64,000 nucleotides of DNA from an uncultured Nitrospirales bacterium (GTDB lineage Bacteria; Hydrogenedentota; Hydrogenedentia; Hydrogenedentales; GCA-2746185), in contig CAYXRK010000004.1 of NCBI GenBank assembly GCA_964467615.1, positions 2,961-66,960 on the forward strand. Reading direction: 5' to 3'. This document shows positions 1 through 64,000 of the stretch, in pieces; positions within the stretch are counted from its first letter, which is position 1, and every line of letters begins with the position of its first letter. The notes under the pieces are model-generated. The model saw only the letters and a list, made by a program, of their open reading frames with translations, did not search any database and was not told where the DNA came from. A program made the translations under genes and the position numbers.

Positions 1-19
1 CACCGGGCAAGTCGGCGAA

Positions 20-589
20 TTGGAAGTGGCCGCGGCGCGCGCACAATCGACGCGCGATACGCTTCTGCACAATTTGGATCTGATGATCGTGCAGATCGAG
101 GGCGGCATCGGGTTGACGCCAGCGAAGTATTCGCGCGACGGACGCCTTGCCAAGGCGCGGGAGTTGCGCGACGGAGTGGGTGGCATGAATTGGGTCGATC
201 CCGAAACCCTTGACGGGTACACCGAATTGTATCTGAGCGAAATGCAAATCGGTTCGTCTCGGGAGTATTTCTTCGCGAAGATTCCGATTCATGATCAGCT
301 TGGGAGTGAATTCACGAAGTGGGCCGAATGCCTGATGAACGGAAACTGGAGCGTGTATTTCCGGACGATTGACGGAACGAACGTCGGCAGTTACGAAAAC
401 ATCTCGACGACAAACGTTCCTGAGTACCGGTTCCGCGAAGATTTGCCAGCGAACACCAAGCTTGAAATTGAAGAACAAATTGTCGCCGCCCGCGTGCCGG
501 ACTTCGCGGAGAAGGTGGCGGTGCTTGAGGGCAAGCAAGCCGTGTACGACACCAAAACGGGGCTCCAAAAGACATTCGAATCGCTGTAG
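20..589 (+). CDS. hypothetical protein (5' end may lie upstream of window)
   Basis: 189-aa ORF using TTG at 20; reading frame is open to the window edge; no recognisable family motif; a hairpin+T-tract follows the stop. Confidence 0.45.
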   Translation: MEVAAARAQSTRDTLLHNLDLMIVQIEGGIGLTPAKYSRDGRLAKARELRDGVGGMNWVDPETLDGYTELYLSEMQIGSSREYFFAKIPIHDQLGSEFTKWAECLMNGNWSVYFRTIDGTNVGSYENISTTNVPEYRFREDLPANTKLEIEEQIVAARVPDFAEKVAVLEGKQAVYDTKTGLQKTFESL

Positions 590-609
590 TCCACTTACGA
601 ATAGTTGTC

Positions 610-650
610 GCCGCGCGGGGCGCTTCGTCTCGCGCGGTGTTTGTATTTCG
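610..650 (+). terminator. putative intrinsic terminator
   Basis: inverted repeat ccgcgcg (611-617) / cgcgcgg (631-637) followed by T-rich tttgtattt, just after stop at 589. Confidence 0.35.
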
Positions 651-735
651 CGCGCGACCGAATTGGGCCCGATCGCGTTTTGGAGCACGGGGCGCGCCTA
701 TGCTAATGTGTGGGCGTACGGGGGAGTCGCGCCGC

Positions 736-1200
736 ATGTTTTTTCGCTTGTCGTCCCTAGGTCTATGTCTTTTCGCCATGCCGTTCTGTGGGGGCTGCGC
801 CACATCGGCGCCGGACGCCACCGGCTTTGCCTTAGTCGAATCCGCCGTCGTTGATGGGGCGTACGTGGACGTCTGGCAGGCGAGCAAGAAGGTGCTCCGG
901 GACGAAGAACTGATCGTATTTACCCGGGACAAACGCGGCCTTTTCGTCGCGTACGATGACCTTGGACGGCACCGTCTCGTGCCGCGCCGCAGACAGTTCT
1001 CGGTCGTCGTCGAGGAAGTGTCGGCGACTTCGTCAAAAGTGACGATCGAGACGCTGGATCAGGAATACGGCGTGCGCCTGCTGAAGTACCCCGATTGGCA
1101 CGACCGCAAGACTACGGAAACGGAACGGGGCTCGGCGATTCTTGAGGCGATCAAAGCGGGGGTGACGAATCCGGCGGGCGAGGCGGAAGCGTCGGAATAA
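736..1200 (+). CDS. hypothetical secreted/lipoprotein-like protein
   Basis: ORF 637..1200; ATG at 736 gives N-terminus MFFRLSSLGLCLFAMPFCGGC resembling a signal peptide ending in Cys; no family assignment. Confidence 0.5.
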   Translation: MFFRLSSLGLCLFAMPFCGGCATSAPDATGFALVESAVVDGAYVDVWQASKKVLRDEELIVFTRDKRGLFVAYDDLGRHRLVPRRRQFSVVVEEVSATSSKVTIETLDQEYGVRLLKYPDWHDRKTTETERGSAILEAIKAGVTNPAGEAEASE

Positions 1201-1275
1201 ATGAGCATGCCGGGAGTATATTGAGGAGCGGTCGTTGGTCGGTGATGGAATCGGCGAAAAAGCGCGGGGGGGATT

Positions 1276-1315
1276 TTGACCGCTGACACACGCGTTCTAA
1301 CTTCGGTGTTATAAT
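1276..1315 (+). promoter_or_regulatory. possible promoter with extended -10
   Basis: ttgacc at 1276 and TGtTATAAT extended -10 at 1307-1315, about 45 nt upstream of ORF at 1361; -35/-10 spacing is non-canonical so weak call. Confidence 0.25.
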
Positions 1316-1360
1316 GTGTAAGACGGGCTCGGTGGGGCCTGGGAAAGGCGGATTAAGCTG

Positions 1361-1807
1361 ATGCTCTCTTTGATTGAAGTACAGTGTCCACATTGTGGCG
1401 CTAAGGGCCAGATCATGGTGCCTCCGGTCGGCTCGATAATTATAGGTCCATGCCCACAGTGCAAGGAATTGGTTGTGGTGTTTTGCGGACAGGTCTTGGC
1501 GCTCGAGAAGCAGATCATGGAAAATGGCCCGCTCGAGGAACGGCAGGAACATCTGCTTTCCGTATTGAACGATTTTCTTCGTGACCGCGTGACCAAGTTG
1601 ATGAGTGACGCGGAAAAAGGGGGAGAAAGCCGTATGAACGACGGATTTGATGCACCGGAAGAAGCTGCGGAGGGCCCAGAAGCGGACAGCGAAAATACCA
1701 CCGCGTTGCCCGAGGGCTCGATTACTCAAACCGAATTAGATCGATTCTTGGAAGTAGACCTTAAGTTGCTCGACAATAAGGCCTACTTTAAGTCGGTATT
1801 CGGCTAG
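1361..1807 (+). CDS. zinc-ribbon domain hypothetical protein
   Basis: 148-aa ORF; N-terminal CPHC...CPQC Cys pairs typical of a zinc ribbon; acidic C-terminus; purine-rich RBS-like sequence upstream. Confidence 0.5.
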   Translation: MLSLIEVQCPHCGAKGQIMVPPVGSIIIGPCPQCKELVVVFCGQVLALEKQIMENGPLEERQEHLLSVLNDFLRDRVTKLMSDAEKGGESRMNDGFDAPEEAAEGPEADSENTTALPEGSITQTELDRFLEVDLKLLDNKAYFKSVFG

Positions 1808-1839
1808 TCGTACGCCGTTTTACTCTGATCGCGATGCCA

Positions 1840-1870
1840 AAGACGGCCGATGGTCGCCTTTTTTCTTTTG
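1840..1870 (+). terminator. putative intrinsic terminator
   Basis: imperfect GC stem gacggcc/ggtcgcc (1842-1858) followed by tttttt-ctttt, about 35 nt after stop of ORF 1361..1807. Confidence 0.4.
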
Positions 1871-1930
1871 GGTCAGCTTTGACTTGAAGATGCGTACGAG
1901 GCATTCTCACGCTGAGGGGTCGTTGTCCTG

Positions 1931-2359
1931 ATGTTTGAACTTTCCGCAGACCCCATTGATCCCGGGCCACTACAAGTCGAGCTTGAAAACTCGGCGGCGG
2001 GCGCGTGTGTCACGTTCGAAGGATGGGTGCGTAATGATAACGACGGCCGCGAGGTCACGCTGCTAGAGTACGAGGGTTACGAGGAAGTCGCCACGAAAGA
2101 AGGGCGCAAGATCATCGAGGAAGCTAGGTCGAAATTTGACCTCATGGGAACGAGTTGCGTGCATCGGGTCGGGCGGCTGGACATCGGCGATATGGCGGTC
2201 TGGGTTGGCGTAACGGCAGGACATCGTGGCGAAGCGTTCGACGGCTGCCGATTCATCATCGAGGAAGTTAAGCACCGGCTGCCGATTTGGAAGAAGGAGC
2301 ACTACGCTTCCGGCGATTCGGGCTGGGTCAACTGTGAAATCGCCCAGGCCCATGAATAG
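1931..2359 (+). CDS. moaE: molybdopterin synthase catalytic subunit MoaE
   Basis: 142 aa; conserved MoaE-type segments ...VGVTAGHRGEAF... and ...RLPIWKKEHY...; typical MoaE size. Confidence 0.7.
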   Translation: MFELSADPIDPGPLQVELENSAAGACVTFEGWVRNDNDGREVTLLEYEGYEEVATKEGRKIIEEARSKFDLMGTSCVHRVGRLDIGDMAVWVGVTAGHRGEAFDGCRFIIEEVKHRLPIWKKEHYASGDSGWVNCEIAQAHE

Positions 2360-2508
2360 CGATCTATCAGGCATCGCCCGATTTTCGCAATTGATTCCCG
2401 TTGGCTGACCCCCGGGAGACGGTCCGGTGGACATGGATCCGTCCAAAATTGAGCGGCTATTCCGTACGCAACGATTGGGTGTTCTTCGCAAAAAGGGAAC
2501 GTCGAACG

Positions 2509-5181
2509 ATGAAAATTTCGGACACGCCAACTGCTATACCGCTCCGCAGGCGCAGAGCTCTGGATGTTTTGCCTGGCGCTCTCAATCGCGTTAACGCTCG
2601 ACTGCAACTACGCTGTTTCGCGACAATTTGCTTTACTGCCGCCGCCACGCTGGGCCAGGTGGTCGGGCCGACCGGCGATGGCAGCGTCATCGTACCGACG
2701 GGCCATTCGATCCAGCCGGCGGGAAAGGCGGTGGAGTTTGAGGGGCGTCCGGTGGATATCGCGCTTTCGCCGGACGGCAAGACGCTGTACGGGAAAGATC
2801 ATCGCGGCTTGTTCGTTGTAGATACCGCGACATGGACGCTCATGCAGGAGTTGCCATTCGCTAACGACACGGGTGGATCCATGCACGGCATCGCCGTATC
2901 CACCGATGGCGGCCGGGTGTACGCGACGACGGCGCAGAATCTTCTCTGGGAGGCAAAGGTGGGGCCGGATCGGCGGCTCACTCTCGAGCGAGCGATCGCG
3001 CTTCCAGGGCCGGAGAGTGAGGACTCGGCGTCGCACGGGACCGGCATCGCGCTCTCCGAGCTTCGACCACTGGCGCTCGTGTGCCTTTCGCGCAACAACT
3101 CGTTGGCCTTGGTGAATCTAAACGACGGACGCAAGGAAGAAGAGATTCTCGTAGGTGTCGCGCCCTACGACGTAGTGATCGATCCGCACGGCCTCACGGT
3201 GTACGTGTCGAATTGGGGTGGACGATTTCCAACGGCGGGCGACCGGACGGCGGAATCGTCGGGGACGCCGACGGTGATCGATGAGCGAGGCGTTGCGGCG
3301 ACGGGCAGCATTTCGATTGTGGACTTGGCCGCGCGGAAGGAAGTCCGGCAGATAGCGGTGGGGTTGCATCCCTCGGACCTGGCGTTGACGAAGGACGGGA
3401 AATTCCTCTACGTCGCGTGCGCCAATTCGGACGAGGTGTGCGTCATCGACACGGCGGTCCACGAGGTCATCGAGTCGTTTTCCGTCCGGCCCAATGCGGC
3501 GCTGCCGTTCGGAAGCTTACCGAACGCGATTGCTCTCGGGCCACGTGAAGACCGGCTTTACGTGGCGAACGGGGGGAACAACGCGGTCGCCGTTGTCGAC
3601 GTTGCGCCGGAACGGAGGCGTGCAAGCGTTGTACGGGGGTTTATTCCGGCGGGCTGGTTTCCCGCGGCGCTTACCGCGGACGCTGACCGACTATACGTTG
3701 CCAACGCGAAGGGCATCGGTTCGCGGAGCAAACACGCGGGCCAGCGGGGTTGGGACGTGTATTGGCACCGGGGGTCGGTGTCGCAGGTGGCGTATCCGGC
3801 AGAGGCCGAACTGGCAAGCTACACCGAAAGCGTCCTTACGAATGCGCGGCTGCCGCAGGCGCTGCGCGCATGGGAGCGCTCGAACGAAACGCGCAAGGCA
3901 GTGGCGGTGCCCGCCGCACTGGGTGAGCCGTCCGTTTTCGAGCATGTAATCTATGTCGTGAAAGAAAACCGGACCTACGATCAGGTCTTCGGCGATCTGC
4001 CGCAAGGGAATGGCGACCCGGAGTTGTGCATATTTCCTCGGGAGCTTACGCCCAATCATCACGCGCTCGCCGAACAGTTTGTATTGTTAGATAACTATTA
4101 TTGTAATGGCATTAATTCGGCGGACGGACACGCTTGGTCGATGGAGGGCATCGTCACGGACCACCTCGAAAAATCGTTCGGCGGATTTACGCGGAGCTAC
4201 ACGTTCGGAAACGATCCGATTTCTTATGCGTCTTCGGGGTTTATTTGGGACAGCGTACTTTCGGCGGGATTGTCGTTCCGCAATTTCGGAGAGTTCAACG
4301 CTACAAGTTTGCCTTCGGCCTCGATCTCGTTTCTCGACGTCTATCGCGACTATACAGCGGAGACACGGTCGATCACGTTCACGCATAGCATCGGAGTCGA
4401 TAGACTGCGTACGTTCAGCTCGCCGGACTATCCCGGTTGGAACTTGAACATACCGGACCAATTGAGGGCCGATCTATTCATTCGAGAGCTGCACGCCGCG
4501 GAGGCCGACGGCGCTTGGCCGAGCATGACCATTGTGTACTTACCGCAGGACCACACGTCGGGCACAAAAGGGGGGATGCCGACGCCGCGCGCGCACGTCG
4601 CGGACAACGACCTCGCGCTCGGACGAATCGTCGAGGCCGTATCCAAAAGCCGGTTTTGGCCGAAGACGTGCATCTTTGTGATCGAGGACGATCCGCAGGA
4701 CGGGTTCGACCATGTGGACGGGCACCGGTCCCTTTGCCTGGTGGGCAGTCCCTACACGAAGCGCGGAAAAGTTGTCAGCGAATTCTATAATCAGACCTCG
4801 GTCCTCCACACGATGGCGCGTATCTTGGGAATTCCACCGCTCAATCAGATCGATTCGTCCGCGCCGTTGATGTCGAAGTGTTTCCGCAACAAAGTGGACT
4901 TGACTCCGTACACCGCGCTGTCGGCGAACGTGCGCCTGGATGAGATGAACCCGGCAAAAGCGGCGTTGGCTGACGATGCGCGCTATTGGGCCGAACGCAG
5001 CGCTGCACAACCGTTCGAAAGTTTCGACGAAGCAGACGACGACACACTGAATCGCATTCTCTGGCACGCCATGAAAGGATACGAAACCGAGTATCCGGCG
5101 CACCTCGCGGGCGCGCACGGAAAGGGATTGATGAAGTTGGGCCTCGTCGTGAATGGCAATGAGGAAGAAGGGGACGATTAG
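2509..5181 (+). CDS. bifunctional YVTN beta-propeller / phosphoesterase-family (phospholipase C / acid-phosphatase-like) protein
   Basis: ORF 2401..5181; ATG at 2509 with RBS aaaggg. N-terminal half has repeated LYVAN/VYVSN beta-propeller blades. C-terminal half carries phosphoesterase (PF04185-type) hallmarks HVIYVVKENRTYDQVFGDL, NHHALAEQFVLLDNYYC, DHVDGHRS. N-terminus RRRRAL suggests a Tat-like signal. Confidence 0.8.
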   Translation: MKISDTPTAIPLRRRRALDVLPGALNRVNARLQLRCFATICFTAAATLGQVVGPTGDGSVIVPTGHSIQPAGKAVEFEGRPVDIALSPDGKTLYGKDHRGLFVVDTATWTLMQELPFANDTGGSMHGIAVSTDGGRVYATTAQNLLWEAKVGPDRRLTLERAIALPGPESEDSASHGTGIALSELRPLALVCLSRNNSLALVNLNDGRKEEEILVGVAPYDVVIDPHGLTVYVSNWGGRFPTAGDRTAESSGTPTVIDERGVAATGSISIVDLAARKEVRQIAVGLHPSDLALTKDGKFLYVACANSDEVCVIDTAVHEVIESFSVRPNAALPFGSLPNAIALGPREDRLYVANGGNNAVAVVDVAPERRRASVVRGFIPAGWFPAALTADADRLYVANAKGIGSRSKHAGQRGWDVYWHRGSVSQVAYPAEAELASYTESVLTNARLPQALRAWERSNETRKAVAVPAALGEPSVFEHVIYVVKENRTYDQVFGDLPQGNGDPELCIFPRELTPNHHALAEQFVLLDNYYCNGINSADGHAWSMEGIVTDHLEKSFGGFTRSYTFGNDPISYASSGFIWDSVLSAGLSFRNFGEFNATSLPSASISFLDVYRDYTAETRSITFTHSIGVDRLRTFSSPDYPGWNLNIPDQLRADLFIRELHAAEADGAWPSMTIVYLPQDHTSGTKGGMPTPRAHVADNDLALGRIVEAVSKSRFWPKTCIFVIEDDPQDGFDHVDGHRSLCLVGSPYTKRGKVVSEFYNQTSVLHTMARILGIPPLNQIDSSAPLMSKCFRNKVDLTPYTALSANVRLDEMNPAKAALADDARYWAERSAAQPFESFDEADDDTLNRILWHAMKGYETEYPAHLAGAHGKGLMKLGLVVNGNEEEGDD

Positions 5182-6296
5182 AGGGCGGCGCGTTGCGAGG
5201 GGCCCGACTTGAAGACGAGGCCCAGAATGTCTCCCGCGATCAAGTCGCCGGCGGCGGGCTTGGCAAAGGCGGCGGCGGCGCGTGACATCGCTTCCAGAGT
5301 GGCCGGATCGTTGAACAGCGACCGGATTTTCGCGAGAAGAACTTCGGCGGTGAGGTCATTGTCGAGGATCACTTTGGCCGCCCCTGCGGTTTCGAAGGCG
5401 CGGGCGTTGTCCTCCTGGTGGCCTTCGGCAGCGTGCGGGTAGGGAATGAGGACGGATGGTTTGCCGAGCGCGGCGATTTCGGCGGTCATGGATGCGCCCG
5501 CGCGGGAAATGATGAGGTCGGCCGCCGAACATGCGGCCGCCATTTCGTTAATGAAAGCGCGGACGTGGACGGGAACCGGCGCGCCTTCCGCGCGTTTTCT
5601 GGCTTCGGTGACGCCGCTTTGTCCGGTCATCCAAAGGAGTTGGAATTCTCTTGTTTGCACTGCCGGGAGCATCGCTGCGACAGCGTCGTTAATACTGTGC
5701 GCACCCTGGCTTCCCCCGCACACGAGCACGACGCGGCGGTTGGGGTCGAGTCCGAACTCGGCGCAGGCGTGTTCGCGTTGCGGCGGGCGAAGGAACTCGT
5801 TGCGCACCGGGTTGCCGACGAGCCGCGCGCGCTCGGGATCGAACACGCCTTGCGTGTTTTCGTAACTGAGGAAGACCCGGTCGGCGCGGCGGGCGAGCAG
5901 TTGATTGGCGAGCCCCATCCGCTTGTTCTGTTCGTGCAGGACGGTGAGAATGCCCATGCGCTGGGCGGTCCACACGAGCGGGACGGAAACGTAGCCGCCG
6001 ACGCCGAGGACTACGTCGGGCCCAAAGCGCAGAAGCAACACGGCGGAGCGGACGACCGCTACCGCGAGGACAAGGGCTGTCCATAGTTTCTTCGCAGGGT
6101 GAGAACGAGGCCAGGGGCGGACACGTAGCGAACGGAACGCGACGCCGGCATTGGCGCTGACGCGCTGCTCGATCTTGCCACGCGCTCCGACCCATTGGAC
6201 GACGAGCCGGGGATCGCGCCGCTGAAGTTCCTGGAGCACGGCGACAGCCGGGGACGTGTGACCTCCCGTACCGCCACCGCTGATCATCAGGCGCAT
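5178..6296 (-). CDS. murG: UDP-GlcNAc:undecaprenyl-PP-MurNAc-pentapeptide GlcNAc transferase MurG
   Basis: 372 aa, N-terminal ISGGGTGGH motif of MurG; last gene of the dcw cluster; ATG at 6294-6296 (complement). Confidence 0.9.
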   Translation of the reverse strand: MRLMISGGGTGGHTSPAVAVLQELQRRDPRLVVQWVGARGKIEQRVSANAGVAFRSLRVRPWPRSHPAKKLWTALVLAVAVVRSAVLLLRFGPDVVLGVGGYVSVPLVWTAQRMGILTVLHEQNKRMGLANQLLARRADRVFLSYENTQGVFDPERARLVGNPVRNEFLRPPQREHACAEFGLDPNRRVVLVCGGSQGAHSINDAVAAMLPAVQTREFQLLWMTGQSGVTEARKRAEGAPVPVHVRAFINEMAAACSAADLIISRAGASMTAEIAALGKPSVLIPYPHAAEGHQEDNARAFETAGAAKVILDNDLTAEVLLAKIRSLFNDPATLEAMSRAAAAFAKPAAGDLIAGDILGLVFKSGPSQRAAL

Positions 6297-6305
6297 AGGG
6301 ACATG

Positions 6306-7445
6306 TTACGCGGCACGGGCCCGAGGTGCAGTGTTTACTCGGGGCGCGCGGGGGGCGCGATCCTCGATACGATGCGCGCGGAGGCCGACGCTGACGATGA
6401 TACCCATCAGACCCATGAAGACGATGAGCGAACTGCCGCCCCAACTGATGAAGGGCAAGGGCAGTCCCTTAGTCGGAAGCATGCCGGTAACGACGGCCAT
6501 GTTGACCGCGGCCTGGATTCCGACAAGGGCGGTGATGCCGGAGACGAGAAGCGCGCCGAAAAGGTCGCGTGCGTGGAATGCGATGCGAAGAGACACGTAG
6601 ATGAGCGCGAAGAAAAGCGAGAGGAGAATGAGCGATCCGACGAGGCCCATTTCCTCGGCCCAGACAGCGAAGATGAAATCGGTATGCGCCTCGGGAAGGT
6701 AGAGCAGCTTTTGTTCGCCCGCGCCAGGGCCTCTCCCCCACATTGCGCCTCGCGTGATCGCGGCGAGACTTTGGATGAGCTGGTAGCCGGAGGTGTCACG
6801 GTGACTCCAGGGATCGAGGAATGCGGTGAGGCGGGCGAGGCGGTGAGGGCTCGTGACGGAGAGCGCCCAGATTGCGCCGACGGCGGCAACGACGCCGGGA
6901 AAGAGAAACCTGCGCCGCGTTCCAGCGACGAAGAGCATGATGAAGGCGGTGGCGCAGATGACGGCGGGAGTGCCGAGGTCCTTTTCCAAAAAGACGAGCG
7001 CTGCGAAGACCAGTGTTATGAACGTCGGGGGGAGGAAACCCTTGAAGAAGCCGCGGATGTGTTCGCGGTTGTCGGAGAGTTTCACGGCGAGCAGAAGGAT
7101 AACGGCGAACTTGGCGAACTCGGAAGGCTGGAAGGAGAATCCGCCGACCTCGAGCCAGCGTTGCGCGCCGTTGCGTTCGTCGCCGACGCCGGGTATGAGC
7201 ACGAGCACGAGCAACGCGATCGAAAACGCCACGATAGAACGAAACAAGCCAGGGTCGCGGAGCCGGTGGTAATCGAAGTGCGCGGCGGTGAACATGGCGA
7301 GAAGGCCTCCGGCGACGTAGATCGCGAGGCGTATCAGGCGGGCGTCGGCGTCCTCGCCAACGATGCTGGCGCTGTAGACGATGAATACACCGTTCAAAAC
7401 CAGCGCGAGAACTAGAACGAGGACGGCGGTGGATTCGCGTTTCAT
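6306..7445 (-). CDS. ftsW: SEDS-family peptidoglycan glycosyltransferase FtsW
   Basis: ORF 6306..7592; internal ATG at 7445 (MKRESTAVLV...) overlaps murD stop as ATGA; multi-TM FtsW/RodA-like sequence; dcw position. Confidence 0.9.
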   Translation of the reverse strand: MKRESTAVLVLVLALVLNGVFIVYSASIVGEDADARLIRLAIYVAGGLLAMFTAAHFDYHRLRDPGLFRSIVAFSIALLVLVLIPGVGDERNGAQRWLEVGGFSFQPSEFAKFAVILLLAVKLSDNREHIRGFFKGFLPPTFITLVFAALVFLEKDLGTPAVICATAFIMLFVAGTRRRFLFPGVVAAVGAIWALSVTSPHRLARLTAFLDPWSHRDTSGYQLIQSLAAITRGAMWGRGPGAGEQKLLYLPEAHTDFIFAVWAEEMGLVGSLILLSLFFALIYVSLRIAFHARDLFGALLVSGITALVGIQAAVNMAVVTGMLPTKGLPLPFISWGGSSLIVFMGLMGIIVSVGLRAHRIEDRAPRAPRVNTAPRARAA

Positions 7446-8824
7446 GCGTGGGCCGCTCCAGTTGTAGCCGCGGCGCCGTCCGCCGACAATTGCCGGACGC
7501 ATTCCTTGAACACGCGGCCGCGATGCTCGAAGTTGTCGAACATGTCGAAGCTGGCGCAGGCGGGCGAGAGGAGGACGGCGTCGCCCGGGCAAGCAAATTC
7601 GCGGGCCGCATCAACTGCGTCTTCCATCGATTCGGCACGCTTGGCCGGGACAATGTCCGCGAAGGCGTTTTCGATTCGGGCCGCGTCTTCGCCGATCGTG
7701 ACTATCGCTTTGACATGATCGCGCACTCGGTCACGAAGATCGCGGTAGTCCCCGCCTTTTCCGCGTCCGCCCGCGATTAGCACGATAGGCGCGTCGAAGC
7801 TATCGAGCGCGACTTTTAGGCTGTCGGGATTGGTGGATTTCGAGTCGTTGTAGTAGGTCACGCCGTTCAACGCGAGGACTTTTTCGATACGGTGCTCGAC
7901 ACCTTTGAACGCGCGGAGGGCGAGTCGAACGCCGTCGCGAAAGCCGCCCGCGCAGGCCATGGTGACGGCGGCGAGAACGTTTTCGACGTTGTGATGGCCG
8001 GGAATCTGGATGTCGTCGAGCGAGGCGACGATTTGGTTCTCACCAAACACAATGTCGCGGCCGCGTACCCATGCGCCGGATGCGTGGCCGCGAGACGCGC
8101 TGAACTCCAAGCGTCGCGCGCCGGATCCGGAAAGCATCGTGCGAGTATGTTCATCGTCCGCATTTACCACAGCGTGATCGCCCGTACCTTGCGCGGCGAA
8201 TATGCGGGCCTTGGCGGCGACGTAGTCGTCCATCCCGCCGTGCCAATCGAGGTGATCGGGCGTTACGTTAAGAACAGTCGCAATCCATGGGCGAAATGTG
8301 TGCGCGTATTCGAGTTGATAGCTGCTGACCTCGAGCACGGCGTAGGGAGGTTGGTCTTGAATCAGGGCGAGATCGCTCGCGGGTGTCGCGTTGTTGCCTG
8401 CGAGGGCGACGGAATGTCCGCATGACTCGACGATTGCGCGCAACAACTCGGTGGTGGTGGTTTTTCCGTTGGTGCCGGTGATCGCGAGGATGCGCGAACG
8501 GATGAACCCGTGGGCGAATTCCAATTCGCTGATCACGGGTATACCCTTCTCGCGCGCGGCGCGAAGAAGCGGGTTGCTCAAGGGAACGCCGGGACCGGGG
8601 ACCACGAACGACGCGTTATCGAGGGGCGTGAGGGTATGTCCGCCTGTTTCGAAGTCGACGCCCACGCCGCGGAGTTCGTGTTGAAACGCGTCGAGATGTG
8701 GCCCGGCGGCGGCCTCCGAGACGAAGGGGCGCGCGCCCTCGCGCAACAAGAGGGCGATGAGGCTTCGGGCGGTTCGGCCCATGCCGATTACCGCGACTTT
8801 CTGGTTTCGTACGTCGTAGTTCAT
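7442..8824 (-). CDS. murD: UDP-N-acetylmuramoylalanine--D-glutamate ligase MurD
   Basis: 460 aa; N-terminal VAVIGMGRTARS Rossmann segment and ITGTNGKTTTT P-loop of Mur ligases; dcw position between mraY and ftsW. Confidence 0.9.
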   Translation of the reverse strand: MNYDVRNQKVAVIGMGRTARSLIALLLREGARPFVSEAAAGPHLDAFQHELRGVGVDFETGGHTLTPLDNASFVVPGPGVPLSNPLLRAAREKGIPVISELEFAHGFIRSRILAITGTNGKTTTTELLRAIVESCGHSVALAGNNATPASDLALIQDQPPYAVLEVSSYQLEYAHTFRPWIATVLNVTPDHLDWHGGMDDYVAAKARIFAAQGTGDHAVVNADDEHTRTMLSGSGARRLEFSASRGHASGAWVRGRDIVFGENQIVASLDDIQIPGHHNVENVLAAVTMACAGGFRDGVRLALRAFKGVEHRIEKVLALNGVTYYNDSKSTNPDSLKVALDSFDAPIVLIAGGRGKGGDYRDLRDRVRDHVKAIVTIGEDAARIENAFADIVPAKRAESMEDAVDAAREFACPGDAVLLSPACASFDMFDNFEHRGRVFKECVRQLSADGAAATTGAAHA

Positions 8825-8830
8825 GGTGAA

Positions 8831-10288
8831 TTATCGCAATTTGAGCGTAGCCAGGCTCATCAGCGCAAAAACCATCGCCAGAATCCAAAAACGGATGACG
8901 ACTTTCGTTTCGGACCAGCCGAGCAACTCGAAATGATGATGCAGGGGGGCCATGCGGAAGACACGTTTGCCACGGAGCTTGAACGAACCGACTTGGATGA
9001 TAACGCTGAGGGTCTCGAGCACGAATATGCCGCCGACAATGGGTAGTAGGAGTTCTTGTTTGGTCAGTACCGCGAGTGCACCGAGGACGCCGCCGAGCGC
9101 GAGGGAGCCGGTGTCGCCCATGAAGACTTCGGCGGGGTGCGCGTTGAACCAAAGGAAACCGAGGCCCGTGCCGAGTAGCGCTCCGCCGACAACCGTCAAT
9201 TCGCTGGCTTCGGGCACGTGGGTGACGAAGAGATAATCGGACCAGTCGGCGCGGCTGATCACGTAGGCGATGCCGGTGAACGCGAAGATCGAGACGACGG
9301 ACGCGCCCGCCGCAAGACCGTCGAGGCCGTCGGTAAGGTTGACGCCATTCGTCGCGCCGATGATGATAAGTATCACGAAGGGCACATATAGCCAGCCCAT
9401 TTGGATGAACGCGTCCTTTACGCCGGGAATCGCGACTTTGGTGTGGAGTTTGCGCGGGCTTTGCTCGATCATGTCCGGCGCGGCGGCTTCGAGGAGAAGT
9501 CGGTTCAGACGGACTTGCGCGCGCGAAATCAAGGGCGAGCCCGCAATAAGCGCGGTGGCCTCGCCATTGAACGATCCTTCGGGCCATGCCGACGCTTCGT
9601 AGACACTCGGATCGGAAAGGATCCGGTTGAGTTCGGTCACCACTGTAGCGCGTGTTTCGTTTCCGAGGTTTCCTGATCGAATACGCTCCGCTAGTTCCGC
9701 GGGAAGGCGTTCGCCGAAACGCGATAGCGCGGAGTTTGAACCGTCCACCAACGCGCGGCCGAGCGCGGGCCAAGAGAGTAGCTCTCGATCCGAAACGTAC
9801 GCGCCGCCATAGGTAACGGGGCTGTAAACGACGAGTAGACCAAGCAGTGTGCCGGTGAGGAGTTGCCCGATGAGCTTCGCGCGGGCGCTCAGGCCGTCGT
9901 TTCGTTTGCGGCGCAGCTTGATGTAGTCGTCAACGAAACCCACTGCGCCCATGAGGCACAGCACGGCGACGGCGGCGAGCATGAGCCGGTTGGTCCAGGT
10001 GCTCCAGAGCGCAAGGGAGAGGAGCGTGGCGACGATGATGATTAGCCCGCCCATGGTCGGCGTGCCGGCCTTGCCCTTGTGAAGTTCGTGGAGGTCGTGT
10101 ACGTGGTCCTTCTTGATGTGCTGGCCAATCTTGAGACGGCGCAACCATGCGATGATGCGCGGGCCGACGATCAAGCAAAAGAGAAAGCCGGTCGCCGCCG
10201 CGCCGCCGGCGCGAACGGTGTGGTAATTGAAAACGTTGAACGCGCTGAAGTAGGGGGTGAGGTATTGCGCGAGGTAGTAGAGCATCAC
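8831..10288 (-). CDS. mraY: phospho-N-acetylmuramoyl-pentapeptide transferase MraY (with ~135-aa insertion)
   Basis: 485 aa; conserved MraY segments (NLTDGLDGLAAG, HHHFELLGW); unusually long because of an insert at about aa 157-295 (nt 9404-9820); GTG/ATG starts at 10288/10285. Confidence 0.9.
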   Translation of the reverse strand: MMLYYLAQYLTPYFSAFNVFNYHTVRAGGAAATGFLFCLIVGPRIIAWLRRLKIGQHIKKDHVHDLHELHKGKAGTPTMGGLIIIVATLLSLALWSTWTNRLMLAAVAVLCLMGAVGFVDDYIKLRRKRNDGLSARAKLIGQLLTGTLLGLLVVYSPVTYGGAYVSDRELLSWPALGRALVDGSNSALSRFGERLPAELAERIRSGNLGNETRATVVTELNRILSDPSVYEASAWPEGSFNGEATALIAGSPLISRAQVRLNRLLLEAAAPDMIEQSPRKLHTKVAIPGVKDAFIQMGWLYVPFVILIIIGATNGVNLTDGLDGLAAGASVVSIFAFTGIAYVISRADWSDYLFVTHVPEASELTVVGGALLGTGLGFLWFNAHPAEVFMGDTGSLALGGVLGALAVLTKQELLLPIVGGIFVLETLSVIIQVGSFKLRGKRVFRMAPLHHHFELLGWSETKVVIRFWILAMVFALMSLATLKLR

Positions 10289-10289
10289 G

Positions 10290-11657
10290 CTATCGAGCGG
10301 CCTCCTGGGGCGCGTGCTCGAGCAGCGATTTCAACGACTCGACGACTTTCTCCATGCGCATTCCTCGCGATCCCTTGACCAGAACGACGTCGCCGGGCGA
10401 CGCGTGCGCAGCGACGGCTTCGACCATGGCAGCGTGATCTTCGATGTGCTCGGCTACCGGAACCCCGGCGGCGCACGCCGCTTCGACCGTCGCGGCGGCG
10501 TGATCGCCGCGCGCGAACAGGTAATCGACGAAGCGCAGACCCGCATATTCACCAATCTCGCGGTGCAAGCGTTCGGCATGGGGACCGAGTTCCAGCATTT
10601 CGCCGAGCACGGCGATGCGTTTGCCGGAGCGATTGCGTTCCGAGAGGGCGTCGAGCGCGAGCCGGACCGAACCCGGATTGGCGTTGTAGGAGTCATCGAT
10701 GATCTCGACGCCGCCCACGTTGAAGACGAGGAAGCGCGCTGAATCCTCGCAGGCGCGCTCAAGGGGCGCTTGGAATTCGGATATCCCGTGGCGAAGTCCA
10801 ATCGCGACAGCCAAGAGCACGTTCGCGGCGTGTCCTTTCGCGTAGAGAGACAGCGTGAGTTCGCCGATCGGATCAATGGTCAGGCGCATGCGGCCGTTGC
10901 TCGTAAATTCGCAATCGCGCAGAACGATGTCGCCCTCGGAGCCGTATCTGACCGTATTGCCAACGAACTGAGCGCCAATCGCGCGGCATCGAGAATCGTC
11001 CACGTTGACGTAGAAGACGCCGTGTTCAGGAAGCGATGTCATGATTTCGGCTTTGGCGCCGGCGACGTCTTCTATTGTCCCGAAGCCTTCGAGGTGGGCC
11101 TCGCTGATCATCGTGATGGCGGATTCGGTCGGGCGGGCGATGGCGCAGAGCCGCTCGATCTCGCCGCGGTGGTTTGCGCCCATTTCCATGACGACGCACT
11201 CGGTGGTGGCGTCCATCTCGAGCAGTGTGAGCGGGCCGCCGATTTCATTGTTCAAGTTGCCGCGCGTTTTGATGACTTTGTACCGCTCGGACAGAACGGC
11301 GGCGGTCAGGTCCTTGCTGGTGGTTTTTCCGCAGGAGCCGGTAATCGCGATTACGGGTACTGCATATCGCGCGCGGTGGTGCGCCGCGAATTGCTGAAGC
11401 GCGGCCAAGGAATCCGGCACCTGAATCACCACGCCACCGATGCATTGACGCTGCGCGACGGCGGCCACGGCGCCTTTCTCAAAGGCTTGATCGAGAAAAT
11501 CGTTCGCGTCAAAGTTCGCGCCATTGAGCGCGAAGAAGACGTCGCCCTCGAGCAACGTGCGGGTATCGGTCGAAACGCCGGTGATGCGCGACATGTCGCC
11601 TGGACGTTGGGCCTCAAAGACCGCGGCGAGCCTATCGATGGAGTAGTCCCAGTTCAT
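10290..11657 (-). CDS. murF: UDP-MurNAc-tripeptide--D-Ala-D-Ala ligase MurF
   Basis: 455 aa; Mur ligase P-loop ITGSCGKTTSKD; dcw position; stop/start overlap with murE. Confidence 0.9.
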   Translation of the reverse strand: MNWDYSIDRLAAVFEAQRPGDMSRITGVSTDTRTLLEGDVFFALNGANFDANDFLDQAFEKGAVAAVAQRQCIGGVVIQVPDSLAALQQFAAHHRARYAVPVIAITGSCGKTTSKDLTAAVLSERYKVIKTRGNLNNEIGGPLTLLEMDATTECVVMEMGANHRGEIERLCAIARPTESAITMISEAHLEGFGTIEDVAGAKAEIMTSLPEHGVFYVNVDDSRCRAIGAQFVGNTVRYGSEGDIVLRDCEFTSNGRMRLTIDPIGELTLSLYAKGHAANVLLAVAIGLRHGISEFQAPLERACEDSARFLVFNVGGVEIIDDSYNANPGSVRLALDALSERNRSGKRIAVLGEMLELGPHAERLHREIGEYAGLRFVDYLFARGDHAAATVEAACAAGVPVAEHIEDHAAMVEAVAAHASPGDVVLVKGSRGMRMEKVVESLKSLLEHAPQEAAR

Positions 11658-13123
11658 GATTGCCGCCGCGACTCCAGGGCCGCCCGCGCGACCTCGCGGT
11701 CGTCGAAATGAATTCTGTTTGCCCCCAGGATTTGGTAGCCCTCGTGACCCTTGCCTGCGATCATCACTAGATCGCCGGTCGAAGCCATTCCGATTGCGCG
11801 TCTTATCGCGCGCTCTCGGTCAAGAATGACTTCATGATGTGTGCCGCTCACTTGCTTGCCGCGAACCCCTGTCTCGATTTCCGAGACGATTTGCGAGGGG
11901 TCTTCCGAGCGCGGATTGTCCGACGTAATGATCACGTAGTCCCCCAGTTCCGCCGCGACAGCGCCCATCTTCGGGCGTTTCCCCCTGTCGCGGTCGCCCC
12001 CGCAACCGAACACCACAATCAATCGCACGGGCCCGAGTTCGCGCGCCGTCGCGAGTACGTTCCGAAGTCCGTCGTCGGTGTGTGCGTAATCAACGACGAC
12101 CGAGAAATCCTGCCCCGCCTCGACGCGTTCAAATCTCCCCGGCACGCTGGTGAACCCTTCGATACCGGCGACGATCTGGTCGAACCCCAGCCCCAATCCC
12201 CCGGCCACGGCAGACGCCGCGAGCACGTTCGCTACATTATGCCGCCCGGCGAGGGCGGATCGCACCCGCGCGGTACCCGCAGGCGTGATCAGCGTGAACC
12301 TCGAGCCATCCGACGCGATGGATACGTTCTCGGCGCGATAGTCGCCGCCTGGACCGTACGTCACGCAGCGCGCGGTTAGCGCCGACCGAAACGTGTCCGC
12401 GTAGGGGTCGTCCAGATTGACGACCCCGAAAGCGTTGTCGCCGCCGAGCCTCGAGAACAATTTCATTTTCGCGGTGACGTATGCGTCCATCGTCAGGTGA
12501 TAGTCGAGGTGGTCCTGCGTGACATTCGTGATCACTGCCACGTTGAACGCGATGCCGGCGATGCGCTCCTGTTCGAGCGCGTGCGAGCTGACCTCCATGA
12601 CAACGTGCGTCGCGCACGCATCACGCGCTTTAGCGAAAAGTCCTACAAGTTCCTCGCCGAACGGCGTCGTGTGGGACGCATCGAGTGATTGATCGCCGAC
12701 GAAGTATCCAAGCGTTCCGAAGTTTGCGGCGGAGGACCCCGCGGAACGAAGCATGTGCTGGATGAGAAATGCCGTGCTGGTTTTTCCATTTGTGCCGGTG
12801 ACGCCGATTACGGTCATCGCGTCGCTCGGGCGGCCAGCGAGTTCGTGCGCGAGGACACCGAGAGCGCGGCGCGCGTGATTGACACAAAGGTAGGGCATGC
12901 CCGCGAGCGAGGTGATGTCGCCACGCTCTCCGGCAATGGCCGCCACGCCGGACTCACGAACGCTCTCGGCAAAATCATGGCCGTCGTTCTGACCGCCGCA
13001 AATGGCGACGAAGAGTGCGCCGGGGCCCGCGTTACGCGAATCTTCCGTCACGCGCGAGATATCGATGTCGCCTTCCGCCGGACACCGCGCCTCAACCAGA
13101 GCGGCGGCTTCACGAAGTTTCAT
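11654..13123 (-). CDS. murE: UDP-MurNAc-L-Ala-D-Glu--2,6-diaminopimelate ligase MurE
   Basis: ORF 11654..13171; likely ATG at 13123 (MKLREAAALV); P-loop GVTGTNGKTST; overlaps ftsI 3' end by 14 nt. Confidence 0.9.
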   Translation of the reverse strand: MKLREAAALVEARCPAEGDIDISRVTEDSRNAGPGALFVAICGGQNDGHDFAESVRESGVAAIAGERGDITSLAGMPYLCVNHARRALGVLAHELAGRPSDAMTVIGVTGTNGKTSTAFLIQHMLRSAGSSAANFGTLGYFVGDQSLDASHTTPFGEELVGLFAKARDACATHVVMEVSSHALEQERIAGIAFNVAVITNVTQDHLDYHLTMDAYVTAKMKLFSRLGGDNAFGVVNLDDPYADTFRSALTARCVTYGPGGDYRAENVSIASDGSRFTLITPAGTARVRSALAGRHNVANVLAASAVAGGLGLGFDQIVAGIEGFTSVPGRFERVEAGQDFSVVVDYAHTDDGLRNVLATARELGPVRLIVVFGCGGDRDRGKRPKMGAVAAELGDYVIITSDNPRSEDPSQIVSEIETGVRGKQVSGTHHEVILDRERAIRRAIGMASTGDLVMIAGKGHEGYQILGANRIHFDDREVARAALESRRQS

Positions 13124-15260
13124 CGGGGGCCTCGGCCGCATCCGTGGCGAAGATGAGGCGACACACCGCAACGTCGTCGAGCGGCGCGCCGGCGGGTGGA
13201 AACTGGCTGACGACGCGGCCGACGCCTTGCGGATCCCACTGCAAACCGAGCCCGACGATTTCGGCCTTGGCTTGACGCTTGGTCATTCCGGAAAAATCAG
13301 GCAAGCGCGGCCCCCAAAGGTCTTCAAGGTCCCCGCCGTGGGTCAGTTGCAACGCGGCGTAGTTCGTGACCGCTTTCGCCTCGACCGGATCGACCGCGTC
13401 AAACGACGGACGCACGGCGACCGTATCCGCGTCGATCATTTGCTTTAATCCGCTCGCCGAGGCGACCATCAGTTTGCCCGCTTCCGTCGGGCGCATCGGA
13501 TCGGGTGGAACATGCAATTGAACAAGTGCGTCGCGCATGACGGCCTTGAAAACGGGGCCGCTCGCCTGGCCGCCATGATGTGTACCCATCTTCGGTTCCT
13601 GAACGACAATAACGCAGGTGAGGCGCGGGTCAATAATTGGGCCGAAGCCGGCAAACACAGCGGTATACCTGTCAGTGTAGTATCCGCGGCCGTCTGGCCG
13701 GGCGATTTGGGCGGTGCCGGTCTTTCCGCCGACGCGATACTCGGGAATGGCGGCGCGCCATCCCGTGCCATATTCCCAGGTGACGACGTGATGGCAGAGG
13801 GCGCGCATGATTTCGGCGGTTTCTTCGGAAATGACGCGTTCGCGCAGTCCACGGTGCAGGTAGGTGATTTCGCCTTCGGACCCGACCGCCTTTTCGACCA
13901 AATACGGTTCAACACGGTAACCACCGTTCGCGATAATGTTGTAACCCTGGGCGAGTTGCAGCATCGTGACGGCGATTTCCTGGCCGATCGGGAGCGAACC
14001 CATCGACAGGCGAGACCAGTCGCGGCGAGAACGAAAAATGCCGGAGCTTTCGCCGGGAAGATCCAAGCCGGTCTTCGTGCCGAATCCGAAGCGCCGAATC
14101 CAGGTTTCCAAGCGCTCCTGACCGAGCAACGCGCCGACTTTGATCGTCGCAATATTGCTGGACTCCGCAAACGCCTGGGAAAAGGGAATGGCGCCGCGGG
14201 GGTGCGTGTCCTTAATCCGATGACCGTACGGATTGAACGAGCCTCCTTCGCAATCGATCAGGTCACTGGGGGTGACGAGCCCGAGTTCAATGGCCGCCGA
14301 GGCGGCCACAATCTTGAACGCGGAACCTGGCTCGAACACGTCGACAAACGTACGGTTCTTGCGTAGGCCGCCCTCAAAATCGAAGTATAGGTTTGGGTCG
14401 AAAGCTGGGCGCGCAGCGAGCGCCAATACAGCGCCGGATTTCGGGTCCATCAGGAGCCCCATCGCGCCGCGGGCGTTGGTTGTTTCGATAGCACGGTCGA
14501 GTTCCACTTCGAGCGTATGTTGGAGCGAGGCATCAATGGTAAGGGTAACGTTCTCTCCACCGGCCGCGGGTTCGTACTCGAGAGTCAAGTAGTCGAGCAT
14601 GCGGCGCTTGTTATCGACGCGGTATACCTTGCGTCCCGCTTCGCTGCGAAGGCGTTCATCGTAGGCAAGCTCGATGCCTTCCGCGCCTTGGCCCTCGATA
14701 TTTGCGAAACCCAAAACGTGGGCCGCCAAGGGGCCTTCGGGATAAAAGCGGAGGGATTCTTCCTGCAAGATGAGCGCGTCGCGGTCGGGGGCGTCGTCGA
14801 TGTCTTCCATCTTCCGCGCCTCGGAATCGCCCAGGCGGCGCTTTATCCAGACGAACTTGCGGGTCTGGTTTTCGCCGCCTTGGCGCGTGACGCGCTCGTA
14901 GATGTCGCGGTCGGAGTCGATGCGCGATGTGATCCAGTTGACGAGAGTCAATGGATCGGTGACCCGACTCGGATTTACGGCGAGGGAGTATACGGTACGG
15001 TCCGTGGCAAGGACGCGTCCCTCCCGGTCGAGGATTTCGCCGCGGGGGCGGTGCAATGTGGTGAACCCAATGTGGGTCAGGTCTTCTTGACTGAATCGCG
15101 CGTCGGGATCGACTTGGAGTTGGACCAGGCGTCCCGCGACTGTGCCGTAGGCCGCCAAGAAACAAATGCCGACGAGACACACGCGAATGCGATGAACGCG
15201 CTCCGCGGGATCGAGGGCCACGTCCCTCGCTGGCGCGACAGCCCTCTTACGACCCGCCAT
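13110..15260 (-). CDS. ftsI: penicillin-binding protein FtsI family (transpeptidase) with C-terminal PASTA domain
   Basis: 716 aa; N-terminal membrane anchor, PBP dimerisation and transpeptidase regions; C-terminal ~70 aa (...SGMTKRQAKAEIVGLGLQWDPQGVGRVVSQFPPAGAPL...) looks like a PASTA domain; dcw position. Confidence 0.85.
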   Translation of the reverse strand: MAGRKRAVAPARDVALDPAERVHRIRVCLVGICFLAAYGTVAGRLVQLQVDPDARFSQEDLTHIGFTTLHRPRGEILDREGRVLATDRTVYSLAVNPSRVTDPLTLVNWITSRIDSDRDIYERVTRQGGENQTRKFVWIKRRLGDSEARKMEDIDDAPDRDALILQEESLRFYPEGPLAAHVLGFANIEGQGAEGIELAYDERLRSEAGRKVYRVDNKRRMLDYLTLEYEPAAGGENVTLTIDASLQHTLEVELDRAIETTNARGAMGLLMDPKSGAVLALAARPAFDPNLYFDFEGGLRKNRTFVDVFEPGSAFKIVAASAAIELGLVTPSDLIDCEGGSFNPYGHRIKDTHPRGAIPFSQAFAESSNIATIKVGALLGQERLETWIRRFGFGTKTGLDLPGESSGIFRSRRDWSRLSMGSLPIGQEIAVTMLQLAQGYNIIANGGYRVEPYLVEKAVGSEGEITYLHRGLRERVISEETAEIMRALCHHVVTWEYGTGWRAAIPEYRVGGKTGTAQIARPDGRGYYTDRYTAVFAGFGPIIDPRLTCVIVVQEPKMGTHHGGQASGPVFKAVMRDALVQLHVPPDPMRPTEAGKLMVASASGLKQMIDADTVAVRPSFDAVDPVEAKAVTNYAALQLTHGGDLEDLWGPRLPDFSGMTKRQAKAEIVGLGLQWDPQGVGRVVSQFPPAGAPLDDVAVCRLIFATDAAEAPDETS

Positions 15261-15709
15261 TAGCGCCTATCCATGCGTACCGCATCCACCAATGCCGCGA
15301 GGCGCTCGACGGTCGTCTCGCGTTGAGCAGGTGGCTGGGCCGCGGGCACGATCTCGTCGTCAGGATCCGCCTCGGGCGCAATGATGTCGAACAGGGGCGC
15401 GGGCTGTTTTGGCTTTACCACGACCACATGACCAGGCCGCGGTTCGACCAGTTCGAGTTCGGGGGCCTGCGAGGCGATATGATCGAGACGGGTGAGGCCG
15501 TGCTGGTCGTCTTGGAGCACGTCTATCTTTCCTTCGATTTCTCCGAGTTTCGTCCGGAGGGCGTTCGCTTCGTACTGGTTGGCGAGGATGCGCGCATGGA
15601 GCCGGGCCTCGAACATCACGAGCGAGAAGGGGACGACCAGGAACGGAAGCCATTTCCACCAGCCGCGCAGCGTGGCGCGTTGGTCGCGCCGGGAAGTATT
15701 TCGCATCAT
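15260..15709 (-). CDS. ftsL: cell division protein FtsL-like
   Basis: 149 aa, single TM (WKWLPFLVVPFSLVMF) followed by coiled-coil-like segment; located between rsmH and ftsI as in canonical dcw clusters. Confidence 0.6.
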   Translation of the reverse strand: MMRNTSRRDQRATLRGWWKWLPFLVVPFSLVMFEARLHARILANQYEANALRTKLGEIEGKIDVLQDDQHGLTRLDHIASQAPELELVEPRPGHVVVVKPKQPAPLFDIIAPEADPDDEIVPAAQPPAQRETTVERLAALVDAVRMDRR

Positions 15710-16641
15710 GCCGCCTTTGCACCGTCAAGTTTTTCGGCGGCGCGTAGCCGTGCACTGTGCGCGCGGGGGTTTGCGCGGACTTCGTCCGTGGACGGAACGA
15801 CCGGTTTGCGGGTCAATACACGCAACATGGGCCGCGTCTTTCCAACGGTGCGGCCGTCCGGAGCACGTTCGTCGCGGCTTGTGCCGAGTTCGCGGAGGAC
15901 GCGTTTGGCGATGGCGTCTTCGCCGGAATGGAACGAGATCACCACGAGCCGGCCACCAGGCCGCAGCGCTTCGGCCGCGGCGCGCAAGCCAACTTCCAAT
16001 TCGCCCAATTCGTTGTTGACCGCGATCCGAATTGCCTGAAACACGGTGCGGGTCTCCTCGGGCACGCGGTCGACGTGGGGAAAGGCCTTGCGGATGGCGG
16101 CGATCAAATCGGCGGTCGTTTCGAGGGGCTTCGCGGCACGGGCGGCGCAGATGGCGCGGGCGATGGATCGGGCGCGGCGCACGTCGCCGTAGTCGCGGAG
16201 GACGCGTTCGATGTCCTCTTCTCGCGTCGTGGCAAGAAACGACGCGGCGGTCGTCGATTGCGTCGTATCCATTCGCATGTCCAAAGGGCCTTCGCTTTGA
16301 AAGCTAAATCCCCGCGCGGGGTCATCGAGTTGCATACTCGATACGCCGGCGTCTATCAGCACTCCGTCCACACCTTCAATTCGTTCGCGCGCGAGGACCG
16401 CAGCAAGCTCGGCGTAGCGCGCGTTGACCAGTTTGGCGGAGGGGAACGCCCCTAGGCGTTCGCTCGCCAACCGTACGGCAACAGGGTCTCGATCCAGCGC
16501 GAGCAACCTGCCGCCCCGCAACTGCTGGGCGATCAGAAGACTGTGTCCGCCTCCGCCCGCCGTGCAATCCACGTAGATGCCGTCCTCTCGCACGCAGAGC
16601 CATTCGAGCGCCGGCCCAGCGAGGACGGGGATGTGCACCAA
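15706..16641 (-). CDS. rsmH: 16S rRNA (cytosine1402-N4)-methyltransferase RsmH
   Basis: 311 aa; N-terminal HIPVL...YVDCTAGGGGHS SAM-binding motif of RsmH/MraW; dcw position. Confidence 0.9.
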   Translation of the reverse strand: MVHIPVLAGPALEWLCVREDGIYVDCTAGGGGHSLLIAQQLRGGRLLALDRDPVAVRLASERLGAFPSAKLVNARYAELAAVLARERIEGVDGVLIDAGVSSMQLDDPARGFSFQSEGPLDMRMDTTQSTTAASFLATTREEDIERVLRDYGDVRRARSIARAICAARAAKPLETTADLIAAIRKAFPHVDRVPEETRTVFQAIRIAVNNELGELEVGLRAAAEALRPGGRLVVISFHSGEDAIAKRVLRELGTSRDERAPDGRTVGKTRPMLRVLTRKPVVPSTDEVRANPRAHSARLRAAEKLDGAKAA

Positions 16642-16989
16642 CTAGGCCGCCCGGCGGTACCGCTGGATGGCTTGGGATTCGCTCTCGAAGGTCTCGAACA
16701 GCGTCGTCACCCCGACCATGCGGAAGAGCCGCTGGGTGTAAAGGTTTAGGCCGACGAGTTTCATGTCGCCTTCGTTCGCGCGGAACTGCCGGAGCCGCTC
16801 GACCAGGATCCCGACGCCCATGTAACTGATGAACTTGACTCCGGTCATGTTCACCACGACGTTGTGCTGCTTGTCGCGCAGGCACTTGACCAGAGCGACC
16901 CGAAGGGCGTTCGCGCCGTCCTCGTCGATGTCGCCCTCGAGACGCAGCGTGGCCACGTCCCCTACCGCGTTCGCCGTAACGTTTAGCAT
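16642..16989 (-). CDS. STAS-domain anti-sigma-factor antagonist (SpoIIAA-like)
   Basis: 115 aa; STAS-like pattern (LRLEGDIDEDGANALRVAL...VVVNMTGVKFISYMGVGILV); sits unusually between mraZ and rsmH. Confidence 0.7.
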   Translation of the reverse strand: MLNVTANAVGDVATLRLEGDIDEDGANALRVALVKCLRDKQHNVVVNMTGVKFISYMGVGILVERLRQFRANEGDMKLVGLNLYTQRLFRMVGVTTLFETFESESQAIQRYRRAA

Positions 16990-17022
16990 TTCCCTGCCTC
17001 CTTTATGATACCGTCCACCGCT

Positions 17023-17490
17023 TTAGCCGCGCGACGCGGCCGCCTCCACTGGCTGCGGCGTGAACAACGCCGCCGCCGTTTGCTTGAACGCGTTTTCTTG
17101 ACGCTCCCGGAAGGCGAGCCAATTCTCGCGGCTCCACAATTCCAGGTGATCGTCTACGCCGGTAAACACAACGTCTTTGTCGATGCCGGCATGCTCGCGA
17201 AGGTGTTGCGGGACCGGGACCCGGTTTTGTTTGTCGAGTTGGACTTCCTCGACGCTGCCGAAAAACATTCGGCGGAAATCGATGGCGTGGGCGTCCATGC
17301 TAGAATAGCGCGCAGCTTGCCCGCGGATGATGTCCCACTGCTGGCGGGGGAACAGGAAAATGGATTTGTCGAAGCCGCGAGTCATGAACCATTGGGAGTG
17401 ACCCAGGCCATCCATAACGTCTCGATATTTGCGGGGCACGGTAACGCGGTTCTTCTCGTCCAGAACCGTTATGGCCTCCCCGGAATACAC
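17023..17490 (-). CDS. mraZ: transcriptional regulator MraZ
   Basis: ORF 17023..17562; two tandem SpoVT/AbrB-like repeats (...LDEKNRVTVPRKYRD... and ...LDKQNRVPVPQHLRE...). Likely GTG start at 17490 preceded by AAGAGGG RBS, giving ~155 aa. Confidence 0.8.
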   Translation of the reverse strand: MYSGEAITVLDEKNRVTVPRKYRDVMDGLGHSQWFMTRGFDKSIFLFPRQQWDIIRGQAARYSSMDAHAIDFRRMFFGSVEEVQLDKQNRVPVPQHLREHAGIDKDVVFTGVDDHLELWSRENWLAFRERQENAFKQTAAALFTPQPVEAAASRG

Positions 17491-17791
17491 GAGATGACCC
17501 TCTTTTTGCCACCTGACCCCACCAAACTGCCCTACTCTACCACTTTGACCCACCTTTGTCAACGAAAAAATGTCCGTTAGTTGTTGATAGGCAAGGACTT
17601 ATGACGGAATGTTTATTCAGTATAATGAATCTCTCGACGGACTTTTTCGGGTATTTTTCGAAAAGAGATGTCCAGTTTCAGCCCAAACAATCCGCTGGCG
17701 ATGGGTACGAGCAGGATGTGGACAGGTGACCGCGACGGATTTACGGGGCGAGAGCGCTCAGGCTCGCGGATGAAGCGCCAAGATTAGACCA

Positions 17792-18019
17792 ATGGAACGC
17801 GGCCCGGATCAATTTGGTCCTACCAAGCGCGATGGAGCGCTGATCGTCGCGGCCAGCCTGGGGTCCGCGATCGCAGGACCCATCGTGCTGGGTGTCGCGG
17901 CCGGTTTGTGGCTGGACAAGCGCTTCGAAGGGGGCGGGTTCTTCTTGATGGGGACAGTCGCGCTGGGGATCGCAGGAGCGGTTGTTGCGGGGTATCGGCT
18001 GGTCAAGCCCTACTTGTAG
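17792..18019 (+). CDS. AtpZ/AtpI-like small membrane protein (two TM helices)
   Basis: 75 aa; GxxxG-rich helices with central ...LGVAAGLWLDKRF... resembling the small AtpZ/AtpI-family membrane proteins; convergent with coxIV. Confidence 0.45.
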   Translation: MERGPDQFGPTKRDGALIVAASLGSAIAGPIVLGVAAGLWLDKRFEGGGFFLMGTVALGIAGAVVAGYRLVKPYL

Positions 18020-18037
18020 AAGGCGGTGCTAAACGAC

Positions 18038-18063
18038 GAAAGCGGCCGCGCAGGGCCGCTTTC
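18038..18063. terminator. bidirectional hairpin between convergent genes
   Basis: perfect 10-bp stem gaaagcggcc / ggccgctttc with 6-nt loop, between + gene ending 18019 and - gene ending 18087. Confidence 0.5.
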
Positions 18064-18086
18064 GAGACGAATATGTTAAATGCCTA

Positions 18087-18410
18087 TTACCTCGGGAGTG
18101 GCGGAGTATAGGGTGTTCCGAGGTCCGCGCCGACAAAGTCGGTGAGCGTGAATAGGAACATGATGCACAGCCAGATGAATCCCGCGAACGCGAAGACTTT
18201 GGTCAGCTGCGTGCCATTGCGCACATTCATGAAGATGAGCACGATAAGCGTGGCCTTGGTGATGGCGATTCCGAGCGCGATGGGAAGGTTAAACGCGCCG
18301 AACTGTTGCTTGGCGGCCCAGACGGTCAGCAGCATCAGGACGGTGAGGGCGATGATGTTGTAGACGTAGTGCCGGGGCGGGACGATATGGTGGGTGTCAT
18401 GGCCGGACAT
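18087..18410 (-). CDS. cytochrome c oxidase subunit IV (caa3-type small subunit)
   Basis: ORF 18087..18698; real start likely ATG at 18410 (MSGHDTHH...) preceded by AAGGAAG RBS. ~107 aa with three hydrophobic helices; directly follows coxIII. Confidence 0.7.
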   Translation of the reverse strand: MSGHDTHHIVPPRHYVYNIIALTVLMLLTVWAAKQQFGAFNLPIALGIAITKATLIVLIFMNVRNGTQLTKVFAFAGFIWLCIMFLFTLTDFVGADLGTPYTPPLPR

Positions 18411-18421
18411 AAGAATCTTCC

Positions 18422-19090
18422 TTACGGCTTGGGAATGAGATAGATCATTGGAAACAAGAAGACCCACACGATATCGACAAAGTGCCAGTAGAAGCCGAAC
18501 ATTTCGATCGGCATAAACCGGTTGGGCCCGAATTTCTTTTTTAGGATGAGAACGAGCAACACCGAGCCGATGCCGACGCCGATGATCATGTGAAAGGCGT
18601 GCATGCCGGTCATGGTGAAGTACAAGACGAAGAAGAGCTTCATGTTCTCGACGGGGCTGACCAACTGCGAGGTCAGTTCGATGTGCGAGAGGTCCCATGA
18701 TATGTTGGGTATAAGCCCGTGGATATATTTCTCGCGGTACTCGAAGTACTTCACGACGAGGAAGGTGGTGCCCAAGAGCAGCGTAAGCACGAAATTGACG
18801 ACGAGGGGCTTGAGCCGGCCGACTTGGGTGTAGTAGACGGACATGGCCATCGTGAGGCTGCTGACCAACAGGACGACGGTATTTCCGGCGCCGATGGTCG
18901 TGTTGAGATGCGTAGCCGCCTCACCCCAGATGTCCGGGTATTTGTAGCGGTACACCGCATACGCGCAGAAGAGGCCGCCGAAGAACATAATTTCCTGGGC
19001 CAAGAACAACCACATTCCGAGGATGTTGACCTCGTTGTGCTGCGCCTTGGTTTCGAAATGTCCCGGAAGCAGAGGCTTCGGCGGACCCAT
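18422..19090 (-). CDS. ctaE: cytochrome c oxidase subunit III
   Basis: ORF 18422..19210; ATG at 19090 (MGPPKP...) or GTG 15 nt upstream with AGGAGG RBS; multi-TM sequence with WHFVDVVW-type motif (YWHFVDIVWVFLF). Confidence 0.85.
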   Translation of the reverse strand: MGPPKPLLPGHFETKAQHNEVNILGMWLFLAQEIMFFGGLFCAYAVYRYKYPDIWGEAATHLNTTIGAGNTVVLLVSSLTMAMSVYYTQVGRLKPLVVNFVLTLLLGTTFLVVKYFEYREKYIHGLIPNISWDLSHIELTSQLVSPVENMKLFFVLYFTMTGMHAFHMIIGVGIGSVLLVLILKKKFGPNRFMPIEMFGFYWHFVDIVWVFLFPMIYLIPKP

Positions 19091-19100
19091 GGTAACGGTG

Positions 19101-20744
19101 CTAGACACTGATGACCTCCTTGCCGGTGTAGTTGTACGGCTCTTCGGTGACGACGGGCACGTCGTGGAAATTGTGCGCGTACGGGGGCGAATCGCACTGC
19201 TCCCATTCAAGGCCTTTCGCGCCCCAGGGATTCGCGCAGGCGCGTTTTCCGTAGAAGCATGACCAAATCAAGTAGCACGTGGCTGTCATGAAGCCCAATC
19301 CCAGCAGCGAGGCGCCTGCCGTGGACATCACGTTGAGCACCTGCCATTCCTCGGGATAGGCGTGGTAACGGCGGGGCATGCCCAGCCACCCAAGTATGAA
19401 TTGCGGGAAGAAGGTGGCATTGAACCCGAAGAAGACACCTATTGCGGTCAGATTTCCAAGGAACCGCGGGTACATGCGGCCCGTCATTTTCGGCCACCAG
19501 AAATGGAGGCCGGCCATGAAGGCCATCACCATGCCGCCTACCATCACGTAGTGGAAGTGCGCGACGACGAAGTAGGTGTCCTGGAGCGGTATGTCCATCC
19601 CCATGGAGGCGAGGAACACTCCCGTCAGGCCGCCGACCGTGAAGAGGCCGATGAATCCGATTGCGTAGAGCATCGGCGTCTCGAAGATGACATTGCCGCC
19701 CCAGAAGGTGGTGGTCCAATTGAACACCTTGATGGCGGAAGGCACCGCGACAAGCATCGTGAGCAGCGAGAACACGAGGCCGAGATAGAATGATTGGCCG
19801 GCCACGAACATGTGGTGGCCCCAGACGAAGAAGCCGAGTATGGCGATGCCCATGCTCGACGCCGCGACGAACGGGTATCCGAAAATCTTGTTGCGCGAGA
19901 AACACGCAATCACTTCGCTGATCACGCCCATTCCCGGAATGATCATGATGTACACGGCGGGGTGGGAGTAGAACCAGAACAGATGTTGAAAGAGGACGGG
20001 ATCGCCGCCGTATCTGGGGTCGAAGAACCCGACGCCCCAAACGCGTTCGAGGGCCACGAGGAACAACGTGATCGCGATGACCGGCGTACCGAGCATCATC
20101 ATGATCGCGGTGGCGTATTGCGCCCACACAAACAAGGGCAGGCGGAACCACGTGAGGCCCGGCGCGCGCATTTTGTGGACGGTCACGATGAAATTGAAGC
20201 CGGTAAAGATTGAGGCGAAGCCGGAGAGGAATGCCGCGGCAGCGGCCAAGAACACCTGCGAGTGGGCGTACTCGGTGCTAAGCGGAGCGTAAAAAGTCCA
20301 GCCGGTATCGACGCCGCCGAGCGCGACGACCGATATCGCGAGTACACCCCCGAGGGCGAAAATCCAGTAGCTCAACAGGTTGATTTTGGGAAACGCGAGG
20401 TCCTTGGCGCCTACCATGATGGGGAGAAGAAAATTGCCGAGCGTCGCCGGGATTGATGGAACAAGAAAGAAGAAGATCATGATCACGCCGTGGAGCGTGA
20501 ACAGTTTGTTGTACGTATCCGGCTGGAACAGGTCGCCTTTGGGAGTGGCGAGTTCGAGGCGAAACAGCATGGCGAAGAGACCGCCAACCAGAAAGAAAAC
20601 CGTGATCGTGATCAGGTACATGATCGCGATCCGCTTATGGTCCTGGGTGAAAATCCAGGACATAAACGAATAGTTATGGTTCCAGTAGTTTTTGGGTCTG
20701 GTCTCGATCGGATGGAGCGCCGAACGTTCAGCTACAACTGCCAT
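19101..20744 (-). CDS. ctaD: cytochrome c oxidase subunit I
   Basis: 547 aa; heme-copper oxidase subunit I signatures (WFFGHPEVY-like [34 protein letters not shown]). Confidence 0.95.
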
Positions 20745-20759
20745 GACGGTTTCCTCGAC

Positions 20760-21779
20760 TTATGGGGCGGCCGGCGCGGGCGCCGGAGTTGCTTGGGCGG
20801 CCGATGGCTCGGCTTTCCCAATACTTTTGATATATGCGATGATGTTATTGATGTCTTCCGGGCTGAGCGTTTGTGAAAAATTGGCGGGCATCAGCGGGGT
20901 AAAGCCTTGCACGATGCTTTTCGCCGGGGTCAATATCGACTCGAGAATATAGTCTTCGGTCGCGGTCACGGTCGAACCGTCGGTGAGCGTGATCTCAGAC
21001 CCGAATACGCCCTTTAGGTCGGGGCATCGAGCGCCGGTTTGTCCGGTGTGGCAGGTGACACATCCTTGCATTTCGAATAGCGCCATGCCCGCATCGACCG
21101 GCGACAGTTTGGGCCCGCCGGCAAGCCATTGCGCGTAGTCGGCCAGTTCCATGACGTGGACCTTTCCGATCATCAAGCTATGTTCGGTGCCGCAGTACTC
21201 CGCGCAAAAGAGGTGGTAGACACCCACTTTGGTCGGCTCGAACCAGAGCTTGGTGTACTTGCCGGGAATGACGTCTTGCTTGACGCGAAACGCGGGGACA
21301 TAGAAGTCGTGAAGCACGTCTTCGGAGGTCATGGTCAAGTTGACAGGACGGCCCACGGGAACGTGCAATTCGTTGACTTCGCGGACACCGTTGGGGTGTT
21401 GCAACTTCCACATCCATTGTTTGGCGACGACGTCGATCTCGAGTAAGCCATCCTTCGGCGTGTTGAGGTAGTCTTGAAAGAGCACAACCCCCCAAACGAA
21501 ACATCCGAGGAACACGATTGTCGGGACGACCGTCCAGGTGATTTCGAGGATGGGCGCATGCAGAGCGTGTGACGGCCGCTCCACGCCTTCGATCTTTCTA
21601 AACTTGGCGCCCGCGTACACGATGAAGAAGAAGATTCCGAACGTAGCGATCGCGGAAATAATGCAAAGGATATAAAAGAGTGGATCCACGCGGTACGCGA
21701 ACGTGGACGCCTGTTCAGGGAACAGCGGAAAGTTCGCGAGCGTCCACCCGCCGACCTGTTGGATTGATTCGTCTTTCAT
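20760..21779 (-). CDS. ctaC: cytochrome c oxidase subunit II with C-terminal cytochrome c domain (caa3-type)
   Basis: ORF 20760..21878, ATG at 21779 (MKDESIQQ...); CuA motif HLFCAEYCGTEH; C-terminal heme c site CVTCH. Confidence 0.9.
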   Translation of the reverse strand: MKDESIQQVGGWTLANFPLFPEQASTFAYRVDPLFYILCIISAIATFGIFFFIVYAGAKFRKIEGVERPSHALHAPILEITWTVVPTIVFLGCFVWGVVLFQDYLNTPKDGLLEIDVVAKQWMWKLQHPNGVREVNELHVPVGRPVNLTMTSEDVLHDFYVPAFRVKQDVIPGKYTKLWFEPTKVGVYHLFCAEYCGTEHSLMIGKVHVMELADYAQWLAGGPKLSPVDAGMALFEMQGCVTCHTGQTGARCPDLKGVFGSEITLTDGSTVTATEDYILESILTPAKSIVQGFTPLMPANFSQTLSPEDINNIIAYIKSIGKAEPSAAQATPAPAPAAP

Positions 21780-21799
21780 TGCCGGATGTTCCGTTCCTC

Positions 21800-22696
21800 T
21801 TAAGGTGCAGTAGCGCCGGATTTGGCTTCGGACACGGGGATACGCCCGGCGGCGGCCTTCTTGCGGTTCTGACGCCAATCAACGACCCAAAATGTCAAGA
21901 GCCCCAGGACCATGAATACCGCGCCGATGCGCATCGCGCCGATCACGTAGAACCCGTATTTGCCCGAGGCTGGGTCGTACATGTAACACAGCAAAATGAC
22001 TTTGTCCACCAAGTTCCCGATCTTCCCTTCGGATGCTTGGATAAGTCCGAATTCAACATCGCGCGGAATGTACTCGACGCCGTAGAAGTAGTGCGATATG
22101 CGTCCCTGCGGGGTCAGCGCCATGATACCGGCGGCGTGAACATATTGTCCGGTCGCGGGGTCGAAGATGTACCGGTAGCCGACGGTCTCGGCCAGGGCGT
22201 CGATGTTTTCTTTCGTCCCAACGAGGAAATTCCAGCCGGCCTCAGCGCCGGGTTGGTTGAGTTGTTCGAGGTAGCTGGCGCGCTTTGCCTTCGCAAGTTC
22301 CGGCGTCTCGTTAGGATCGATGCTTACGGTGATGACGTTGAAGTCTTCGCCGACTTTGTATTTCATCGCGCCGAGCACGATCTCGAGACCGTTCAGCATT
22401 TGGTTACAGAGCATCGGGCATTGGTAATACACGAGCGCAAGCAAGGCGGGACGATCTCCCACATAGTCGCCGAGCGTTACGTCTCTTCCGTCCTGGTCGA
22501 TGAAATGAAGACCGAGGGGGACCTGGGCGTCCAAATTCTGCTCAATCTCGATGGCGGAGAAGCGCTCCGCCGGATTCGGCCCCTTGAGGGACAGCGGATC
22601 CAGGGGCGCCGGGACCTGCGCGAAGGCGAGCGCCGTCAACGCGACGGACAGTGCCACGCCGCAGAATCGAACGCGATATGTATGGATACTTGTCAT
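21800..22696 (-). CDS. SCO1/SenC family copper chaperone
   Basis: 298 aa; thioredoxin-like fold with CPMLC metal-binding motif; signal/anchor at N-terminus and extra C-terminal TM; upstream of coxII. Confidence 0.85.
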   Translation of the reverse strand: MTSIHTYRVRFCGVALSVALTALAFAQVPAPLDPLSLKGPNPAERFSAIEIEQNLDAQVPLGLHFIDQDGRDVTLGDYVGDRPALLALVYYQCPMLCNQMLNGLEIVLGAMKYKVGEDFNVITVSIDPNETPELAKAKRASYLEQLNQPGAEAGWNFLVGTKENIDALAETVGYRYIFDPATGQYVHAAGIMALTPQGRISHYFYGVEYIPRDVEFGLIQASEGKIGNLVDKVILLCYMYDPASGKYGFYVIGAMRIGAVFMVLGLLTFWVVDWRQNRKKAAAGRIPVSEAKSGATAP

Positions 22697-22699
22697 TTC

Positions 22700-23116
22700 T
22701 TATTGGGTAGATGTGGACACTGGGACTTCGGGGAGCGCGGGGAACGCGGGAAAGCGTCCGTCGTTGGCGATAATCTCCATCGCCTTGCTGACGGGGATGC
22801 GGAATATCTGCTGTTCGGCGCTGATCGTGCCGTATGAGATCGCTTCGTGGTGCTGTTCGCCGCGAAGGACGGCGAGTTCCGCCGGCGGGTCAACCTGCAA
22901 ACGCACGTCCGACTCCCAGGCTTCGTGTTCGGATGCAAGTTTGCTGGGTTTGAAATCGGTTGTGGGCGGCTGGCGATTCAGAGCGCCCATGATTTCGACC
23001 CCGACGAAGAAAGTGATCGCCGTAGTGATGACGAGTCCCACGCCGACGACCACAATTTGCTTAAGGTGAACGTCGGATTTTTCGAATCGACCGTCGTTGG
23101 GAACGTGCTCATGCAT
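22700..23116 (-). CDS. small single-TM membrane protein, possible ACIII accessory subunit (ActG-like)
   Basis: ORF 22700..23155; ATG at 23116 overlaps actF stop (ATGCATGA); one TM helix (IVVVGVGLVITTAITFFVGV); assignment by position only. Confidence 0.35.
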   Translation of the reverse strand: MHEHVPNDGRFEKSDVHLKQIVVVGVGLVITTAITFFVGVEIMGALNRQPPTTDFKPSKLASEHEAWESDVRLQVDPPAELAVLRGEQHHEAISYGTISAEQQIFRIPVSKAMEIIANDGRFPAFPALPEVPVSTSTQ

Positions 23117-24368
23117 GCTCGTGAATCTCCCCGTGGGCGGCCGCGTGCCCGCCATCGACCGCCTCGTACAACCGCGGATCGTTCAGGCTCAACAGCGGCC
23201 GCTTCTGCAATTGTCCGACAAAGAAGTAGAACCAAAGCGAGAACATGCCGCCGAGAACGCAGAGGTGCGTCAGGACGTCTTGCCAATAGATGCCGGGCGC
23301 ATCGACGTGGAACGAGGGATTGATGACCCAGAACACGTCTACGCAGCGCATGATGAGAATGTAGACGCAAATCTTCCGCAGGGTGGTGACCGATTTTTTG
23401 AAGCGGCGATGCAGCAGGATGTTCAGCGGAAGGAAGAAATGGAAGAACATCAAAATCACTGCGAGGATGTTGTGCTCGGGCGTCCAGCGGGCGATGTAAT
23501 AGCTAATCTCCTCGGGCAGGTTCCCGGCCCAGATAATCAGAAACGGCGAGAAGGACATGTAGGCCCACAGTACCGTGAAGGCCATCATTAGATTGCCGAG
23601 ATGGTGGAAGTGCTCGACGCGCAAGTATTGCGAAAGCGGTTTCTCCTCGCCGATGTAGGACAAGATGATCGTCGAGAAAGCGAGTAGGGTAAGGCCCTGG
23701 CTGATCCACGTGTGCGGACCGTAGATGGTCGAGTACCACGACGGCTCGAGCGACATCATCCAGTCCAGCGGCGCGAAGGTCATCGTGATACACCACAACA
23801 ACTGGGCCGGAGGACTCAAACGCCGGAAGTTGAGCGTGATGTTTACGTTCGCGGTGTCGTCGAGGCGCTTGGACCACGTGTTCAGAAGAAATGCCATGGA
23901 TCCAAAGATCGTGAAATAGAGAGCGGCGCGCGCGGCCCATGCCTGCGGATTCAAGTACGCCGCCTTCAACTCGATGTTCTCCCCCATCGTACCCGAGGGA
24001 TGGACCCAGGCGTCGTAGAGGTCATGCACGCCGGAGTTCGTCAGCGGACCCAACAGAATGGGGATGAACAATATCCCAACCAGCGGCAACACGCGCGTGT
24101 TGGCCTCAAGTATGCGTTGAATCACGAAGCTCCAGGCGCCGGAGGTCATGTGGTGAATAAACAACAGCGCGATCGAACCTATGGACAGGCCCGCGACAAG
24201 CACGAACGAGTAGAGCCACGCTTGCATGAAGCTGTCGTTCCACCGGTCACCGGTGCCGATCAGCACGCTCAACACCAAACCGAGCCCCAACAACACGGGG
24301 GCCGCGATGAAACAACGGCCGCGCCACCGTAGAAGGACCGCCGGCAATTTAACGTCACTAGTGGTCAT
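23109..24368 (-). CDS. actF: alternative complex III subunit ActF (NrfD-like membrane subunit)
   Basis: ORF 23109..24464; ATG at 24368 (MTTSDVKL...); ~10 TM helices, NrfD/PsrC-like; follows actE. Confidence 0.75.
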   Translation of the reverse strand: MTTSDVKLPAVLLRWRGRCFIAAPVLLGLGLVLSVLIGTGDRWNDSFMQAWLYSFVLVAGLSIGSIALLFIHHMTSGAWSFVIQRILEANTRVLPLVGILFIPILLGPLTNSGVHDLYDAWVHPSGTMGENIELKAAYLNPQAWAARAALYFTIFGSMAFLLNTWSKRLDDTANVNITLNFRRLSPPAQLLWCITMTFAPLDWMMSLEPSWYSTIYGPHTWISQGLTLLAFSTIILSYIGEEKPLSQYLRVEHFHHLGNLMMAFTVLWAYMSFSPFLIIWAGNLPEEISYYIARWTPEHNILAVILMFFHFFLPLNILLHRRFKKSVTTLRKICVYILIMRCVDVFWVINPSFHVDAPGIYWQDVLTHLCVLGGMFSLWFYFFVGQLQKRPLLSLNDPRLYEAVDGGHAAAHGEIHEHA

Positions 24369-25068
24369 GGGCCTGCTCTTCCTCGCTGCCTTGCGGCGCC
24401 TCGTGTCCGCCCTCGGCGGCCTGGCCGGACGGCGCGTGTCCCGCACCGTGGGTGTCCTCTTCAATAGGCGGCGGATTTTTCGCCGTCTCGATAACCGCTT
24501 CAGGGACGAGGCCGGCGGTCGCGTTCTGGCTCAATTGCAGCGCGCGCACATACGCGGCAATGGCCCAGCGGTCCTCGACTTTGACCCTCGATGCGTAGCT
24601 GTACATCCGCCCGAAACCGTTCGTGATGGTGTCGAAAATGTAGCCGAGTTCGGCCTGGCGCAACCGGTCGATGTGGTAAGACGGGGGAGCGGGGAAACCG
24701 CGCTGGACGACGATGCCGTTGGCGTAGCCCGTTTCGCCGTGACAAACGATGCAGTAGATGTTGAAGCGCTCTTGGCCGCGTTTGAGCAAGTCAGCGGTCA
24801 GTTTGATTTCTGGCGGTAGGGTCTTGGCGAATGCGCCGTCTATCTTTCCCGCGTACAAGTGCTCGTTCGTGCGCGGCTGCTTGTATTGCACCGTTCCGAC
24901 GACCAGGGGCCGCGCGGTCATTTTGTTGTCGAAGAACTTACTGCCTTCGTACGGCCTGTACTTGGCGTTGTTCCACATGTCCCAGTGGCATCCGCCCAGG
25001 CCCGCAATGAGCAGGGCCGCGGGAAGCAGGGGCCGCGCCGCGCGGGATATCGTTCTCATGCTCGTCAT
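24358..25068 (-). CDS. actE: alternative complex III subunit ActE (mono-heme cytochrome c lipoprotein)
   Basis: 236 aa; lipobox LIAGLGGC; single CIVCH heme-binding motif. Confidence 0.8.
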   Translation of the reverse strand: MTSMRTISRAARPLLPAALLIAGLGGCHWDMWNNAKYRPYEGSKFFDNKMTARPLVVGTVQYKQPRTNEHLYAGKIDGAFAKTLPPEIKLTADLLKRGQERFNIYCIVCHGETGYANGIVVQRGFPAPPSYHIDRLRQAELGYIFDTITNGFGRMYSYASRVKVEDRWAIAAYVRALQLSQNATAGLVPEAVIETAKNPPPIEEDTHGAGHAPSGQAAEGGHEAPQGSEEEQAHDH

Positions 25069-25123
25069 CGTTGTTACTCGACTCGTGTATTCGTTTCAGC
25101 GCCGCGCAAAGTGTCGCCGCGAA

Positions 25124-25690
25124 CTATGCCTCTTCGATTACTTCCGAAACCTGGAGCGGCTTGGGGACCAATCGCTCAAGGAAACTTTTCGTCTTGTGTT
25201 CATCGAACCTGGGATCGGCCGACTCGATGCAGAGGAAAAACCGATCACTCGTTGCGCGCTCGAAGTTCTTCGCATTGAAAATAGGGTGGTAGGGCATGGG
25301 AAGACCGTTCAACGCGAGCATGGAAAGGCCGCAGGTAAAGGCCCCGAACAGCACCATGCACTCGAAGGTAATCGGGATAAAGGCCGGCCAACTGAAATAG
25401 GGACGCCCGCCGACTTCATAGGTGTAGTGGTACGCCATGCCGAAGGTTTGCAGTAGAAAGCCCGTGGCGGCGCCGGTCAGGCCCATGACGAGCGTAAGGA
25501 ACGGCACCGCGGTCTTGTTGAATCCGATGCATTCGGCGAGGCCGTGGATGGCAAACGGCGAATAGGCGTCAAGCTGGCGGTATCCTTCCTTGTAGGCGGA
25601 CTTTGCGGCCTGGACGAGGTTGTCCGGATCGTCGTACTCCGCGACGATCCCGTAGACCCTTGGTCCGCTATGTTCGTAGTGTCCTGACAT
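25124..25690 (-). CDS. actD: alternative complex III subunit ActD
   Basis: ORF 25124..25765, ATG at 25690 (MSGHYEHSGPRVYGIVAEYD...); DUF3341-like with two hydrophobic segments; between actC and actE. Confidence 0.75.
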   Translation of the reverse strand: MSGHYEHSGPRVYGIVAEYDDPDNLVQAAKSAYKEGYRQLDAYSPFAIHGLAECIGFNKTAVPFLTLVMGLTGAATGFLLQTFGMAYHYTYEVGGRPYFSWPAFIPITFECMVLFGAFTCGLSMLALNGLPMPYHPIFNAKNFERATSDRFFLCIESADPRFDEHKTKSFLERLVPKPLQVSEVIEEA

Positions 25691-25706
25691 CGTCGAATAC
25701 CCCAGG

Positions 25707-27125
25707 TCAATGATGGGCGCGGCCGGTTTGTTTGTGGTGAAGCACGCGAATCTCGTGAATCGCAATCATCGGCATGAAGCGGATAAACAGGCTCATGCAG
25801 AACGCGAAGAAGCAGAGCGTCCCGACGAAGGTCGCAATGTCCCAGAAGGTGCCGTGGTAGGTCCCCCACGCGGACGGCATGAAGTCGCGCGTGAGGCTCG
25901 TGACGACGATCACGTACCGTTCGAGCCACATGCCGACGTTAATGAACATGCAGATGACGAAGAGCGGAATCGGCGTGATGCGGAACCATTTGATCCAGAG
26001 CAACTGCGGCACCGCGACGTTGCAGAGGAGTAGCGCCCAATATGCCGGCCAATAGGGGCCGGTCATGCGGTTAAACATCATGAACCGTTCGTACTGGCTC
26101 CCGCTGTACCAGGAAAACATGGCTTCCATCGTGTATCCGTAGCCGACCACCATGCCGGTCGTCAACATGACCTTGGCCATCAGGTCGAGATGGCGCGTCG
26201 TGATCAGATGTTCGATTCCGTACCACTTGCGCACCGGGAGGGCCATCGTCAACACCATTGCGAAGCCGGCATAGATCGCGCCCGCGACGAAGTAGGGCGG
26301 GAAGATGGTCGTATGCCAACCCGGGACGATGCCGATCGAGAAGTCGAAGCTGATGATCGAATGCACCGAGACGACCAGCGGTGTGCACAAGCCGGCAAGA
26401 ATGATCGACGCATACTCGTAGCGGAACCAGTGCTTCGCCGATCCGCGCCAGCCCAGCGCAACGGCGCCGTAGGCCCGCTTCACCCACAAGTTCTTCGCGC
26501 GATCGCGCAACGTCGCGAAATCGGGGATAAGACCTATATACCAAAACAGAATCGACACGGAACCGTACGTCGAGATCGCAAACACGTCCCACGCGAGAGG
26601 GCTGCGGAACTGCGGCCACAATCCCATCGTGTTCGGATACGGGAGGATGAAGAACCCGGCCCAGGGCCGGCCCATATGTATCAACGGGAACGTCGCGGCG
26701 CAGGCCACGGCGAAGATGGTCATCGCTTCGGCAAAACGATTGATCGCGTTACGCCAATCTTGCCGCAGGAGCATCAAGATCGCTGAGATAAGCGTGCCTG
26801 CGTGGCCGATACCGATCCACCAAACCAAATTGATGATCGCCCAGCCCCAGCTAATCGGGACCGTTACGCCCCAAATCCCCGTACCCACCGCGAACAGATA
26901 GGTAATCGACATACCGAGCAGGCACACGCCCATGAAACCGATCGTGAACGTAATCCACCATCCCGGAGGGTGCGGCTTTTCGATCACGATGGACGCGATA
27001 TCGTCGGTAATCGAAGCGTACGTCGGCTTGCCGCCAATCAGCGGCGCGACGGGCGCGAGCTGCGGGTACTCGCTATTCCGCAGGATCCGCGGTCGATCTT
27101 CGATGGGTTTTTCAACGGTTGCCAT
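25707..27125 (-). CDS. actC: alternative complex III subunit ActC (NrfD/PsrC-family quinol-interacting membrane subunit)
   Basis: 472 aa polytopic membrane protein; position after actB. Confidence 0.9.
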   Translation of the reverse strand: MATVEKPIEDRPRILRNSEYPQLAPVAPLIGGKPTYASITDDIASIVIEKPHPPGWWITFTIGFMGVCLLGMSITYLFAVGTGIWGVTVPISWGWAIINLVWWIGIGHAGTLISAILMLLRQDWRNAINRFAEAMTIFAVACAATFPLIHMGRPWAGFFILPYPNTMGLWPQFRSPLAWDVFAISTYGSVSILFWYIGLIPDFATLRDRAKNLWVKRAYGAVALGWRGSAKHWFRYEYASIILAGLCTPLVVSVHSIISFDFSIGIVPGWHTTIFPPYFVAGAIYAGFAMVLTMALPVRKWYGIEHLITTRHLDLMAKVMLTTGMVVGYGYTMEAMFSWYSGSQYERFMMFNRMTGPYWPAYWALLLCNVAVPQLLWIKWFRITPIPLFVICMFINVGMWLERYVIVVTSLTRDFMPSAWGTYHGTFWDIATFVGTLCFFAFCMSLFIRFMPMIAIHEIRVLHHKQTGRAHH

Positions 27126-27127
27126 GG

Positions 27128-30100
27128 TTAGGCCCCAAGTTCCGGATTAGGATTCGTCAGCTTGGCCAGATACGTGGTCCGCGGGCGGTTGTTCAGGTCC
27201 GCCAGGATCGTGTAGTTACGCGGGCTGGCCTTCGACTTCGAGACGGCGCTCTCCGCGTCGTTGATGTTTCCGAAGACGATCGCCGAGGACGGACAGGCCT
27301 GTTGACAGGCGGTCGCGATTTCGCCGTCTCGAATGTACCGGCCGTCCTTCTTCGCCTCGATGCGCGCGAAGTTGATCCGTTGCACGCAGTACGTGCACTT
27401 CTCCATCACGCCGCGCGTGCGGACGGTCACGTCCGGGTTGTACATTTCCTTGATCGTTTCCGGGTAGACGTGCGCCGCCCGAAACACGCCTTGGTTACGG
27501 GGAAACATGCGATCTCCCTGCTTGCCCAGCGGCGTGCGACTATAGTTGTAGTAATTGAACCGACGTACCTTGTAGGGGCAGTTGTTGGCGCAATACCGCG
27601 TGCCGATGCAGCGGTTGTACACCATGTCGTTCAGCCCTTCCTTAGAATGTTGTGTCGCGCCGACCGGGCAGACCACTTCGCAGGTCGCGTTCTCGCATTG
27701 CTGGCAGGGCACGGGCAGATGGCCGATCCGAGGATTGTCCGGGGCGCCTTTGTAATAACGGTCGATGCGAATCCAATGCATCTCACGTCCGATCCGGACT
27801 TCCTTCTTCCCCACGACCGGGATGTTGTTCTCCGAACTGCACGCCACGATGCAGGCGTTGCAGCCGGTGCACTTGTTGAGGTCAATGGTCATTCCCCAAC
27901 CGTAGTGCCCTTCGCCGTCCCAGCGTTTCTCTTCGTTGTCCAGCAACGTGTAGTCCTTGCCGAAATCGTGGAACCCTGTAGCGACCACGCTCCCGTGGCC
28001 GCCGTGCTCGTCGGCAGCTTCGCCGTGGCCGGGTTCGTCGTGGGCAGGCGGTTCGTGTTCGTTTCCGTCACCGCCGAGCGACGTTTCGTATTCGCGTTGA
28101 GTAAATTCGCGATGGATGCCTCGGTCTTGCGCGACCTCGTGCGCCTCGCTTTGATAAATGTTGTGGTGTTCGTCCGTGCCCGCGAGCATGTAGTGGCCGA
28201 CCGCATCGCTGACCTGAACGCCCCGAGCAATGCCCATGGCATCGGACGTGCGTACAGCGTAAACATTCGCGCCCCCCGATTCGCCAGGGATCACCGTACC
28301 CACGAGACCTGCCTTCGTCCGCCCGAATCCAAAGTGAAGTGCGACGACGTTGTCCGGCATCGCGGGTTGGACCCAAATCGGCGCTTGCACCGTGCGCTCG
28401 CCGACCGTGATCTCGACGAGGTCCTCATTGCGAAGTCCGCGGGCTATCGCGGTCGCGTAACCGATATAGGCCGCGTTGTCCCAGGTCAGGTGAGACATCG
28501 GCCGCGGCAATTCCTGTAACCAGGCGTTGCTCGCGTACTGGCCGTCCCAAATATACGGATCAGGCAGCAGCAGAAGTTCGAATCCTTCGCTCGCCGCGGC
28601 CTGCGATCCGCGAAGTCCGGAAATGTTGGCCGTGTATCGCGCCGGGCTCGCGGCGGTATTGGCGACGATTCCTTCGCTCAGCGCGTTACGCCAGTTCGCG
28701 TCGAAGCCTGTCTCGCCGAGGCGCGCCTTCCAATACCCTTGTACGACGTCGTGGCTCGTTCGCTCCGTCTCCTCGATCAGCGCCGAGATGAACTCATGGA
28801 CCGTCTTGCCCTCGTACAACGGCGCAACTAATGGCTGAACGAGCGACGCGGTACCCTCGTGCGCCCGCGCGTCGCTCCAGCTCTCAAGGTAGTGCAGCAT
28901 CGGTGCGTGCCAATGGCAAAGCTCCGACGTCTCATCTTCGTACAAACTCAGATGTGCGCGTAGCTCCACTTTGTCGAGTGCGGCAGCGAAGTCCAGATCC
29001 GCCGGAGCGTTGAAAACCGGGTTGCCGCCCACGATCAACAACAACTGGACGGCGCCCGCGTTCATCTCGCCGACGAGCGTCGTGAGATCCGCCAATTGGT
29101 TGACCGGCTTCGCTTCGATGGGCGCGGTGTGCAGCAGGGATTGGCCATCGCTGCCGATTTGGTGGTTGATCGCGTGCGCCAACGCATGCACGACCGCGGG
29201 TTGGTGATCACCGGCGACCACTACGCCCTTGCCGCCGTTGGCCTTCAGGTCCTTTGCCGCGGCGTCTACCCACGCCGTTTCCTCCGCGGACAAACCCGCC
29301 GCTTCGGCGTCAAATTCCACAGTCACGCCCGCGGCCTTGGCCAACGCGAACGCGAGCGCTTCGATCCTCGAGGGCGCAACGGGGAGCCGATGGTCCGCGA
29401 AGGTCCCCGTATTGGTCGGCCAACTCTCGGCCGCGTAGATACGATGGATATCGCCGTGACTGTCGACCGAATCGCGGCGTTTCGAAAAGTCCTTCGCGTA
29501 GCGCACGTGCGCCGGGCCCGAGGAAAGGAAATCTGAATCGAGCGAAACGATCACGTCCGCGTTGTCGAACTTGTATACCGTCTCGACGTATTCGCCGAAC
29601 GCGAGCTTCGCGCCTTCGCGGACGTTGTCGCGGCCTGCAGGCTCCCACTGCCGCCAACTCGCCTGCGGAAACGCCTTGTTGAATTCTTCAAGCTGCCACG
29701 CGAGCGTGGGCGACGTTACGGTCTCGGTCAGGATGGAAATCCCCTTACCGCCGCCCGCCCGTAGATCATCGAGCTTGCCCTTGGTTTCCGCGACAAGGCC
29801 GTCCCAACCCGCGACGTAGCCGCGGTCCAGTACCGACTTCGAACGGTCCGGATCGTACAGCCCGAGGATTGACGCCTGCGTGATGGCGTCAGTAGCGCCC
29901 AGCGACGACGGGTGCTCTGGCAGACCTTCAACTTTGGTGGGCCGGCCGGTATGGCTCTCGACAAGAACGCCATGGGCGTAGCCGCCATGCACAAACGCCG
30001 ACGCGAAATAAACGGGAAGGCCCGGAACGATTTCCTCCGGCAACTTCACGTACGGATAGATCTTTTCGATCGGTTGCCGCGCGCACCCGGTCGTCACGCC

Positions 30101-30325
30101 GGCCAACGCGAGCGACGCGCCCATGACCTTGAGGAAGTTGCGGCGCGTAACGTCGGAAATCGGCGATGCCGCTTGCAAGGGGAATTCATCTTGAAGGTGC
30201 TTCTCGAAGGCGGGCGTTTGCGCCCATTCCTCCAGGCTGCGCCAATACTCGGGGCCACGCTTGCCCTGCAACGACTCGCGGACCTGGCCCATGGAATTCG
30301 CCTCGCTCGTATTCGTGTTGGTCAT
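27128..30325 (-). CDS. actB: alternative complex III subunit ActB (fused molybdopterin-oxidoreductase-like B1 + 4Fe-4S ferredoxin B2)
   Basis: ORF 27128..30334; ATG at 30325 overlaps actA stop (ATGA); Tat signal [17 protein letters not shown]; C-terminal Cys clusters [41 protein letters not shown]...CQQACP. Confidence 0.9.
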
Positions 30326-30978
30326 CGGTGGCAAATCGAGCAGTTCTTAAGCTGCTGCACCTGTATGTTGTATTCCTTCACCAACTGCAAGCCCATCTCG
30401 CGTTGGTCCGCGGGCTGGACGTAGTTCGCATTGAACACTTCCGACCGAGGTCGGATGTGTTTCTCGGGTTCCTCATGGCAATTCAAGCACCAGCGCATGT
30501 GCAGCGTTTCCGCCTTGTACGTCAATCGCATGTCCCCGATCGGCCCGTGGCAGGTCGTGCAACCCATCCCCTTGCTCACATGAATGCTGTGATTGAAGTA
30601 AACGAAGTCCGGCAGGTCGTGCACGCGCACCCATTCCATCGGCGCGCCGCTCTTCCAGCTATCGTGGGCGGGTTTGAGGATCTCTTGGTTCGCGAAAATC
30701 TGCGAATGGCAGGTGAGACAAATCTCCGTGGCGGGAATGCCGGCGAACGGCGAAGTCTCGACAGACGTGTGACACACCCGGCAGTCGAACCCGTTTCCCG
30801 AAACGTGGCGTTCGTGGCTGAACGGAATAGGTTGGTTCCGAGCAATGTTGACTTGGGTCTCGAGCGGAGACCAGTACAACGCGGAGGCCACGGCGGTCAA
30901 AAATACCACCATAAATCCGCCCCCGTAGATGGTCCATTTCGCGAGCCAATTGGCCCCTGGTGGAAACGGCTGTGCCAC
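30322..30978 (-). CDS. actA: alternative complex III subunit ActA (penta-heme cytochrome c)
   Basis: 218 aa; five CxxCH motifs (CRVCH, CLTCH, CTTCH, CLNCH, CSICH); N-terminal TM anchor. Confidence 0.9.
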   Translation of the reverse strand: MAQPFPPGANWLAKWTIYGGGFMVVFLTAVASALYWSPLETQVNIARNQPIPFSHERHVSGNGFDCRVCHTSVETSPFAGIPATEICLTCHSQIFANQEILKPAHDSWKSGAPMEWVRVHDLPDFVYFNHSIHVSKGMGCTTCHGPIGDMRLTYKAETLHMRWCLNCHEEPEKHIRPRSEVFNANYVQPADQREMGLQLVKEYNIQVQQLKNCSICHR

Positions 30979-31428
30979 GGTATTTCCTTTCTATCCTGTC
31001 GCCCCGGAAAGGGTACTTGTTCTAAAATTTACTTGCTCGGTTTTGCGTTAACGGGTGTACCGCACCCTCGCGTGGTCCCGTGACGTATACGGTGAAAGCG
31101 CGCTCCCCCGCTCCCAATTGTGAACGGCCTGCCGACCTAGCCCCTTCGACGCATTACTCGTCAGGCGGGAACCAATCCCAAATCAATTGGCGCCGGACCT
31201 GGCCTTTCCCTGGGCGCGCAGCCCGCAGAAGATATACCAAATTCCCGAAGGCCCCGCAAGCGACCCCGACAGGGCGTTTCCGCAGCCTCGTGAAGATATT
31301 AACTGATATCACCTTAACTATTCACGCCGCACTGTGCCGCAAGAGAAAAGCCGGGTGAAGACAAAAGTCTAGCAAACCTTTATCCCGGTTTCCAGGCCCC
31401 CTTTCACACCCTCTTCGCGAACAAACAA

Positions 31429-31453
31429 CTCCGGCGGAGACGCCGGGTTTTGA
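31429..31453 (+). terminator. putative small intrinsic terminator (orphan)
   Basis: ccggcg-GAGA-cgccgg hairpin followed by gttttga; no annotated + strand gene upstream. Confidence 0.3.
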
Positions 31454-31466
31454 TCGCAGAGCCGGT

Positions 31467-31517
31467 TATTACTATATAGATATCCTATATATATACATAT
31501 CTAGCTATAGAGATTTT
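31467..31517. repeat. AT-rich imperfect palindromic element
   Basis: ttattactatatagatatcctatatatatacatatctagctatagagatttt: ~50 nt of ~15% GC inside a ~65% GC genome, with arms ctatatagatat / atatctagctatag. Confidence 0.5.
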
Positions 31518-31590
31518 CAAGAAATGCGCGGACCTTTCCACCGCGGCCGGCTGGCCGCGCCTATCGCTGAAATACCCTCCGAGATCGGTC

Positions 31591-31619
31591 TTGACAGGGA
31601 CCCCGTCGCGGGGTAAAGT
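31591..31619 (+). promoter_or_regulatory. sigma70-like promoter for scpA
   Basis: TTGACA (31591-31596), 17-nt spacer, TAAAGT (31614-31619); spacer contains inverted repeat accccg/cggggt; about 45 nt upstream of scpA ATG. Confidence 0.35.
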
Positions 31620-31664
31620 CCACCTCGGCGCAAGTAGAACATATCTGTGGGGGACACGGAGCGC

Positions 31665-32486
31665 ATGGACCGGTCAGGGGGACCGGCCACCGCGGAAGCG
31701 GGTGGCCAGGACATAACGGACTTCATCGTCGACGTCGCGACCGACGAGGTCTTGCGGCTGAACTTGGACAAATTCGAGGGGCCGCTCGAAGTGTTGCTGT
31801 ACCTCATCAAGGCCCAGGAAATCGACATCTTCGATATCCCGATCTTGCAGATCACGGACCAGTATCTGCGCTTTCTCGATTTGGTGCGCGAGGAGGATCT
31901 TGACGTGGCGGGCGAGTACCTCGTCATGGCGGCGACGCTCATCCAGATCAAATCGAAGATGCTGCTGCCCGTCGAGATGGATGACGACGAGGAGGAGATC
32001 GACGACGGCGATCCGCGACTGGAACTCGTCGAAAAGTTGATCGCGTACCGCAAGTTCAAGGACGTCGCCCACCGGCTCTCCGATCTGGAAGAGCAGCGCA
32101 TGGGTTGGTTCACGCGCAACGTCAAGCCCGATGTCAGCGGCGTTGAGGACGAGGAAGACGGCGACGACCTCGTCGATGTCGGCCTATACGATCTCATCCA
32201 GGCCTTCAAGAGCATCATGCGCTTTCTCGCCGAGGACGTGCCCCACACGATCGAAGCCGAGGGGGCCTCGGTCGACCAAAAGATCGAGTACATCATGGAC
32301 CTCATCATCGAACGTGGCAGCATCGCTTGGGCCGAACTCTTCGAAGGCGCGCGCTCGCGTGTCGAAATTGTCTGCTGCTTCCTCGCGATCCTCGAACTGT
32401 GCCGCATGGGCGACGTCTCGGCCCACCAACACAAGACCTTCGGCGACATCCGTCTATTCCGGAAAGTCCAAGTCAACGTCGCGTGA
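31665..32486 (+). CDS. scpA: segregation and condensation protein A (ScpA)
   Basis: ORF 31647..32486; ATG at 31665 with GGAG RBS; ScpA-like N-terminus (...LDKFEGPLEVLLYLIKAQEIDIFDIPILQITDQYL...). Confidence 0.85.
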   Translation: MDRSGGPATAEAGGQDITDFIVDVATDEVLRLNLDKFEGPLEVLLYLIKAQEIDIFDIPILQITDQYLRFLDLVREEDLDVAGEYLVMAATLIQIKSKMLLPVEMDDDEEEIDDGDPRLELVEKLIAYRKFKDVAHRLSDLEEQRMGWFTRNVKPDVSGVEDEEDGDDLVDVGLYDLIQAFKSIMRFLAEDVPHTIEAEGASVDQKIEYIMDLIIERGSIAWAELFEGARSRVEIVCCFLAILELCRMGDVSAHQHKTFGDIRLFRKVQVNVA

Positions 32487-32551
32487 ACTCCCGTTATCTC
32501 GATTCATCGTGCTCGGCTCATTGCTATCGAAATACAACCTGAGTCGACCGA

Positions 32552-32720
32552 TCGGTAAGCTCAAGGCCTCCCTTACCCGTTCGTCGTGAGGGACTGTGAA
32601 AAAATCGATTCAAACTCAACCGTGCGACCGGCATTTGCCCAGTCGGCAAGCTCAAATCCTCCCTTTCCCGTTCGTCCTGAGGGTGTCGAAGGATGCGGGG
32701 AAGGGAGGGCTTGAGCGACC
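32552..32720. repeat. three copies (two direct, one inverted) of a ~26-45 nt element forming a long hairpin
   Basis: copy A 32552-32598 and copy B 32643-32688 share tcggYaagctcaaRKcctcccttWcccgttcgtcStgaggg; 32695-32720 (gcggggaagggagggcttgagcgacc) is the reverse complement of the 5' part of B, giving a ~20-bp stem. Confidence 0.55.
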
Positions 32721-32766
32721 TTTGCTCAATTCACATCAATTCACATCCGCTGAGGATCGCAATCAC

Positions 32767-33144
32767 GTGATCTGGCCCTGGCAACGCCGCGAAAAACCCC
32801 TCGGCCAACGCGGCGAAGACCTCGCCGCACGCTACCTCCGCCGCAACGGCTACACCATCCTCGATCGCAACGTTAAGCTCGGCCGCTACGAACTCGACAT
32901 TATCGCCCGCGACGGCGACACCATCGCCTTCGTCGAAGTAAAAACCCGCCTCCCCTCAGACATCGCCACCCCCGAAGACAGCATCACGACCAAGAAACGC
33001 AAGCACCTCACCGGCGCCGCCCGCATCTACATGCAACGCAACCCCGCCCCCGACACCTACTACCGCTTCGACGTAGTCGCCATCACCATCCCACCCACCG
33101 GCAAACCCGAAATCAAACTCTACAAAAACGCGTTCGTACCGTAG
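32767..33144 (+). CDS. YraN/UPF0102-family endonuclease
   Basis: ORF 32596..33144 covers the repeat element upstream; conserved YraN core (GEDLAARYLRRNGYTILDRNVKLGRYELDIIARDGDTIAFVEVKTR...FDVVAI) begins near GTG at 32767 (GAGGAT RBS-like upstream), ~126 aa. Confidence 0.7.
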   Translation: MIWPWQRREKPLGQRGEDLAARYLRRNGYTILDRNVKLGRYELDIIARDGDTIAFVEVKTRLPSDIATPEDSITTKKRKHLTGAARIYMQRNPAPDTYYRFDVVAITIPPTGKPEIKLYKNAFVP

Positions 33145-33581
33145 CGCGGATTTGTAGTCCGCATAACGCAAGACATCCATCCTTTCGCCTTCGATCCTCC
33201 GAACCGACAAACAAATTTCGAGTCACGAACTGCCCCAAAGGGGGCAATCTGCTCGTGACCCAGGGTTGGCTCGCCTGTTGCGAATAGGCCGCCCCGTTAC
33301 GACAACCAACTGGAGTGGAGGACGCGTCAAGAGGATTATCGCGTAAGTCGCTAAATGCATTGTGACGTTGCGCCTCATGCTAGAAGAGCAGTGATGTGAT
33401 TGATGTAGATCGGTATATGACGCGCCAGCTAAATGGAGCGAACGGCAAAATAGGGTTAAAATACAAGCACTTAGGCAAATCCCTGACGGAATGCCCTGAG
33501 GCGTGTCATATGTGCACGAACAAAGAAACCCACATCTTATATGGGTCCGTCTAATTGTTGTTAGGCATCTTCGCCCGCACC

Positions 33582-34046
33582 ATGGAACACAACTTCGAGC
33601 AACTGAAGGCACACATCCTCCCTCTTTCCAACGCCCGTGATTTCGACGCCGCGAGGAGGGAGTGGGACCTTACAGGCTTCGAGTACAGCGAAGAATTTGA
33701 CAACTGCCCTTGCGGTCAACAAATAAAGGAACACTGTCTCATCCATAACCGAATCACCGGCCGCGATACTTACGTCGGTAACGTGTGCATTAACCGATTC
33801 ATCGGCATTGATACGGGGAACCTGTTCGACGGCCTCAAACGAATCGCGAAAGACAATACTGCCAACGCAAATGAAGACCTCATTCTTCACGCATACAACC
33901 TTGGCTACATCTACGAGAGTGAGTACGAGTTTCTTATGGACACGCGGCGCAAGCGAACGCTATCGCCTAAGCAATTGTCATGGAAGCAAAAAATCAACCG
34001 TCGGATCCTGAACAAGACAGTCGTTCAGAAACGGGGGCAGCTATAA
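33582..34046 (+). CDS. hypothetical Cys/His-motif protein (possible degenerate HNH/His-Me-finger)
   Basis: ORF 33555..34046, ATG at 33582; motif DNCPCGQQIKEHCLIHN...GNVCINRF; lies in a lower-GC patch. Confidence 0.45.
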   Translation: MEHNFEQLKAHILPLSNARDFDAARREWDLTGFEYSEEFDNCPCGQQIKEHCLIHNRITGRDTYVGNVCINRFIGIDTGNLFDGLKRIAKDNTANANEDLILHAYNLGYIYESEYEFLMDTRRKRTLSPKQLSWKQKINRRILNKTVVQKRGQL

Positions 34047-34197
34047 CCAGCCGCTTTACCACGACGCTTCACGGCGGCCGCGTTGCGTCCGCCATTCGCG
34101 CGGGTGAACGCCGGCGTTAGACGCCAAGGAGACATCATGACTGTCAAGCGTCTGGACAACGAAGGGCCTTGTGCGGAACGTTAGGCGCAGCTGACCA

Positions 34198-34827
34198 ATG
34201 CTAAGACGCCTGTTCGGATCCATCGTCCCATCGATACCTGACCCTGACGCCATTCTCACCAGGGAACGCGCGTATGAGGAAGCATTTGGGTCGGATGTTC
34301 AGATCCTCCACTCTACCGATCGAAAAATTCCGCACATCGATGTATACGTGTTTCCGCCTTCAGATGTGAGGGACTACTCGGTCCTTGTCACGGGTGGAAT
34401 GAGTGACATTGCCATGCAGATTCCTACAGGCGCCGCCGCTCCCGCAAACATCGAGCTGATTTTGGGAATAGGGCAACATCAGCACTGGGCTAGCAACCTG
34501 CTGAAGCTCGCGGCGGAATACCCGTCGGCGCAGGGCACATTCTACGCAGCGCACCATACGCTCCCCTTCGGGGGCGAATTGGGTGATGGGTCGTCACTGT
34601 CTGCTTTTCTTTTCATCGAGCCTCGCATCTTGCCGCCGAATTTGAGCGATTGGATGCACCGGGATCCGAAGATCGGATTTCTTCAAGCAGTACCAATTAC
34701 GACAAAGGAGCATGCTTTCGCAGTATCGAAGGGAAGCAAGGAACTCGAGACTCTTCTGGCCAAAGCCGAGTTCTTGATCACGCCGTACGCGAATCGACCA
34801 TCGGTCGTAACTGCGAGCGGCACTTAA
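34198..34827 (+). CDS. SUFU-like (Suppressor-of-fused domain) protein, immunity-protein type
   Basis: 209 aa; ...HIDVYVFPPSDVRDYSVLVTGGMSDIAMQ... matches the bacterial SUFU-family hallmark (hydrophobic strand + TxGMSD); lower GC than flanks. Confidence 0.55.
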   Translation: MLRRLFGSIVPSIPDPDAILTRERAYEEAFGSDVQILHSTDRKIPHIDVYVFPPSDVRDYSVLVTGGMSDIAMQIPTGAAAPANIELILGIGQHQHWASNLLKLAAEYPSAQGTFYAAHHTLPFGGELGDGSSLSAFLFIEPRILPPNLSDWMHRDPKIGFLQAVPITTKEHAFAVSKGSKELETLLAKAEFLITPYANRPSVVTASGT

Positions 34828-34855
34828 CAATTGTTAGCCAAAGGATCAACTTTTC

Positions 34856-36733
34856 CTACGCCGTCGCCCGCTCCTTCTCCCGTCGCCGCTTCTCCATATA
34901 CACGTGCAGGATCGAAACATCCGAAGCCCGCACACCCGGCACACGCGACGCCTGGCCGAAATTCACGGGCCGCACTTCGCGTAACCTTTGCCGGCTCTCC
35001 GCGGGCAACCCCGGCACAGCGTCATAATCGAAGTCGTCGGGCAACGGGAGCATTTCGGCCTTGCGGAATTTTTCCCAATCGCGCATTTGCCGTTCGATGT
35101 AGCCCTTGTACTTCGCCTGCACTTCGACCTGTTCCGCCGTTTCGAAATCGAGTGGCGCGGGCGGCGGCGCGAACTTCCAAACGTCCTCGATCGTCACGTC
35201 CGGCCTGCGAAGCAGCCGCACGGCGGACTGCGCCTCGATCAATTCCTCGATGCCCCGCTCGCGCAGGTACGCATTGATTTCCGCGCCCGGCAAGAGAGTC
35301 GCAGTTTCGAGCCGCGCCAATTCCTGCTCGGCGGCGATCTCTTTCGCCCTCACGCGCTGCATGAACTCTTCGCCCGCGATGCCGTATTTCGCGAGCCGGA
35401 TGTCCGCGTTGTCGTGCCGCAGCAGCAACCGGTATTCCGCGCGCGAAGTGAACAGCCGGTACGGCTCGATGACGCCGCGCGTGACCAAATCGTCCACGAG
35501 CACGCCGAGATACGCCTCGTTTCGCGCGATGTATAGCGGCGGCGCACCGTCAATCGCCCGCACCGCGTTGAACGCTGCATACAACCCCAGCGCCGCGGCC
35601 TCCTCATAGCCGGAGGTCCCGTCCACCTGCCCCGCGTGATACAGCCCGCGCACCAGCTTCGTTTCGAGCGTCGGCTTGAGCTGTGTCGGCGGAATGAAAT
35701 CGTATTCCACCGCATACCCGGGCCGGATGATCTCCGCCTCTTCGAGACCCGGCACCGTCCGCAAATATTCGAGCTGCACTTCCTCCGGCAAACTCGTCGA
35801 CAATCCGTTGACGTACACCTCCGAGGTCATCAGCCCTTCCGGTTCGAGGAAGACGCGATGCTGTTCCTTCTCCGCAAACCGCATAACTTTGTCTTCAATA
35901 CTCGGACAATACCGCGGTCCAATCCCCTCAATGACGCCCGCGTACAACGGCGACTTGTCGAGATTGCGCCGGATGACGTCGTGCGTCCGCTCGTTCGTAT
36001 ACGTCAACCAGCACACAATCTTGTTCGGCGCAAACCCCTCAATCGGCGTCGAGAACGAAAACGGCCGCGGGTCTTCGTCGCCCTCTTGCACTCCCATGAC
36101 GGCCGTGTTGATGCTCCGCCGATGAATGCGCGGCACGGTCCCCGTCTTCATCCGCCCCACTTCGAAGCCCAGCCGCCGATACGTCTTCGTCAGTTCGTTC
36201 GCGGGCATCTCTCCCCCGCGCCCGCCTTCCATCTGCGACATGCCAAAATGCAGCCGCCCGCCGAGGAACGTGCCCGAGCACACGATTATCGCGCGCGCGG
36301 TGATTTCCTGTTTCTGCGACGTGACGATCCCGCACGCCACGCCGTCGCGCACGATGAGGTCCTCGACCATGACTTGCTTGAGGTCGAGGTTCGGCGTCTC
36401 CTCGCACACGCGCTTCATGTCGTATTGATACATGATGCGGTCCGCCTGCGCGCGCGGCGAATGCACCGCCGGCCCCTTCGAGCGGTTCAGCATCTTGAAC
36501 TGGATTCCCGTGCGGTCGATGCACCGGCCCATCTCGCCGCCCAGCGCGTCAATCTCGCGGACGAGTTGGCCCTTGGCGATGCCGCCAATCGCTGGGTTGC
36601 ACGGCATCTTCGCCAGCGCGTCAAGCTGCATCGTCGCCAACAGCGTGCGCTTGCCCATCCGCGCGGACGCCAACGCCGCCTCCACCCCGGCATGCCCCGC
36701 ACCCACAATAATGATGTCGTAATCAGGATTCAT
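34856..36733 (-). CDS. mnmG: tRNA uridine-5-carboxymethylaminomethyl modification enzyme MnmG (GidA)
   Basis: ORF 34856..36778; ATG at 36733 ([22 protein letters not shown]... FAD-binding motif); core-like GC. Confidence 0.95.
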
Positions 36734-37626
36734 TGTGCAGCCGAACGTAGCGAACTGCCGTTTCCGAATGAGTAACATCGGACGTTGATTCCGAACTTTT
36801 CGCTCTCGGTTGGAAACAACGGCAATTGGCGAGACTTCGGCAAGTAAACCGGCTTCGCGTCGTCCTTAGCGACCGAATGTCCAATAAACCGTATCCACTC
36901 CCGTAATATCCGACCGGAGAATCTTACGGCGCCGTAGTGTGTCGTTTGCACTCTCTCGAGTTCGCCCTCCGGCAACCGCGCACCCCAGCTCGAAATCAAC
37001 GCCGAAAGCCGTGGTCCCAATCGATAACCAAGGCTGCTGGCGAGTATCAATGCGCGAACTACACACAAGTCAGGATGAGGATTTTCCTCTCGGTTTACTT
37101 CGACTTCACTGTTGAGGATTCCACGAAAGAACTGATCATCTCCGGAGTAGATTCGCCGAGAATGCCCTGGCCGAGGCCACACTTCGACCGCTATCGCTTC
37201 CAGATTGAGAAAGGTAGTTGACGGCAGATCCGCGAAATTTGGGGAGATTTTCCGTTCGTTGACGAACATCCAAGTCCGATCCAGTGGCCAAATGTCGAAT
37301 TGCCAATGTACTCGCTTCAATTGAAGGCCGCCAAACCTTGTCTCTCTGGCTACAATATCGTGAAATCGACTCCGCAAGGTTTCAATTCCGATATCTCGCA
37401 TAACGATGTCTACGTCCCGCGGACGACCCGGCCGGTGATAATCCAACCTAGATGTGAGAAGCGACCTCAGCGTTCCCCCGAAAAATACTGATTGCTGTTC
37501 CATCTCGCGGAGCTCGCGAACGGTTCGAGAGATCGGTCTTTTCCAATCACGGTCGTCGCGGCAAAACGATTTAACTTCCTCGCTAAGAGTCGCCTTGAGA
37601 GATTCTATGGATTGCAAGTCAGCCAT
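36730..37626 (-). CDS. Pol-beta-superfamily nucleotidyltransferase, AbiEii/MenT-like (putative)
   Basis: 298 aa; hG[GS] motif [10 protein letters not shown], acidic pair RDVDIVM about 20 aa later, further acidic residue in FDIWPLD; overlaps upstream HD gene by 8 nt and mnmG start by 4 nt; GC ~52%. Confidence 0.5.
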
Positions 37627-39007
37627 TCGTTAGCTCGGCGTGTAAACGCTTGGCGAATGAGTCCGTCATACCGCAGACGTAGTCCGTGACCAATTGCAGA
37701 CGATAGTAGGTCTCTGGAAGAGACTTGTCTTGAGAAGACCACTGAGCAAATACATTACGATAATTTCGGGACAACAATGCGCCAAGCCTACCTGGGAAAT
37801 CTGAAGTTCTCGGTTCACTTCCGATTGGAAGAGCCTCCGCCCCTTCCCAGAACAAGGTCATTAGGTCGGTGATGACACGCCGACCCATTAGCTCGAGCTT
37901 GAGTGTTGGCGGAGTGCAATAGACCTTTTGCCTACCTATTTGTTTTAGCGCAACGATGAAGTCTTTCGAACCATTGGAGTCATCGGACACCAATTCGCCC
38001 TTGTAAGTGCCTTCCATAATTGTGCGATATCGATGTTTAAAGACTTCTGTGGCCGCTCGAACCATGAATGCTATGGACGCGGTTCGAAATGCTGATCCGT
38101 GAATGTCGTCGTCCAAATCGGACTTCCCTTGAAGAATCCTATCCTTAAGATTCAAGATGTCCGTTAGTGAGTCTGGGGCTCGCACTTCAAGCATCTCTTT
38201 CACGGTACGCCAAGAGAGGATTCCCTTCTTTATCGCGTCCTCAATGTCGGCCACAGAGTAGACGATATCGTCCGCCGATTCGGCAATATATGCAAGTGGG
38301 TGCCTCGATCTACCTGTTCCAGTTGCATCTTGGATTCTCTCAACTATCTCGTTCTCGGACGCAAAGTGTCCAGGCTTCTTCGTCGCCTGATTTTCTGCTC
38401 CTCCAGATTCGTCGGACTGCGCTGTGTATTTTCGTGATGCCGACAACGTCGCAAAGGTCAAATTCAATCCGGTGTAATCAGCGAGAATCTGTAATTTCGT
38501 TACTAATCGAAGCGTTTGCGCGTTTCCCTCGAACTTCAGGAAATCTTGGACCAACTGTTCCTTTTCGGCAAAGACGCTCCGCAGTTTCTGCACCCCAAAG
38601 CATTTCACGAACCACTCTCGTATGGAGTCCTCCCCGGCGTGGCCGAACGGAGGATTGCCCAAATCATGTATGAGTCCACAAGTCGCCGCGATAGCCTCGA
38701 TCTGGCGATCAACCCCGGGATCAATTTCCTCTTCCGCTGCAAGCCACTTTGCCACCGCAATGGCCAGACCCCTGGCAACAGAGGATACTTCCAGTGAGTG
38801 CGTCAAGCGTGTCCGAATCGCGTCGTGAGGCTCAAGTGGGAAGACTTGCGCCTTGTCCTGGAGACGTTTAACTGGTGTCGAGAATATGGCGCGATCGTAG
38901 TCGCGCTCGAATTCGTCGCGATGATCGCCCGGATTGGTGGACGGACGAATTCGTTCCTTGTTCAGCAGTTGCGGCCATTTCATCACGGCGGTACGTCTCC
39001 AAAACAC
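37619..39007 (-). CDS. dGTPase-family deoxynucleoside triphosphate triphosphohydrolase (HD domain)
   Basis: 462 aa; FERDYDRAIFSTPVKRLQDKAQVF, RTRLTHSLEV and HDLGNPPFGHAGE motifs of the Dgt/dNTPase family; GC ~48%. Confidence 0.85.
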   Translation of the reverse strand: MFWRRTAVMKWPQLLNKERIRPSTNPGDHRDEFERDYDRAIFSTPVKRLQDKAQVFPLEPHDAIRTRLTHSLEVSSVARGLAIAVAKWLAAEEEIDPGVDRQIEAIAATCGLIHDLGNPPFGHAGEDSIREWFVKCFGVQKLRSVFAEKEQLVQDFLKFEGNAQTLRLVTKLQILADYTGLNLTFATLSASRKYTAQSDESGGAENQATKKPGHFASENEIVERIQDATGTGRSRHPLAYIAESADDIVYSVADIEDAIKKGILSWRTVKEMLEVRAPDSLTDILNLKDRILQGKSDLDDDIHGSAFRTASIAFMVRAATEVFKHRYRTIMEGTYKGELVSDDSNGSKDFIVALKQIGRQKVYCTPPTLKLELMGRRVITDLMTLFWEGAEALPIGSEPRTSDFPGRLGALLSRNYRNVFAQWSSQDKSLPETYYRLQLVTDYVCGMTDSFAKRLHAELTNG

Positions 39008-39141
39008 TTTCTTGCCCTTGCGTCACAAACCACCACGCTACAGTATAATAACGTCACGTTGTTTCCCGTCCAGATTCGAAACTTGGGCCGAGCCGAACAG
39101 TATAGATGCAAAAGGATGATGATGAATCCGGAGCAGGCTGG

Positions 39142-39600
39142 ATGAGATCAACTATTGTACTTTTCTTTCTTACCATATACCTGTTTGGTTGCCCCTGCGA
39201 CACCGTCGGCCCAGCCTATTTCGTGGTTGGCGAATTCGGCGACGTCGTGCACGGCGATTCGTATGTCATTCGGCTGGATGATCCGACGGATATCGCGCAT
39301 GCGCGGGAGTTGATTCGCGATCCGGAGGGCGTTGCCGCGCGGATTCTGGTCTGCTCTATTGCACCGGGGCCGGGGGACCTGCCAAACCAGGACTTCCTCA
39401 ACGGCGGCGAGCCTTGGTCGTGGCACGTGACGGAGTTTCAGGGGTTCGCGGAGTTCACGATCGAGATTCTCGACGGTTGGCCGAGCTTCGTGGAGGAAGA
39501 CATCGAGGGCTGGATCGCCAACACCAACGGCACGATCGGGTTTTGGAACTACACGGTCATCATGGAAGTGTCGCTCGAAGAGATCTCCACCACGCCGTAA
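39142..39600 (+). CDS. hypothetical lipoprotein
   Basis: ORF 39106..39600; ATG at 39142 gives MRSTIVLFFLTIYLFGCPC (signal peptide + lipobox-like LFGC); no confident family. Confidence 0.5.
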   Translation: MRSTIVLFFLTIYLFGCPCDTVGPAYFVVGEFGDVVHGDSYVIRLDDPTDIAHARELIRDPEGVAARILVCSIAPGPGDLPNQDFLNGGEPWSWHVTEFQGFAEFTIEILDGWPSFVEEDIEGWIANTNGTIGFWNYTVIMEVSLEEISTTP

Positions 39601-40083
39601 TCCCAAGGTTATCTGTTGACACGCGTCGAGGGATATCCAACGCATATTTCTCATCTTATTGGTTATAGTGAGTTCTCCTTGGCTCCGAATCCCGCCTATT
39701 TTGGGCAATGAATCTCCCGGGAGAAACAATGGGAATTATCGCTTTAACTCCCTTGTGGGCAAGCCAGCGCGGAAAACAAGGATATTTTGAGAGTCTGAGT
39801 GACGAAGGCGTGTAAGGAGATGCATGAAATCCCCTTCATTTTAAGCTTTTCTTGACGACAAGGGAGTCAACTGGATAATGCCCGAAACAATAGTCTCCGC
39901 ACTTTCCGGTTTATCGTAGAGATATCAGTTGAAACGTATTTTGAGAACTGAGAACAAGTCTTTGCGAACGATGACTGGTGACGAATCATAGCGGGACTTC
40001 TGTGCCGCCAAGATGGCGACGGTACGAAAGACGGCGCATTTCGTTTGATGGGGCGCTGCACATCGGCCGTCGCGCAAAAAGGC

Positions 40084-40097
40084 CTCTATATATAGAG
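40084..40097. repeat. perfect 14-bp TA-rich palindrome
   Basis: ctctatatatagag flanked by ggc/cc, inside a ~700-nt non-coding low-GC stretch; resembles the core of the AT-rich element at 31467-31517. Confidence 0.5.
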
Positions 40098-40304
40098 CCA
40101 AGCGTGTTGACCTGAAATTTCGAAAACGGGCAGCAAGCATTGGGGGTTTTGGAGATTTTCGTGGGTCCGCAGATGACGCGGATGGACGCAGATGGATGGG
40201 ACGGAACGCGGCTTCTCGCGTGGCCGAGAGAGTTAATGCTGATGGACGCCGGGCACCGGCATGGCCCACAATAGAACGATGGTTTCGTCTATGGTGGGGC
40301 GGTC

Positions 40305-40704
40305 ATGACGATTGGCGATCTGGCGAAGGCGGCGGGGGTGAGGGCTTCGACGGTGCGGTTTTATGAGCGGGCAGGGGCTGCTTGAACCGGCTGGGCGAAG
40401 CGAGGGGAATTACCGGTTGTACGGGGAGGAGTCGCTGGAGCGGCTGCGGTTTATTCGGGCGGCGCAGGACGCGGGGTTTACGTTGCAGGACGTAACGGGG
40501 TTATTGGATTTACGCGACGGGAAATCCGCGCCGTGCGCCGAGGTGCGGGGGTTGGTGGAAGCGCGATTGCTGCAACTGGAGACGCGGCTGCGGGAGTTGC
40601 GCGAGGCGAAGCGGACGCTTGAGGGTTTGGTCAAGGTGTGCCGTGAGGCGGCGGATCCAGAGCATTGCCGGGTGATTGAGCAGCTTGACGGGCGGAGGCG
40701 GTAG
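40305..40704 (+). pseudogene. MerR-family (metal-responsive) transcriptional regulator, disrupted by +1 frameshift
   Basis: ATG at 40305 encodes the HTH (MTIGDLAKAAGVRASTVRFYERAG) then hits TGA. The rest (LLEPAGRSEGNYRLY...CAEVRGL...KVCREAADPEHC) continues in the +1 frame (ORF 40363..40704). Extra G in the run at 40374-40377. Confidence 0.6.
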
Positions 40705-40806
40705 GGAGTTCGATTTTGTGCTTGACCTTGCACCTTGGTTCAGGGTGTAGGCTTTGCGTGTCGGATTTTTAGAGGCGTCGCCAGACGGTGAACGGAGGAC
40801 AGTTCC

Positions 40807-41448
40807 ATGAGTAGCATTCGGATGGTTGTTGCAGGATTCGCGGCTGTCGCCGCAGTGACGATTGGAGCACGGGCGCAAGAAGTCTGTTGCGAGGGATGCA
40901 AGATTCCCGTCAGGTCGAGTCTTGAGCTGTCGGCGACAACGGTGCAAGACACGTGGGACGCGGCGCGATTCGGGAACCGGGTGAGCCCGATTAGCGGCAA
41001 GCCGGTATCGCGCGAGCATTACGTCGAATTCGCCGACGCGGAGCGTACGCTGTACGGCCGAGTTTACGTCGCGGATGCGGGGGAACGGATCGCGGCGGAG
41101 ATGGTGGGCGCGGAGAAGCTGTACCGCAGAGTGTATTTGGGCAGCGAGGACGCGGAGATTACACAGGCGGTGCTTGAACTGAAGAACACGTTTTGTCCGG
41201 TGTCGGGCGTGGGCGCGAAGGAAGGGCAGGAGCTGGCGATTGATCCCACGATGGCGACGAACTGCACGGCTGGCGGATGTTCCGTCGGGGACGGTTTCGG
41301 CCTGACGTACAACGGCATCCGGATTCGGACGTGTTGCCCGTCGTGCGGGAAGATGTTCGCGAAAACTCCGGAGAAGTTTACGGTGAATCTGCAAGAGTTG
41401 TTTGCGGCCGCGACGCGGCCGGCGAAGAGCGGCGTCGATACGGACTGA
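40807..41448 (+). CDS. secreted Cys-rich protein (possible metal-binding, YHS/TRASH-like)
   Basis: 213 aa; signal peptide MSSIRMVVAGFAAVAAVTIGARA; Cys pairs CCEGC, FCPVSG, TCCPSCGKMF. Confidence 0.5.
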   Translation: MSSIRMVVAGFAAVAAVTIGARAQEVCCEGCKIPVRSSLELSATTVQDTWDAARFGNRVSPISGKPVSREHYVEFADAERTLYGRVYVADAGERIAAEMVGAEKLYRRVYLGSEDAEITQAVLELKNTFCPVSGVGAKEGQELAIDPTMATNCTAGGCSVGDGFGLTYNGIRIRTCCPSCGKMFAKTPEKFTVNLQELFAAATRPAKSGVDTD

Positions 41449-41530
41449 ACGGGCCGATCGATATAGAAATAAACCGCGCACCCGGTGGTGGGCCGGATGC
41501 GCGGGGGTGGGTGGGGATTGGTTGGAGGCG

Positions 41531-42226
41531 TTATTCGCGCTTGAAGGTGAAGTCGACTTTGGCTTCGGCGTCGGCGATGGTGATTTGTTGTTCCATGTAG
41601 CCGAGGCGTTCGTGCCATGCTTTTAGCGTGTAGGCGCCGGCGGGGACGTTTTTGATTTCGTAGTTGCCGGCGGCGTCGGTGACGGCGAAGAAGGGGTGCG
41701 GGAGGACGAAGGCGTAGCTTTGCATCCAGGGGTGGATGTCGCATTTTATTTTGAGGGCCTCTTCGACGATGGTGAATTCGCGGGTGCGGGGTTCGCTGCC
41801 GGCGGGTTGGCCGAAGTTGAAGGCGCGGTTTTTGGTGGCGAAGCCGCGGACGTTGTGGGTGGTTTCGTCGCCGTTGCGCACCGCGAGTTGCTGGCCGACG
41901 AGAATGCCGAAGACGTGGGGTTCGTAGCGGCAGCCTTTTTGGTCGAGGACGACGGGCTCGGCAGGCGCGGGATATTCTTTTTCCGGGGGATTGGCGATGA
42001 ACACGAAGATGTGTTGGAAGCCGCCGTCGTCGCCGATGACGGCGGCGTCGGAGAGGAGCGGCTCGGTGGCGTGTAAGCGCTTGCACACGGCGTCAGCGCC
42101 CGTGTCCAACACTTGGCGTTCGGGTTTTTGGCCTTCGAACTTGACGAGTCCTTTGACGGCGGCGTCGGACCATGCTGCGCCTGCGGCGATCGTGGTGATG
42201 AGCGCGCTTGCGAGTAGATGTTTCAT
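41531..42226 (-). CDS. cupredoxin-like / carboxypeptidase-regulatory-like domain secreted protein
   Basis: ORF 41531..42319; ATG at 42226 with AGGAGA RBS; signal peptide MKHLLASALITTIAAGAAWS; type-1-copper-like CDIHPWM motif; C-terminal DAAGNYEIKNVPAGAYTLKAW prealbumin-like segment. Confidence 0.55.
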   Translation of the reverse strand: MKHLLASALITTIAAGAAWSDAAVKGLVKFEGQKPERQVLDTGADAVCKRLHATEPLLSDAAVIGDDGGFQHIFVFIANPPEKEYPAPAEPVVLDQKGCRYEPHVFGILVGQQLAVRNGDETTHNVRGFATKNRAFNFGQPAGSEPRTREFTIVEEALKIKCDIHPWMQSYAFVLPHPFFAVTDAAGNYEIKNVPAGAYTLKAWHERLGYMEQQITIADAEAKVDFTFKRE

Positions 42227-42559
42227 GGGGTCTTTCTCCTGTGCATTTGGTTCGGGTGTTGCCGTAAGACGACGTACTGGCCAGCGAATCTGGCGTCGAA
42301 AAGTCGCAAACTCTCGCACAACGGGGCGATCGGGATCAATTGTCGTTGAGCGCGGAGACGCCAGCGTAGGACTTTAACCCGCAGTGATGGAAGGAGTGCC
42401 GTAGAGTGGGGAGCGGGATTTCGTATCGTTGCGGGGGCTTCTTGTTGACGCGCATGGGCTGGAAGCCCATGCCACGACGACGAGGGAGTGTCTTGATTAG
42501 CGCGTTGGGTGCGGCGTGTGGCAGAATGGCGGAACTGCGCCTACGAATCGGGGGATGTC

Positions 42560-42718
42560 ATGAACATTTTGAGCTTGCTGTTGACGTTGGCGACCACCAC
42601 GATTGACTATATATCGAGTTTGGGTTCGGGGCAGTTCAGCGGACTGGGTATCGCGGCGACCGTCGGGAGTTTCATCATCCAGGCCACTGAGATCATTCGC
42701 GCGATATTGGCGGGGTAG
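42560..42718 (+). CDS. small hydrophobic Gly-rich peptide (52 aa), hypothetical
   Basis: MNILSLLLTLATTTIDYISSLGSGQFSGLGIAATVGSFIIQATEIIRAILAG; GGGGGA RBS-like 5 nt upstream of ATG 42560; part of ORF 42509..42718. Confidence 0.3.
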   Translation: MNILSLLLTLATTTIDYISSLGSGQFSGLGIAATVGSFIIQATEIIRAILAG

Positions 42719-42731
42719 GGCACCGTGCTCG

Positions 42732-43550
42732 TTAGGCGGACGGGACGGACCGCCGCAGTTCGATGACTCTCTCGCGTATTTGATCGGCGAGCGCAGCGCG
42801 GTCTTGCGTTGCGGGGAGTATCGGTTCGCCGAAGACGATTTCGGCGTCGAGGTTGCCCAGGCCGATGAGACGCCAAAAGTGCGGGCCGAAGACGTGGTCG
42901 GTCTTCCAGTAAGCGACGTCTTCGGCGAAATCCATGTCGGGACGAGTGAGGCGATACTGAATTCCGACGGGGACGATGGGGGCGTTTGCGTCGAGGGCGG
43001 CTTGGAGCATTGCGCCGCGAAAGGGCAGGAGTTCCTCGCCGCCGGTGGTGGTGCTTTCGAGAAACACGCAGACGCGGTGTCCGCCGCGAAGGCGCTCGGC
43101 GACGCCTTCGATGGCGACGATAAGCCCGCGGGTCTTGCTGCGCGGCACGCCGACGGTTTCAGAAACGCGAAGTAGGTAGCCGATCACCGGCCAGGACTCA
43201 ATTTCCAATTTGGCGACGAAGAACGTGTTGACGATCGAGCCGAGCGCGATCATGTCGATGTAGCCGGCGTGGTTCGGGGCGAGCAGGACGCCGGGCGGGG
43301 GCATCGGGCCGGAGACGCGGACCTTCATTCCCAGCACGTGCCGTCCGCCGAGGAACCATTGGCGTGTCCAGTACGTCGCGGCGAAGCGTTTGGCGTTAAC
43401 CGTCCGCGCGAGGAAGCGGCCAATGAGGACGCCGGAGAGCGCCCACGCGGTACAACCTAGAAAGGCGATGAAGCGCAGGCTGGCGACTATCGGACTGGGG
43501 ACGGCCCGGCGCACCGTTGCTGAGGAAGGCCCGACTTCGGTAGTGCTCAC
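42732..43550 (-). CDS. olsA: lyso-ornithine lipid O-acyltransferase OlsA (PlsC-family)
   Basis: 272 aa; acyltransferase HX4D motif NHAGYID; immediately downstream of and overlapping the olsB-like gene. Confidence 0.7.
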   Translation of the reverse strand: MSTTEVGPSSATVRRAVPSPIVASLRFIAFLGCTAWALSGVLIGRFLARTVNAKRFAATYWTRQWFLGGRHVLGMKVRVSGPMPPPGVLLAPNHAGYIDMIALGSIVNTFFVAKLEIESWPVIGYLLRVSETVGVPRSKTRGLIVAIEGVAERLRGGHRVCVFLESTTTGGEELLPFRGAMLQAALDANAPIVPVGIQYRLTRPDMDFAEDVAYWKTDHVFGPHFWRLIGLGNLDAEIVFGEPILPATQDRAALADQIRERVIELRRSVPSA

Positions 43551-44386
43551 TTCACCACGTCCAAGGGGGAAAATTGCACCTGATGGCCGTCCATCAATAT
43601 TAAGAAATCGACGGTGCCGAAATCGCGATCGATGGCGGGGCCGGAAATGACCTTCGCGCCAAGACGCATGTAGGTCCTGAATAACTTTGGCAGCCGGATC
43701 GCAGCGCCGATTTCGAGGTCAAATTCGCGTGAAGCGTCGCCGCACGACGCGACGGGATTGGCGGGCAAGAGGAGGTCGTCGTGGAGGAACCCCTGCTCGC
43801 GGATCGTTTTCATGGCGCGCCAGCCGTCGTCCGGATCTTGCGTGGTGAGCGAGCAGCAGCCGAAGACATATTTCTGGCCGTAGGCGTTCATATAGGCGCC
43901 GATGCCTAACAAGAGTGAGACGAGCGCGGGGAAAGTTCGGTGGTCCTTGGCGAGGCTGGCTCGGCCCGTTTCGACGGACCGGTCGAAATACGGCGAGAAG
44001 TCGGTAAGGTCGTATTCGAGCGCGCTGTAGAGCCCCCGCCTCTCGAGACCGTGGCGGACGGTCTGGATTCGGTAGGTGCCGACGACGCTGCCACTCTCCT
44101 GATCGAGGAGGACCACGTGGGTCATCTGGTCGTCGAACTCATCGCGGTCGAGTCCGGTAACAACGGAACCGGCGAGTCCCTCATCGAGCTCGATATTGAA
44201 CACTTCGTAACGCAGGCGTTGTGCGGCCTCGATACATCGTTTGGAATTGGCGAACCCGGCGATGTATTTGGCGGTTTGAAAGGGCGGCAACGTCAGGACG
44301 TCGGCATCGCCGCGGCGTTGCTTGAAATCCTCCGCGCCTTGAAAGGACGCGACGGACATCCGCGTATCGGTGGATCGAATCGGCAT
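43547..44386 (-). CDS. olsB: ornithine N-acyltransferase OlsB (GNAT-like, hemolysin-like acyltransferase family)
   Basis: 279 aa; OlsB-family features (ALVSLLLGIGAYMNAYGQKYVFGCCSL); olsB-olsA gene order. Confidence 0.7.
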   Translation of the reverse strand: MPIRSTDTRMSVASFQGAEDFKQRRGDADVLTLPPFQTAKYIAGFANSKRCIEAAQRLRYEVFNIELDEGLAGSVVTGLDRDEFDDQMTHVVLLDQESGSVVGTYRIQTVRHGLERRGLYSALEYDLTDFSPYFDRSVETGRASLAKDHRTFPALVSLLLGIGAYMNAYGQKYVFGCCSLTTQDPDDGWRAMKTIREQGFLHDDLLLPANPVASCGDASREFDLEIGAAIRLPKLFRTYMRLGAKVISGPAIDRDFGTVDFLILMDGHQVQFSPLDVVK

Positions 44387-44404
44387 CGGGTCTCCCGGGG
44401 ACCG

Positions 44405-46048
44405 TTACTTGGCACTAGGATAGTGCCTGGCGACGCGATGATACAGCAGAACGTCCTTGAGGAACTGGACCGGGCCGAGGGGCTGGACGCCGCGGCGGCG
44501 GTTGGCGTCGCCGATGGCGAAGAGGACGCGGAATTGCTCGAAGAGGGTGCGGTATGCGTCGGCGAGTTGGGCCTCGGGGTCCCAGATGTGGGTGGATTCG
44601 GCGGCTGCGCCGTTGATTTCCACGATGGTGAACGCCTCCCCCCGCCGAAGCTCCTCTTCGCTCGCGTAGCGTAAGTCGAAGCGGCCAAAGAAAAAGCCGG
44701 GGACGGCGCGGGCGATCTCGTCGATTCGCCGTTCCAATTCGGGCGAATGGAGATGAACACCGTCGCGGAAGATGCAGCCTTGCTTGTGGTTTCCGGCGAA
44801 GACGAGCGGAAACCGTTTGCCGTTGTCGAGCACGTGGTCGAGTTCGTCGGCATGCCGGGCGAAGTACATTTTTTTCATCAGTGCGGCGCGGGGGTCGATC
44901 GCGATGAGATGGCGCAGACTGTTCACGCCGTCGCCGGTTACGTGCGGGAAAGTCTTGTGCGTAATCGACGTGATCCGTCCGCGTTCCTCGTCGGGGAACC
45001 GGTAGTACATCAGGCCGACCTCGTTTGGATACTCGACGAGGCGTTGCAGACAAATCGTCTCGCCGGCGGGAAACGCGGCGAGATAGGCTTCGAGTTCGGC
45101 GCGCGTCCGGACGGGTTGCACGCCGACGCCGCGTTGGCCGCGATCGGGCTTCGCGACAAAGGAAAAATCGATGCCCGCTGCGGCGAGCGCCGTGAGGGCG
45201 GCGTCGGCCATTTGCGCGGGGGCTCCGTCGGCGGGGCGATCAAAGGCGACATGCGGCGCGATCCATTTCGTGCGGATATCGTCCGCCACCATGGAGAGAA
45301 TCTCGCACTTCGACTCGCGGATCATGCCTCCGGAATAGATGCTCGGGTTGGCAGCGGTAGGCAGCGTCAGGCTGCGATGCTTGAGGGCGAGCCAGAAGTA
45401 GTACACGGCGACGGGCGCGTAGAAAACCGCCGGCGGCCAGAACTCGAACACGGAGGCGATGGGTCGTTCGGACACCGGCTCCTCGCCCATGCGCTTGACG
45501 GAACGGTATTGGACGAGCGCGAAGAACGCGATCATGGCGACGAAAATCGGCCACTTGTAGGGGCCGACGTAGGGGAGCAGCATCTCCCCCACTTTGCTGA
45601 CCGAACTCAGCACGAGCAGCGTCCACACGAACGATGCCATGAACGCCAGCGTCAGGAACCGCAGCGGCGAGGCGTGAGTAATTCCCGCGCCCAGATTGGT
45701 CGGCAACCGCAGGCCGGGTATGAAGCGGGACACGAACACCGCCGCGACAAGGTTTCGTTCGAACCAGGCGCGGGCGCGATCGATTCGGCGTTGCGACACG
45801 AGGCCCCAACTAATCGTCCTGGGGCCCACAAGCCGGCCGATCGCGTAGAGCCCGCAATCGCCAACGCCGATGCCGATCGTCAGGCTGATGAACGCGGTCA
45901 TATAGAACATGCTGCCGTCGGCGACGAGCAAACCGCAGGCGACAATGGTCGTGTCTTCGAGGATGAAGGTACACAACGCGGCGACCACGCCTTGCAGCGG
46001 GGGGCTTTCCTGGAGCGTCGTGAGCGCCGTTGTGATCCATTCGTTCAC
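44405..46048 (-). CDS. DedA/VTT-family membrane domain fused to ATP-grasp domain protein
   Basis: 547 aa; N-terminal ~200 aa polytopic DedA-like (FIPGLRLP); C-terminal ATP-grasp signatures (FFGRFDLRY...FTIVEINGAAAES); 18 nt upstream of olsB, overlaps NRDE gene by 4 nt. Confidence 0.65.
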   Translation of the reverse strand: MNEWITTALTTLQESPPLQGVVAALCTFILEDTTIVACGLLVADGSMFYMTAFISLTIGIGVGDCGLYAIGRLVGPRTISWGLVSQRRIDRARAWFERNLVAAVFVSRFIPGLRLPTNLGAGITHASPLRFLTLAFMASFVWTLLVLSSVSKVGEMLLPYVGPYKWPIFVAMIAFFALVQYRSVKRMGEEPVSERPIASVFEFWPPAVFYAPVAVYYFWLALKHRSLTLPTAANPSIYSGGMIRESKCEILSMVADDIRTKWIAPHVAFDRPADGAPAQMADAALTALAAAGIDFSFVAKPDRGQRGVGVQPVRTRAELEAYLAAFPAGETICLQRLVEYPNEVGLMYYRFPDEERGRITSITHKTFPHVTGDGVNSLRHLIAIDPRAALMKKMYFARHADELDHVLDNGKRFPLVFAGNHKQGCIFRDGVHLHSPELERRIDEIARAVPGFFFGRFDLRYASEEELRRGEAFTIVEINGAAAESTHIWDPEAQLADAYRTLFEQFRVLFAIGDANRRRGVQPLGPVQFLKDVLLYHRVARHYPSAK

Positions 46049-46821
46049 GAAACCGCCTTAGCTGAACCGGCAAGAGCTTCGTCGTTGAGGGCGATGGATT
46101 CCGTGGCGTGCGGGGCCTCGGAACGCGGCGTTGGCCGGGCCCAATAGCGCATCTCGACGCGGTGGTCACGGTAGTTCAGCCGAACCTGCGTAATGCTGCG
46201 CGTGGAGGACCACTCGCGCCGCATCAGGGGAGAGCGGTCCTCGTGGCCGGCCTCCTGTATCAGGTGGAAGTCCGGGAGTGTGCCCTTGCGCAAGGCGCCT
46301 TCGCGGAGCCATTGGGCAAACCTGTCTTCGCGCCATTGAGTCACGTCTTGGCTGTCCCAGCCTGACGAAGAATAGACGTACCATTCGCCCTTGACGGTTT
46401 CAGTCTCGATGCCGCCGTTGCGTCTCCAGATGAAACGCGAAGAACCTTCGGGCCAAACGACATGGACGGAGAACGACGGATATCGGGCGGGGTCAAAGAC
46501 GTTGAAAAGCCAATCGATTCCCGTCTTCGCGGGCCCGCGCTGAAGCAGGTTGGGAATGATATCTCCGCGGGTTGGGAGGGGATGTTTGGGATCGGGGAGG
46601 AGGCTCTCGCCGGGCATATACATATTCAGAAGGCAGGCGATGACACCGTGTTCGTTCGCACCCATCCAGGTGCCGCCGCGTTCGCTGTCCTTCGGGGCAA
46701 CCCAACGGGGCGGGCCGTCGTGGACGATCGGCGGAAACTCGGAGGCACGCGAGATCAATTCGTCGCGATTGAACGTGACGAGTACCTCTTTGGCGGAATG
46801 GTGAATCGAAACGGTACACAC
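46045..46821 (-). CDS. NRDE-family protein (TANGO2 homologue)
   Basis: 258 aa; N-terminal CTVSIHHSAKEVLVTFNRDE motif that names the NRDE/DUF833 family. Confidence 0.8.
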   Translation of the reverse strand: MCTVSIHHSAKEVLVTFNRDELISRASEFPPIVHDGPPRWVAPKDSERGGTWMGANEHGVIACLLNMYMPGESLLPDPKHPLPTRGDIIPNLLQRGPAKTGIDWLFNVFDPARYPSFSVHVVWPEGSSRFIWRRNGGIETETVKGEWYVYSSSGWDSQDVTQWREDRFAQWLREGALRKGTLPDFHLIQEAGHEDRSPLMRREWSSTRSITQVRLNYRDHRVEMRYWARPTPRSEAPHATESIALNDEALAGSAKAVS

Positions 46822-46922
46822 GGGGCGGGATGGTTTCGCGGACAGAGATGAGGGTAGTAAGAGAAAGTCGACTCAAAAAGAGCGCGAAGCATAACAGAGG
46901 GGGATCGGGATGCTAAACCGAG

Positions 46923-47396
46923 CTAGACTTTTACCGAATCCTTGGATGGGCGCAGACCGTAGAGCGTGAGCAACAGCGCCACCATAATGGTCACGCCGCA
47001 CACCATAAGGGTGTTCGTAACCAGCGCGCTGTCTCCGCCGTTTGGCGGTGGGAATTTTTCGGTGAGCGTCGGCATAAGCTTCGAAGACGCCCCGATGAAG
47101 GCGGCTGCAACACCCGCCGCGCCATTGGTCCATGTGCCAATTTGAAGCATTGCGAACCAGACCTTCAGCGCATTCGAATTTAGACGCAGTTCCTGAACCA
47201 GGAAGCCGAAAGCGACCATCAAAACACCATTCGCGGTAAATTCGATGTGGGCCATCACGATGCCGCGGAACCACTGCACGGCGGACGGTGGAATAAACCC
47301 GACGGCGCAGCCGACTGTAATCTGCAGGACCCCCAGCAGCAGGATCCAACGTTTGAGTGTTGCTTTCAAGTTGTCGATGTCGGTTGTCATAAGCAA
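46923..47396 (-). CDS. hypothetical integral membrane protein
   Basis: 157 aa with 4 hydrophobic helices; no family recognised. Confidence 0.5.
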   Translation of the reverse strand: MLMTTDIDNLKATLKRWILLLGVLQITVGCAVGFIPPSAVQWFRGIVMAHIEFTANGVLMVAFGFLVQELRLNSNALKVWFAMLQIGTWTNGAAGVAAAFIGASSKLMPTLTEKFPPPNGGDSALVTNTLMVCGVTIMVALLLTLYGLRPSKDSVKV

Positions 47397-47441
47397 CTCC
47401 CTCTTATGCTTTTAACGCGAGATGACTTTCGCGGTGGGCCG

Positions 47442-48026
47442 TTAGGCCGTCGCGGCGCGGTGGGCGGCGGTGGAGAACGCGAGCGTCAGTTCCTCGCGGA
47501 CTTCGACGCCCAACTCGCGGGCGAGTTGACCCACGACGGCGAGGTGATGGATGGCGTGACTCGAAAGGAACACGAGTTCGCGGCCGAAGGTCGAGTCGAG
47601 CTCCGCAACGGTGCCGTCCGGCGAAACGTATTGGACGACCTTGACCGGCTTGGCAAGGGCGGCGTTCGACACTGCGGCGAGACGGCGCGTAACATCGTCG
47701 AGCGCCTGCCGGAACGCATCGACGTTAGTCTCGAGGCGCAAATCGCGCGCGCGGGCGTCGTATTCGAAGCGGCCAGTCGCCATGCCGTTGACGAAGCATT
47801 GATAGTGTTCGAGGCAATGGCGGAGATGTTCGCCGATCGTTCCGGAGTGGCCGATGGGCGCGGAGAAGCGGTCCTCGCCTACATCATCGAGGAACTCAGA
47901 TATGCGGCGGCACGTCTCGAGACACCCGGCGACGGGCGCGGGTACACCGGGATAGATGGGATGGATCATTGGACGCTGGATCCCTACGAGAAACGGATTT
48001 ATTTCCGAGTATGGCCAGTCTAACAC
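47442..48026 (-). CDS. DinB/YfiT-like (DinB_2) metal-dependent protein
   Basis: 194 aa; His triad pattern HSGTIGEHLRH ... HAIHH typical of the DinB_2 four-helix-bundle family; start may be ATG at 47969. Confidence 0.65.
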   Translation of the reverse strand: MLDWPYSEINPFLVGIQRPMIHPIYPGVPAPVAGCLETCRRISEFLDDVGEDRFSAPIGHSGTIGEHLRHCLEHYQCFVNGMATGRFEYDARARDLRLETNVDAFRQALDDVTRRLAAVSNAALAKPVKVVQYVSPDGTVAELDSTFGRELVFLSSHAIHHLAVVGQLARELGVEVREELTLAFSTAAHRAATA

Positions 48027-48125
48027 AGAATTCGTAGAAACAATGTTAGGGAATCGTGCGGAAATTGCTGGGCCAAAGACCGATTTGCCGTGATAGTAGG
48101 CGGCTGTCCCCTATTCCGCCGGCTA

Positions 48126-49034
48126 CTACTCGGACTTCGGAATCAACAACCAGCCACCTTGTCTTTCGATAGGTTCACCTCTGTCGGGCTTGAGTTGGAG
48201 ACTCCAAAAGATGATCACTTCCGTTTTTTTGAGGGCTTCCGCGAGTCCGGGGAAAGACTTCTCCAAAATGATTTGCTCAGCCATTTTCTCGCCAGGCTTC
48301 AACTTGACCAGTGTCTTCGTAGGATCTGCACGGACTAGCGTTTGGGCACCAAACCTGGGAATCGTCCCAATTAGCAACATGCGGTACGACCCGCTCCACG
48401 GCTGCGAGAGGTCGTAGTCTTCGATGGGCCTTTCAAGGTTGGACTCTAGGCGGATATACAGAGTTGCCGGGTGCGCTGAATGCTCTAGGTGGACCTCTAT
48501 CGCTGTATTCGCCATCGTGGTATCTTTGAGGTTTCTAAAGATTAGCCATATGGCGTAGGGGACTAGCGCCGCTAGTATGAAGTCAGAGCGGCACTCCCTC
48601 CACATCCAGCCCAAGATGCCGGACCAAAAGCCCGTGAAGAGGAACGGGAGGAACATATCTCGAAGTCTGTCCCGAGGCCTTCCGATTTCACCTCCCCCTA
48701 TTGCATTCAAGTATTTCTTGTAGACCCAGCTGCGACGTAGATACTGGTCTGAGAGCGGCTTCATGCGTATTGGGAGGCGCTCGACGCTGAAAAACCAGTT
48801 GATCCCGACGACTATTCCCATGACGGCCAAGATCGGTCGAAGCGAGCCGTCTAGGTCGGTTTTTTCGGAAATCGTCACGAACGCGGTTAACAGGATAGTT
48901 TGTGCCAGCAAGAAGAGATTTTGCCGAGTATGGAGAAGGTTGTCGGCATGTTGATAGTAGTCCCAGGCCTCCTTGATGTCTTCCTTTGAGGGATTTGCAG
49001 AATTTGTGGGCTTTGCGGCCATGATTGTCTCCAA
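48126..49034 (-). CDS. hypothetical multi-TM protein with C-terminal soluble domain (lower-GC patch)
   Basis: 302 aa; N-terminal helix, two TM hairpins (LFLLAQTILLTAFVTI / ILAVMGIVVGINWFFSV, then MFLPFLFTGFWSGILGWMW / FILAALVPYAIWLIF), ~140-aa C-terminal domain; GC ~50%. Confidence 0.55.
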   Translation of the reverse strand: METIMAAKPTNSANPSKEDIKEAWDYYQHADNLLHTRQNLFLLAQTILLTAFVTISEKTDLDGSLRPILAVMGIVVGINWFFSVERLPIRMKPLSDQYLRRSWVYKKYLNAIGGGEIGRPRDRLRDMFLPFLFTGFWSGILGWMWRECRSDFILAALVPYAIWLIFRNLKDTTMANTAIEVHLEHSAHPATLYIRLESNLERPIEDYDLSQPWSGSYRMLLIGTIPRFGAQTLVRADPTKTLVKLKPGEKMAEQIILEKSFPGLAEALKKTEVIIFWSLQLKPDRGEPIERQGGWLLIPKSE

Positions 49035-49418
49035 TCTCTGCTGATACTAGTCAGCACAGCGCGGATGGTCAACGGGGCGCTCGGTCGGAAGCCTAACAAT
49101 TCTTGTTTTCAACTTGGTTGATACACTTCTTTTGTGGTTCATTGGCGGTCGCTCTGTTGAAAGGTTTCATTCTTTCGCCCCTATGGGGCTTGAATTAAGC
49201 GGGCGCACAGGAATCTTGGCGCTTACGCACCAAGCTACAATGCTGTCGTGCCTACAGCGCTTAGGATTTCAACAGAGCGTTAGAGACTCATTGGGAATCT
49301 TGTGGGGACTGGTTCCACCCGATCCCTACCTGCCGTTTTCGCGGCGGGTGAGCGGAACCATTTTCCGCGCGGCGCTGCGGTTGCGGGAGGCGGCGGCGGG
49401 CCGGTATTATTTGATGCG

Positions 49419-49458
49419 GGCGGTCCTTCTCGAAGCGAATAGGACCGCCTTCTTTTCG
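49419..49458 (+). terminator. intrinsic terminator-like hairpin in the 5' leader of the downstream gene
   Basis: 9-bp stem ggcggtcct (49419-49427) / aggaccgcc (49441-49449), 13-nt loop, followed by ttcttttcg; ~60 nt upstream of ATG 49518 (AAGGAG RBS); no upstream + strand gene. Confidence 0.4.
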
Positions 49459-49517
49459 TCTAAAGCATGCCGGGGACAAGCACCCGCGCGACACGATTCT
49501 TGAAGGAGTAAGCGATC

Positions 49518-50180
49518 ATGGTGAAGTCGTATGTATTGGCCTTTTCGGCGGCGGTGGCCGCTTCATTCGGGGCGGCGACCGCCCAGGACAAGGTGGAATT
49601 GAAGTTCGAATTGCCGCAACCGTATTTCGGCGGGACGCCGCTGGACTACTTCGGCGAGAACCTGGAGAAGCCGGACTACAAGCCGCGTCCGCCGTTCATG
49701 GCGCCGGCGGGGACGACGAACGTCGCCAAGGGCAAGACGGTGACGGCGAGCGGCGGGCCGGAATTCGGGAAGCTCGAATTGCTCGTGGACGGGGACAAGG
49801 GCTACAAGAAGGACAGCCTGATCGGACTTCCGGCAGGCCATCAATGGGTGCAGATCGATCTCGGCGCGACGCACGAACTTTACGCGTTGCTGTTGTGGCA
49901 CTTTCACGAAGGCGAGCGCGTGTACTTCGACGTGGCGGTGCAGGTGTCCGACGACCCGAAATTCGAGAAGGGCGTGACGGTGGTCTGGAACAACGACCAC
50001 GACAACTCGGCCGGGTTGGGCAAAGGGGACAAGCAGGAATACATTGAGAGCTACAAGGGCAAGCTGATCGACATGGGCGGCGCGAAGGGGCGATATGTGC
50101 GGCTGTATTCGAAGGGCAACACAACGGACGAGACGAATGAATACGTCGAGGCCGAGATTTATGGCAGGCCGGCGAAGTAG
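49518..50180 (+). CDS. secreted F5/8 type C (discoidin) domain protein
   Basis: 220 aa; signal peptide MVKSYVLAFSAAVAASFGAATA; ...WVQIDLGATHELYALLLWHFHEGERVYFD... typical discoidin/galactose-binding-like fold. Confidence 0.65.
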   Translation: MVKSYVLAFSAAVAASFGAATAQDKVELKFELPQPYFGGTPLDYFGENLEKPDYKPRPPFMAPAGTTNVAKGKTVTASGGPEFGKLELLVDGDKGYKKDSLIGLPAGHQWVQIDLGATHELYALLLWHFHEGERVYFDVAVQVSDDPKFEKGVTVVWNNDHDNSAGLGKGDKQEYIESYKGKLIDMGGAKGRYVRLYSKGNTTDETNEYVEAEIYGRPAK

Positions 50181-50290
50181 GCGGTGCGAAGTCGGGCATT
50201 GACACTCCGTTCGCCCTGAGCCTGTCGAAGGGTGAACGGACGCGAACCAAGGTTCAGTAAAAAGTCGCCACGAAAACCGTTGACGATACA

Positions 50291-51871
50291 ATGCCCGGGC
50301 CGCCGCGCGTGACTCCATCGTGGGAACGCGCCGCGGCCCGCGCTGTTTTTGCGGTGGCACTAATCGTTGCGGCGGCGTTCCGGCTGACGGACCTCGAGCG
50401 GCGGCCAATGCATGGCGACGAAGCAAACCAGGGGGTCAAGGCGGGCGCGCTGCTCGAACGCGGCGAATACCGGTACGACCCGAAGGAGCACCACGGGCCG
50501 ACGTTGTACTACGCGGCGCTGCCTATCGCGTGGGCGCGCGGACAACATTCGCTCGCGGAATTGGACGAGGTATCGCTGCGGCTCGTGCCGGCGCTGTTCG
50601 GCATCGCGACGGTCGCGCTGATTTGGACGCTGCGCGGGGCGATCGGCGAGTTGGCGGCGGCGATGGCCGCGCTGTTGACGGCGCTGTCGCCGGCTTTCGT
50701 TTACTACAACCGGTATTTCATCCAGGAATCGCTACTCGTATTCTTTATGGTCGCCGCGCTGTCGGCTGGATTGCGCTACGCCACGCGGCCCGGGTATGCG
50801 CCCGCGTTGGCGTTCGGCGTGGCGTTAGGATTGGCGCATGCCACGAAGGAGACGGCTGCGTTGGTGATTATGTGCGGGGTCGTCGCTGGGGGTATCGTCT
50901 GGTTTTTGGGCCGAGGCGGCAGCCGAGGGCGGCTGCCCCACATAACAACACCACGAAATCATGCGCTGGCTGCGGTACTAGCCGCGGCGTGTTGCTCGAT
51001 GCTGCTGTACTCGTCCTTCTTCACGAACCCTCGCGGCATCATCGACTCGGTCGCTACGTACGCAAATTATTTCCAACGGGCGGACGGCGCGGGGCTTCAC
51101 GATAAGCCGTGGTACTACTACCTGTCGCTGCTTGCGTATGTGCATCGCTCGCCGGGACCTTGGTGGAGCGAGGGTTTGGTCCTGGTGCTGGCAGCGGTCG
51201 GGGGCGTGGTCGCGTGGTGGAACGGCGTGAAGCAGGCGCGATTCATTGCAGTCGCGGCCGCGATTACGTTTGCCGCGTTTTCGGCCATCGCGTACAAGAC
51301 GCCGTGGAACGTGCTCTCGCCGTATCAGTTGATCGTGATTGTGGCGGGAGTCGGCGCGGCGGCGCTGATCGCCTCACTTCGCGGAAACTTGGCGAGGACC
51401 ATTGCCGCGTTAGCGCTGGCGATCGGAACAGCCCACCTGGGCGTGCAAGCGTGGCGCGCGTCGTTCGAGTTGCCGGCGGACCCGAGGACGCCCTACGTGT
51501 ACGCGCATACGTCGTCAGCGTTCATGCGGTTCGCCGAACGCGCGGAAGGACTGGCCGCGGTACACCCGGAAGGCTACGCGATGCGCATCGACGTCATCCA
51601 GCCGGACGGCGACTATTGGCCGATTCCGTGGTATCTGCGGCGCTTTAGCCGGGTGGGGTATTGGCAGGACGTGCCGGAACACATCGACGCGCCGTTTATC
51701 ATCGCCGCGCCGAGCGCGTATGAAGCCGTGCGCGCGCGGCTGACGGGAGAGTACATCACGGAGACGGCGGCGTTGCGGCCATCGGTGTTGCGCGCGGTGT
51801 TTATCGAGAAGGGGCTGTGGGACGCGTATATGGCGGCGAAGGAAAAGGTTTCGTTGCCTGACGCGAATTGA
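50291..51871 (+). CDS. membrane glycosyltransferase, GT39/ArnT/PMT-like
   Basis: 526 aa, ~11 TM helices; N-terminal RLTDLERRPMHGDEANQ and DxD-like loop resemble dolichyl-phosphate-mannose / ArnT-type glycosyltransferases. Confidence 0.65.
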   Translation: MPGPPRVTPSWERAAARAVFAVALIVAAAFRLTDLERRPMHGDEANQGVKAGALLERGEYRYDPKEHHGPTLYYAALPIAWARGQHSLAELDEVSLRLVPALFGIATVALIWTLRGAIGELAAAMAALLTALSPAFVYYNRYFIQESLLVFFMVAALSAGLRYATRPGYAPALAFGVALGLAHATKETAALVIMCGVVAGGIVWFLGRGGSRGRLPHITTPRNHALAAVLAAACCSMLLYSSFFTNPRGIIDSVATYANYFQRADGAGLHDKPWYYYLSLLAYVHRSPGPWWSEGLVLVLAAVGGVVAWWNGVKQARFIAVAAAITFAAFSAIAYKTPWNVLSPYQLIVIVAGVGAAALIASLRGNLARTIAALALAIGTAHLGVQAWRASFELPADPRTPYVYAHTSSAFMRFAERAEGLAAVHPEGYAMRIDVIQPDGDYWPIPWYLRRFSRVGYWQDVPEHIDAPFIIAAPSAYEAVRARLTGEYITETAALRPSVLRAVFIEKGLWDAYMAAKEKVSLPDAN

Positions 51872-51906
51872 CGATCAGCAATTCGAGTACTACGCGTCGA
51901 ATCCGC

Positions 51907-53085
51907 CTACGAAAGCCAGTGCTCGACCGGGGCCTCGAAAAATTCCACGAGCGGAATGCCGTCCGCCCCGACGAGCAGCGGCCGTGCCTTGGGGAATTCC
52001 CGGCAGAATTGCTGAATACCTGGCAAGCCATCGCGCCTGCGGCCGCTTTTTACTTCGATGGCCACGAGTTTCTTTCCCCGGCGCAGCACGTAGTCCACTT
52101 CCTTATTGTTGGCGGCCCAATAGTGCAATTCGATGTCTTGGCCGATGATTCCGTTCGCAAGCGTCGCACCCACGGCAGACTCGACAAGTTGTCCCCAGTA
52201 CGCCGGGTCGCGGCGCGCATCGTTGAATGGGACCCCACGCATTGCCGTGACCAGTGCCGAGTTCATCGCAACGAATTTCGGGCTGGAGGCCCGCCGCCGC
52301 ACGTTTTGGCCCGAATACTTTTGGAGACCGATGAGAAGTCCGGCGTTTCCCAAGAGTTCCAAGTAATGCGCCAACGTGGTCGTGTTTCCCGCGTCTTGCA
52401 GTTGGCCCAGCATTTTCTGGTACGAAAGAATCCGGCCCGAATACGAACAACCCAAATCGAACAATCGGCGGAGGAGCGCGGGCTTGTCCACGCGCGACAT
52501 CAGCAGCACGTCGCGCGAGACGGAGGTCTCGATCAGGGAATCGAGCACGTAGCGCGCCCAGCGATCAGGTTCTTCGATAAGCGGCGCGGCGCCGGGATAG
52601 CCCCCGTGGTACACATACTGTTCCAACGACCAGCCGAAGGCATCGCGCATCTCGGGATAAGACCAGTGCGTGACTGGGATGACCTCGAACCTTCCCGTCA
52701 AACTTTCCGCCAAACCGCGCTGCACCAGTAACGGAGACGAGCCGAGGAGAACAACTCGGACATCAACGGCGGCCGCAGTGTCCTCATCCCAGAGGCGCTT
52801 CACCGTTTCAGACCATGCGGTAAGTTTTTGCACTTCATCGAGAATGAGAACAGACGGCGCGTTGTTACGCAGCCGGGCGATCTCCCATTGCTGCGCAATC
52901 CAGGTAGAATCTTTCAGGGCCGGTTCATCCGCGGAAGCGTAGTGACTTGGTACGCCGAGCGATTCGACAAGTTGCCGCGCGATCGTCGTCTTGCCGGTTT
53001 GACGGGGCCCTGCCAGAACCTGAATGAATCGCCGAGGTTCGATGAGGCGCCGTTGGAGTTTGTAGAAGGCGGTGCGTGTGACCAT
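51907..53085 (-). CDS. AAA+ ATPase (AAA_14 + DUF4143 architecture)
   Basis: ORF 51907..53097, ATG at 53085; Walker A GPRQTGKTT, Walker B VLILDEVQ; C-terminal DUF4143-like region. Confidence 0.8.
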   Translation of the reverse strand: MVTRTAFYKLQRRLIEPRRFIQVLAGPRQTGKTTIARQLVESLGVPSHYASADEPALKDSTWIAQQWEIARLRNNAPSVLILDEVQKLTAWSETVKRLWDEDTAAAVDVRVVLLGSSPLLVQRGLAESLTGRFEVIPVTHWSYPEMRDAFGWSLEQYVYHGGYPGAAPLIEEPDRWARYVLDSLIETSVSRDVLLMSRVDKPALLRRLFDLGCSYSGRILSYQKMLGQLQDAGNTTTLAHYLELLGNAGLLIGLQKYSGQNVRRRASSPKFVAMNSALVTAMRGVPFNDARRDPAYWGQLVESAVGATLANGIIGQDIELHYWAANNKEVDYVLRRGKKLVAIEVKSGRRRDGLPGIQQFCREFPKARPLLVGADGIPLVEFFEAPVEHWLS

Positions 53086-53105
53086 GACAGTAACCAAGTT
53101 TTGGT

Positions 53106-53191
53106 TTACTCAACGCATTGAGTAATTTTACTCAATACACTGAGTAAATTTACTCAACGTACTGAGTAATTTTACTCAACGTATTGAGTAA
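53106..53191. promoter_or_regulatory. array of four tandem 20-bp palindromic operator-like sites (22-nt period)
   Basis: ttactcaaCGCATtgagtaa / ttactcaaTACACtgagtaa / ttactcaaCGTACtgagtaa / ttactcaaCGTATtgagtaa, each TTACTCA-N6-TGAGTAA; 20 nt upstream of ATPase start, in the divergent region with the hydrolase gene. Confidence 0.6.
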
Positions 53192-53246
53192 ATGCAATAC
53201 CCTGGCATAAAACGACTGAATCATGCAGTTATTTATGTAAAAATCG

Positions 53247-54143
53247 ATGAAGCAAACCGATTCCCAAGCGACGAATGACAAGGCTTTTATGCTCGTGAGT
53301 AAACGCTTGCGCCGATGGACGATGCGAATCGCGTTGGCGATGTTTCTAATTTTCTGGGTCGTGTACGGCATCGCGTGCCAGATGTCGGAGACGGAATTTT
53401 CGAGGCGGCCGGAGCCGGGGATGCAACTGGGCGAATACGCGACGGCGACGCCGTGGACGATTACCTATCTCTCCGGCGGCGAACCGGGGGCGCCGCGCAT
53501 CATCTACGTTCACGGCACGCCGGGGAGCGCGAGCGCGTTCGACGATTACCTCGAGCGGCCTATCGCGGGCTTCGAGGGCTTCAGCATCGACCGGCCCGGA
53601 TTCGGCGACACGCGCCCGCCGAAACCGGCGTACACGCTGCACGAGCAGGCGCTGGTCATCGGGCCGCTGTTGGTCGAGTGCGGCGGCCAGTGGCCGATCC
53701 TCGTGGGGCATTCGCTGGGCGCGCCGATCATTTGTCGCGTCGCGGCGGAGTATCCGGATCGCGTGCGCGGCCTTGTGCTGCTGTCGGGGTCGCTGAACCC
53801 GAAGGAAGAGCACATCGCGTGGTATCAGCGATTGGGCGATTTCGCATTCGTGCCGTACTTGTTGCCGCGCTGGCTGCGCAACACGAACCGCGAATTGTTT
53901 CCGATGAAGAAAGAGTTGGAGGAACTCGCGCCGATGCTCGGCGAACTACGCTGCCCAACGGTGATCGTCCACGCCAAGAACGATTCGCTTGTGCCGTTCG
54001 GAAACGTCCAGTACATGCGCGAGACGATCCCGAAGGACACGGTCGTGAAGATCGTCGAACTCGAGGACAAGAACCACTTCATCCCGTGGAACGCGGAATC
54101 GGTCGTCCGCGATGCGATTGAGGCGGTGGCGAAGGCGTCGTAA
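53247..54143 (+). CDS. alpha/beta-fold hydrolase
   Basis: 298 aa; nucleophile elbow GHSLGA, HGTPGS oxyanion region; N-terminal TM/signal segment. Confidence 0.8.
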   Translation: MKQTDSQATNDKAFMLVSKRLRRWTMRIALAMFLIFWVVYGIACQMSETEFSRRPEPGMQLGEYATATPWTITYLSGGEPGAPRIIYVHGTPGSASAFDDYLERPIAGFEGFSIDRPGFGDTRPPKPAYTLHEQALVIGPLLVECGGQWPILVGHSLGAPIICRVAAEYPDRVRGLVLLSGSLNPKEEHIAWYQRLGDFAFVPYLLPRWLRNTNRELFPMKKELEELAPMLGELRCPTVIVHAKNDSLVPFGNVQYMRETIPKDTVVKIVELEDKNHFIPWNAESVVRDAIEAVAKAS

Positions 54144-54329
54144 CAACCGCCGCCACAATCGCATCCGCGATAGCCTGCAAGCCGAGAACAATCCACTTTA
54201 TCACGCCGCCGAAAGCGATCCAAAAACTGACCTGTTCAAAATGGCGAACTGTGGCATTGAGCCTCGTTGCGGTGAACCTCATCCGTTGATATCATTACGT
54301 AGATCGCAACGGTTGATTTGATTCGACGT

Positions 54330-54494
54330 ATGAGTAGCAAGATCAATCTAAATTACATTGCCAGATCCGACCGTGATCCAAACGTTCGTATTGCCGCAGT
54401 GCAGAGGCTCACTAGCGGGATCGATTTGAATTACATTGCCACGCACGACTCTGATCCAAGCGTTCGTATTGCCGCAGTCAAGCAATTGCGTTGA
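54330..54494 (+). CDS. 54-aa mini-ORF of two PBS-lyase HEAT-like repeats (possible gene remnant)
   Basis: MSSKINLNYIARSDRDPNVRIAAVQRLTSGIDLNYIATHDSDPSVRIAAVKQLR; encoded by a ~78-nt tandem DNA repeat; below the 60-aa ORF-track cutoff. Confidence 0.25.
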   Translation: MSSKINLNYIARSDRDPNVRIAAVQRLTSGIDLNYIATHDSDPSVRIAAVKQLR

Positions 54495-54584
54495 TTGCAG
54501 TGGGATAAGACATTTAAGCTATCGAATGGCTTGCAATAGGACGCAAGGGGTGAGTTCCCATTCGCCAGCCCCACGCCACGAATA

Positions 54585-56111
54585 TTACGCCTCCTGCACG
54601 AACCAATCCTGCACGAAGTTGCCGTGGAAGCCGAGGGGGAAGTGGTTGCCGGTCCATATGCGGGCGGCGAACTCGAGCGACGCGGCATCCACGATTTCGA
54701 GGAACGTCTCGTCGCGAGCACCGTCGTAGCCGAGCGCGAGGAGCCAGCCTTCTCCTTCGGCATCATTGCCGGGGCGCGGCACGTACACAGCCTCACCCAA
54801 GGCGCGGCCTTCGCTGACGTTGTATTCACTCGTCGTGCCGCGGACCAGATCGTGACGAACGATGTTCGAATTGGCGAGAAAATCAGATGAGTCGCGGCCC
54901 TCGAGCGCGTACAGGTAGCGCACTTCTTCGCCGCTGCGGCGGATGTCGAAGCGGGGCAATTCCTGGTTCTCGCCCATGACGCCGCGCTTGAGGACTTCGC
55001 CTTTCGCCAAGTCGATGACGAGGCGCGTGACCTCGGTCGGCGTGTAGGGGTTCGCGTCCGGCTTGCCGAAACGGTTGATCACGTCGATGATGCTGCCGTT
55101 CGGCGTTAGGATGGAATCGACCACGAGCTTGCCGTCGGCGGCGAAGGCGTTGCCGTTGTGAAAGACCATGCTCGCGGGCTGGTTCACGGTGATCGGTTCG
55201 GACTTGCCGTCGCGGCCGAGAATGAGGAAGCGCAGCGGTTCCTTCTCGAAGTACTCGAGCGCGTCGCCGATGGTGGTCTTGCCGGTAAGCATGTCGCCGA
55301 GGCGGTACTTGACCGGCGGAATCGCGAAGACGATGTGGTCCTTCGAGATGAACATGTCGTGGATCATGAAGTAGCCCGGCTGCGGCAGTTTGTACAACTG
55401 CGTGACCGTGCCGTCCTGCTCCATGCGGTAGACGCAGAGCGCCATCGTCGGGCCTTGCTCGACGCCATAACCAAACGCCTCGCCGGTGGCCGGGTCGTAC
55501 TTCGGGTGCGCGGTGAAGGACATCGTTTCGGAAAGGCCGCCCTTGAAGTCGTAGTCGCCGAGGTAGGCGAGCGTCTTCGGATCGATCGCGGTCGGATGGC
55601 CGCCCTCCGATAGGCCGAGCAACTTGCCGTCGAAGGGGATGATGTTGACGTTCGCCTGGTTTTTGTATTTGTAGGGGCCGGGGCCGGGCGCGTGCGTGCC
55701 GAACTCGGAGTAGATCATCTTGCCGGCCTTCTGCTCCTCGATGCGCTCGGGCGTTTGGATGTAGTTCGCGCGCAGCCAGACGTTGCCGTCGCGGAAGCTG
55801 TAGCCGGAGACGAAGGCGTCGCCGTCGAAGAGATGGTTGAATTGGACGCCGAAGCGTTCCTTCTCGCCGGGCGCGGTGCGGTAGAGCGTACCGTGCAATT
55901 CCTTGGGGACTTCGCCCTCGACTTGGGTCAGCTTCCAAGCGCCCTCAGCGCCTGCGTTGCGATGGGCCCTATAGCCCAGGCGGCGCGGATCCTCGCTAAG
56001 CGCCATAGCCACGGTCTGGCCGTCGATGTAGCCCAACGCGCCCAGCGTCGCGACGAGTTTCCCGAAATCCCTGCGCGTCATTCCACTGCTGATACTCTTC
56101 GATTTTTTCAT
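54585..56111 (-). CDS. carotenoid oxygenase family dioxygenase (RPE65/CCD-like), Tat-exported
   Basis: 508 aa; Tat motif TRRDFGKLVATLGALG; conserved His-containing beta-propeller blades (HLFDGDA, FTAHP, MIHDMF, MVFHNGNAF, FHGNFV). Confidence 0.85.
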   Translation of the reverse strand: MKKSKSISSGMTRRDFGKLVATLGALGYIDGQTVAMALSEDPRRLGYRAHRNAGAEGAWKLTQVEGEVPKELHGTLYRTAPGEKERFGVQFNHLFDGDAFVSGYSFRDGNVWLRANYIQTPERIEEQKAGKMIYSEFGTHAPGPGPYKYKNQANVNIIPFDGKLLGLSEGGHPTAIDPKTLAYLGDYDFKGGLSETMSFTAHPKYDPATGEAFGYGVEQGPTMALCVYRMEQDGTVTQLYKLPQPGYFMIHDMFISKDHIVFAIPPVKYRLGDMLTGKTTIGDALEYFEKEPLRFLILGRDGKSEPITVNQPASMVFHNGNAFAADGKLVVDSILTPNGSIIDVINRFGKPDANPYTPTEVTRLVIDLAKGEVLKRGVMGENQELPRFDIRRSGEEVRYLYALEGRDSSDFLANSNIVRHDLVRGTTSEYNVSEGRALGEAVYVPRPGNDAEGEGWLLALGYDGARDETFLEIVDAASLEFAARIWTGNHFPLGFHGNFVQDWFVQEA

Positions 56112-56143
56112 GGCCTTTCGCTCCTCTGGTTGCCGAACGCGTA

Positions 56144-56764
56144 TTAGACCGCCGCACCCTCGCTGAGGTTTACGGTGTTCACTTTTTGATTGCCGATGCC
56201 CTGCATCAAATGGTCAAACGAGTTGAAAAATAGTTCGCGAAATTCCGCTTCTTCCATGCCTAATCGGCCACTCAAGTATAGCGTGACCAGCCCGTGACTG
56301 TGCGCCCAGATCGCGGTCGCGACCGATTCGGGGTCGCCTGGTTTCAGGATGCTGGCCTGCATGCACTCGCGCACTCTATCCGTGATGAACTGAAAGGTGG
56401 CGTTTCCGGCCTTCGAATGCGTCAACGATTCGGTCTCGACCATCGGAGCGCACGGCAATACGAAGATAATCTCGTAATATTTGGGCTGTTCCAGGGCGAA
56501 ATTGACGTATCCAAGACCGCTTGAACGCAGCCGCTCCTCGGGTGTGTTTCCGGAGAGGCTGTCGTAGAGGTACGTTCCGAAAATGCGGAAGCCTTCCGCC
56601 ATGACCGCCGATAGCAGCTCGTCCTTGCTCCGAAAGTGCCGGTAGATCGCAGGCGCGGTCAGCCCGACCCGCGCGGCGACTTTGCGCATCGACACGCCGG
56701 ACAACCCCTCCTCCAGGAAGAGGTCGCGGGCGCTTTCAAGGATCCGAACCGGCGCGGTAGCCAT
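56144..56764 (-). CDS. TetR/AcrR-family transcriptional regulator
   Basis: 206 aa; N-terminal HTH ARDLFLEEGLSGVSMRKVAARVGLTAPAIYRHFRSKDELL. Confidence 0.85.
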   Translation of the reverse strand: MATAPVRILESARDLFLEEGLSGVSMRKVAARVGLTAPAIYRHFRSKDELLSAVMAEGFRIFGTYLYDSLSGNTPEERLRSSGLGYVNFALEQPKYYEIIFVLPCAPMVETESLTHSKAGNATFQFITDRVRECMQASILKPGDPESVATAIWAHSHGLVTLYLSGRLGMEEAEFRELFFNSFDHLMQGIGNQKVNTVNLSEGAAV

Positions 56765-56854
56765 CGCGCGAACAGTGTTAACATTTCAATGGGCCCTTGT
56801 CAAGTACGAGGCGATGGCGAGGCGACTTGGCCGAGATCGGATATAGTGTTGGGC

Positions 56855-57205
56855 ATGACATTCATCGAGGGCGCTGTGACCGGCCCCGCGAACGAGAGCC
56901 GCGTGGTCGAGTTTCTCGTTGATAGCGGCGCGGCGTACTCGTTGTTGCCCGAGGCGGATTGGAAGGCCATCGGGCTTACGCCGCGACGAAAGATGACGTT
57001 TACGCTCGCCGACGGCACGCACATCGTGCGGCGAATTTCGGAATGCCTCTTCAATGTCGCGGGAGAAGAAGCCCACTCGCCCGTCGTTCTTGGCGAGCCG
57101 GGCGACAACCAAGCGCTGCTTGGCGCGGCGACGCTAGAAACGATTGGTCTCGTGCTCGATCCGTTCAAACGCGAACTGCGCCCGATGCAGGCGCGGTTAG
57201 CGTAG
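56855..57205 (+). CDS. retropepsin-like (clan AA) aspartic protease domain protein
   Basis: ORF 56636..57205 overlaps TetR upstream; ATG at 56855 gives 116 aa with VDSGAAYSLLPEA catalytic Asp motif (DSGA). Confidence 0.55.
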   Translation: MTFIEGAVTGPANESRVVEFLVDSGAAYSLLPEADWKAIGLTPRRKMTFTLADGTHIVRRISECLFNVAGEEAHSPVVLGEPGDNQALLGAATLETIGLVLDPFKRELRPMQARLA

Positions 57206-57599
57206 CAAGCTGAACTGGGCTACGCCGCCCGTTTCTCCGACGCCGACAAGATGCACTCGCGCGTGTAACGCACGTTCCCGAACCATCCCAGGTGCGGGAC
57301 CTGGCACGAGCGTTCGAGCCTATAGCCGCGCATCCGCGTGAGCCACCACATCCGAAGGCGCGACGAGGTGCGTATCGTGCCGGGCCGGGGAAGTATGGGC
57401 ACGAGGAGACTCATTGAGGAAGCGGCCAGTTCGTTGCGAGTAACACTGTTCATGCATACACAAGAGCAAGCCGCGGGCCAACTAAAGAATCCCACAAAGT
57501 GCGCTGATTTTGGTGGGTGGGATAGGATTGCTGGCCGGCGTGGATACGTAAACGTCACTCAACGCCGGAAAACGTCACAAATTCGTAGGGTGCGCATCC

Positions 57600-58136
57600 A
57601 TGATTCCAAAAGTTGTTTCCAACTCGTTTTGCGCGCTCGCGTGCGCGATGGGTTTCTCCGCTTACGGTGAAGACGGCGCGAAGGCCGACGCGTCGAAGCG
57701 CGTGCGCGAAGTTTTTACCGCAATCCACGAGCAGGGCCTCGACTTTGTCGATACCGCATACTCCGAAGACGCGACCTTCATCAATCCGCTCGGCGAAGTG
57801 AAGGGGCGCGCAGACCTCCGCGCGTGGTATGAAAACCTGTACTCAAATGTCAGCGAGATCGCGTTCGAAATCCAAGAGGAACACGCGGACGGCGCAGCGT
57901 ACTTCGTGACGTGGGTGATGACGATCAAAGCGCCCAAACTCGAAAGCGGCAAAGTGATTTCCGTTTCCGGCGCATCGTTGTTGCGGTTTGACGACGCCGG
58001 CGAAGTCGTCTTTCAGCGCGACTATTTCGACATGGGTGAGTTTGTGTACGAGCACGTGAGCGTCCTGCGGATGCTCGTGAATCGCGCGAAAAAACGCATC
58101 ACACCGCAAGAGGCAGGGAATAGGCGAGACGATTAG
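57600..58136 (+). CDS. NTF2-like / SnoaL-like domain protein
   Basis: 178 aa; N-terminal signal-like segment; SnoaL-like pattern (VREVFTAIHEQGLDFVDTAYSEDATFINPLGEVKGRADLRAWYENLY). Confidence 0.55.
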   Translation: MIPKVVSNSFCALACAMGFSAYGEDGAKADASKRVREVFTAIHEQGLDFVDTAYSEDATFINPLGEVKGRADLRAWYENLYSNVSEIAFEIQEEHADGAAYFVTWVMTIKAPKLESGKVISVSGASLLRFDDAGEVVFQRDYFDMGEFVYEHVSVLRMLVNRAKKRITPQEAGNRRDD

Positions 58137-59377
58137 AACGCCGCGAACGGAATCGCGGTTACGCCGGGCGCCAACGGCAACGTAATCGTTCCCGGATGTA
58201 CGACGTATCCATGCGCGGCGCGGTCTCCGAGGTCTTCGCGAAACGCCGCGATGCCCTTGGCCATGCCCGGATTTGGCGTTCCCGACAGCTTCACTTCGAT
58301 GGGAACCAGCAAGCCGCGCCACTCGACGACGAAATCGACTTCGGATCCTTGGGTAGTTCTCCAGAAGAATATCTGCGGGTTCTCTCCGCGGTGCAGCAGC
58401 GTCTTGAACAATTCGGAAAGGACCGCGGTCTCGAATATAGCGCCCGCCATCGGGCCTGATGCGGCGTGACTGGGATCGGCTAGTCCGGACAGGTGGCACA
58501 GCGTCCCAACGTCGGTAAAATAAACTTTCGGGATCTTGACCAAGCGTTTACCGACGTTCGCGTGATATGGCCGCACCACGAGGACCTGATACGTGGCCTC
58601 CAACACGGACAGCCACGCTTTGATCGTGTTGAGTGACGTCCCCAAATCGCGGCCGAGGTCCGCCAAGTTGAGCAGTTGGCCGCTCCGCGCCGCGAGCATG
58701 CGCAAGAGGCCTTGAAACAGTGTCAGGTCGCCGACTTGCCGGATCGAACGAACGTCGCGCTCGAGATAAGTCTGAATATAGCTGGCGTGCCACAGCGCGG
58801 AATCTCGCTTGGGACTCGCTGCGAGCTCGGGAAAGTTGCCGCGCAAGAAGCTCTTCCACAATCGTGCGCCTGACAGCGCTGTCAACGATTTGGCGGGCGT
58901 ACGGACTCGGCCGCCGGGTGACCGCTCCCAACACAGCGGTGCGCGCATGCGGCCGAGCATCTCTCTGAACGTCAGCGGCAACAGCCGGAGCATGGCCGCG
59001 CGCCCCGCGAGGGACTCCGTAACGCGTTCGGCCAGGACGATGTTTTGCGATCCCGTGATCAAATACTGGCCGGGCGTGTGACGGTCCTGATCGATTCGCT
59101 CTTTGATGTACATCAACAAGTCCGGCGCATACTGAATCTCATCGAGGATGACCGGCGGCGGATACGCTGCCAAGAACCCCCTCGGATCGGAAGCCGCCGC
59201 GAGTTGCACATCAGGCGTTTCGAGCGAGATGTAGCCGTAGCGGCCCTTGAAGAGAGAACGCAAAAGCGTCGTCTTGCCCGATTGGCGCGGGCCCGTAACG
59301 ACGACGGCGGGAAACTCTTTTGCGGCGCGCGCGACAGCGGTTTCGAGCGCTCGCCGTATGTAACGGTGTTGCGGCAT
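58133..59377 (-). CDS. AAA+ ATPase (AAA_14 + DUF4143 architecture), paralogue of 51907..53085
   Basis: 414 aa; Walker A GPRQSGKTT, Walker B VILDEIQ; C-terminal DUF4143-like region. Confidence 0.8.
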   Translation of the reverse strand: MPQHRYIRRALETAVARAAKEFPAVVVTGPRQSGKTTLLRSLFKGRYGYISLETPDVQLAAASDPRGFLAAYPPPVILDEIQYAPDLLMYIKERIDQDRHTPGQYLITGSQNIVLAERVTESLAGRAAMLRLLPLTFREMLGRMRAPLCWERSPGGRVRTPAKSLTALSGARLWKSFLRGNFPELAASPKRDSALWHASYIQTYLERDVRSIRQVGDLTLFQGLLRMLAARSGQLLNLADLGRDLGTSLNTIKAWLSVLEATYQVLVVRPYHANVGKRLVKIPKVYFTDVGTLCHLSGLADPSHAASGPMAGAIFETAVLSELFKTLLHRGENPQIFFWRTTQGSEVDFVVEWRGLLVPIEVKLSGTPNPGMAKGIAAFREDLGDRAAHGYVVHPGTITLPLAPGVTAIPFAAF

Positions 59378-59397
59378 GGGAGAATATTTGTGTAATT

Positions 59398-59434
59398 ATG
59401 CATTCGGAATGCATAATTACACAAATTCGCCCGG
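59398..59434. promoter_or_regulatory. 37-bp perfect palindrome (18+1+18) operator-like site
   Basis: ttgtgtaattatgcattc-g-gaatgcataattacacaa, 20 nt upstream of the ATPase ATG at 59377. Confidence 0.6.
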
Positions 59435-59449
59435 GCCGCACGCAGGCGA

Positions 59450-60529
59450 TCAGCCGTTTTTCGCCTCGAAATCCCTCATGAACGCGACGAGCGCGTCGAC
59501 CCCCTCGATCGGAAACGCGTTGTAGATGGACGCGCGTATCCCGCCGACGGAGCGATGCCCCTTCAGGCCGCTGAGGCCCGCGGCCTCGGACTCCTTGGCG
59601 AATTTGGATTCGAGTTCCGGCGTGGGCAGGTTGAACGTGACGTTCATCGTCGAGCGATGCGCCGTGTCCGCCGCGCCGCGGTAGAACCCGCTCGCATCGA
59701 TCGCGTCGTACAGCTTCTTCGCCTTCGCATCGTTGATCTCTTGCATCGCGCCCACGCCGCCCTTCGCCTTGACCCAGCGCGTGACGAGACAGACGAGGTA
59801 CACGGCAAACGTCGGCGGTGTGTTGTAGAGGCTCTCGCCCTCGATGTGCGTGCGATACTGCCAATACGCGGGCAGCGTCTTGCTTCCCTTCTCGGCAAAC
59901 GCTTTGTCGATGAACGCGATGGTCACGCCCGAGGGCCCGAGGTTCTTCTGCGCGCCCGCGTAGATGAGGGCGAACTTGGACACATCGATCGGGCGGGACA
60001 AAATGTCCGATGACATATCGCAAACCAAGGGCGCGGCGGACTCGGGGAACGCTTTCCATTGCGCGCCTGAAATAGTCTCATTGCTGGTAATGTGTAGATA
60101 TGCCGCGTCGGATGTTTGTTTGAGATCGGCCTGCGTGGGTACGCGACACGGCCGCGCCTTGTTCGTGTCGGCGGCGACGTTGACCTTTCCGACGCACTTC
60201 GCCTCGCTGATCGCCTTGTCGCCCCAGGCGCCCGAGTTGGTGTAGTCCGCCGTCTGGCCCGCGCCGAGGAAGTTCGCGGGCGCCATCGCGAATTGATGGC
60301 TCGCGCCGCCTTGGAGGAACAGCACCTCGTGGCTATTGGGAGCGCCAAGCAATTCGCGCAGGTTCGCCGTGGCTTCGCGGTGGACCGCCTCGTATTCCTT
60401 GCCGCGATGGCTCATTTCCATGATCGACATGCCGGTGCTCTGGAAATCGAGCAGTTCCGCTTGCGCCTGCTGTAACACTTCTTTTGGCAGGATCGCCGGT
60501 CCGGCGCTGAAATTGTAAATAGGGGCCAT
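59450..60529 (-). CDS. serC: phosphoserine aminotransferase SerC
   Basis: ORF 59450..60559, ATG at 60529 (MAPIYNFSAGPAILP...); class V aminotransferase, PLP-lysine region. Confidence 0.9.
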   Translation of the reverse strand: MAPIYNFSAGPAILPKEVLQQAQAELLDFQSTGMSIMEMSHRGKEYEAVHREATANLRELLGAPNSHEVLFLQGGASHQFAMAPANFLGAGQTADYTNSGAWGDKAISEAKCVGKVNVAADTNKARPCRVPTQADLKQTSDAAYLHITSNETISGAQWKAFPESAAPLVCDMSSDILSRPIDVSKFALIYAGAQKNLGPSGVTIAFIDKAFAEKGSKTLPAYWQYRTHIEGESLYNTPPTFAVYLVCLVTRWVKAKGGVGAMQEINDAKAKKLYDAIDASGFYRGAADTAHRSTMNVTFNLPTPELESKFAKESEAAGLSGLKGHRSVGGIRASIYNAFPIEGVDALVAFMRDFEAKNG

Positions 60530-60683
60530 CGAGGACCTTTCAGGAGTCGCGAGAAACACGTGCCGACGCGACAGCGCCCGGCGGAGCGGACACTATAAGC
60601 AAGCGCCATGCGCATCCGCAATCGCCGTTGACTTCCGAAATCGCGGCTGAGTATGGTCAACGGAACACGAAGGAGATCGTACT

Positions 60684-61058
60684 GTGCAAAAGCAATACCT
60701 CAACCCGATGAAGGAATGGCGGTACACGAACACCGTGACCGCGTCCGCCAATGGCATGAAGACGATTCACGTATCCGGCCAGATTGGCCAGGGCGATTCG
60801 CACCAGACCCAAGCAGAGGACGCGTTCAAGAAGATCGCCGCAGAGTTGGCGGCAGCCGGCGCGACGCACGAGGACGTCGTCAAGCTCAACGTGTACATCG
60901 TGAACTTGTCGCAGGACGCCATCGTGGGCGTGGCCCGCGCCAAAGGGAAGTTCTTCACCGCCGAAGATCAACCGGCTTCGACCTGGGTCGGCGTGACGGG
61001 CCTCGTCGCGCCCGGAGCACTGGTCGAGATCGAAGCGGTGGCGATAGTCGAGGCATGA
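60684..61058 (+). CDS. RidA/YjgF-family reactive-intermediate deaminase
   Basis: 124 aa; GTG start with AAGGAG RBS; RidA-like C-terminus (VGVTGLVAPGALVEIEAVAIV). Confidence 0.8.
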   Translation: MQKQYLNPMKEWRYTNTVTASANGMKTIHVSGQIGQGDSHQTQAEDAFKKIAAELAAAGATHEDVVKLNVYIVNLSQDAIVGVARAKGKFFTAEDQPASTWVGVTGLVAPGALVEIEAVAIVEA

Positions 61059-61125
61059 CGCACCTGGACAGTAGGCGCTTACCGTTGTACGATGTACGGT
61101 GAAGCATGTAAAGGAGAACTCGGCC

Positions 61126-61581
61126 ATGAAGGGAATCGATCTGGAATTTGTCGATCAGTGCATGACTCGGATTACCAAGCTCAAGCCCGACGCGAAACCG
61201 GTGTGGGGCAAACTCAAGGCGAACGAATTGGTCCCGCATTTGATCGGCGCGTTCAAGACGTCGATGGGAGACATGCCCGAGCTCGGGTTTATCGGCAATT
61301 GGTTTACCACGACAGTCCTTCCGCCGATCATTTACCTCGGCTTCGTGGGACCGCCGAAGAACCTCAAGTCGCGCGACAAAAACGGCGCGATCACGCCCGC
61401 TGTGTCATACCCGGGCGACGCCAACGACCTCGCGGCCTGCATGAGGGATTACATCCGGCGGCGCGATGACGGCACGATGAAGGCCACGCGGCATCCGCTC
61501 TTCGGCGACATCGGCCCAGAAGGCTGGGGCAAAATCCACGTATTGCACTGCAAACACCACTTCAAGCAGTTCCAGATATAG
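61126..61581 (+). CDS. DUF1569-family protein
   Basis: ORF 61099..61581; ATG 61126 with AAGGAG RBS; C-terminal HPLFGDIGPEGWGKIHVLHCKHHFKQF typical of DUF1569. Confidence 0.65.
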   Translation: MKGIDLEFVDQCMTRITKLKPDAKPVWGKLKANELVPHLIGAFKTSMGDMPELGFIGNWFTTTVLPPIIYLGFVGPPKNLKSRDKNGAITPAVSYPGDANDLAACMRDYIRRRDDGTMKATRHPLFGDIGPEGWGKIHVLHCKHHFKQFQI

Positions 61582-61601
61582 CGGCCGCTTAGAGCATCGT
61601 A

Positions 61602-61662
61602 GCAGGGGCTGCCAGCCCCTGCGCATGGGCAAGATGCCCATGCTACAATCCGAGGTTTTGTT
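61602..61662. terminator. two consecutive GC hairpins between convergent genes
   Basis: gcaggggctg-c-cagcccctgc (61602-61622) and gcatgggca-aga-tgcccatgc (61623-61643), then gttttgtt. Confidence 0.45.
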
Positions 61663-61670
61663 AAAGGCTA

Positions 61671-62201
61671 TTAGGGGTTGCGAGTCTCGGGGCCGCCATG
61701 GGCCGCGTTCAAGATTCGCAGCCAATCCTTCTCGACGGTTTCGACCGGCACTTCGACAATGCGGCCCAACTCGATTCCGTTTCGGTGAAAGATCGCCGTG
61801 GGGACGAACGTCACGCCGTGGCGCTCGGCCCGGCCTTCGGGGTCGCGTTTTGATCGATCGAGCGCGATGATCTGGAGCGTCCAGTCCTCACGCCCGATCT
61901 CACGCAACGTTCTCAGCAACGGCGGCGCGTAGAGTTTCGAGTCGTCGCACCAAGTCCCGAGATACAACGTGACGTGCAACGGCCCATCAACGCGGCGAAT
62001 CGTCTCCACCGTCTCATCGTCCGGCGCGTACTCTTCAAACGATTCGCGGAACTCGGGATAACGGTCGAACAACAACGCGGGCGAAATTTCGCCCAGCAGC
62101 ATTCGCTCGCCGCCCACAACTGCTTCTCGCCACGGCCTATCCGAGCATGCGACAGCCCCGAGAAGCAACGCGGAATTCGCCAAACGGCCCGCCAATTTCA
62201 T
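61671..62201 (-). CDS. thioredoxin-fold lipoprotein (CxxS-type)
   Basis: ORF 61671..62222; ATG at 62201 overlaps ADH stop (ATGA); lipobox LLLGAVACS; LGTWCDDS thioredoxin-like motif. Confidence 0.55.
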   Translation of the reverse strand: MKLAGRLANSALLLGAVACSDRPWREAVVGGERMLLGEISPALLFDRYPEFRESFEEYAPDDETVETIRRVDGPLHVTLYLGTWCDDSKLYAPPLLRTLREIGREDWTLQIIALDRSKRDPEGRAERHGVTFVPTAIFHRNGIELGRIVEVPVETVEKDWLRILNAAHGGPETRNP

Positions 62202-63247
62202 CGCGATTCTTCCGATTGGCAAAGCACTTTGATCGCATCAACGGACTTGTCTCGTAGCGAATCCATCATCCGAGGCAGGGACCGTAGATCGATCCGGTGC
62301 GTGATGAGGGGCCTTACATCCAACCGCTTCGACGCCATCGCCTCGAGCACCGTCCGCCATTCGTTGCGAGGGCCGTCGCTGAACGACGAATTCCAACTGC
62401 CCACGATGCGCAGTTGTTTCCGCGGAATCGCCCAATAGGCGTCCTGCGCGAGCGTCATGTCGCCCGCGGGATTGCCCAGCGCCACGACCGTGCCCATCGG
62501 CCGCGCGCATTGCAGCGCGAGCGCCAGCGCCGAAGCGGTACCCGCGGCCTCGATCGAGACATCGCAACCGAACTTCGTGAGCGCCGCCACGAACTCCCGG
62601 GCGTCCGCTTCGCGCGGATTGCACATCGCATCGAACCCGAGCATTCGCGCCGTGTCCAGCCGCGCGTCGTCCACGTCGAAAATCAGGACCTTCGCCGCGC
62701 CCTCTGCCCTCGCCCACAACGCCACGAGCAACCCAATCGGCCCCGCACCCACGACCGCCACCGTGTCGCCGGGCTTCATCTCACCTTGGCGCGATGCATG
62801 TAGCGCAACCGCGGCGGGCTCGGTCATCGCGGCTTCGTCCATCGAGACTTCCGGCGGAATGGGAACAAGGTTCCAGACCGGCGCGCGCACGTATTCCGCG
62901 AAGGCGCCGTCCGAGCGCGAACCCAGATAGTCATACCTCGCGCACAGTTGATACTCGCCCTGACGGCACGCGAAACATTCACGGCACGGAATTAGCGGAT
63001 ACGCCGCGACGCGCTGACCGATCATTTCGCGCCCCGATTCTCCGCCCGCTGACACAACCGTTCCCGCGAACTCGTGGCCCGGAATCGTAGGGAACGAATA
63101 CGTCCCCTTCTCGAACACGCGCGGAATGTCCGATCCGCACACGCCGCAAGCACCGACGCGAATCAAGACCTCGTCCTCGCGCGGCTCAGGCGTAGCGGCG
63201 TTCTCGTATCGCAGGTCCCCCACCCCGTGCAGCACGCAAGCTTTCAT
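62198..63247 (-). CDS. Zn-dependent alcohol dehydrogenase (MDR family; threonine/sorbitol dehydrogenase-like)
   Basis: ORF 62198..63343; ATG 63247 (MKACVLHG...); GHEFAGTVV catalytic-Zn and CGVCGSD... structural-Zn motifs; GxGxxG Rossmann VAVVGAGPIG. Confidence 0.85.
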   Translation of the reverse strand: MKACVLHGVGDLRYENAATPEPREDEVLIRVGACGVCGSDIPRVFEKGTYSFPTIPGHEFAGTVVSAGGESGREMIGQRVAAYPLIPCRECFACRQGEYQLCARYDYLGSRSDGAFAEYVRAPVWNLVPIPPEVSMDEAAMTEPAAVALHASRQGEMKPGDTVAVVGAGPIGLLVALWARAEGAAKVLIFDVDDARLDTARMLGFDAMCNPREADAREFVAALTKFGCDVSIEAAGTASALALALQCARPMGTVVALGNPAGDMTLAQDAYWAIPRKQLRIVGSWNSSFSDGPRNEWRTVLEAMASKRLDVRPLITHRIDLRSLPRMMDSLRDKSVDAIKVLCQSEESR

Positions 63248-63399
63248 CGCTGTTTCCAGAGAAACCCACTGCCGTTCCGACCCAGTATAGTACCTTCCGC
63301 GAATGGCGTACCTTGGAAAATCCACGAAATCACCTCGGATCATTGACCTTCTTCGCCCGATCTGGCATCATTGTGTCCGTAAACCACGAGGTACCGAAC

Positions 63400-63879
63400 A
63401 TGGTACGCGCCTTCTGCGGCATCTTAATCATCTTCATCCTTATCGTCGGGACTGGATTTCCCAGCGTCGAAGCAGACCCACCCGGCGTCCCGGAGAACTG
63501 GGTCAAGACCGAAGTGTCCGGCGCGTTCTCCTTCCACGCGCCCACGGGAATTAAGCCCATCTCGGTGCGCGGCACGACTATCGACTCGGGCGTCTTCGAA
63601 GGCCCCACCATGACCGTCATGTACACGCAAATCGGCGGCATGGCCCCGCGCGAACGCGTTGCTGAAAGCTGCGCCTACGAGAATTTTGAAGTCGATGGAC
63701 GCCAAGGCCGCCTCAGCCAATGCTTGCCGACAAACGCCCCCGCGAACGGCGCATCCGTCACCTGGGAATGGATAGACCACGACACCGGCCTCGGCTGGCA
63801 AGTCGGCGGTTGGTGTCAAAATCCAGACGACGCGCAAATCCTGCGCGAAATCATTCGTTCACTGCGCTTCGAGTCCTAA
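63400..63879 (+). CDS. hypothetical secreted/membrane-anchored protein
   Basis: ORF 63313..63879; ATG at 63400 gives MVRAFCGILIIFILIVGTGFPSVEA signal/anchor; no family recognised. Confidence 0.45.
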   Translation: MVRAFCGILIIFILIVGTGFPSVEADPPGVPENWVKTEVSGAFSFHAPTGIKPISVRGTTIDSGVFEGPTMTVMYTQIGGMAPRERVAESCAYENFEVDGRQGRLSQCLPTNAPANGASVTWEWIDHDTGLGWQVGGWCQNPDDAQILREIIRSLRFES

Positions 63880-64000
63880 CGCGCTCTCGACAGTAGTTCG
63901 CCGGTGCGCTCTCGCCCTTGCTGTTCTCCATGACTGCCGCGGGGATTCGGCTACTTTCTAACATTCGTATTTCCGCAATTTTCCACACGACTTCCTCTTT

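Follow-up and report, generated by a model that had tools for sequence, protein, structure and literature searches.

RosmerTA systems combine the Zn-peptidase/HTH antitoxin RmrA with diverse RmrT toxins of unknown function (Millman et al., 2022; Ernits et al., 2023), and Xre-COG2856 three-component toxin modules were predicted earlier. In CapH/CapP, an Xre repressor and an ssDNA-activated ImmA/IrrE peptidase regulate immune operons. The SUFU superfamily is predicted to supply immunity proteins of polymorphic toxins, termed Imm-SuFu, which are reported beside HNH-fold toxins including the Cys-rich NGO1392-like 'SuFu-associated nuclease' with the motifs CxxC, DH, CxxC, and Q (Zhang et al., 2012; PMC3482391).

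The locus described here is an islet between yraN and mnmG in a 64,000-nt stretch of a Hydrogenedentota metagenome-assembled genome (the whole stretch is referred to as the window). It begins behind the stop codon of yraN (33142–33144) and extends to mnmG (34856–36778, minus strand), both of which were read from the sequence. Over 1.7 kb the G + C content is 0.531, compared to a window mean of 0.597 (sd 0.029), which corresponds to the 3rd percentile among all 1.7-kb segments of the stretch. The GC3 values of the two islet genes, 0.64 for gene 1 and 0.605 for gene 2, are likewise below the 0.81–0.83 of the flanking scpA, yraN, and mnmG. The AT-richer islet noticed in the preliminary description is thus real and goes beyond chance within the window, and the horizontal acquisition proposed there is in line with this compositionally foreign character. 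The protein encoded by gene 1 shares 81% identity with a protein of Arhodomonas, a member of the Gammaproteobacteria, although the window belongs to Hydrogenedentota, whereas a search with the window's own YraN found nothing above 56% identity. The islet is best explained as horizontally acquired DNA with two functionally unrelated accessory genes, which are neighbors only in this genome.

The arrangement described earlier, about 400 nt of non-coding sequence and two genes on the plus strand, could be measured precisely. A non-coding leader of 437 nt (33145–33581, G + C content 0.513) is followed by gene 1 (33582–34046, plus strand, 154 aa), which belongs to a large unannotated family with two predicted domains, a spacer of 151 nt (34047–34197, G + C content 0.636) and gene 2 (34198–34827, plus strand, 209 aa) with a SUFU domain (PF05076). 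No gene, Rfam match or repeat was detected in the leader, and a blastn comparison with 95 related loci revealed no DNA homologous to it, the similarity of the window to these loci being confined to the gene 1 CDS and ending at its borders. A promoter and terminator scan of the islet yielded nothing above shuffled sequences, with no recognizable promoter in the leader and no terminator-like site in the spacer. The islet is not bracketed by direct or inverted repeats, its borders contain no integrase, and there is no tRNA in the window. An empty site, i.e., yraN abutting mnmG, was sought by a metagenome scan with YraN, which returned relatives of at most 56% identity, none of them beside mnmG. 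Assemblies of three independent samples, all taken at one groundwater well, contained the identical sequence.

Between the two genes, a mini-ORF of 15 codons (MTVKRLDNEGPCAER) preceded by AAGGAG (34126–34131) had been pointed out. It is present on the plus strand, but its position had to be corrected by one base, from 34138–34185 to 34137–34184. It forms the tail of a longer listed ORF (34083–34184), and no similar mini-ORF was found upstream of gene 2 homologs in six other loci. As a putative ORF read from the sequence, it has no comparative support.

Homologs of gene 1 were found in 988 clusters in one search and in 1,274 clusters at 50% identity in another; the best 150 of the 1,274 representatives have lengths of 70 to 474 aa. 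Family members share 65–81% identity across at least nine phyla at a nucleotide identity of only about 70%, which points to strong purifying selection on the protein. The 80 genomic loci were retrieved with an alignment of closer members and thus represent only the close subfamily (at least 65% identity). The window copy carries the Cys/His arrangement emphasized in the preliminary description (DNCPCGQQIKEHCLIHN...GNVCINRF), but its H-x3-H-N part is not a feature of the family. Across 55 diverse homologs, W28, C42, C44, N56, and C69 are invariant and C52, G66, and N67 are kept in at least 90%, whereas H51 and H55 are not conserved and N56 alone is invariant within this motif.

Searches of gene 1 against Pfam, NCBIfam, PADLOC, and PHROGs revealed nothing significant; there was no Pfam match at E ≤ 1, and none of the PADLOC models, those for RmrT included, was matched. 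Sequence searches of the PDB, in which the whole protein, its two halves separately, and the family profile served as queries, gave only marginal matches to CtsR and coiled coils. The protein was modeled by AlphaFold with a pLDDT of 91.9 as a whole and 91.1 for the N-terminal domain by itself. No fold neighbor was found by Foldseek in the PDB (lowest E-value 0.47 with the full-length model, 0.62 with that of the N-terminal domain), and in the BFVD only weak matches (TM 0.3–0.4) to uncharacterized viral proteins were obtained. In the model, an alpha/beta N-terminal domain is predicted to bear C42, C44, C52, and C69 and to end in a beta-beta-alpha element (E47–56, E62–66, H67–73) containing the invariant N56 and N67. 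The C-terminal domain is predicted as a four-helix bundle, weakly CtsR_C-like, with a strongly basic tail (net +12 across the last 34 residues). The only Pfam family recurring among the members is PF17727 (CtsR_C), which was matched by 6 of 45 C-terminal halves (best E = 2.4e-5), the window copy remaining unmatched, and the family profile aligned to CtsR chains in the PDB over region 79–147 at a marginal E = 0.41–0.81. The N-terminal domain of gene 1 is not a winged helix, unlike CtsR. Taken together, the gene 1 product is a soluble protein of about 154 aa with four conserved cysteines and two domains, which may bind metal and dimerize. One natural fusion places the gene 1 domain behind an Abi_C (HEPN-like) domain; the other fusion partners (P0230, P0178, and others) were not informative. 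The family was not found in the literature searched by RefSeq accessions of its members or in the NetFlax supplements.

The gene 1 family moves as single-gene cargo of plasmids, prophages, satellite-like elements, and defense islands. It occurs in 89 plasmid records, 78 of them conjugative, among which a Synechococcus plasmid carries a relative of 66% identity. An Aeromonas P2-like prophage harbors a relative between gpS and gpV, a cargo slot, an element of E. coli carries one beside an integrase, and in IMG/VR contigs relatives adjoin NinG, SNase or integrase genes; the family thus occurs in phage early nin regions. The G + C content of gene 1 is below that of its flanks in 94 of 96 loci. No match was found among 50,697 deposited phage genomes, which argues against a typical lytic-phage counter-defense gene.

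By matched model, and with gene calls from a crude ORF picker, the immediate neighbors of gene 1 relatives comprise capP (11), RmrA (10), and GajA/Old-like genes (6), furthermore KwaB, AAA+subtilase, ThiF/DUF6527, Mrr, Vsr, and Abi_2; ArdC is also among the neighbors. The relatives are usually located at the 3′ end of operons. The only recurrent neighbor is an HTH and ImmA/IrrE (M78) peptidase switch of the CapH/CapP or RmrA type, present at 28 of 99 loci, upstream in 26 and downstream in two. In 11 loci, belonging to Rhizobiaceae, Pseudomonas, Caballeronia, Sphingomonas, and Novosphingobium, it immediately precedes the gene 1 relative on the same strand, only a few bases away, and in about 11 loci it is divergent. 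ImmA/IrrE pairs are common on mobile elements generally and the loci are phylogenetically non-independent, so that the association is weaker than these raw counts suggest. About 70% of the gene 1 loci have no HTH/M78 pair nearby, the solo copy being the majority state across bacteria, and no HTH/M78 ORF was found in the 64-kb window.

These neighborhoods resemble RosmerTA in that the gene directly upstream at 10–11 gene 1 loci matches the PADLOC models RmrA and capP (E down to 1e-63 to 1e-70) and is co-directional with the gene 1 relative at near-zero spacing. RmrT partners are heterogeneous by definition. Gene 1, however, matches no PADLOC model for these toxins, and most members, the window copy included, have no RmrA-like gene nearby. 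A likeness to CapH/CapP is seen on rhizobial plasmids, where an HTH-M78-gene 1 operon faces an operon with a CD-NTase (SMODS/DncV-like; CBASS-like); HTH followed by M78 and facing such an operon is the published layout. In about 11 other loci, the gene 1 relative belongs to the operon divergent from an HTH-M78 pair. In contrast to CapH/CapP, gene 1 on these plasmids extends the regulator operon and does not number among the known regulated effectors, and the window contains no such regulator.

Gene 2, which contains the string HIDVYVFPP...VLVTGGMSD, had been assigned to SUFU, and this was clearly borne out by PF05076 (E = 1.4e-24, 87.3 bits at a cut-off of 25), with residues 45–194 aligning to profile positions 3–166 of 172. 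PF05076 was also detected in every one of its 41 homologs. The view of SUFU as a recognized immunity superfamily agrees with this match and with the Imm-SuFu description (PMC3482391). The neighborhoods of gene 2 homologs vary, the closest ones (85–88% identity) having different upstream genes, and one homolog adjoins an immunity gene of the WapI family. Like many immunity genes, gene 2 stands as an orphan amid small genes of various kinds; unlike the Imm-SuFu pattern, it has no identifiable toxin gene upstream, either in the window or at seven related loci. PDB searches with the C-terminus of a 994-aa protein (locus L110) and with the upstream gene (locus L111) at two gene 2 loci found nothing. 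By analogy, gene 2 probably represents an orphan immunity-type gene.

Gene 1 is a solo copy of an uncharacterized, extremely widespread, and strongly constrained family. In the mechanism proposed here, its product would be a conditionally active conflict effector, either like the RosmerTA toxins (RmrT-like) or of the abortive-infection type. Through its conserved Cys-bearing domain and its basic, helical, dimer-like one, it would attach to a conserved target, either cellular or a nucleic acid. The protein would be harmless until triggered, and because of this, we propose, its solo existence could be tolerated. Elsewhere, at about a quarter of the loci, genes for an Xre-type HTH repressor and an M78 peptidase open an operon that either includes the gene 1 relative or runs divergently from it. 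This is a switch of the CapH/CapP or RosmerTA-RmrA type, in which the peptidase cleaves the repressor and the cargo is derepressed. Such a switch would sense DNA damage or ssDNA. Gene 2 would, by analogy, neutralize a polymorphic toxin, HNH-fold or similar, that arrives from competing cells. The combined picture of a foreign islet with gene 1 as solo conflict effector and gene 2 as orphan immunity-type gene is considered slightly more likely than not, and the specific effector mechanism of gene 1, taken by itself, is offered tentatively, as less likely than not. It is doubtful that the gene 1 family is a previously unrecognized single-protein anti-phage effector of the abortive-infection type with a new fold, mostly acting alone and in a subset under a CapH/CapP or RmrA-type switch; its conservation over more than 1,000 sequence clusters and at least nine phyla would then reflect recognition of a universal target. 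Against an effector it can be said that a true toxin without a neutralizer is hard to keep, and HTH/M78 pairs are missing from most loci. Defense effectors tend to diversify. An identity as high as that of the family across phyla is unusual for them, and it would suit a regulator, or a protein that binds some universal host factor, equally well.

The preliminary description had interpreted the islet differently, with gene 1 as a degenerate HNH/His-Me-finger toxin and gene 2 as its cognate SUFU immunity protein in a free-standing TA-like cassette. Both genes are low in G + C content and lie on the same strand only 151 nt apart, Imm-SuFu genes are reported beside HNH-fold toxins including a Cys-rich one, and gene 1 shares with HNH/His-Me-finger nucleases its Cys-richness, the predicted beta-beta-alpha element, and conserved Asn residues. 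A cognate pair is contradicted by co-occurrence in both directions, since none of 103 gene 1 loci (±6 kb) encodes a SUFU protein of the gene 2 type and none of seven gene 2 loci encodes a gene 1 relative. With filters off and a search down to E ≤ 10, no downstream neighbor of gene 1 relatives was SUFU-like at E < 1, and the different upstream genes of the closest gene 2 relatives point in the same direction. The nuclease assignment likewise failed: gene 1 has no conserved catalytic His or DH motif and no match in Pfam, PDB sequences or Foldseek, no HNH-type family recurred among the 55 members at E ≤ 1 in Pfam, and no nuclease was among the top 50 Foldseek PDB hits of the whole protein or the N-terminal domain. 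Nor does any of the best 150 representatives, which are at most 474 aa long, show the gene 1 domain at the C-terminal tip of a large secreted protein. The earlier statement that no large secreted toxin is present nearby holds for the 10 of 20 window ORFs of at least 400 aa that were scanned, all of which are housekeeping or unrelated. A toxin-immunity cassette is highly improbable, and the islet very probably contains two independent foreign genes rather than a cognate pair. Gene 1 may nevertheless have a toxin-like function, in which case the partner observed elsewhere is an HTH/ImmA-IrrE protein, not SUFU.

Two further explanations were considered. As a regulator or counter-defense factor of mobile elements, the gene 1 product would be a small Zn-binding dimer whose ligand is DNA, RNA or a host protein of universal conservation, and it might modulate host stress or SOS responses or inhibit a host defense. 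Such a role would explain the extreme conservation of the protein, and it is consistent with the weak resemblance of the C-terminal domain to the CtsR repressor dimerization domain, the basic tail, the predominance of conjugative plasmids, the phage early nin regions, and the ArdC neighbor. The CtsR_C similarity is marginal, however, and with the profile as a whole reaches no significance threshold, no conserved DNA that could serve as an operator lies beside gene 1, and the usual location at the 3′ end of operons differs from that of known defense regulators, which sit upstream. Together with the absence from deposited phage genomes, this makes a regulator or counter-defense factor rather unlikely. 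Alternatively, the two genes may be the inert remains of a mobile element that has decayed, currently without any function in this Hydrogenedentota genome, which would agree with islet borders devoid of integrase, repeats, and tRNA, with the leader lacking a recognizable promoter, and with the missing HTH/M78 and toxin partners. However, both ORFs are full-length and keep every residue that is invariant in their families, the assembly is identical in all three groundwater samples, and solo gene 1 copies prevail across bacteria, so decay is very unlikely.

As the reading as a toxin-immunity cassette is unsupported, a wrong annotation can be avoided. Gene 1 instead marks a very large protein family that has no name, domain model or structural relative, is highly conserved nonetheless, and is found repeatedly next to known immune systems and the damage-sensing regulators of these. 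Should it prove to be a new conflict effector or regulator, it would be a widespread addition to the catalog of defense systems and mobile-element cargo, and a function could be assigned to thousands of 'hypothetical proteins'. Soluble gene 1 homologs exist in the tractable hosts Pseudomonas, Aeromonas, and Agrobacterium and in one E. coli strain.

Between yraN (ending at 33144) and mnmG (34856-36778, reverse strand), an islet of about 1.7 kb carries two genes on the forward strand, gene 1 (33582-34046), which encodes a Cys-bearing protein of 154 aa, and gene 2 (34198-34827), which encodes a SUFU-domain protein of 209 aa. Gene 1 is preceded by a non-coding leader of 437 nt and separated from gene 2 by a spacer of 151 nt, in which a mini-ORF (34137-34184) with an AAGGAG motif (34126-34131) is located. 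The preliminary description had placed the four genes essentially correctly and the mini-ORF one base off. The lower G + C content that it reported was borne out: the GC of the islet (0.531) lies at the 3rd percentile among 1.7-kb windows of the 64-kb window (mean 0.597), and GC3 is 0.64 in gene 1 and 0.605 in gene 2, compared to 0.81-0.83 in scpA, yraN and mnmG. The islet is foreign. No repeats bracketing it and no tRNA in the 64-kb window were found, the leader matched no Rfam family, and a promoter and terminator scan of the islet remained at background level. The window belongs to a genome of Candidatus Hydrogenedentota recovered at the Hainich groundwater well H51, and the same islet sequence was assembled from three samples of this well.

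The mechanical ORF of yraN begins at 32596 (182 aa); the gene calls of identical contigs and the family models place the start near 32767, which corresponds to the conserved 125-aa form. In the extra stretch (32596-32766), sub-threshold Rfam hits were obtained on both strands at 32646-32723 (small SRP, 23 bits; mir-320, 20 bits), and a GC-rich hairpin is their probable origin.

The assignment of gene 2 to SUFU was confirmed at profile level, with a match to Pfam SUFU (PF05076) at E = 1.4e-24 and 87.3 bits (cut-off 25) that covers nearly the whole domain, and PF05076 is present in all 41 retrievable homologues. Their neighborhoods vary between loci. A homologue with 88% identity is preceded by an acetyltransferase gene, and one with 85% identity by a gene for a DUF998 membrane protein, within a string of small genes including an antitoxin-like gene. 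Another lies 300 nt 3′ of a gene for a 994-aa CLIPPER-repeat protein, and a homologue with 60% identity (locus L015, 1112-2286) is located directly 3′ of a WapI-family immunity gene, among small genes lined up on the same strand. The remaining ones among the loci examined are preceded by unknown proteins or stand alone. No recognizable toxin was found upstream in any locus examined, and the mini-ORF of the window has no counterpart upstream of gene 2 in the other loci. For SUFU-superfamily proteins, the literature (Zhang et al., 2012, PMC3482391) predicts a role in immunity against polymorphic toxins, those of the HNH fold among them. By analogy, the gene-2 subfamily may act in an immunity role, and gene 2 is most simply regarded as a putative orphan immunity-type gene. 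The L015 locus has the appearance of a poly-immunity locus.

Gene 1 and gene 2 had been read as a free-standing pair of a degenerate HNH/His-Me-finger toxin and its SUFU immunity protein, acquired horizontally. The profile of the gene-2 subfamily matched none of 103 gene-1 loci outside the window, the gene-1 profile matched none of 7 gene-2 loci, and no SUFU likeness was detected among the downstream neighbors of gene 1 with filters off at E <= 10. Gene 1 is not associated with SUFU, and the toxin-immunity reading of the islet is not supported; the observation underlying it is largely correct. Because of these zero counts, and since no large protein among the best 150 of 1,274 representatives has the gene-1 domain at its end, the juxtaposition is best explained if the two genes were acquired independently at one permissive site. 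Two 208-aa ORFs downstream of gene 1, suspected on account of their length, proved to be unrelated to gene 2.

No hit was obtained for gene 1 in Pfam, NCBIfam or PADLOC, and nothing significant in PHROGs. Across 55 aligned homologues, the most distant of them about 35% identical, W28, C42, C44, N56 and C69 are invariant, and C52, G66, N67, E27, E114, F117 and Q131 are conserved in at least 90%. The four cysteines suggest a metal site. The H-x3-H-N motif on which attention had been focused exists in the window copy, and its histidines are not conserved among the 55 homologues. The AlphaFold2 model based on this alignment is confident (pLDDT 91.9, pTM 0.79). In the predicted N-terminal alpha/beta domain, two helices are combined with a long beta-hairpin, whose turn bears C42-x-C44, with a third strand and with a short helix that contains C69; four helices (79-147) and a strongly basic tail (net +12 in the last 34 residues) follow. 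Modelled separately, the N-domain reached equal confidence (pLDDT 91.1). This predicted fold is unmatched: the best Foldseek hits in the PDB had E = 0.47 for the whole model and 0.62 for the N-domain, with no nuclease in the top 50, and BFVD returned solely weak matches (TM 0.3-0.4) to uncharacterized phage and giant-virus proteins. With unconserved histidines and no match in Pfam, NCBIfam, PADLOC or among PDB folds, gene 1 is not recognizable as a nuclease; it belongs neither to HNH nor to any other described family. Only one sequence signal recurs: the C-terminal helices are marginally similar to the CtsR dimerization domain (PF17727), with hits in 6 of 45 members (best E = 2.4e-5; about 0.4 against CtsR in the PDB). 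This may serve as a lead, not as an assignment.

Two homologues have a composite architecture. P0190 (474 aa) is a natural fusion of an Abi_C (HEPN-like) domain and a following gene-1 domain. P0239 (409 aa) contains a complete gene-1 domain and three more copies of the C-terminal helical motif of about 40 aa, 'I-N-x-W-E-x-x-F ... LS-x-KQ', which is therefore an autonomous repeatable module.

The word-indexed search with gene 1 revealed 988 clusters (90% identity); when representatives at 50% identity were searched exhaustively, 1,274 clusters were obtained at E <= 0.001, 667 of them at E <= 1e-10. In the source, all are named 'hypothetical protein'. Proteins with 65-81% identity to the window copy occur in Gamma-, Beta- and Alphaproteobacteria, Nitrospirota, Kiritimatiellota, Planctomycetota, Acidobacteriota and Myxococcota as well as on a Synechococcus plasmid; the best match of the window's own YraN is not above 56%. 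Nucleotide similarity between gene-1 loci is about 70% and ends at the CDS ends; the protein is thus under strong purifying selection, and the mobile unit does not extend beyond the gene. In 94 of 96 loci the GC of gene 1 is below that of its surroundings (±6 kb), by 8.5 points on average. Gene 1 was found on plasmids (89 records, 78 conjugative); in P2-like prophages of Aeromonas, where it occupies the gpS/gpV cargo slot; on IMG/VR contigs, where its neighbor is NinG, an SNase-like gene, a DnaB-like helicase or an integrase; and next to the integrase of a small E. coli integrative element. None of 50,697 deposited phage genomes contained it. Gene 1 has spread horizontally very widely as single-gene cargo.

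In the Aeromonas prophages (L005-L008, 6854-8465), the cargo block between the tail-completion gene gpS and the baseplate spike gene gpV comprises three genes, encoding a 255-261-aa unknown protein, a P22_AR_C antirepressor-like protein and the gene-1 homologue. The E. coli element (L131, strain E203449 chromosome, 67-8706) contains genes for a major capsid protein, an HTH protein, DUF6945 and a tyrosine integrase. The gene-1 homologue adjoins the integrase gene and is the only one that the nucleotide search detected in 5,426 E. coli genomes. The insertion site of the element adjoins a truncated phosphorothioate-dependent restriction gene and the nan genes.

ORFs were called around 72-99 gene-1 loci and the immediate neighbors were scanned. 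These are heterogeneous and rich in conflict-system components: Peptidase_M78, HTH_3, DUF6527/ThiF (ubiquitin-like system), an AAA ATPase with a subtilase, KwaB, DUF4917, methylases, integrases, Abi_2, Mrr, Vsr and an OLD/Gabija-like ATPase-TOPRIM with UvrD helicase. Of 143 neighbors, 11 were matched by PADLOC models as capP, 10 as RmrA and 6 as GajA/Old-like. By iterative search, ORFs of HTH/ImmA-IrrE (HTH/M78) switches were located within 6 kb of gene 1 in 28 of 99 loci, 26 upstream and 2 downstream. At 11 loci, from Rhizobiaceae plasmids, Pseudomonas, Caballeronia, Sphingomonas and Novosphingobium, they immediately precede gene 1 in the same direction, a few bases away; at about 11 others they are divergent from an operon that ends with gene 1. 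Gene 1 is thus tied to these switches by a recurrent, oriented association and has no other conserved partner. The 64-kb window contains no HTH/M78 gene. On rhizobial plasmids, the HTH-M78-gene 1 operon stands opposite a CD-NTase operon, which is the CapH/CapP layout. On the Agrobacterium plasmid pLN1-183666 (L009, 3760-8471), for example, the gene-1 homologue is the third gene of a CapH/CapP-type operon facing a divergent CBASS-like operon of a CD-NTase, a 163-aa protein and an HNH endonuclease; L039, L042, L047, L053, L054 and L061 are arranged likewise. The abstracts consulted on capH-capP operons make no mention of a third gene.

Xre-COG2856 three-component toxin modules were predicted in 2009, and RosmerTA is defined by the pairing of a Zn-peptidase/HTH protein with toxins that are diverse and of unknown function. 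Gene 1 might accordingly resemble a RosmerTA toxin or an abortive-infection protein, as a conflict effector that would be active conditionally and able to work alone; in this specific form, the mechanism is a tentative reading of rather low confidence. In the main rival reading, gene 1 would act for mobile elements as a regulator or a counter-defence factor with a universal binding target, in keeping with its extreme conservation and with the CtsR-like helical domain. The main interest lies in the gene-1 family itself: it has no name, is very large and structurally unmatched, and lends itself well to experiments.

The DNA on the far side of mnmG (36730-39007, reverse strand) is a second low-GC islet (GC about 0.50, GC3 0.54) and is foreign as well, so that mnmG lies between two accessory islets. 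It encodes a dGTPase-like HD + HD_assoc protein (462 aa), whose last codons overlap the start of a gene for a 298-aa protein with no Pfam domain. This overlapping pair (about 460 and 300 aa) recurs in two of three homologous loci examined (L133 and L134), in L134 near genes for HATPase_c_3 (MORC-like) ATPases; at the third, L132, the 300-aa gene has no HD partner and adjoins a DNA methylase gene. A two-gene conflict module is possible. Another low-GC patch (39000-40000, GC 0.47-0.56) carries a gene for a BP74_N-domain protein (164 aa, 39106-39600, forward strand), overlapped on the opposite strand by a 193-aa ORF of no family, and further GC dips to 0.51-0.52 occur at 48000-49000, 53000-53500 and 54000-54500.

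What the first reader, a model, noticed from the sequence alone, without database searches (positions are those of the whole stretch)
42732..46821. Ornithine-lipid genes olsB-olsA apparently co-operonic with a DedA/ATP-grasp fusion and an NRDE/TANGO2 homologue
Seen: four minus-strand genes with 4-nt overlaps or an 18-nt gap: NRDE protein (46045-46821) > DedA-like membrane domain fused to an ATP-grasp domain (44405-46048) > OlsB-like N-acyltransferase (43547-44386) > PlsC-like OlsA (42732-43550, HX4D motif). Established: OlsB/OlsA make ornithine lipids; ATP-grasp enzymes ligate carboxylates to amines (amino-acid ligases); DedA proteins are implicated in lipid translocation/flipping; eukaryotic TANGO2 (NRDE family) is linked to lipid/acyl-CoA homeostasis but its biochemical role is unsettled. 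Inference: the operon may produce a further-modified aminolipid (e.g. an extra amino acid added by the ATP-grasp domain and flipped by the DedA part), and it offers a bacterial genomic-context clue that NRDE/TANGO2 proteins act in lipid metabolism.
Basis: partly seen in the sequence, partly recalled or inferred. Interest (0 to 1): 0.55.

Follow-up and report, generated by a model that had tools for sequence, protein, structure and literature searches.

The report
Conserved aminolipid operon with membrane ATP-grasp ligase
A Hydrogenedentota genome carries ornithine-lipid-type synthesis genes in one operon with an uncharacterised membrane-anchored ATP-dependent ligase fused to a lipid transporter and with a relative of the human disease protein TANGO2; the same gene set recurs across many bacterial phyla, pointing to an undescribed way of modifying amino-acid lipids.

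Summary
The unannotated C-terminal half of the fusion has no Pfam family. A profile search against PDB sequences (E 2e-7), a confident AlphaFold model and a fold search (cyanophycin synthetase G domain, GshAB, Ddl) show it is an ATP-grasp ligase with intact catalytic residues, preceded by a hydrophobic anchor helix. The linkage is not local. In 49 loci with full flanks from many phyla, DedA lies fused or adjacent in 47 and an OlsB-type gene within 6 kb in 41. A DinB-like protein (26), an alpha/beta-hydrolase (25) and TANGO2-like proteins (19) also recur. Natural fusions tie these accessory proteins physically to the ligase. Two recent reviews of aminolipids mention none of these partners and list an ATP-dependent head-group amidation whose gene is unknown. 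Best reading: OlsBA build an aminolipid, the ATP-grasp amidates its head group, and DedA moves it. The product is not established. The TANGO2 link holds only for a sub-clade: canonical Comamonadaceae TANGO2 genes sit elsewhere.

The parts
47442..48026 (-).
   Evidence: PF12867 31 bits, above the cut-off of 24.8. Homologues lie directly upstream of the TANGO2 gene or the fusion gene in other loci and within 6 kb in 26 of 49 full-flank loci. Conserved H67/H70/H74/D90/E150/H157/H160/H161. One natural DinB::ATP-grasp fusion, P0327.
46923..47396 (-). Small hydrophobic protein (157 aa) inserted between the DinB-like and TANGO2-like genes; lineage-specific, and its membership in the module is uncertain
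   Evidence: ORF. No Pfam or NCBIfam hit. No homologue in any of the 83 loci at E<1e-5. Other loci have a DoxX-type small membrane protein at a comparable position.
46045..46821 (-). TANGO2/NRDE-family protein, a putative Cys-Ntn amidohydrolase or acyltransferase
   Evidence: PF05742 E 1.4e-13. Starts Met-Cys, read from the sequence. C2 and N18-R19-D20-E21 are at least 90% conserved in 25 module-embedded homologues; these are the residues proposed as catalytic in human TANGO2 (PMC13044924). Its stop overlaps the fusion gene's start (GTGA).
45479..46048 (-). DedA/VTT membrane domain (aa 1-190 of the fusion protein), a putative lipid transporter
   Evidence: PF09335 69 bits. Nearest NCBIfam model is UptA at 56 bits, far below its cut-off of 250. 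Invariant E31, D32, R108, R114. Helical bundle in the AlphaFold model.
45380..45433 (-). Hydrophobic, aromatic- and Pro-rich helix (aa 206-223, FEFWPP..FY.PV..YY.WLAL) that anchors the ATP-grasp at the membrane
   Evidence: Helix in both AlphaFold models. The motif is invariant or nearly so and is kept in standalone forms. That it is a membrane anchor is inference.
44408..45364 (-). ATP-grasp ligase domain (aa 229-547), a family with no Pfam model
   Evidence: No Pfam hit. Profile search against PDB sequences: CphA2/CphA1 G domain E 1.8e-7 to 8e-5, Ddl, L-amino-acid ligase. Model pLDDT 91, pTM 0.88. Fold search top hits 7wae, 7txv, 7ta5, 3ln6 and many Ddl, E 2e-10 to 1e-7. Invariant K105 (VAKPD), R261/D263 (GRFD), E282/N284 (VEIN), in domain numbering.
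43547..44386 (-). OlsB-type GNAT N-acyltransferase (amino-acid N-acylation; specificity not established)
   Evidence: PF13444 80 bits. Best NCBIfam models are OlsB at 115 and 94 bits, well below the equivalog cut-offs of 350 and 320. Homologues flank the ATP-grasp in 41 of 49 full-flank loci.
42732..43550 (-). OlsA-type (PlsC family) O-acyltransferase
   Evidence: PF01553 73 bits. Best NCBIfam models are OlsA at 117 and 95 bits, below the cut-off of 300. HX4D (H94..D99) conserved. 4-nt overlap with olsB.
53247..54143 (+). Alpha/beta-hydrolase orthologous to the hydrolase that is adjacent or fused to the ATP-grasp elsewhere; here it lies 6.4 kb away on the other strand
   Evidence: E 1.2e-106 against a profile built from the locus-embedded hydrolases. 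PF00561 80 bits. ORF coordinates. Present in 25 of 49 full-flank loci. Natural hydrolase::DedA::ATP-grasp fusions.

Best explanation
This is a conserved, so far undescribed extension of the OlsBA aminolipid pathway, and its hub is a membrane-anchored ATP-grasp ligase. Shown: the genes are translationally coupled in the window; the C-terminal domain of the fusion has an ATP-grasp fold with all catalytic residues; the ligase is fused or adjacent to DedA and sits next to an OlsB-type gene across many phyla; and the DinB-like, alpha/beta-hydrolase and TANGO2-like partners recur and are each found fused to the ligase somewhere. Inferred: OlsB N-acylates an amino acid (probably ornithine or lysine) with a 3-hydroxyacyl chain, and OlsA adds the second acyl chain. 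The ATP-grasp, held at the cytoplasmic face by its hydrophobic helix, activates a carboxylate as an acyl-phosphate and forms an amide on the lipid head group. The most likely carboxylate is the free alpha-carboxylate of the aminolipid, by analogy with cyanophycin synthetase, RimK and glutathione synthetase, which extend the carboxyl end of their acceptor. The incoming amine or amino acid is unknown. The DedA domain then moves the lipid or its product across the inner membrane. The TANGO2-like Cys-Ntn enzyme, the serine hydrolase and the DinB-like metalloenzyme are accessory enzymes that process acyl, amide or head groups (trimming, transacylation or further modification). My estimates: module and hub about 0.9; active ligase about 0.85; aminolipid head group as substrate about 0.5; carboxylate-side extension about 0.3.
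For: Anatomy and coupling in the window. ATP-grasp identity: with invariant K/R-D/E-x-N residues. Conserved neighbourhood: Geobacter and deltaproteobacterial MAGs and 80 genome loci. Among 49 full-flank loci: DedA 47, OlsB-type 41, DinB 26, hydrolase 25, TANGO2 19. Variants GNAT::ATP-grasp and PG-binding::ATP-grasp are still followed directly by an OlsB-type gene. Natural fusions: hydrolase::DedA::ATP-grasp in 6-8 cluster representatives, DinB::ATP-grasp, and TANGO2::hydrolase::DedA::ATP-grasp. Family size: 1,548 clusters at 50% identity with E<=1e-30. Literature: taurine transfer to the carboxyl group of ornithine lipid is ATP-dependent and its gene is unknown; Ser-Gly and Orn-Ser-Gly head groups exist (PMC12971839). 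DedA proteins are lipid flippases or scramblases (PMC10127716). Human TANGO2 is proposed to be a Cys-Ntn hydrolase acting on fatty-acid derivatives (PMC13044924).
Against: No lipid product is known for any organism that carries the module. OlsB and OlsA score far below the NCBIfam equivalog cut-offs, so even the base lipid is inferred. Eight of 49 full-flank loci (Myxococcota, several Alpha- and other Proteobacteria) and Glacieibacterium have the ligase without olsB within 6-10 kb. OlsB and OlsA were never found fused to the ligase. The DedA domain is nearest the undecaprenyl-phosphate flippase type and keeps both conserved arginines. Inter-domain geometry and membrane topology are unresolved (pTM 0.69). 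The 80 loci are the closest relatives of the window protein, so the percentages may overstate the linkage for the whole family. I could not test whether Gluconobacter, the producer of the taurine-amidated lipid, has the family (one search was uninformative).
Confidence: 0.5

Rival explanations
1. The ATP-grasp and the alpha/beta-hydrolase form an OlsH/OlsI-like acylation couple. The ligase would attach a (hydroxy)fatty acid ATP-dependently to an amine (for example the delta-amino group of ornithine lipid, or a free amino acid), and the hydrolase would act as an O-acyltransferase. The result would be extra acyl chains or an OlsB-independent aminolipid.
For: The third ornithine-lipid pathway uses an ATP-dependent amide ligase (GH3 OlsH) plus an alpha/beta-hydrolase O-acyltransferase (OlsI) (PMC12493201). 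Here the hydrolase is the partner most often fused to DedA::ATP-grasp. Myxococcota loci have the fusion, the hydrolase and a YHS protein but no olsB.
Against: From general knowledge, ATP-grasp enzymes are not known to activate long-chain fatty acids; that is the role of adenylate-forming enzymes. The nearest structural relatives all ligate amino-acid or peptide carboxylates. OlsB and OlsA are co-encoded in most loci, which would make a second N-/O-acylation pair redundant unless it acts on another position. I did not test whether the hydrolase is homologous to OlsI.
Confidence: 0.13
2. The module is an aminolipid turnover, repair or stress-response system rather than a biosynthetic extension. 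The esterase and the Ntn amidase would dismantle or remodel aminolipids, and the ligase would re-ligate or salvage components. Alternatively it builds a redox-active (thiol-bearing) lipid used under metal or oxidative stress.
For: Two hydrolase-type enzymes (serine hydrolase, Cys-Ntn) are hub partners. DinB-fold enzymes include thiol S-transferases (general knowledge). Secreted YHS-domain proteins are in 18 of 49 loci. DoxX, peroxiredoxin, MsrB, DsbD and cytochrome c peroxidase are neighbours in Geobacter and Glacieibacterium. A MerR-type metal regulator and a TRASH-domain protein lie just downstream in the window. Glutathione synthetases are among the closest folds.
Against: The tight translational coupling is with the biosynthetic genes olsB and olsA. 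The redox neighbours are not conserved across phyla. No thiol-synthesis genes recur.
Confidence: 0.12
3. The DedA::ATP-grasp protein works on an undecaprenyl-phosphate-linked or peptidoglycan precursor (a Ddl/Asl-type ligation plus carrier-lipid flipping). Its proximity to olsB would then reflect only co-regulated envelope remodelling.
For: The DedA domain is nearest UptA and keeps E31/D32 and R108/R114. Ddl enzymes are strong structural matches. Some public records name the standalone protein D-alanine--D-alanine ligase. One variant carries a weak peptidoglycan-binding domain.
Against: The UptA score of 56 bits is far below the cut-off of 250. When DedA is replaced by other domains the OlsB neighbour persists. 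No peptidoglycan or glycan genes recur in the loci. The partners found fused to the ligase are acyl- and amide-processing enzymes.
Confidence: 0.08
4. The adjacency is fortuitous and the genes are functionally unrelated.
For: Promoter and terminator scans give no clear operon boundaries, and no transcript data exist.
Against: The same order recurs in at least six phylum-level groups with overlapping stop and start codons. Independent gene fusions join four of the components. By inference, a roughly 1-kb gene falling within 6 kb of a given gene in a multi-megabase genome is expected well under 1% of the time, against 84% observed.
Confidence: 0.02

Closest known systems
OlsB/OlsA ornithine-lipid pathway (Sinorhizobium meliloti type) and bifunctional OlsF
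   Same: A GNAT Acetyltransf_5 N-acyltransferase followed by, and overlapping, a PlsC-type HX4D O-acyltransferase. In Acidobacteriota, Geobacter and Desulfobulbaceae loci the pair is replaced by an OlsF-like fusion of about 600 aa (Acyltransf_2 + Acetyltransf_5).
   Different: Scores are about one third of the equivalog cut-offs, so head-group specificity is open. The genes are embedded in a larger operon with an ATP-grasp, DedA, TANGO2-like and DinB-like partners that neither the 2024 nor the 2026 aminolipid review mentions.
Cyanophycin synthetase G domain / CphA2, RimK, glutathione synthetase (GshB, GshAB) and D-Ala-D-Ala ligase: ATP-grasp carboxylate-amine ligases
   Same: The fold and the ATP/Mg2+ catalytic residues (Lys in VAKPD; GRFD; VEIN). 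They are the best sequence-profile and structural matches.
   Different: Only 9-20% identity, TM-score about 0.35-0.5, and no Pfam ATP-grasp model matches. The family-specific N-terminal region has a hydrophobic helix and an invariant LPTxANPSIYSGG..ESK motif. It is fused to DedA, lacks the cyanophycin synthetase N and M domains, and its genomic context is lipid genes.
Orphan ATP-dependent taurine:ornithine-lipid transferase of Gluconobacter cerinus (cerilipin synthesis)
   Same: The reaction class predicted here: ATP-dependent amide formation on the carboxyl group of an ornithine lipid. The gene is still unknown (PMC12971839).
   Different: No evidence that the family occurs in Gluconobacter (not testable here; one search was uninformative). 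The amine used by the present family is unknown. The carriers found here are Hydrogenedentota, Acidobacteriota, Burkholderiales, Sphingomonadales and others.
MprF (aminoacyl-phosphatidylglycerol synthase fused to a flippase)
   Same: It works like this in outline: one polypeptide combines a cytoplasmic head-group-modifying enzyme with a membrane domain that translocates the modified lipid.
   Different: Not homologous. MprF uses aminoacyl-tRNA and a different flippase fold. No MprF-type domains were detected.
OlsH/OlsI pathway of Singulisphaera acidiphila
   Same: An ATP-dependent amide-forming enzyme plus an alpha/beta-hydrolase-fold partner encoded with aminolipid genes.
   Different: OlsH is a GH3 adenylating enzyme that replaces OlsB. 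Here OlsB is present and the ligase is an ATP-grasp.
TANGO2/NRDE family (human TANGO2, Shewanella HtpA)
   Same: Pfam PF05742; Met-Cys start and NRDE motif conserved. Fits the Cys-Ntn hydrolase proposal and the acyl-CoA binding reported for the human protein.
   Different: A divergent sub-clade (phmmer E 0.04 to human TANGO2). It is embedded in an aminolipid operon and once fused to the hydrolase, DedA and ligase. Canonical bacterial TANGO2 genes sampled independently are not lipid-linked. No heme-related genes recur.
DedA family flippases (UptA, PetA, YqjA/YghB)
   Same: A VTT domain with conserved acidic and basic residues.
   Different: Fused to an enzyme domain not listed among known DedA fusions (rhodanese, PAP2, pyridine-nucleotide oxidoreductase; PMC10127716). 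It scores far below the UptA cut-off.

Membership tests
ATP-grasp superfamily | Three-domain ATP-grasp fold | tested here: met
   AlphaFold model pLDDT 91.3, pTM 0.88. Fold search: 396 PDB matches at E<=0.001, and all 50 listed are ATP-grasp enzymes.
ATP-grasp superfamily | ATP-binding Lys with Gly-rich loop, Arg/Asp, and the E-x-N Mg2+ ligands | tested here: met
   K105, G109, R111, G112, R261, D263, E282 and N284 are invariant in 22 sequences. They align to the VKP...G.KG.GV and EIN motifs of CphA2. GRFD...VEIN located.
ATP-grasp superfamily | Match to a curated ATP-grasp Pfam or NCBIfam family | tested here: not met
   No Pfam family at E<10. NCBIfam gives only cyanophycin synthetase at 14 bits against a cut-off of 850. 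It is therefore a new family within the superfamily.
ATP-grasp superfamily | ATP-dependent ligation of a carboxylate to a nucleophile | not testable with these tools
   Needs an enzyme assay.
Cyanophycin synthetase (CphA1/CphA2) | N domain + G (ATP-grasp) domain + M (Mur-ligase) domain | tested here: not met
   Only the G-domain region aligns (query 87-292). No Mur-ligase or Cyanophycin_syn domains.
DedA/VTT family | PF09335 above the gathering score | tested here: met
   69.4 bits against 33.9.
DedA UptA-type undecaprenyl-phosphate flippase | NCBIfam equivalog score | tested here: not met
   56 bits against 250, and 36 bits against 300.
OlsB (L-ornithine N-alpha-acyltransferase) | Acetyltransf_5 GNAT domain, with OlsB as the best-scoring model | tested here: met
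   PF13444 80 bits. NF052554 and NF052555 are the top NCBIfam hits.
OlsB (L-ornithine N-alpha-acyltransferase) | Equivalog-level score and ornithine specificity | tested here: not met
   115 bits against 350, and 94 bits against 320. Specificity cannot be read from the sequence.
OlsA (lyso-ornithine-lipid O-acyltransferase) | PlsC-type domain with HX4D, adjacent to olsB | tested here: met
   PF01553 73 bits. H94..D99 conserved in 29 homologues. 4-nt overlap with olsB.
OlsA (lyso-ornithine-lipid O-acyltransferase) | Equivalog-level score | tested here: not met
   117 and 95 bits against a cut-off of 300.
TANGO2/NRDE family | PF05742 above the gathering score | tested here: met
   52.1 bits against 22.6.
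TANGO2/NRDE family | N-terminal Cys directly after Met, and the NRDE motif | tested here: met
   GTG-TGT start read. C2, N18, R19, D20 and E21 are at least 90% conserved in 25 module homologues. The fusion P0377 also starts MCTVT.
TANGO2/NRDE family | Biochemical activity (amide hydrolysis or transacylation, acyl-CoA or heme binding) | not testable with these tools
   The function of the family itself is disputed.
DinB superfamily (DinB_2) | PF12867 above the gathering score; conserved His metal ligands | tested here: inconclusive
   31.1 bits against 24.8. Six conserved His residues, but which of them form the metal triad was not modelled. The PDB sequence search gave only spurious TALE-repeat hits.
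MprF-type synthase-flippase | Homology to the MprF synthase and flippase domains | tested here: not met
   No such domains in Pfam or NCBIfam scans. The resemblance is in architecture only.

The most novel reading that the evidence does not exclude
The module makes a class of membrane lipid not yet described: an acyloxyacyl aminolipid whose head group is extended ATP-dependently by an amine, an amino acid or a thiol-bearing residue. The module-embedded TANGO2-like enzyme would be an amidase or transacylase acting on N-acyl-amino-acid lipids. That would assign a gene family to orphan head-group ligations (the taurine-ornithine and Ser-Gly type) and would give the first concrete substrate class for a TANGO2-family protein.
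Probability: 0.22. Interest if true: 0.85.

Novelty: new variant of a known kind. Interest (0 to 1): 0.68.

Why it matters
Aminolipids are predicted in about half of sequenced bacteria and affect stress tolerance, antimicrobial-peptide resistance and host immunity. Yet the enzymes that extend their head groups and the proteins that move them across the membrane are unknown. The 2026 review states that the ATP-dependent taurine transferase gene is unidentified, and it names no transporter. This module supplies a large candidate enzyme family (1,548 clusters at 50% identity) that is invisible to Pfam-based surveys. It gives the first genomic link between a DedA transporter and aminolipids, and it is a compact, cloneable gene set that can be tested by heterologous expression and lipidomics. 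It also places a TANGO2-family protein in an operon, and once in a single polypeptide, with enzymes that act on fatty-acyl amide and ester lipids. TANGO2 is the gene mutated in a severe human metabolic disorder, and its biochemical role is disputed. This is independent, testable support for the proposal that it is a Cys-Ntn hydrolase acting on fatty-acid amides, although only a bacterial sub-clade shows the linkage.

Tried and rejected
1. A look-up of the window's own fusion protein in the contig index found nothing. The source organism was inferred from named 90%-cluster members instead.
2. Single-sequence Pfam and PDB searches of the C-terminal domain gave nothing or only marginal hits. A profile and a structure model were needed.
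3. An Rfam scan for a riboswitch that might name the ligand found none, only a sub-threshold sRNA-like hit.
4. Promoter and terminator scans did not exceed the shuffled expectation and do not define the transcription unit.
5. A PDB sequence search with the DinB-like protein returned only spurious TALE-repeat matches.
6. I tried to see whether Acetobacteraceae or Gluconobacter carry the ligase, using a profile of alphaproteobacterial members. The top 120 were Sphingomonadales and Rhodobacterales, so the result is uninformative.
7. I tested whether TANGO2 is generally linked to aminolipid genes. This was rejected: 3 of 3 canonical Comamonadaceae NRDE genes lie between mfd and a HAD phosphatase.
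8. The full-length model did not fix the inter-domain geometry or topology (pTM 0.69, disordered linker).
9. Many apparent conserved neighbours in the six-frame clustering were antisense shadow ORFs of high-GC genes and were discarded.
10. I considered horizontal acquisition, but the region shows no compositional break.

Full report
OBSERVATION. The junctions read from the sequence are as follows. The TANGO2-like stop and the fusion start share GTGA. An 18-nt spacer with a GGGAGA motif precedes the olsB ATG. olsB and olsA overlap by 4 nt. The TANGO2-like gene starts GTG-TGT, that is Met-Cys. Pfam and NCBIfam confirm TANGO2 (PF05742), a VTT/DedA domain in the first ~190 residues of the 547-aa protein, an OlsB-type GNAT and an OlsA-type PlsC acyltransferase. 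The OlsB and OlsA scores (about 115 bits) are far below the NCBIfam equivalog cut-offs of 300-350, so the head-group amino acid is not established. Base composition shows no break across the region. The source is a Candidatus Hydrogenedentota MAG.

THE UNANNOTATED DOMAIN IS AN ATP-GRASP. The C-terminal 352 residues match no Pfam family even at E<10, and as a single sequence they match PDB entries only marginally. A profile of 22 homologues (A1) matches the ATP-grasp (G) domain of cyanophycin synthetases CphA2/CphA1 (E 1.8e-7 to 8e-5) and, more weakly, D-Ala-D-Ala ligase and an L-amino-acid ligase. An AlphaFold model is confident (pLDDT 91.3, pTM 0.88). Its best PDB neighbours are cyanophycin synthetase, GshAB glutathione synthetase and many Ddl enzymes (E 2e-10 to 1e-7). 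The catalytic signature is invariant: Lys in VAKPD with a Gly-rich loop, GRFD, and VEIN as the E-x-N Mg2+ site. Before the core lies an invariant aromatic- and Pro-rich hydrophobic helix (FEFWPP..FY.PV..YY.WLAL) and a family-specific LPTxANPSIYSGG..ESK motif. Both are kept in standalone versions. I infer a membrane anchor that places the substrate-binding lobe at the bilayer surface. The full-length model is confident within each domain but not between them (pTM 0.69, disordered linker at 189-200), so topology is unresolved.

THE LINKAGE IS CONSERVED AND THE MODULE IS LARGER. The domain defines a big family. There are more than 2,700 hits among 90% clusters, nearly all ~550-aa DedA fusions. 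There are 559 confirmed matches in species-representative genomes, and 1,548 clusters at 50% identity with E<=1e-30. A Geobacter MAG has TANGO2, DoxX, an OlsF-like gene, a cytochrome c peroxidase and a YHS protein upstream of the fusion, and a deltaproteobacterial MAG has an OlsF-like gene directly upstream. I searched the window proteins against six-frame ORFs of 83 loci and clustered all ORFs de novo. Both gave the same picture. Hydrogenedentota, Sumerlaeota, MAGs labelled Nitrospirales and some Acidobacteriota keep the order DinB-like > TANGO2-like > DedA::ATP-grasp > OlsB > OlsA, often followed by an alpha/beta-hydrolase. Other Acidobacteriota, Geobacter and Desulfobulbaceae replace OlsB and OlsA with an OlsF-like fusion. 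Burkholderiales have a divergent olsB, then hydrolase > DedA > ATP-grasp as separate genes > DinB > YHS > a second DinB-like gene. Counts for the 49 loci with at least 4 kb on both sides:
- DedA, fused or adjacent: 47
- OlsB-type gene within 6 kb: 41 (84%)
- DinB-like: 26
- alpha/beta-hydrolase: 25
- TANGO2-like: 19
- PlsC-type OlsA: 19
- YHS protein: 18
In the window the DinB-like gene is 47442-48026, separated from the TANGO2-like gene by a lineage-specific 157-aa membrane ORF. The hydrolase orthologue is at 53247-54143 on the other strand (E 1e-106 against the hydrolase profile). Variant architectures keep the OlsB neighbour: GNAT::ATP-grasp > OlsB > OlsA and PG-binding::ATP-grasp > OlsB.

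NATURAL FUSIONS. Among the 150 best cluster representatives the architectures are: DedA::ATP-grasp 86 (plus 3 with a second weak DedA match), ATP-grasp alone 51, hydrolase::DedA::ATP-grasp 6 (plus 2 where DedA was not detected), DinB::ATP-grasp 1, and TANGO2::hydrolase::DedA::ATP-grasp 1. The last is P0377 (1,121 aa), which starts MCTVT...CNRDES, so the Ntn cysteine is at the free N-terminus. Every accessory partner is therefore covalently joined to the ligase somewhere, which makes the ligase the hub. OlsB and OlsA were never found fused to it.

PARTNER ACTIVE SITES. In 25 module-embedded TANGO2-like proteins, C2 and N18-R19-D20-E21 are at least 90% conserved. These are the residues proposed as catalytic in the 2026 crystal-structure paper, which argues that human TANGO2 is a Cys-Ntn hydrolase acting on fatty-acid derivatives (PMC13044924). 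DinB-like proteins keep six His residues. OlsA keeps HX4D. The DedA domain keeps E31/D32 and R108/R114, and its nearest NCBIfam model is UptA, far below cut-off.

LIMITS OF THE LINKAGE. Eight of the 49 full-flank loci (Myxococcota and several Alpha- and other Proteobacteria) lack olsB within 6 kb. The cultured Glacieibacterium frigidum has YHS > a DoxX-like protein > DedA > a 418-aa protein > ATP-grasp and no olsB within 10 kb. As an independent control on the TANGO2 claim, I used a canonical, human-like NRDE protein found beside the module in a Rhodoferax contig as a query. In 3 of 3 long Comamonadaceae contigs its relatives lie between mfd and a HAD phosphatase, with no lipid genes. The TANGO2-aminolipid association is therefore a property of a sub-clade.

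LITERATURE. Full-text searches found no paper that joins ornithine lipids or aminolipids with DedA, ATP-grasp or TANGO2. The 2024 and 2026 reviews list three synthesis routes (OlsBA, OlsF, OlsH/OlsI) and five modifications, and they mention none of these partners. The 2026 review states that taurine transfer to the carboxyl group of ornithine lipid is ATP-dependent and that the gene is unknown, and it notes Ser-Gly and Orn-Ser-Gly head groups. The DedA-subfamily survey lists fusions only to rhodanese, PAP2 and pyridine-nucleotide oxidoreductase domains. The ATP-grasp fusion would have been invisible to it, because the domain has no Pfam model. Papers on bacterial TANGO2 report no lipid-gene context. 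Public records name the standalone ligase hypothetical protein, D-alanine--D-alanine ligase or RimK-like.

MECHANISM. Shown: the operon anatomy, the ATP-grasp identity with an intact active site, the conserved neighbourhood and the fusions. Inferred: OlsB and OlsA build an acyloxyacyl aminolipid. The membrane-anchored ATP-grasp forms an amide on its head group through an acyl-phosphate. The most likely target is the free alpha-carboxylate, because the closest relatives (cyanophycin synthetase, RimK, glutathione synthetase) extend the carboxyl end of their acceptor. Ligation of a small carboxylate to the side-chain amine is the alternative, with a precedent (from general knowledge) in the ATP-grasp D-aspartate ligase that modifies the lysine side chain of peptidoglycan precursors. 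DedA translocates the lipid. The Cys-Ntn, serine-hydrolase and DinB-like partners trim, transacylate or further modify it. Rivals are an OlsH/OlsI-like extra acylation couple, a turnover or redox-stress system, and a role with carrier lipid or peptidoglycan. Chance adjacency is excluded.

VERDICT. I rate it a new variant of a known kind: an aminolipid gene cluster with an undescribed ligase-transporter hub. Interest is moderately high because a simple expression and lipidomics experiment would decide it.

Noticed in passing
window 40363-40704 (+) and 40807-41448 (+): A MerR-family metal-responsive regulator (best models ZntR/MerR/CueR) is followed by a protein with a weak TRASH metal-binding domain, 1.3-2.4 kb downstream of olsA. 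Secreted YHS-domain (metal-binding) proteins recur inside the module in Burkholderiales, Geobacter, Sumerlaeota and sphingomonads, which hints at a metal-stress connection.
   Followed up: partly
L008:3695-5599, also L010, L014, L016, L017, L019, L020, L040: In several Hydrogenedentota and Acidobacteriota loci, a ~640-aa membrane protein with a ferric-reductase-like transmembrane domain plus a Rieske [2Fe-2S] domain sits directly upstream of the DinB-like gene. It is absent from the window.
   Followed up: partly
window 46923-47396 (-): A 157-aa hydrophobic ORF with no family match and no homologue in 83 related loci is inserted between the DinB-like and TANGO2-like genes. Geobacter and Glacieibacterium have DoxX-type small membrane proteins at comparable positions.
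   Followed up: partly
window 49215-49261 (+): A sub-threshold match to the Acido-Lenti-1 sRNA family (23.5 bits against a gathering score of 37, E 0.07), in the intergenic region upstream of the F5/8-type-C gene.
   Followed up: no
window 49518-50180 (+) and 50291-51871 (+): A secreted F5/8-type-C (galactose-binding-like) protein is followed by a GT-C/PMT-family (ArnT-like) membrane glycosyltransferase. This is another envelope-modifying gene pair next to the aminolipid module.
   Followed up: no
L070:2566-3324, and L061, L064, L069, L072: Some Burkholderiales loci carry a second, human-like canonical TANGO2 (MCLIAW...ANRDEFYTRP...GGTWLG) within a few kb of the module. In Rhodoferax contig L070 it directly follows the DinB-like gene. 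In other Comamonadaceae the same protein type sits between mfd and a HAD phosphatase.
   Followed up: yes
L088:1339-9765: In Rhodoferax sp. U2-2l the canonical NRDE gene lies just downstream of two cyanophycin-synthetase-like genes, an ABC transporter and a DUF1854 gene. This may be coincidental.
   Followed up: no
window 40000-42500: Unusually strong positive GC skew (0.27-0.30) compared with 0.05-0.15 in the rest of the region, together with long Arg/Pro-rich shadow ORFs.
   Followed up: no
window 51907-53097 (-) and 48126-49034 (-): An AAA_14 + DUF4143 ATPase lies between the glycosyltransferase and the alpha/beta-hydrolase. A 302-aa membrane protein with a weak 8xMP match lies upstream of the DinB-like gene. 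Neither recurs in the related loci.
   Followed up: no
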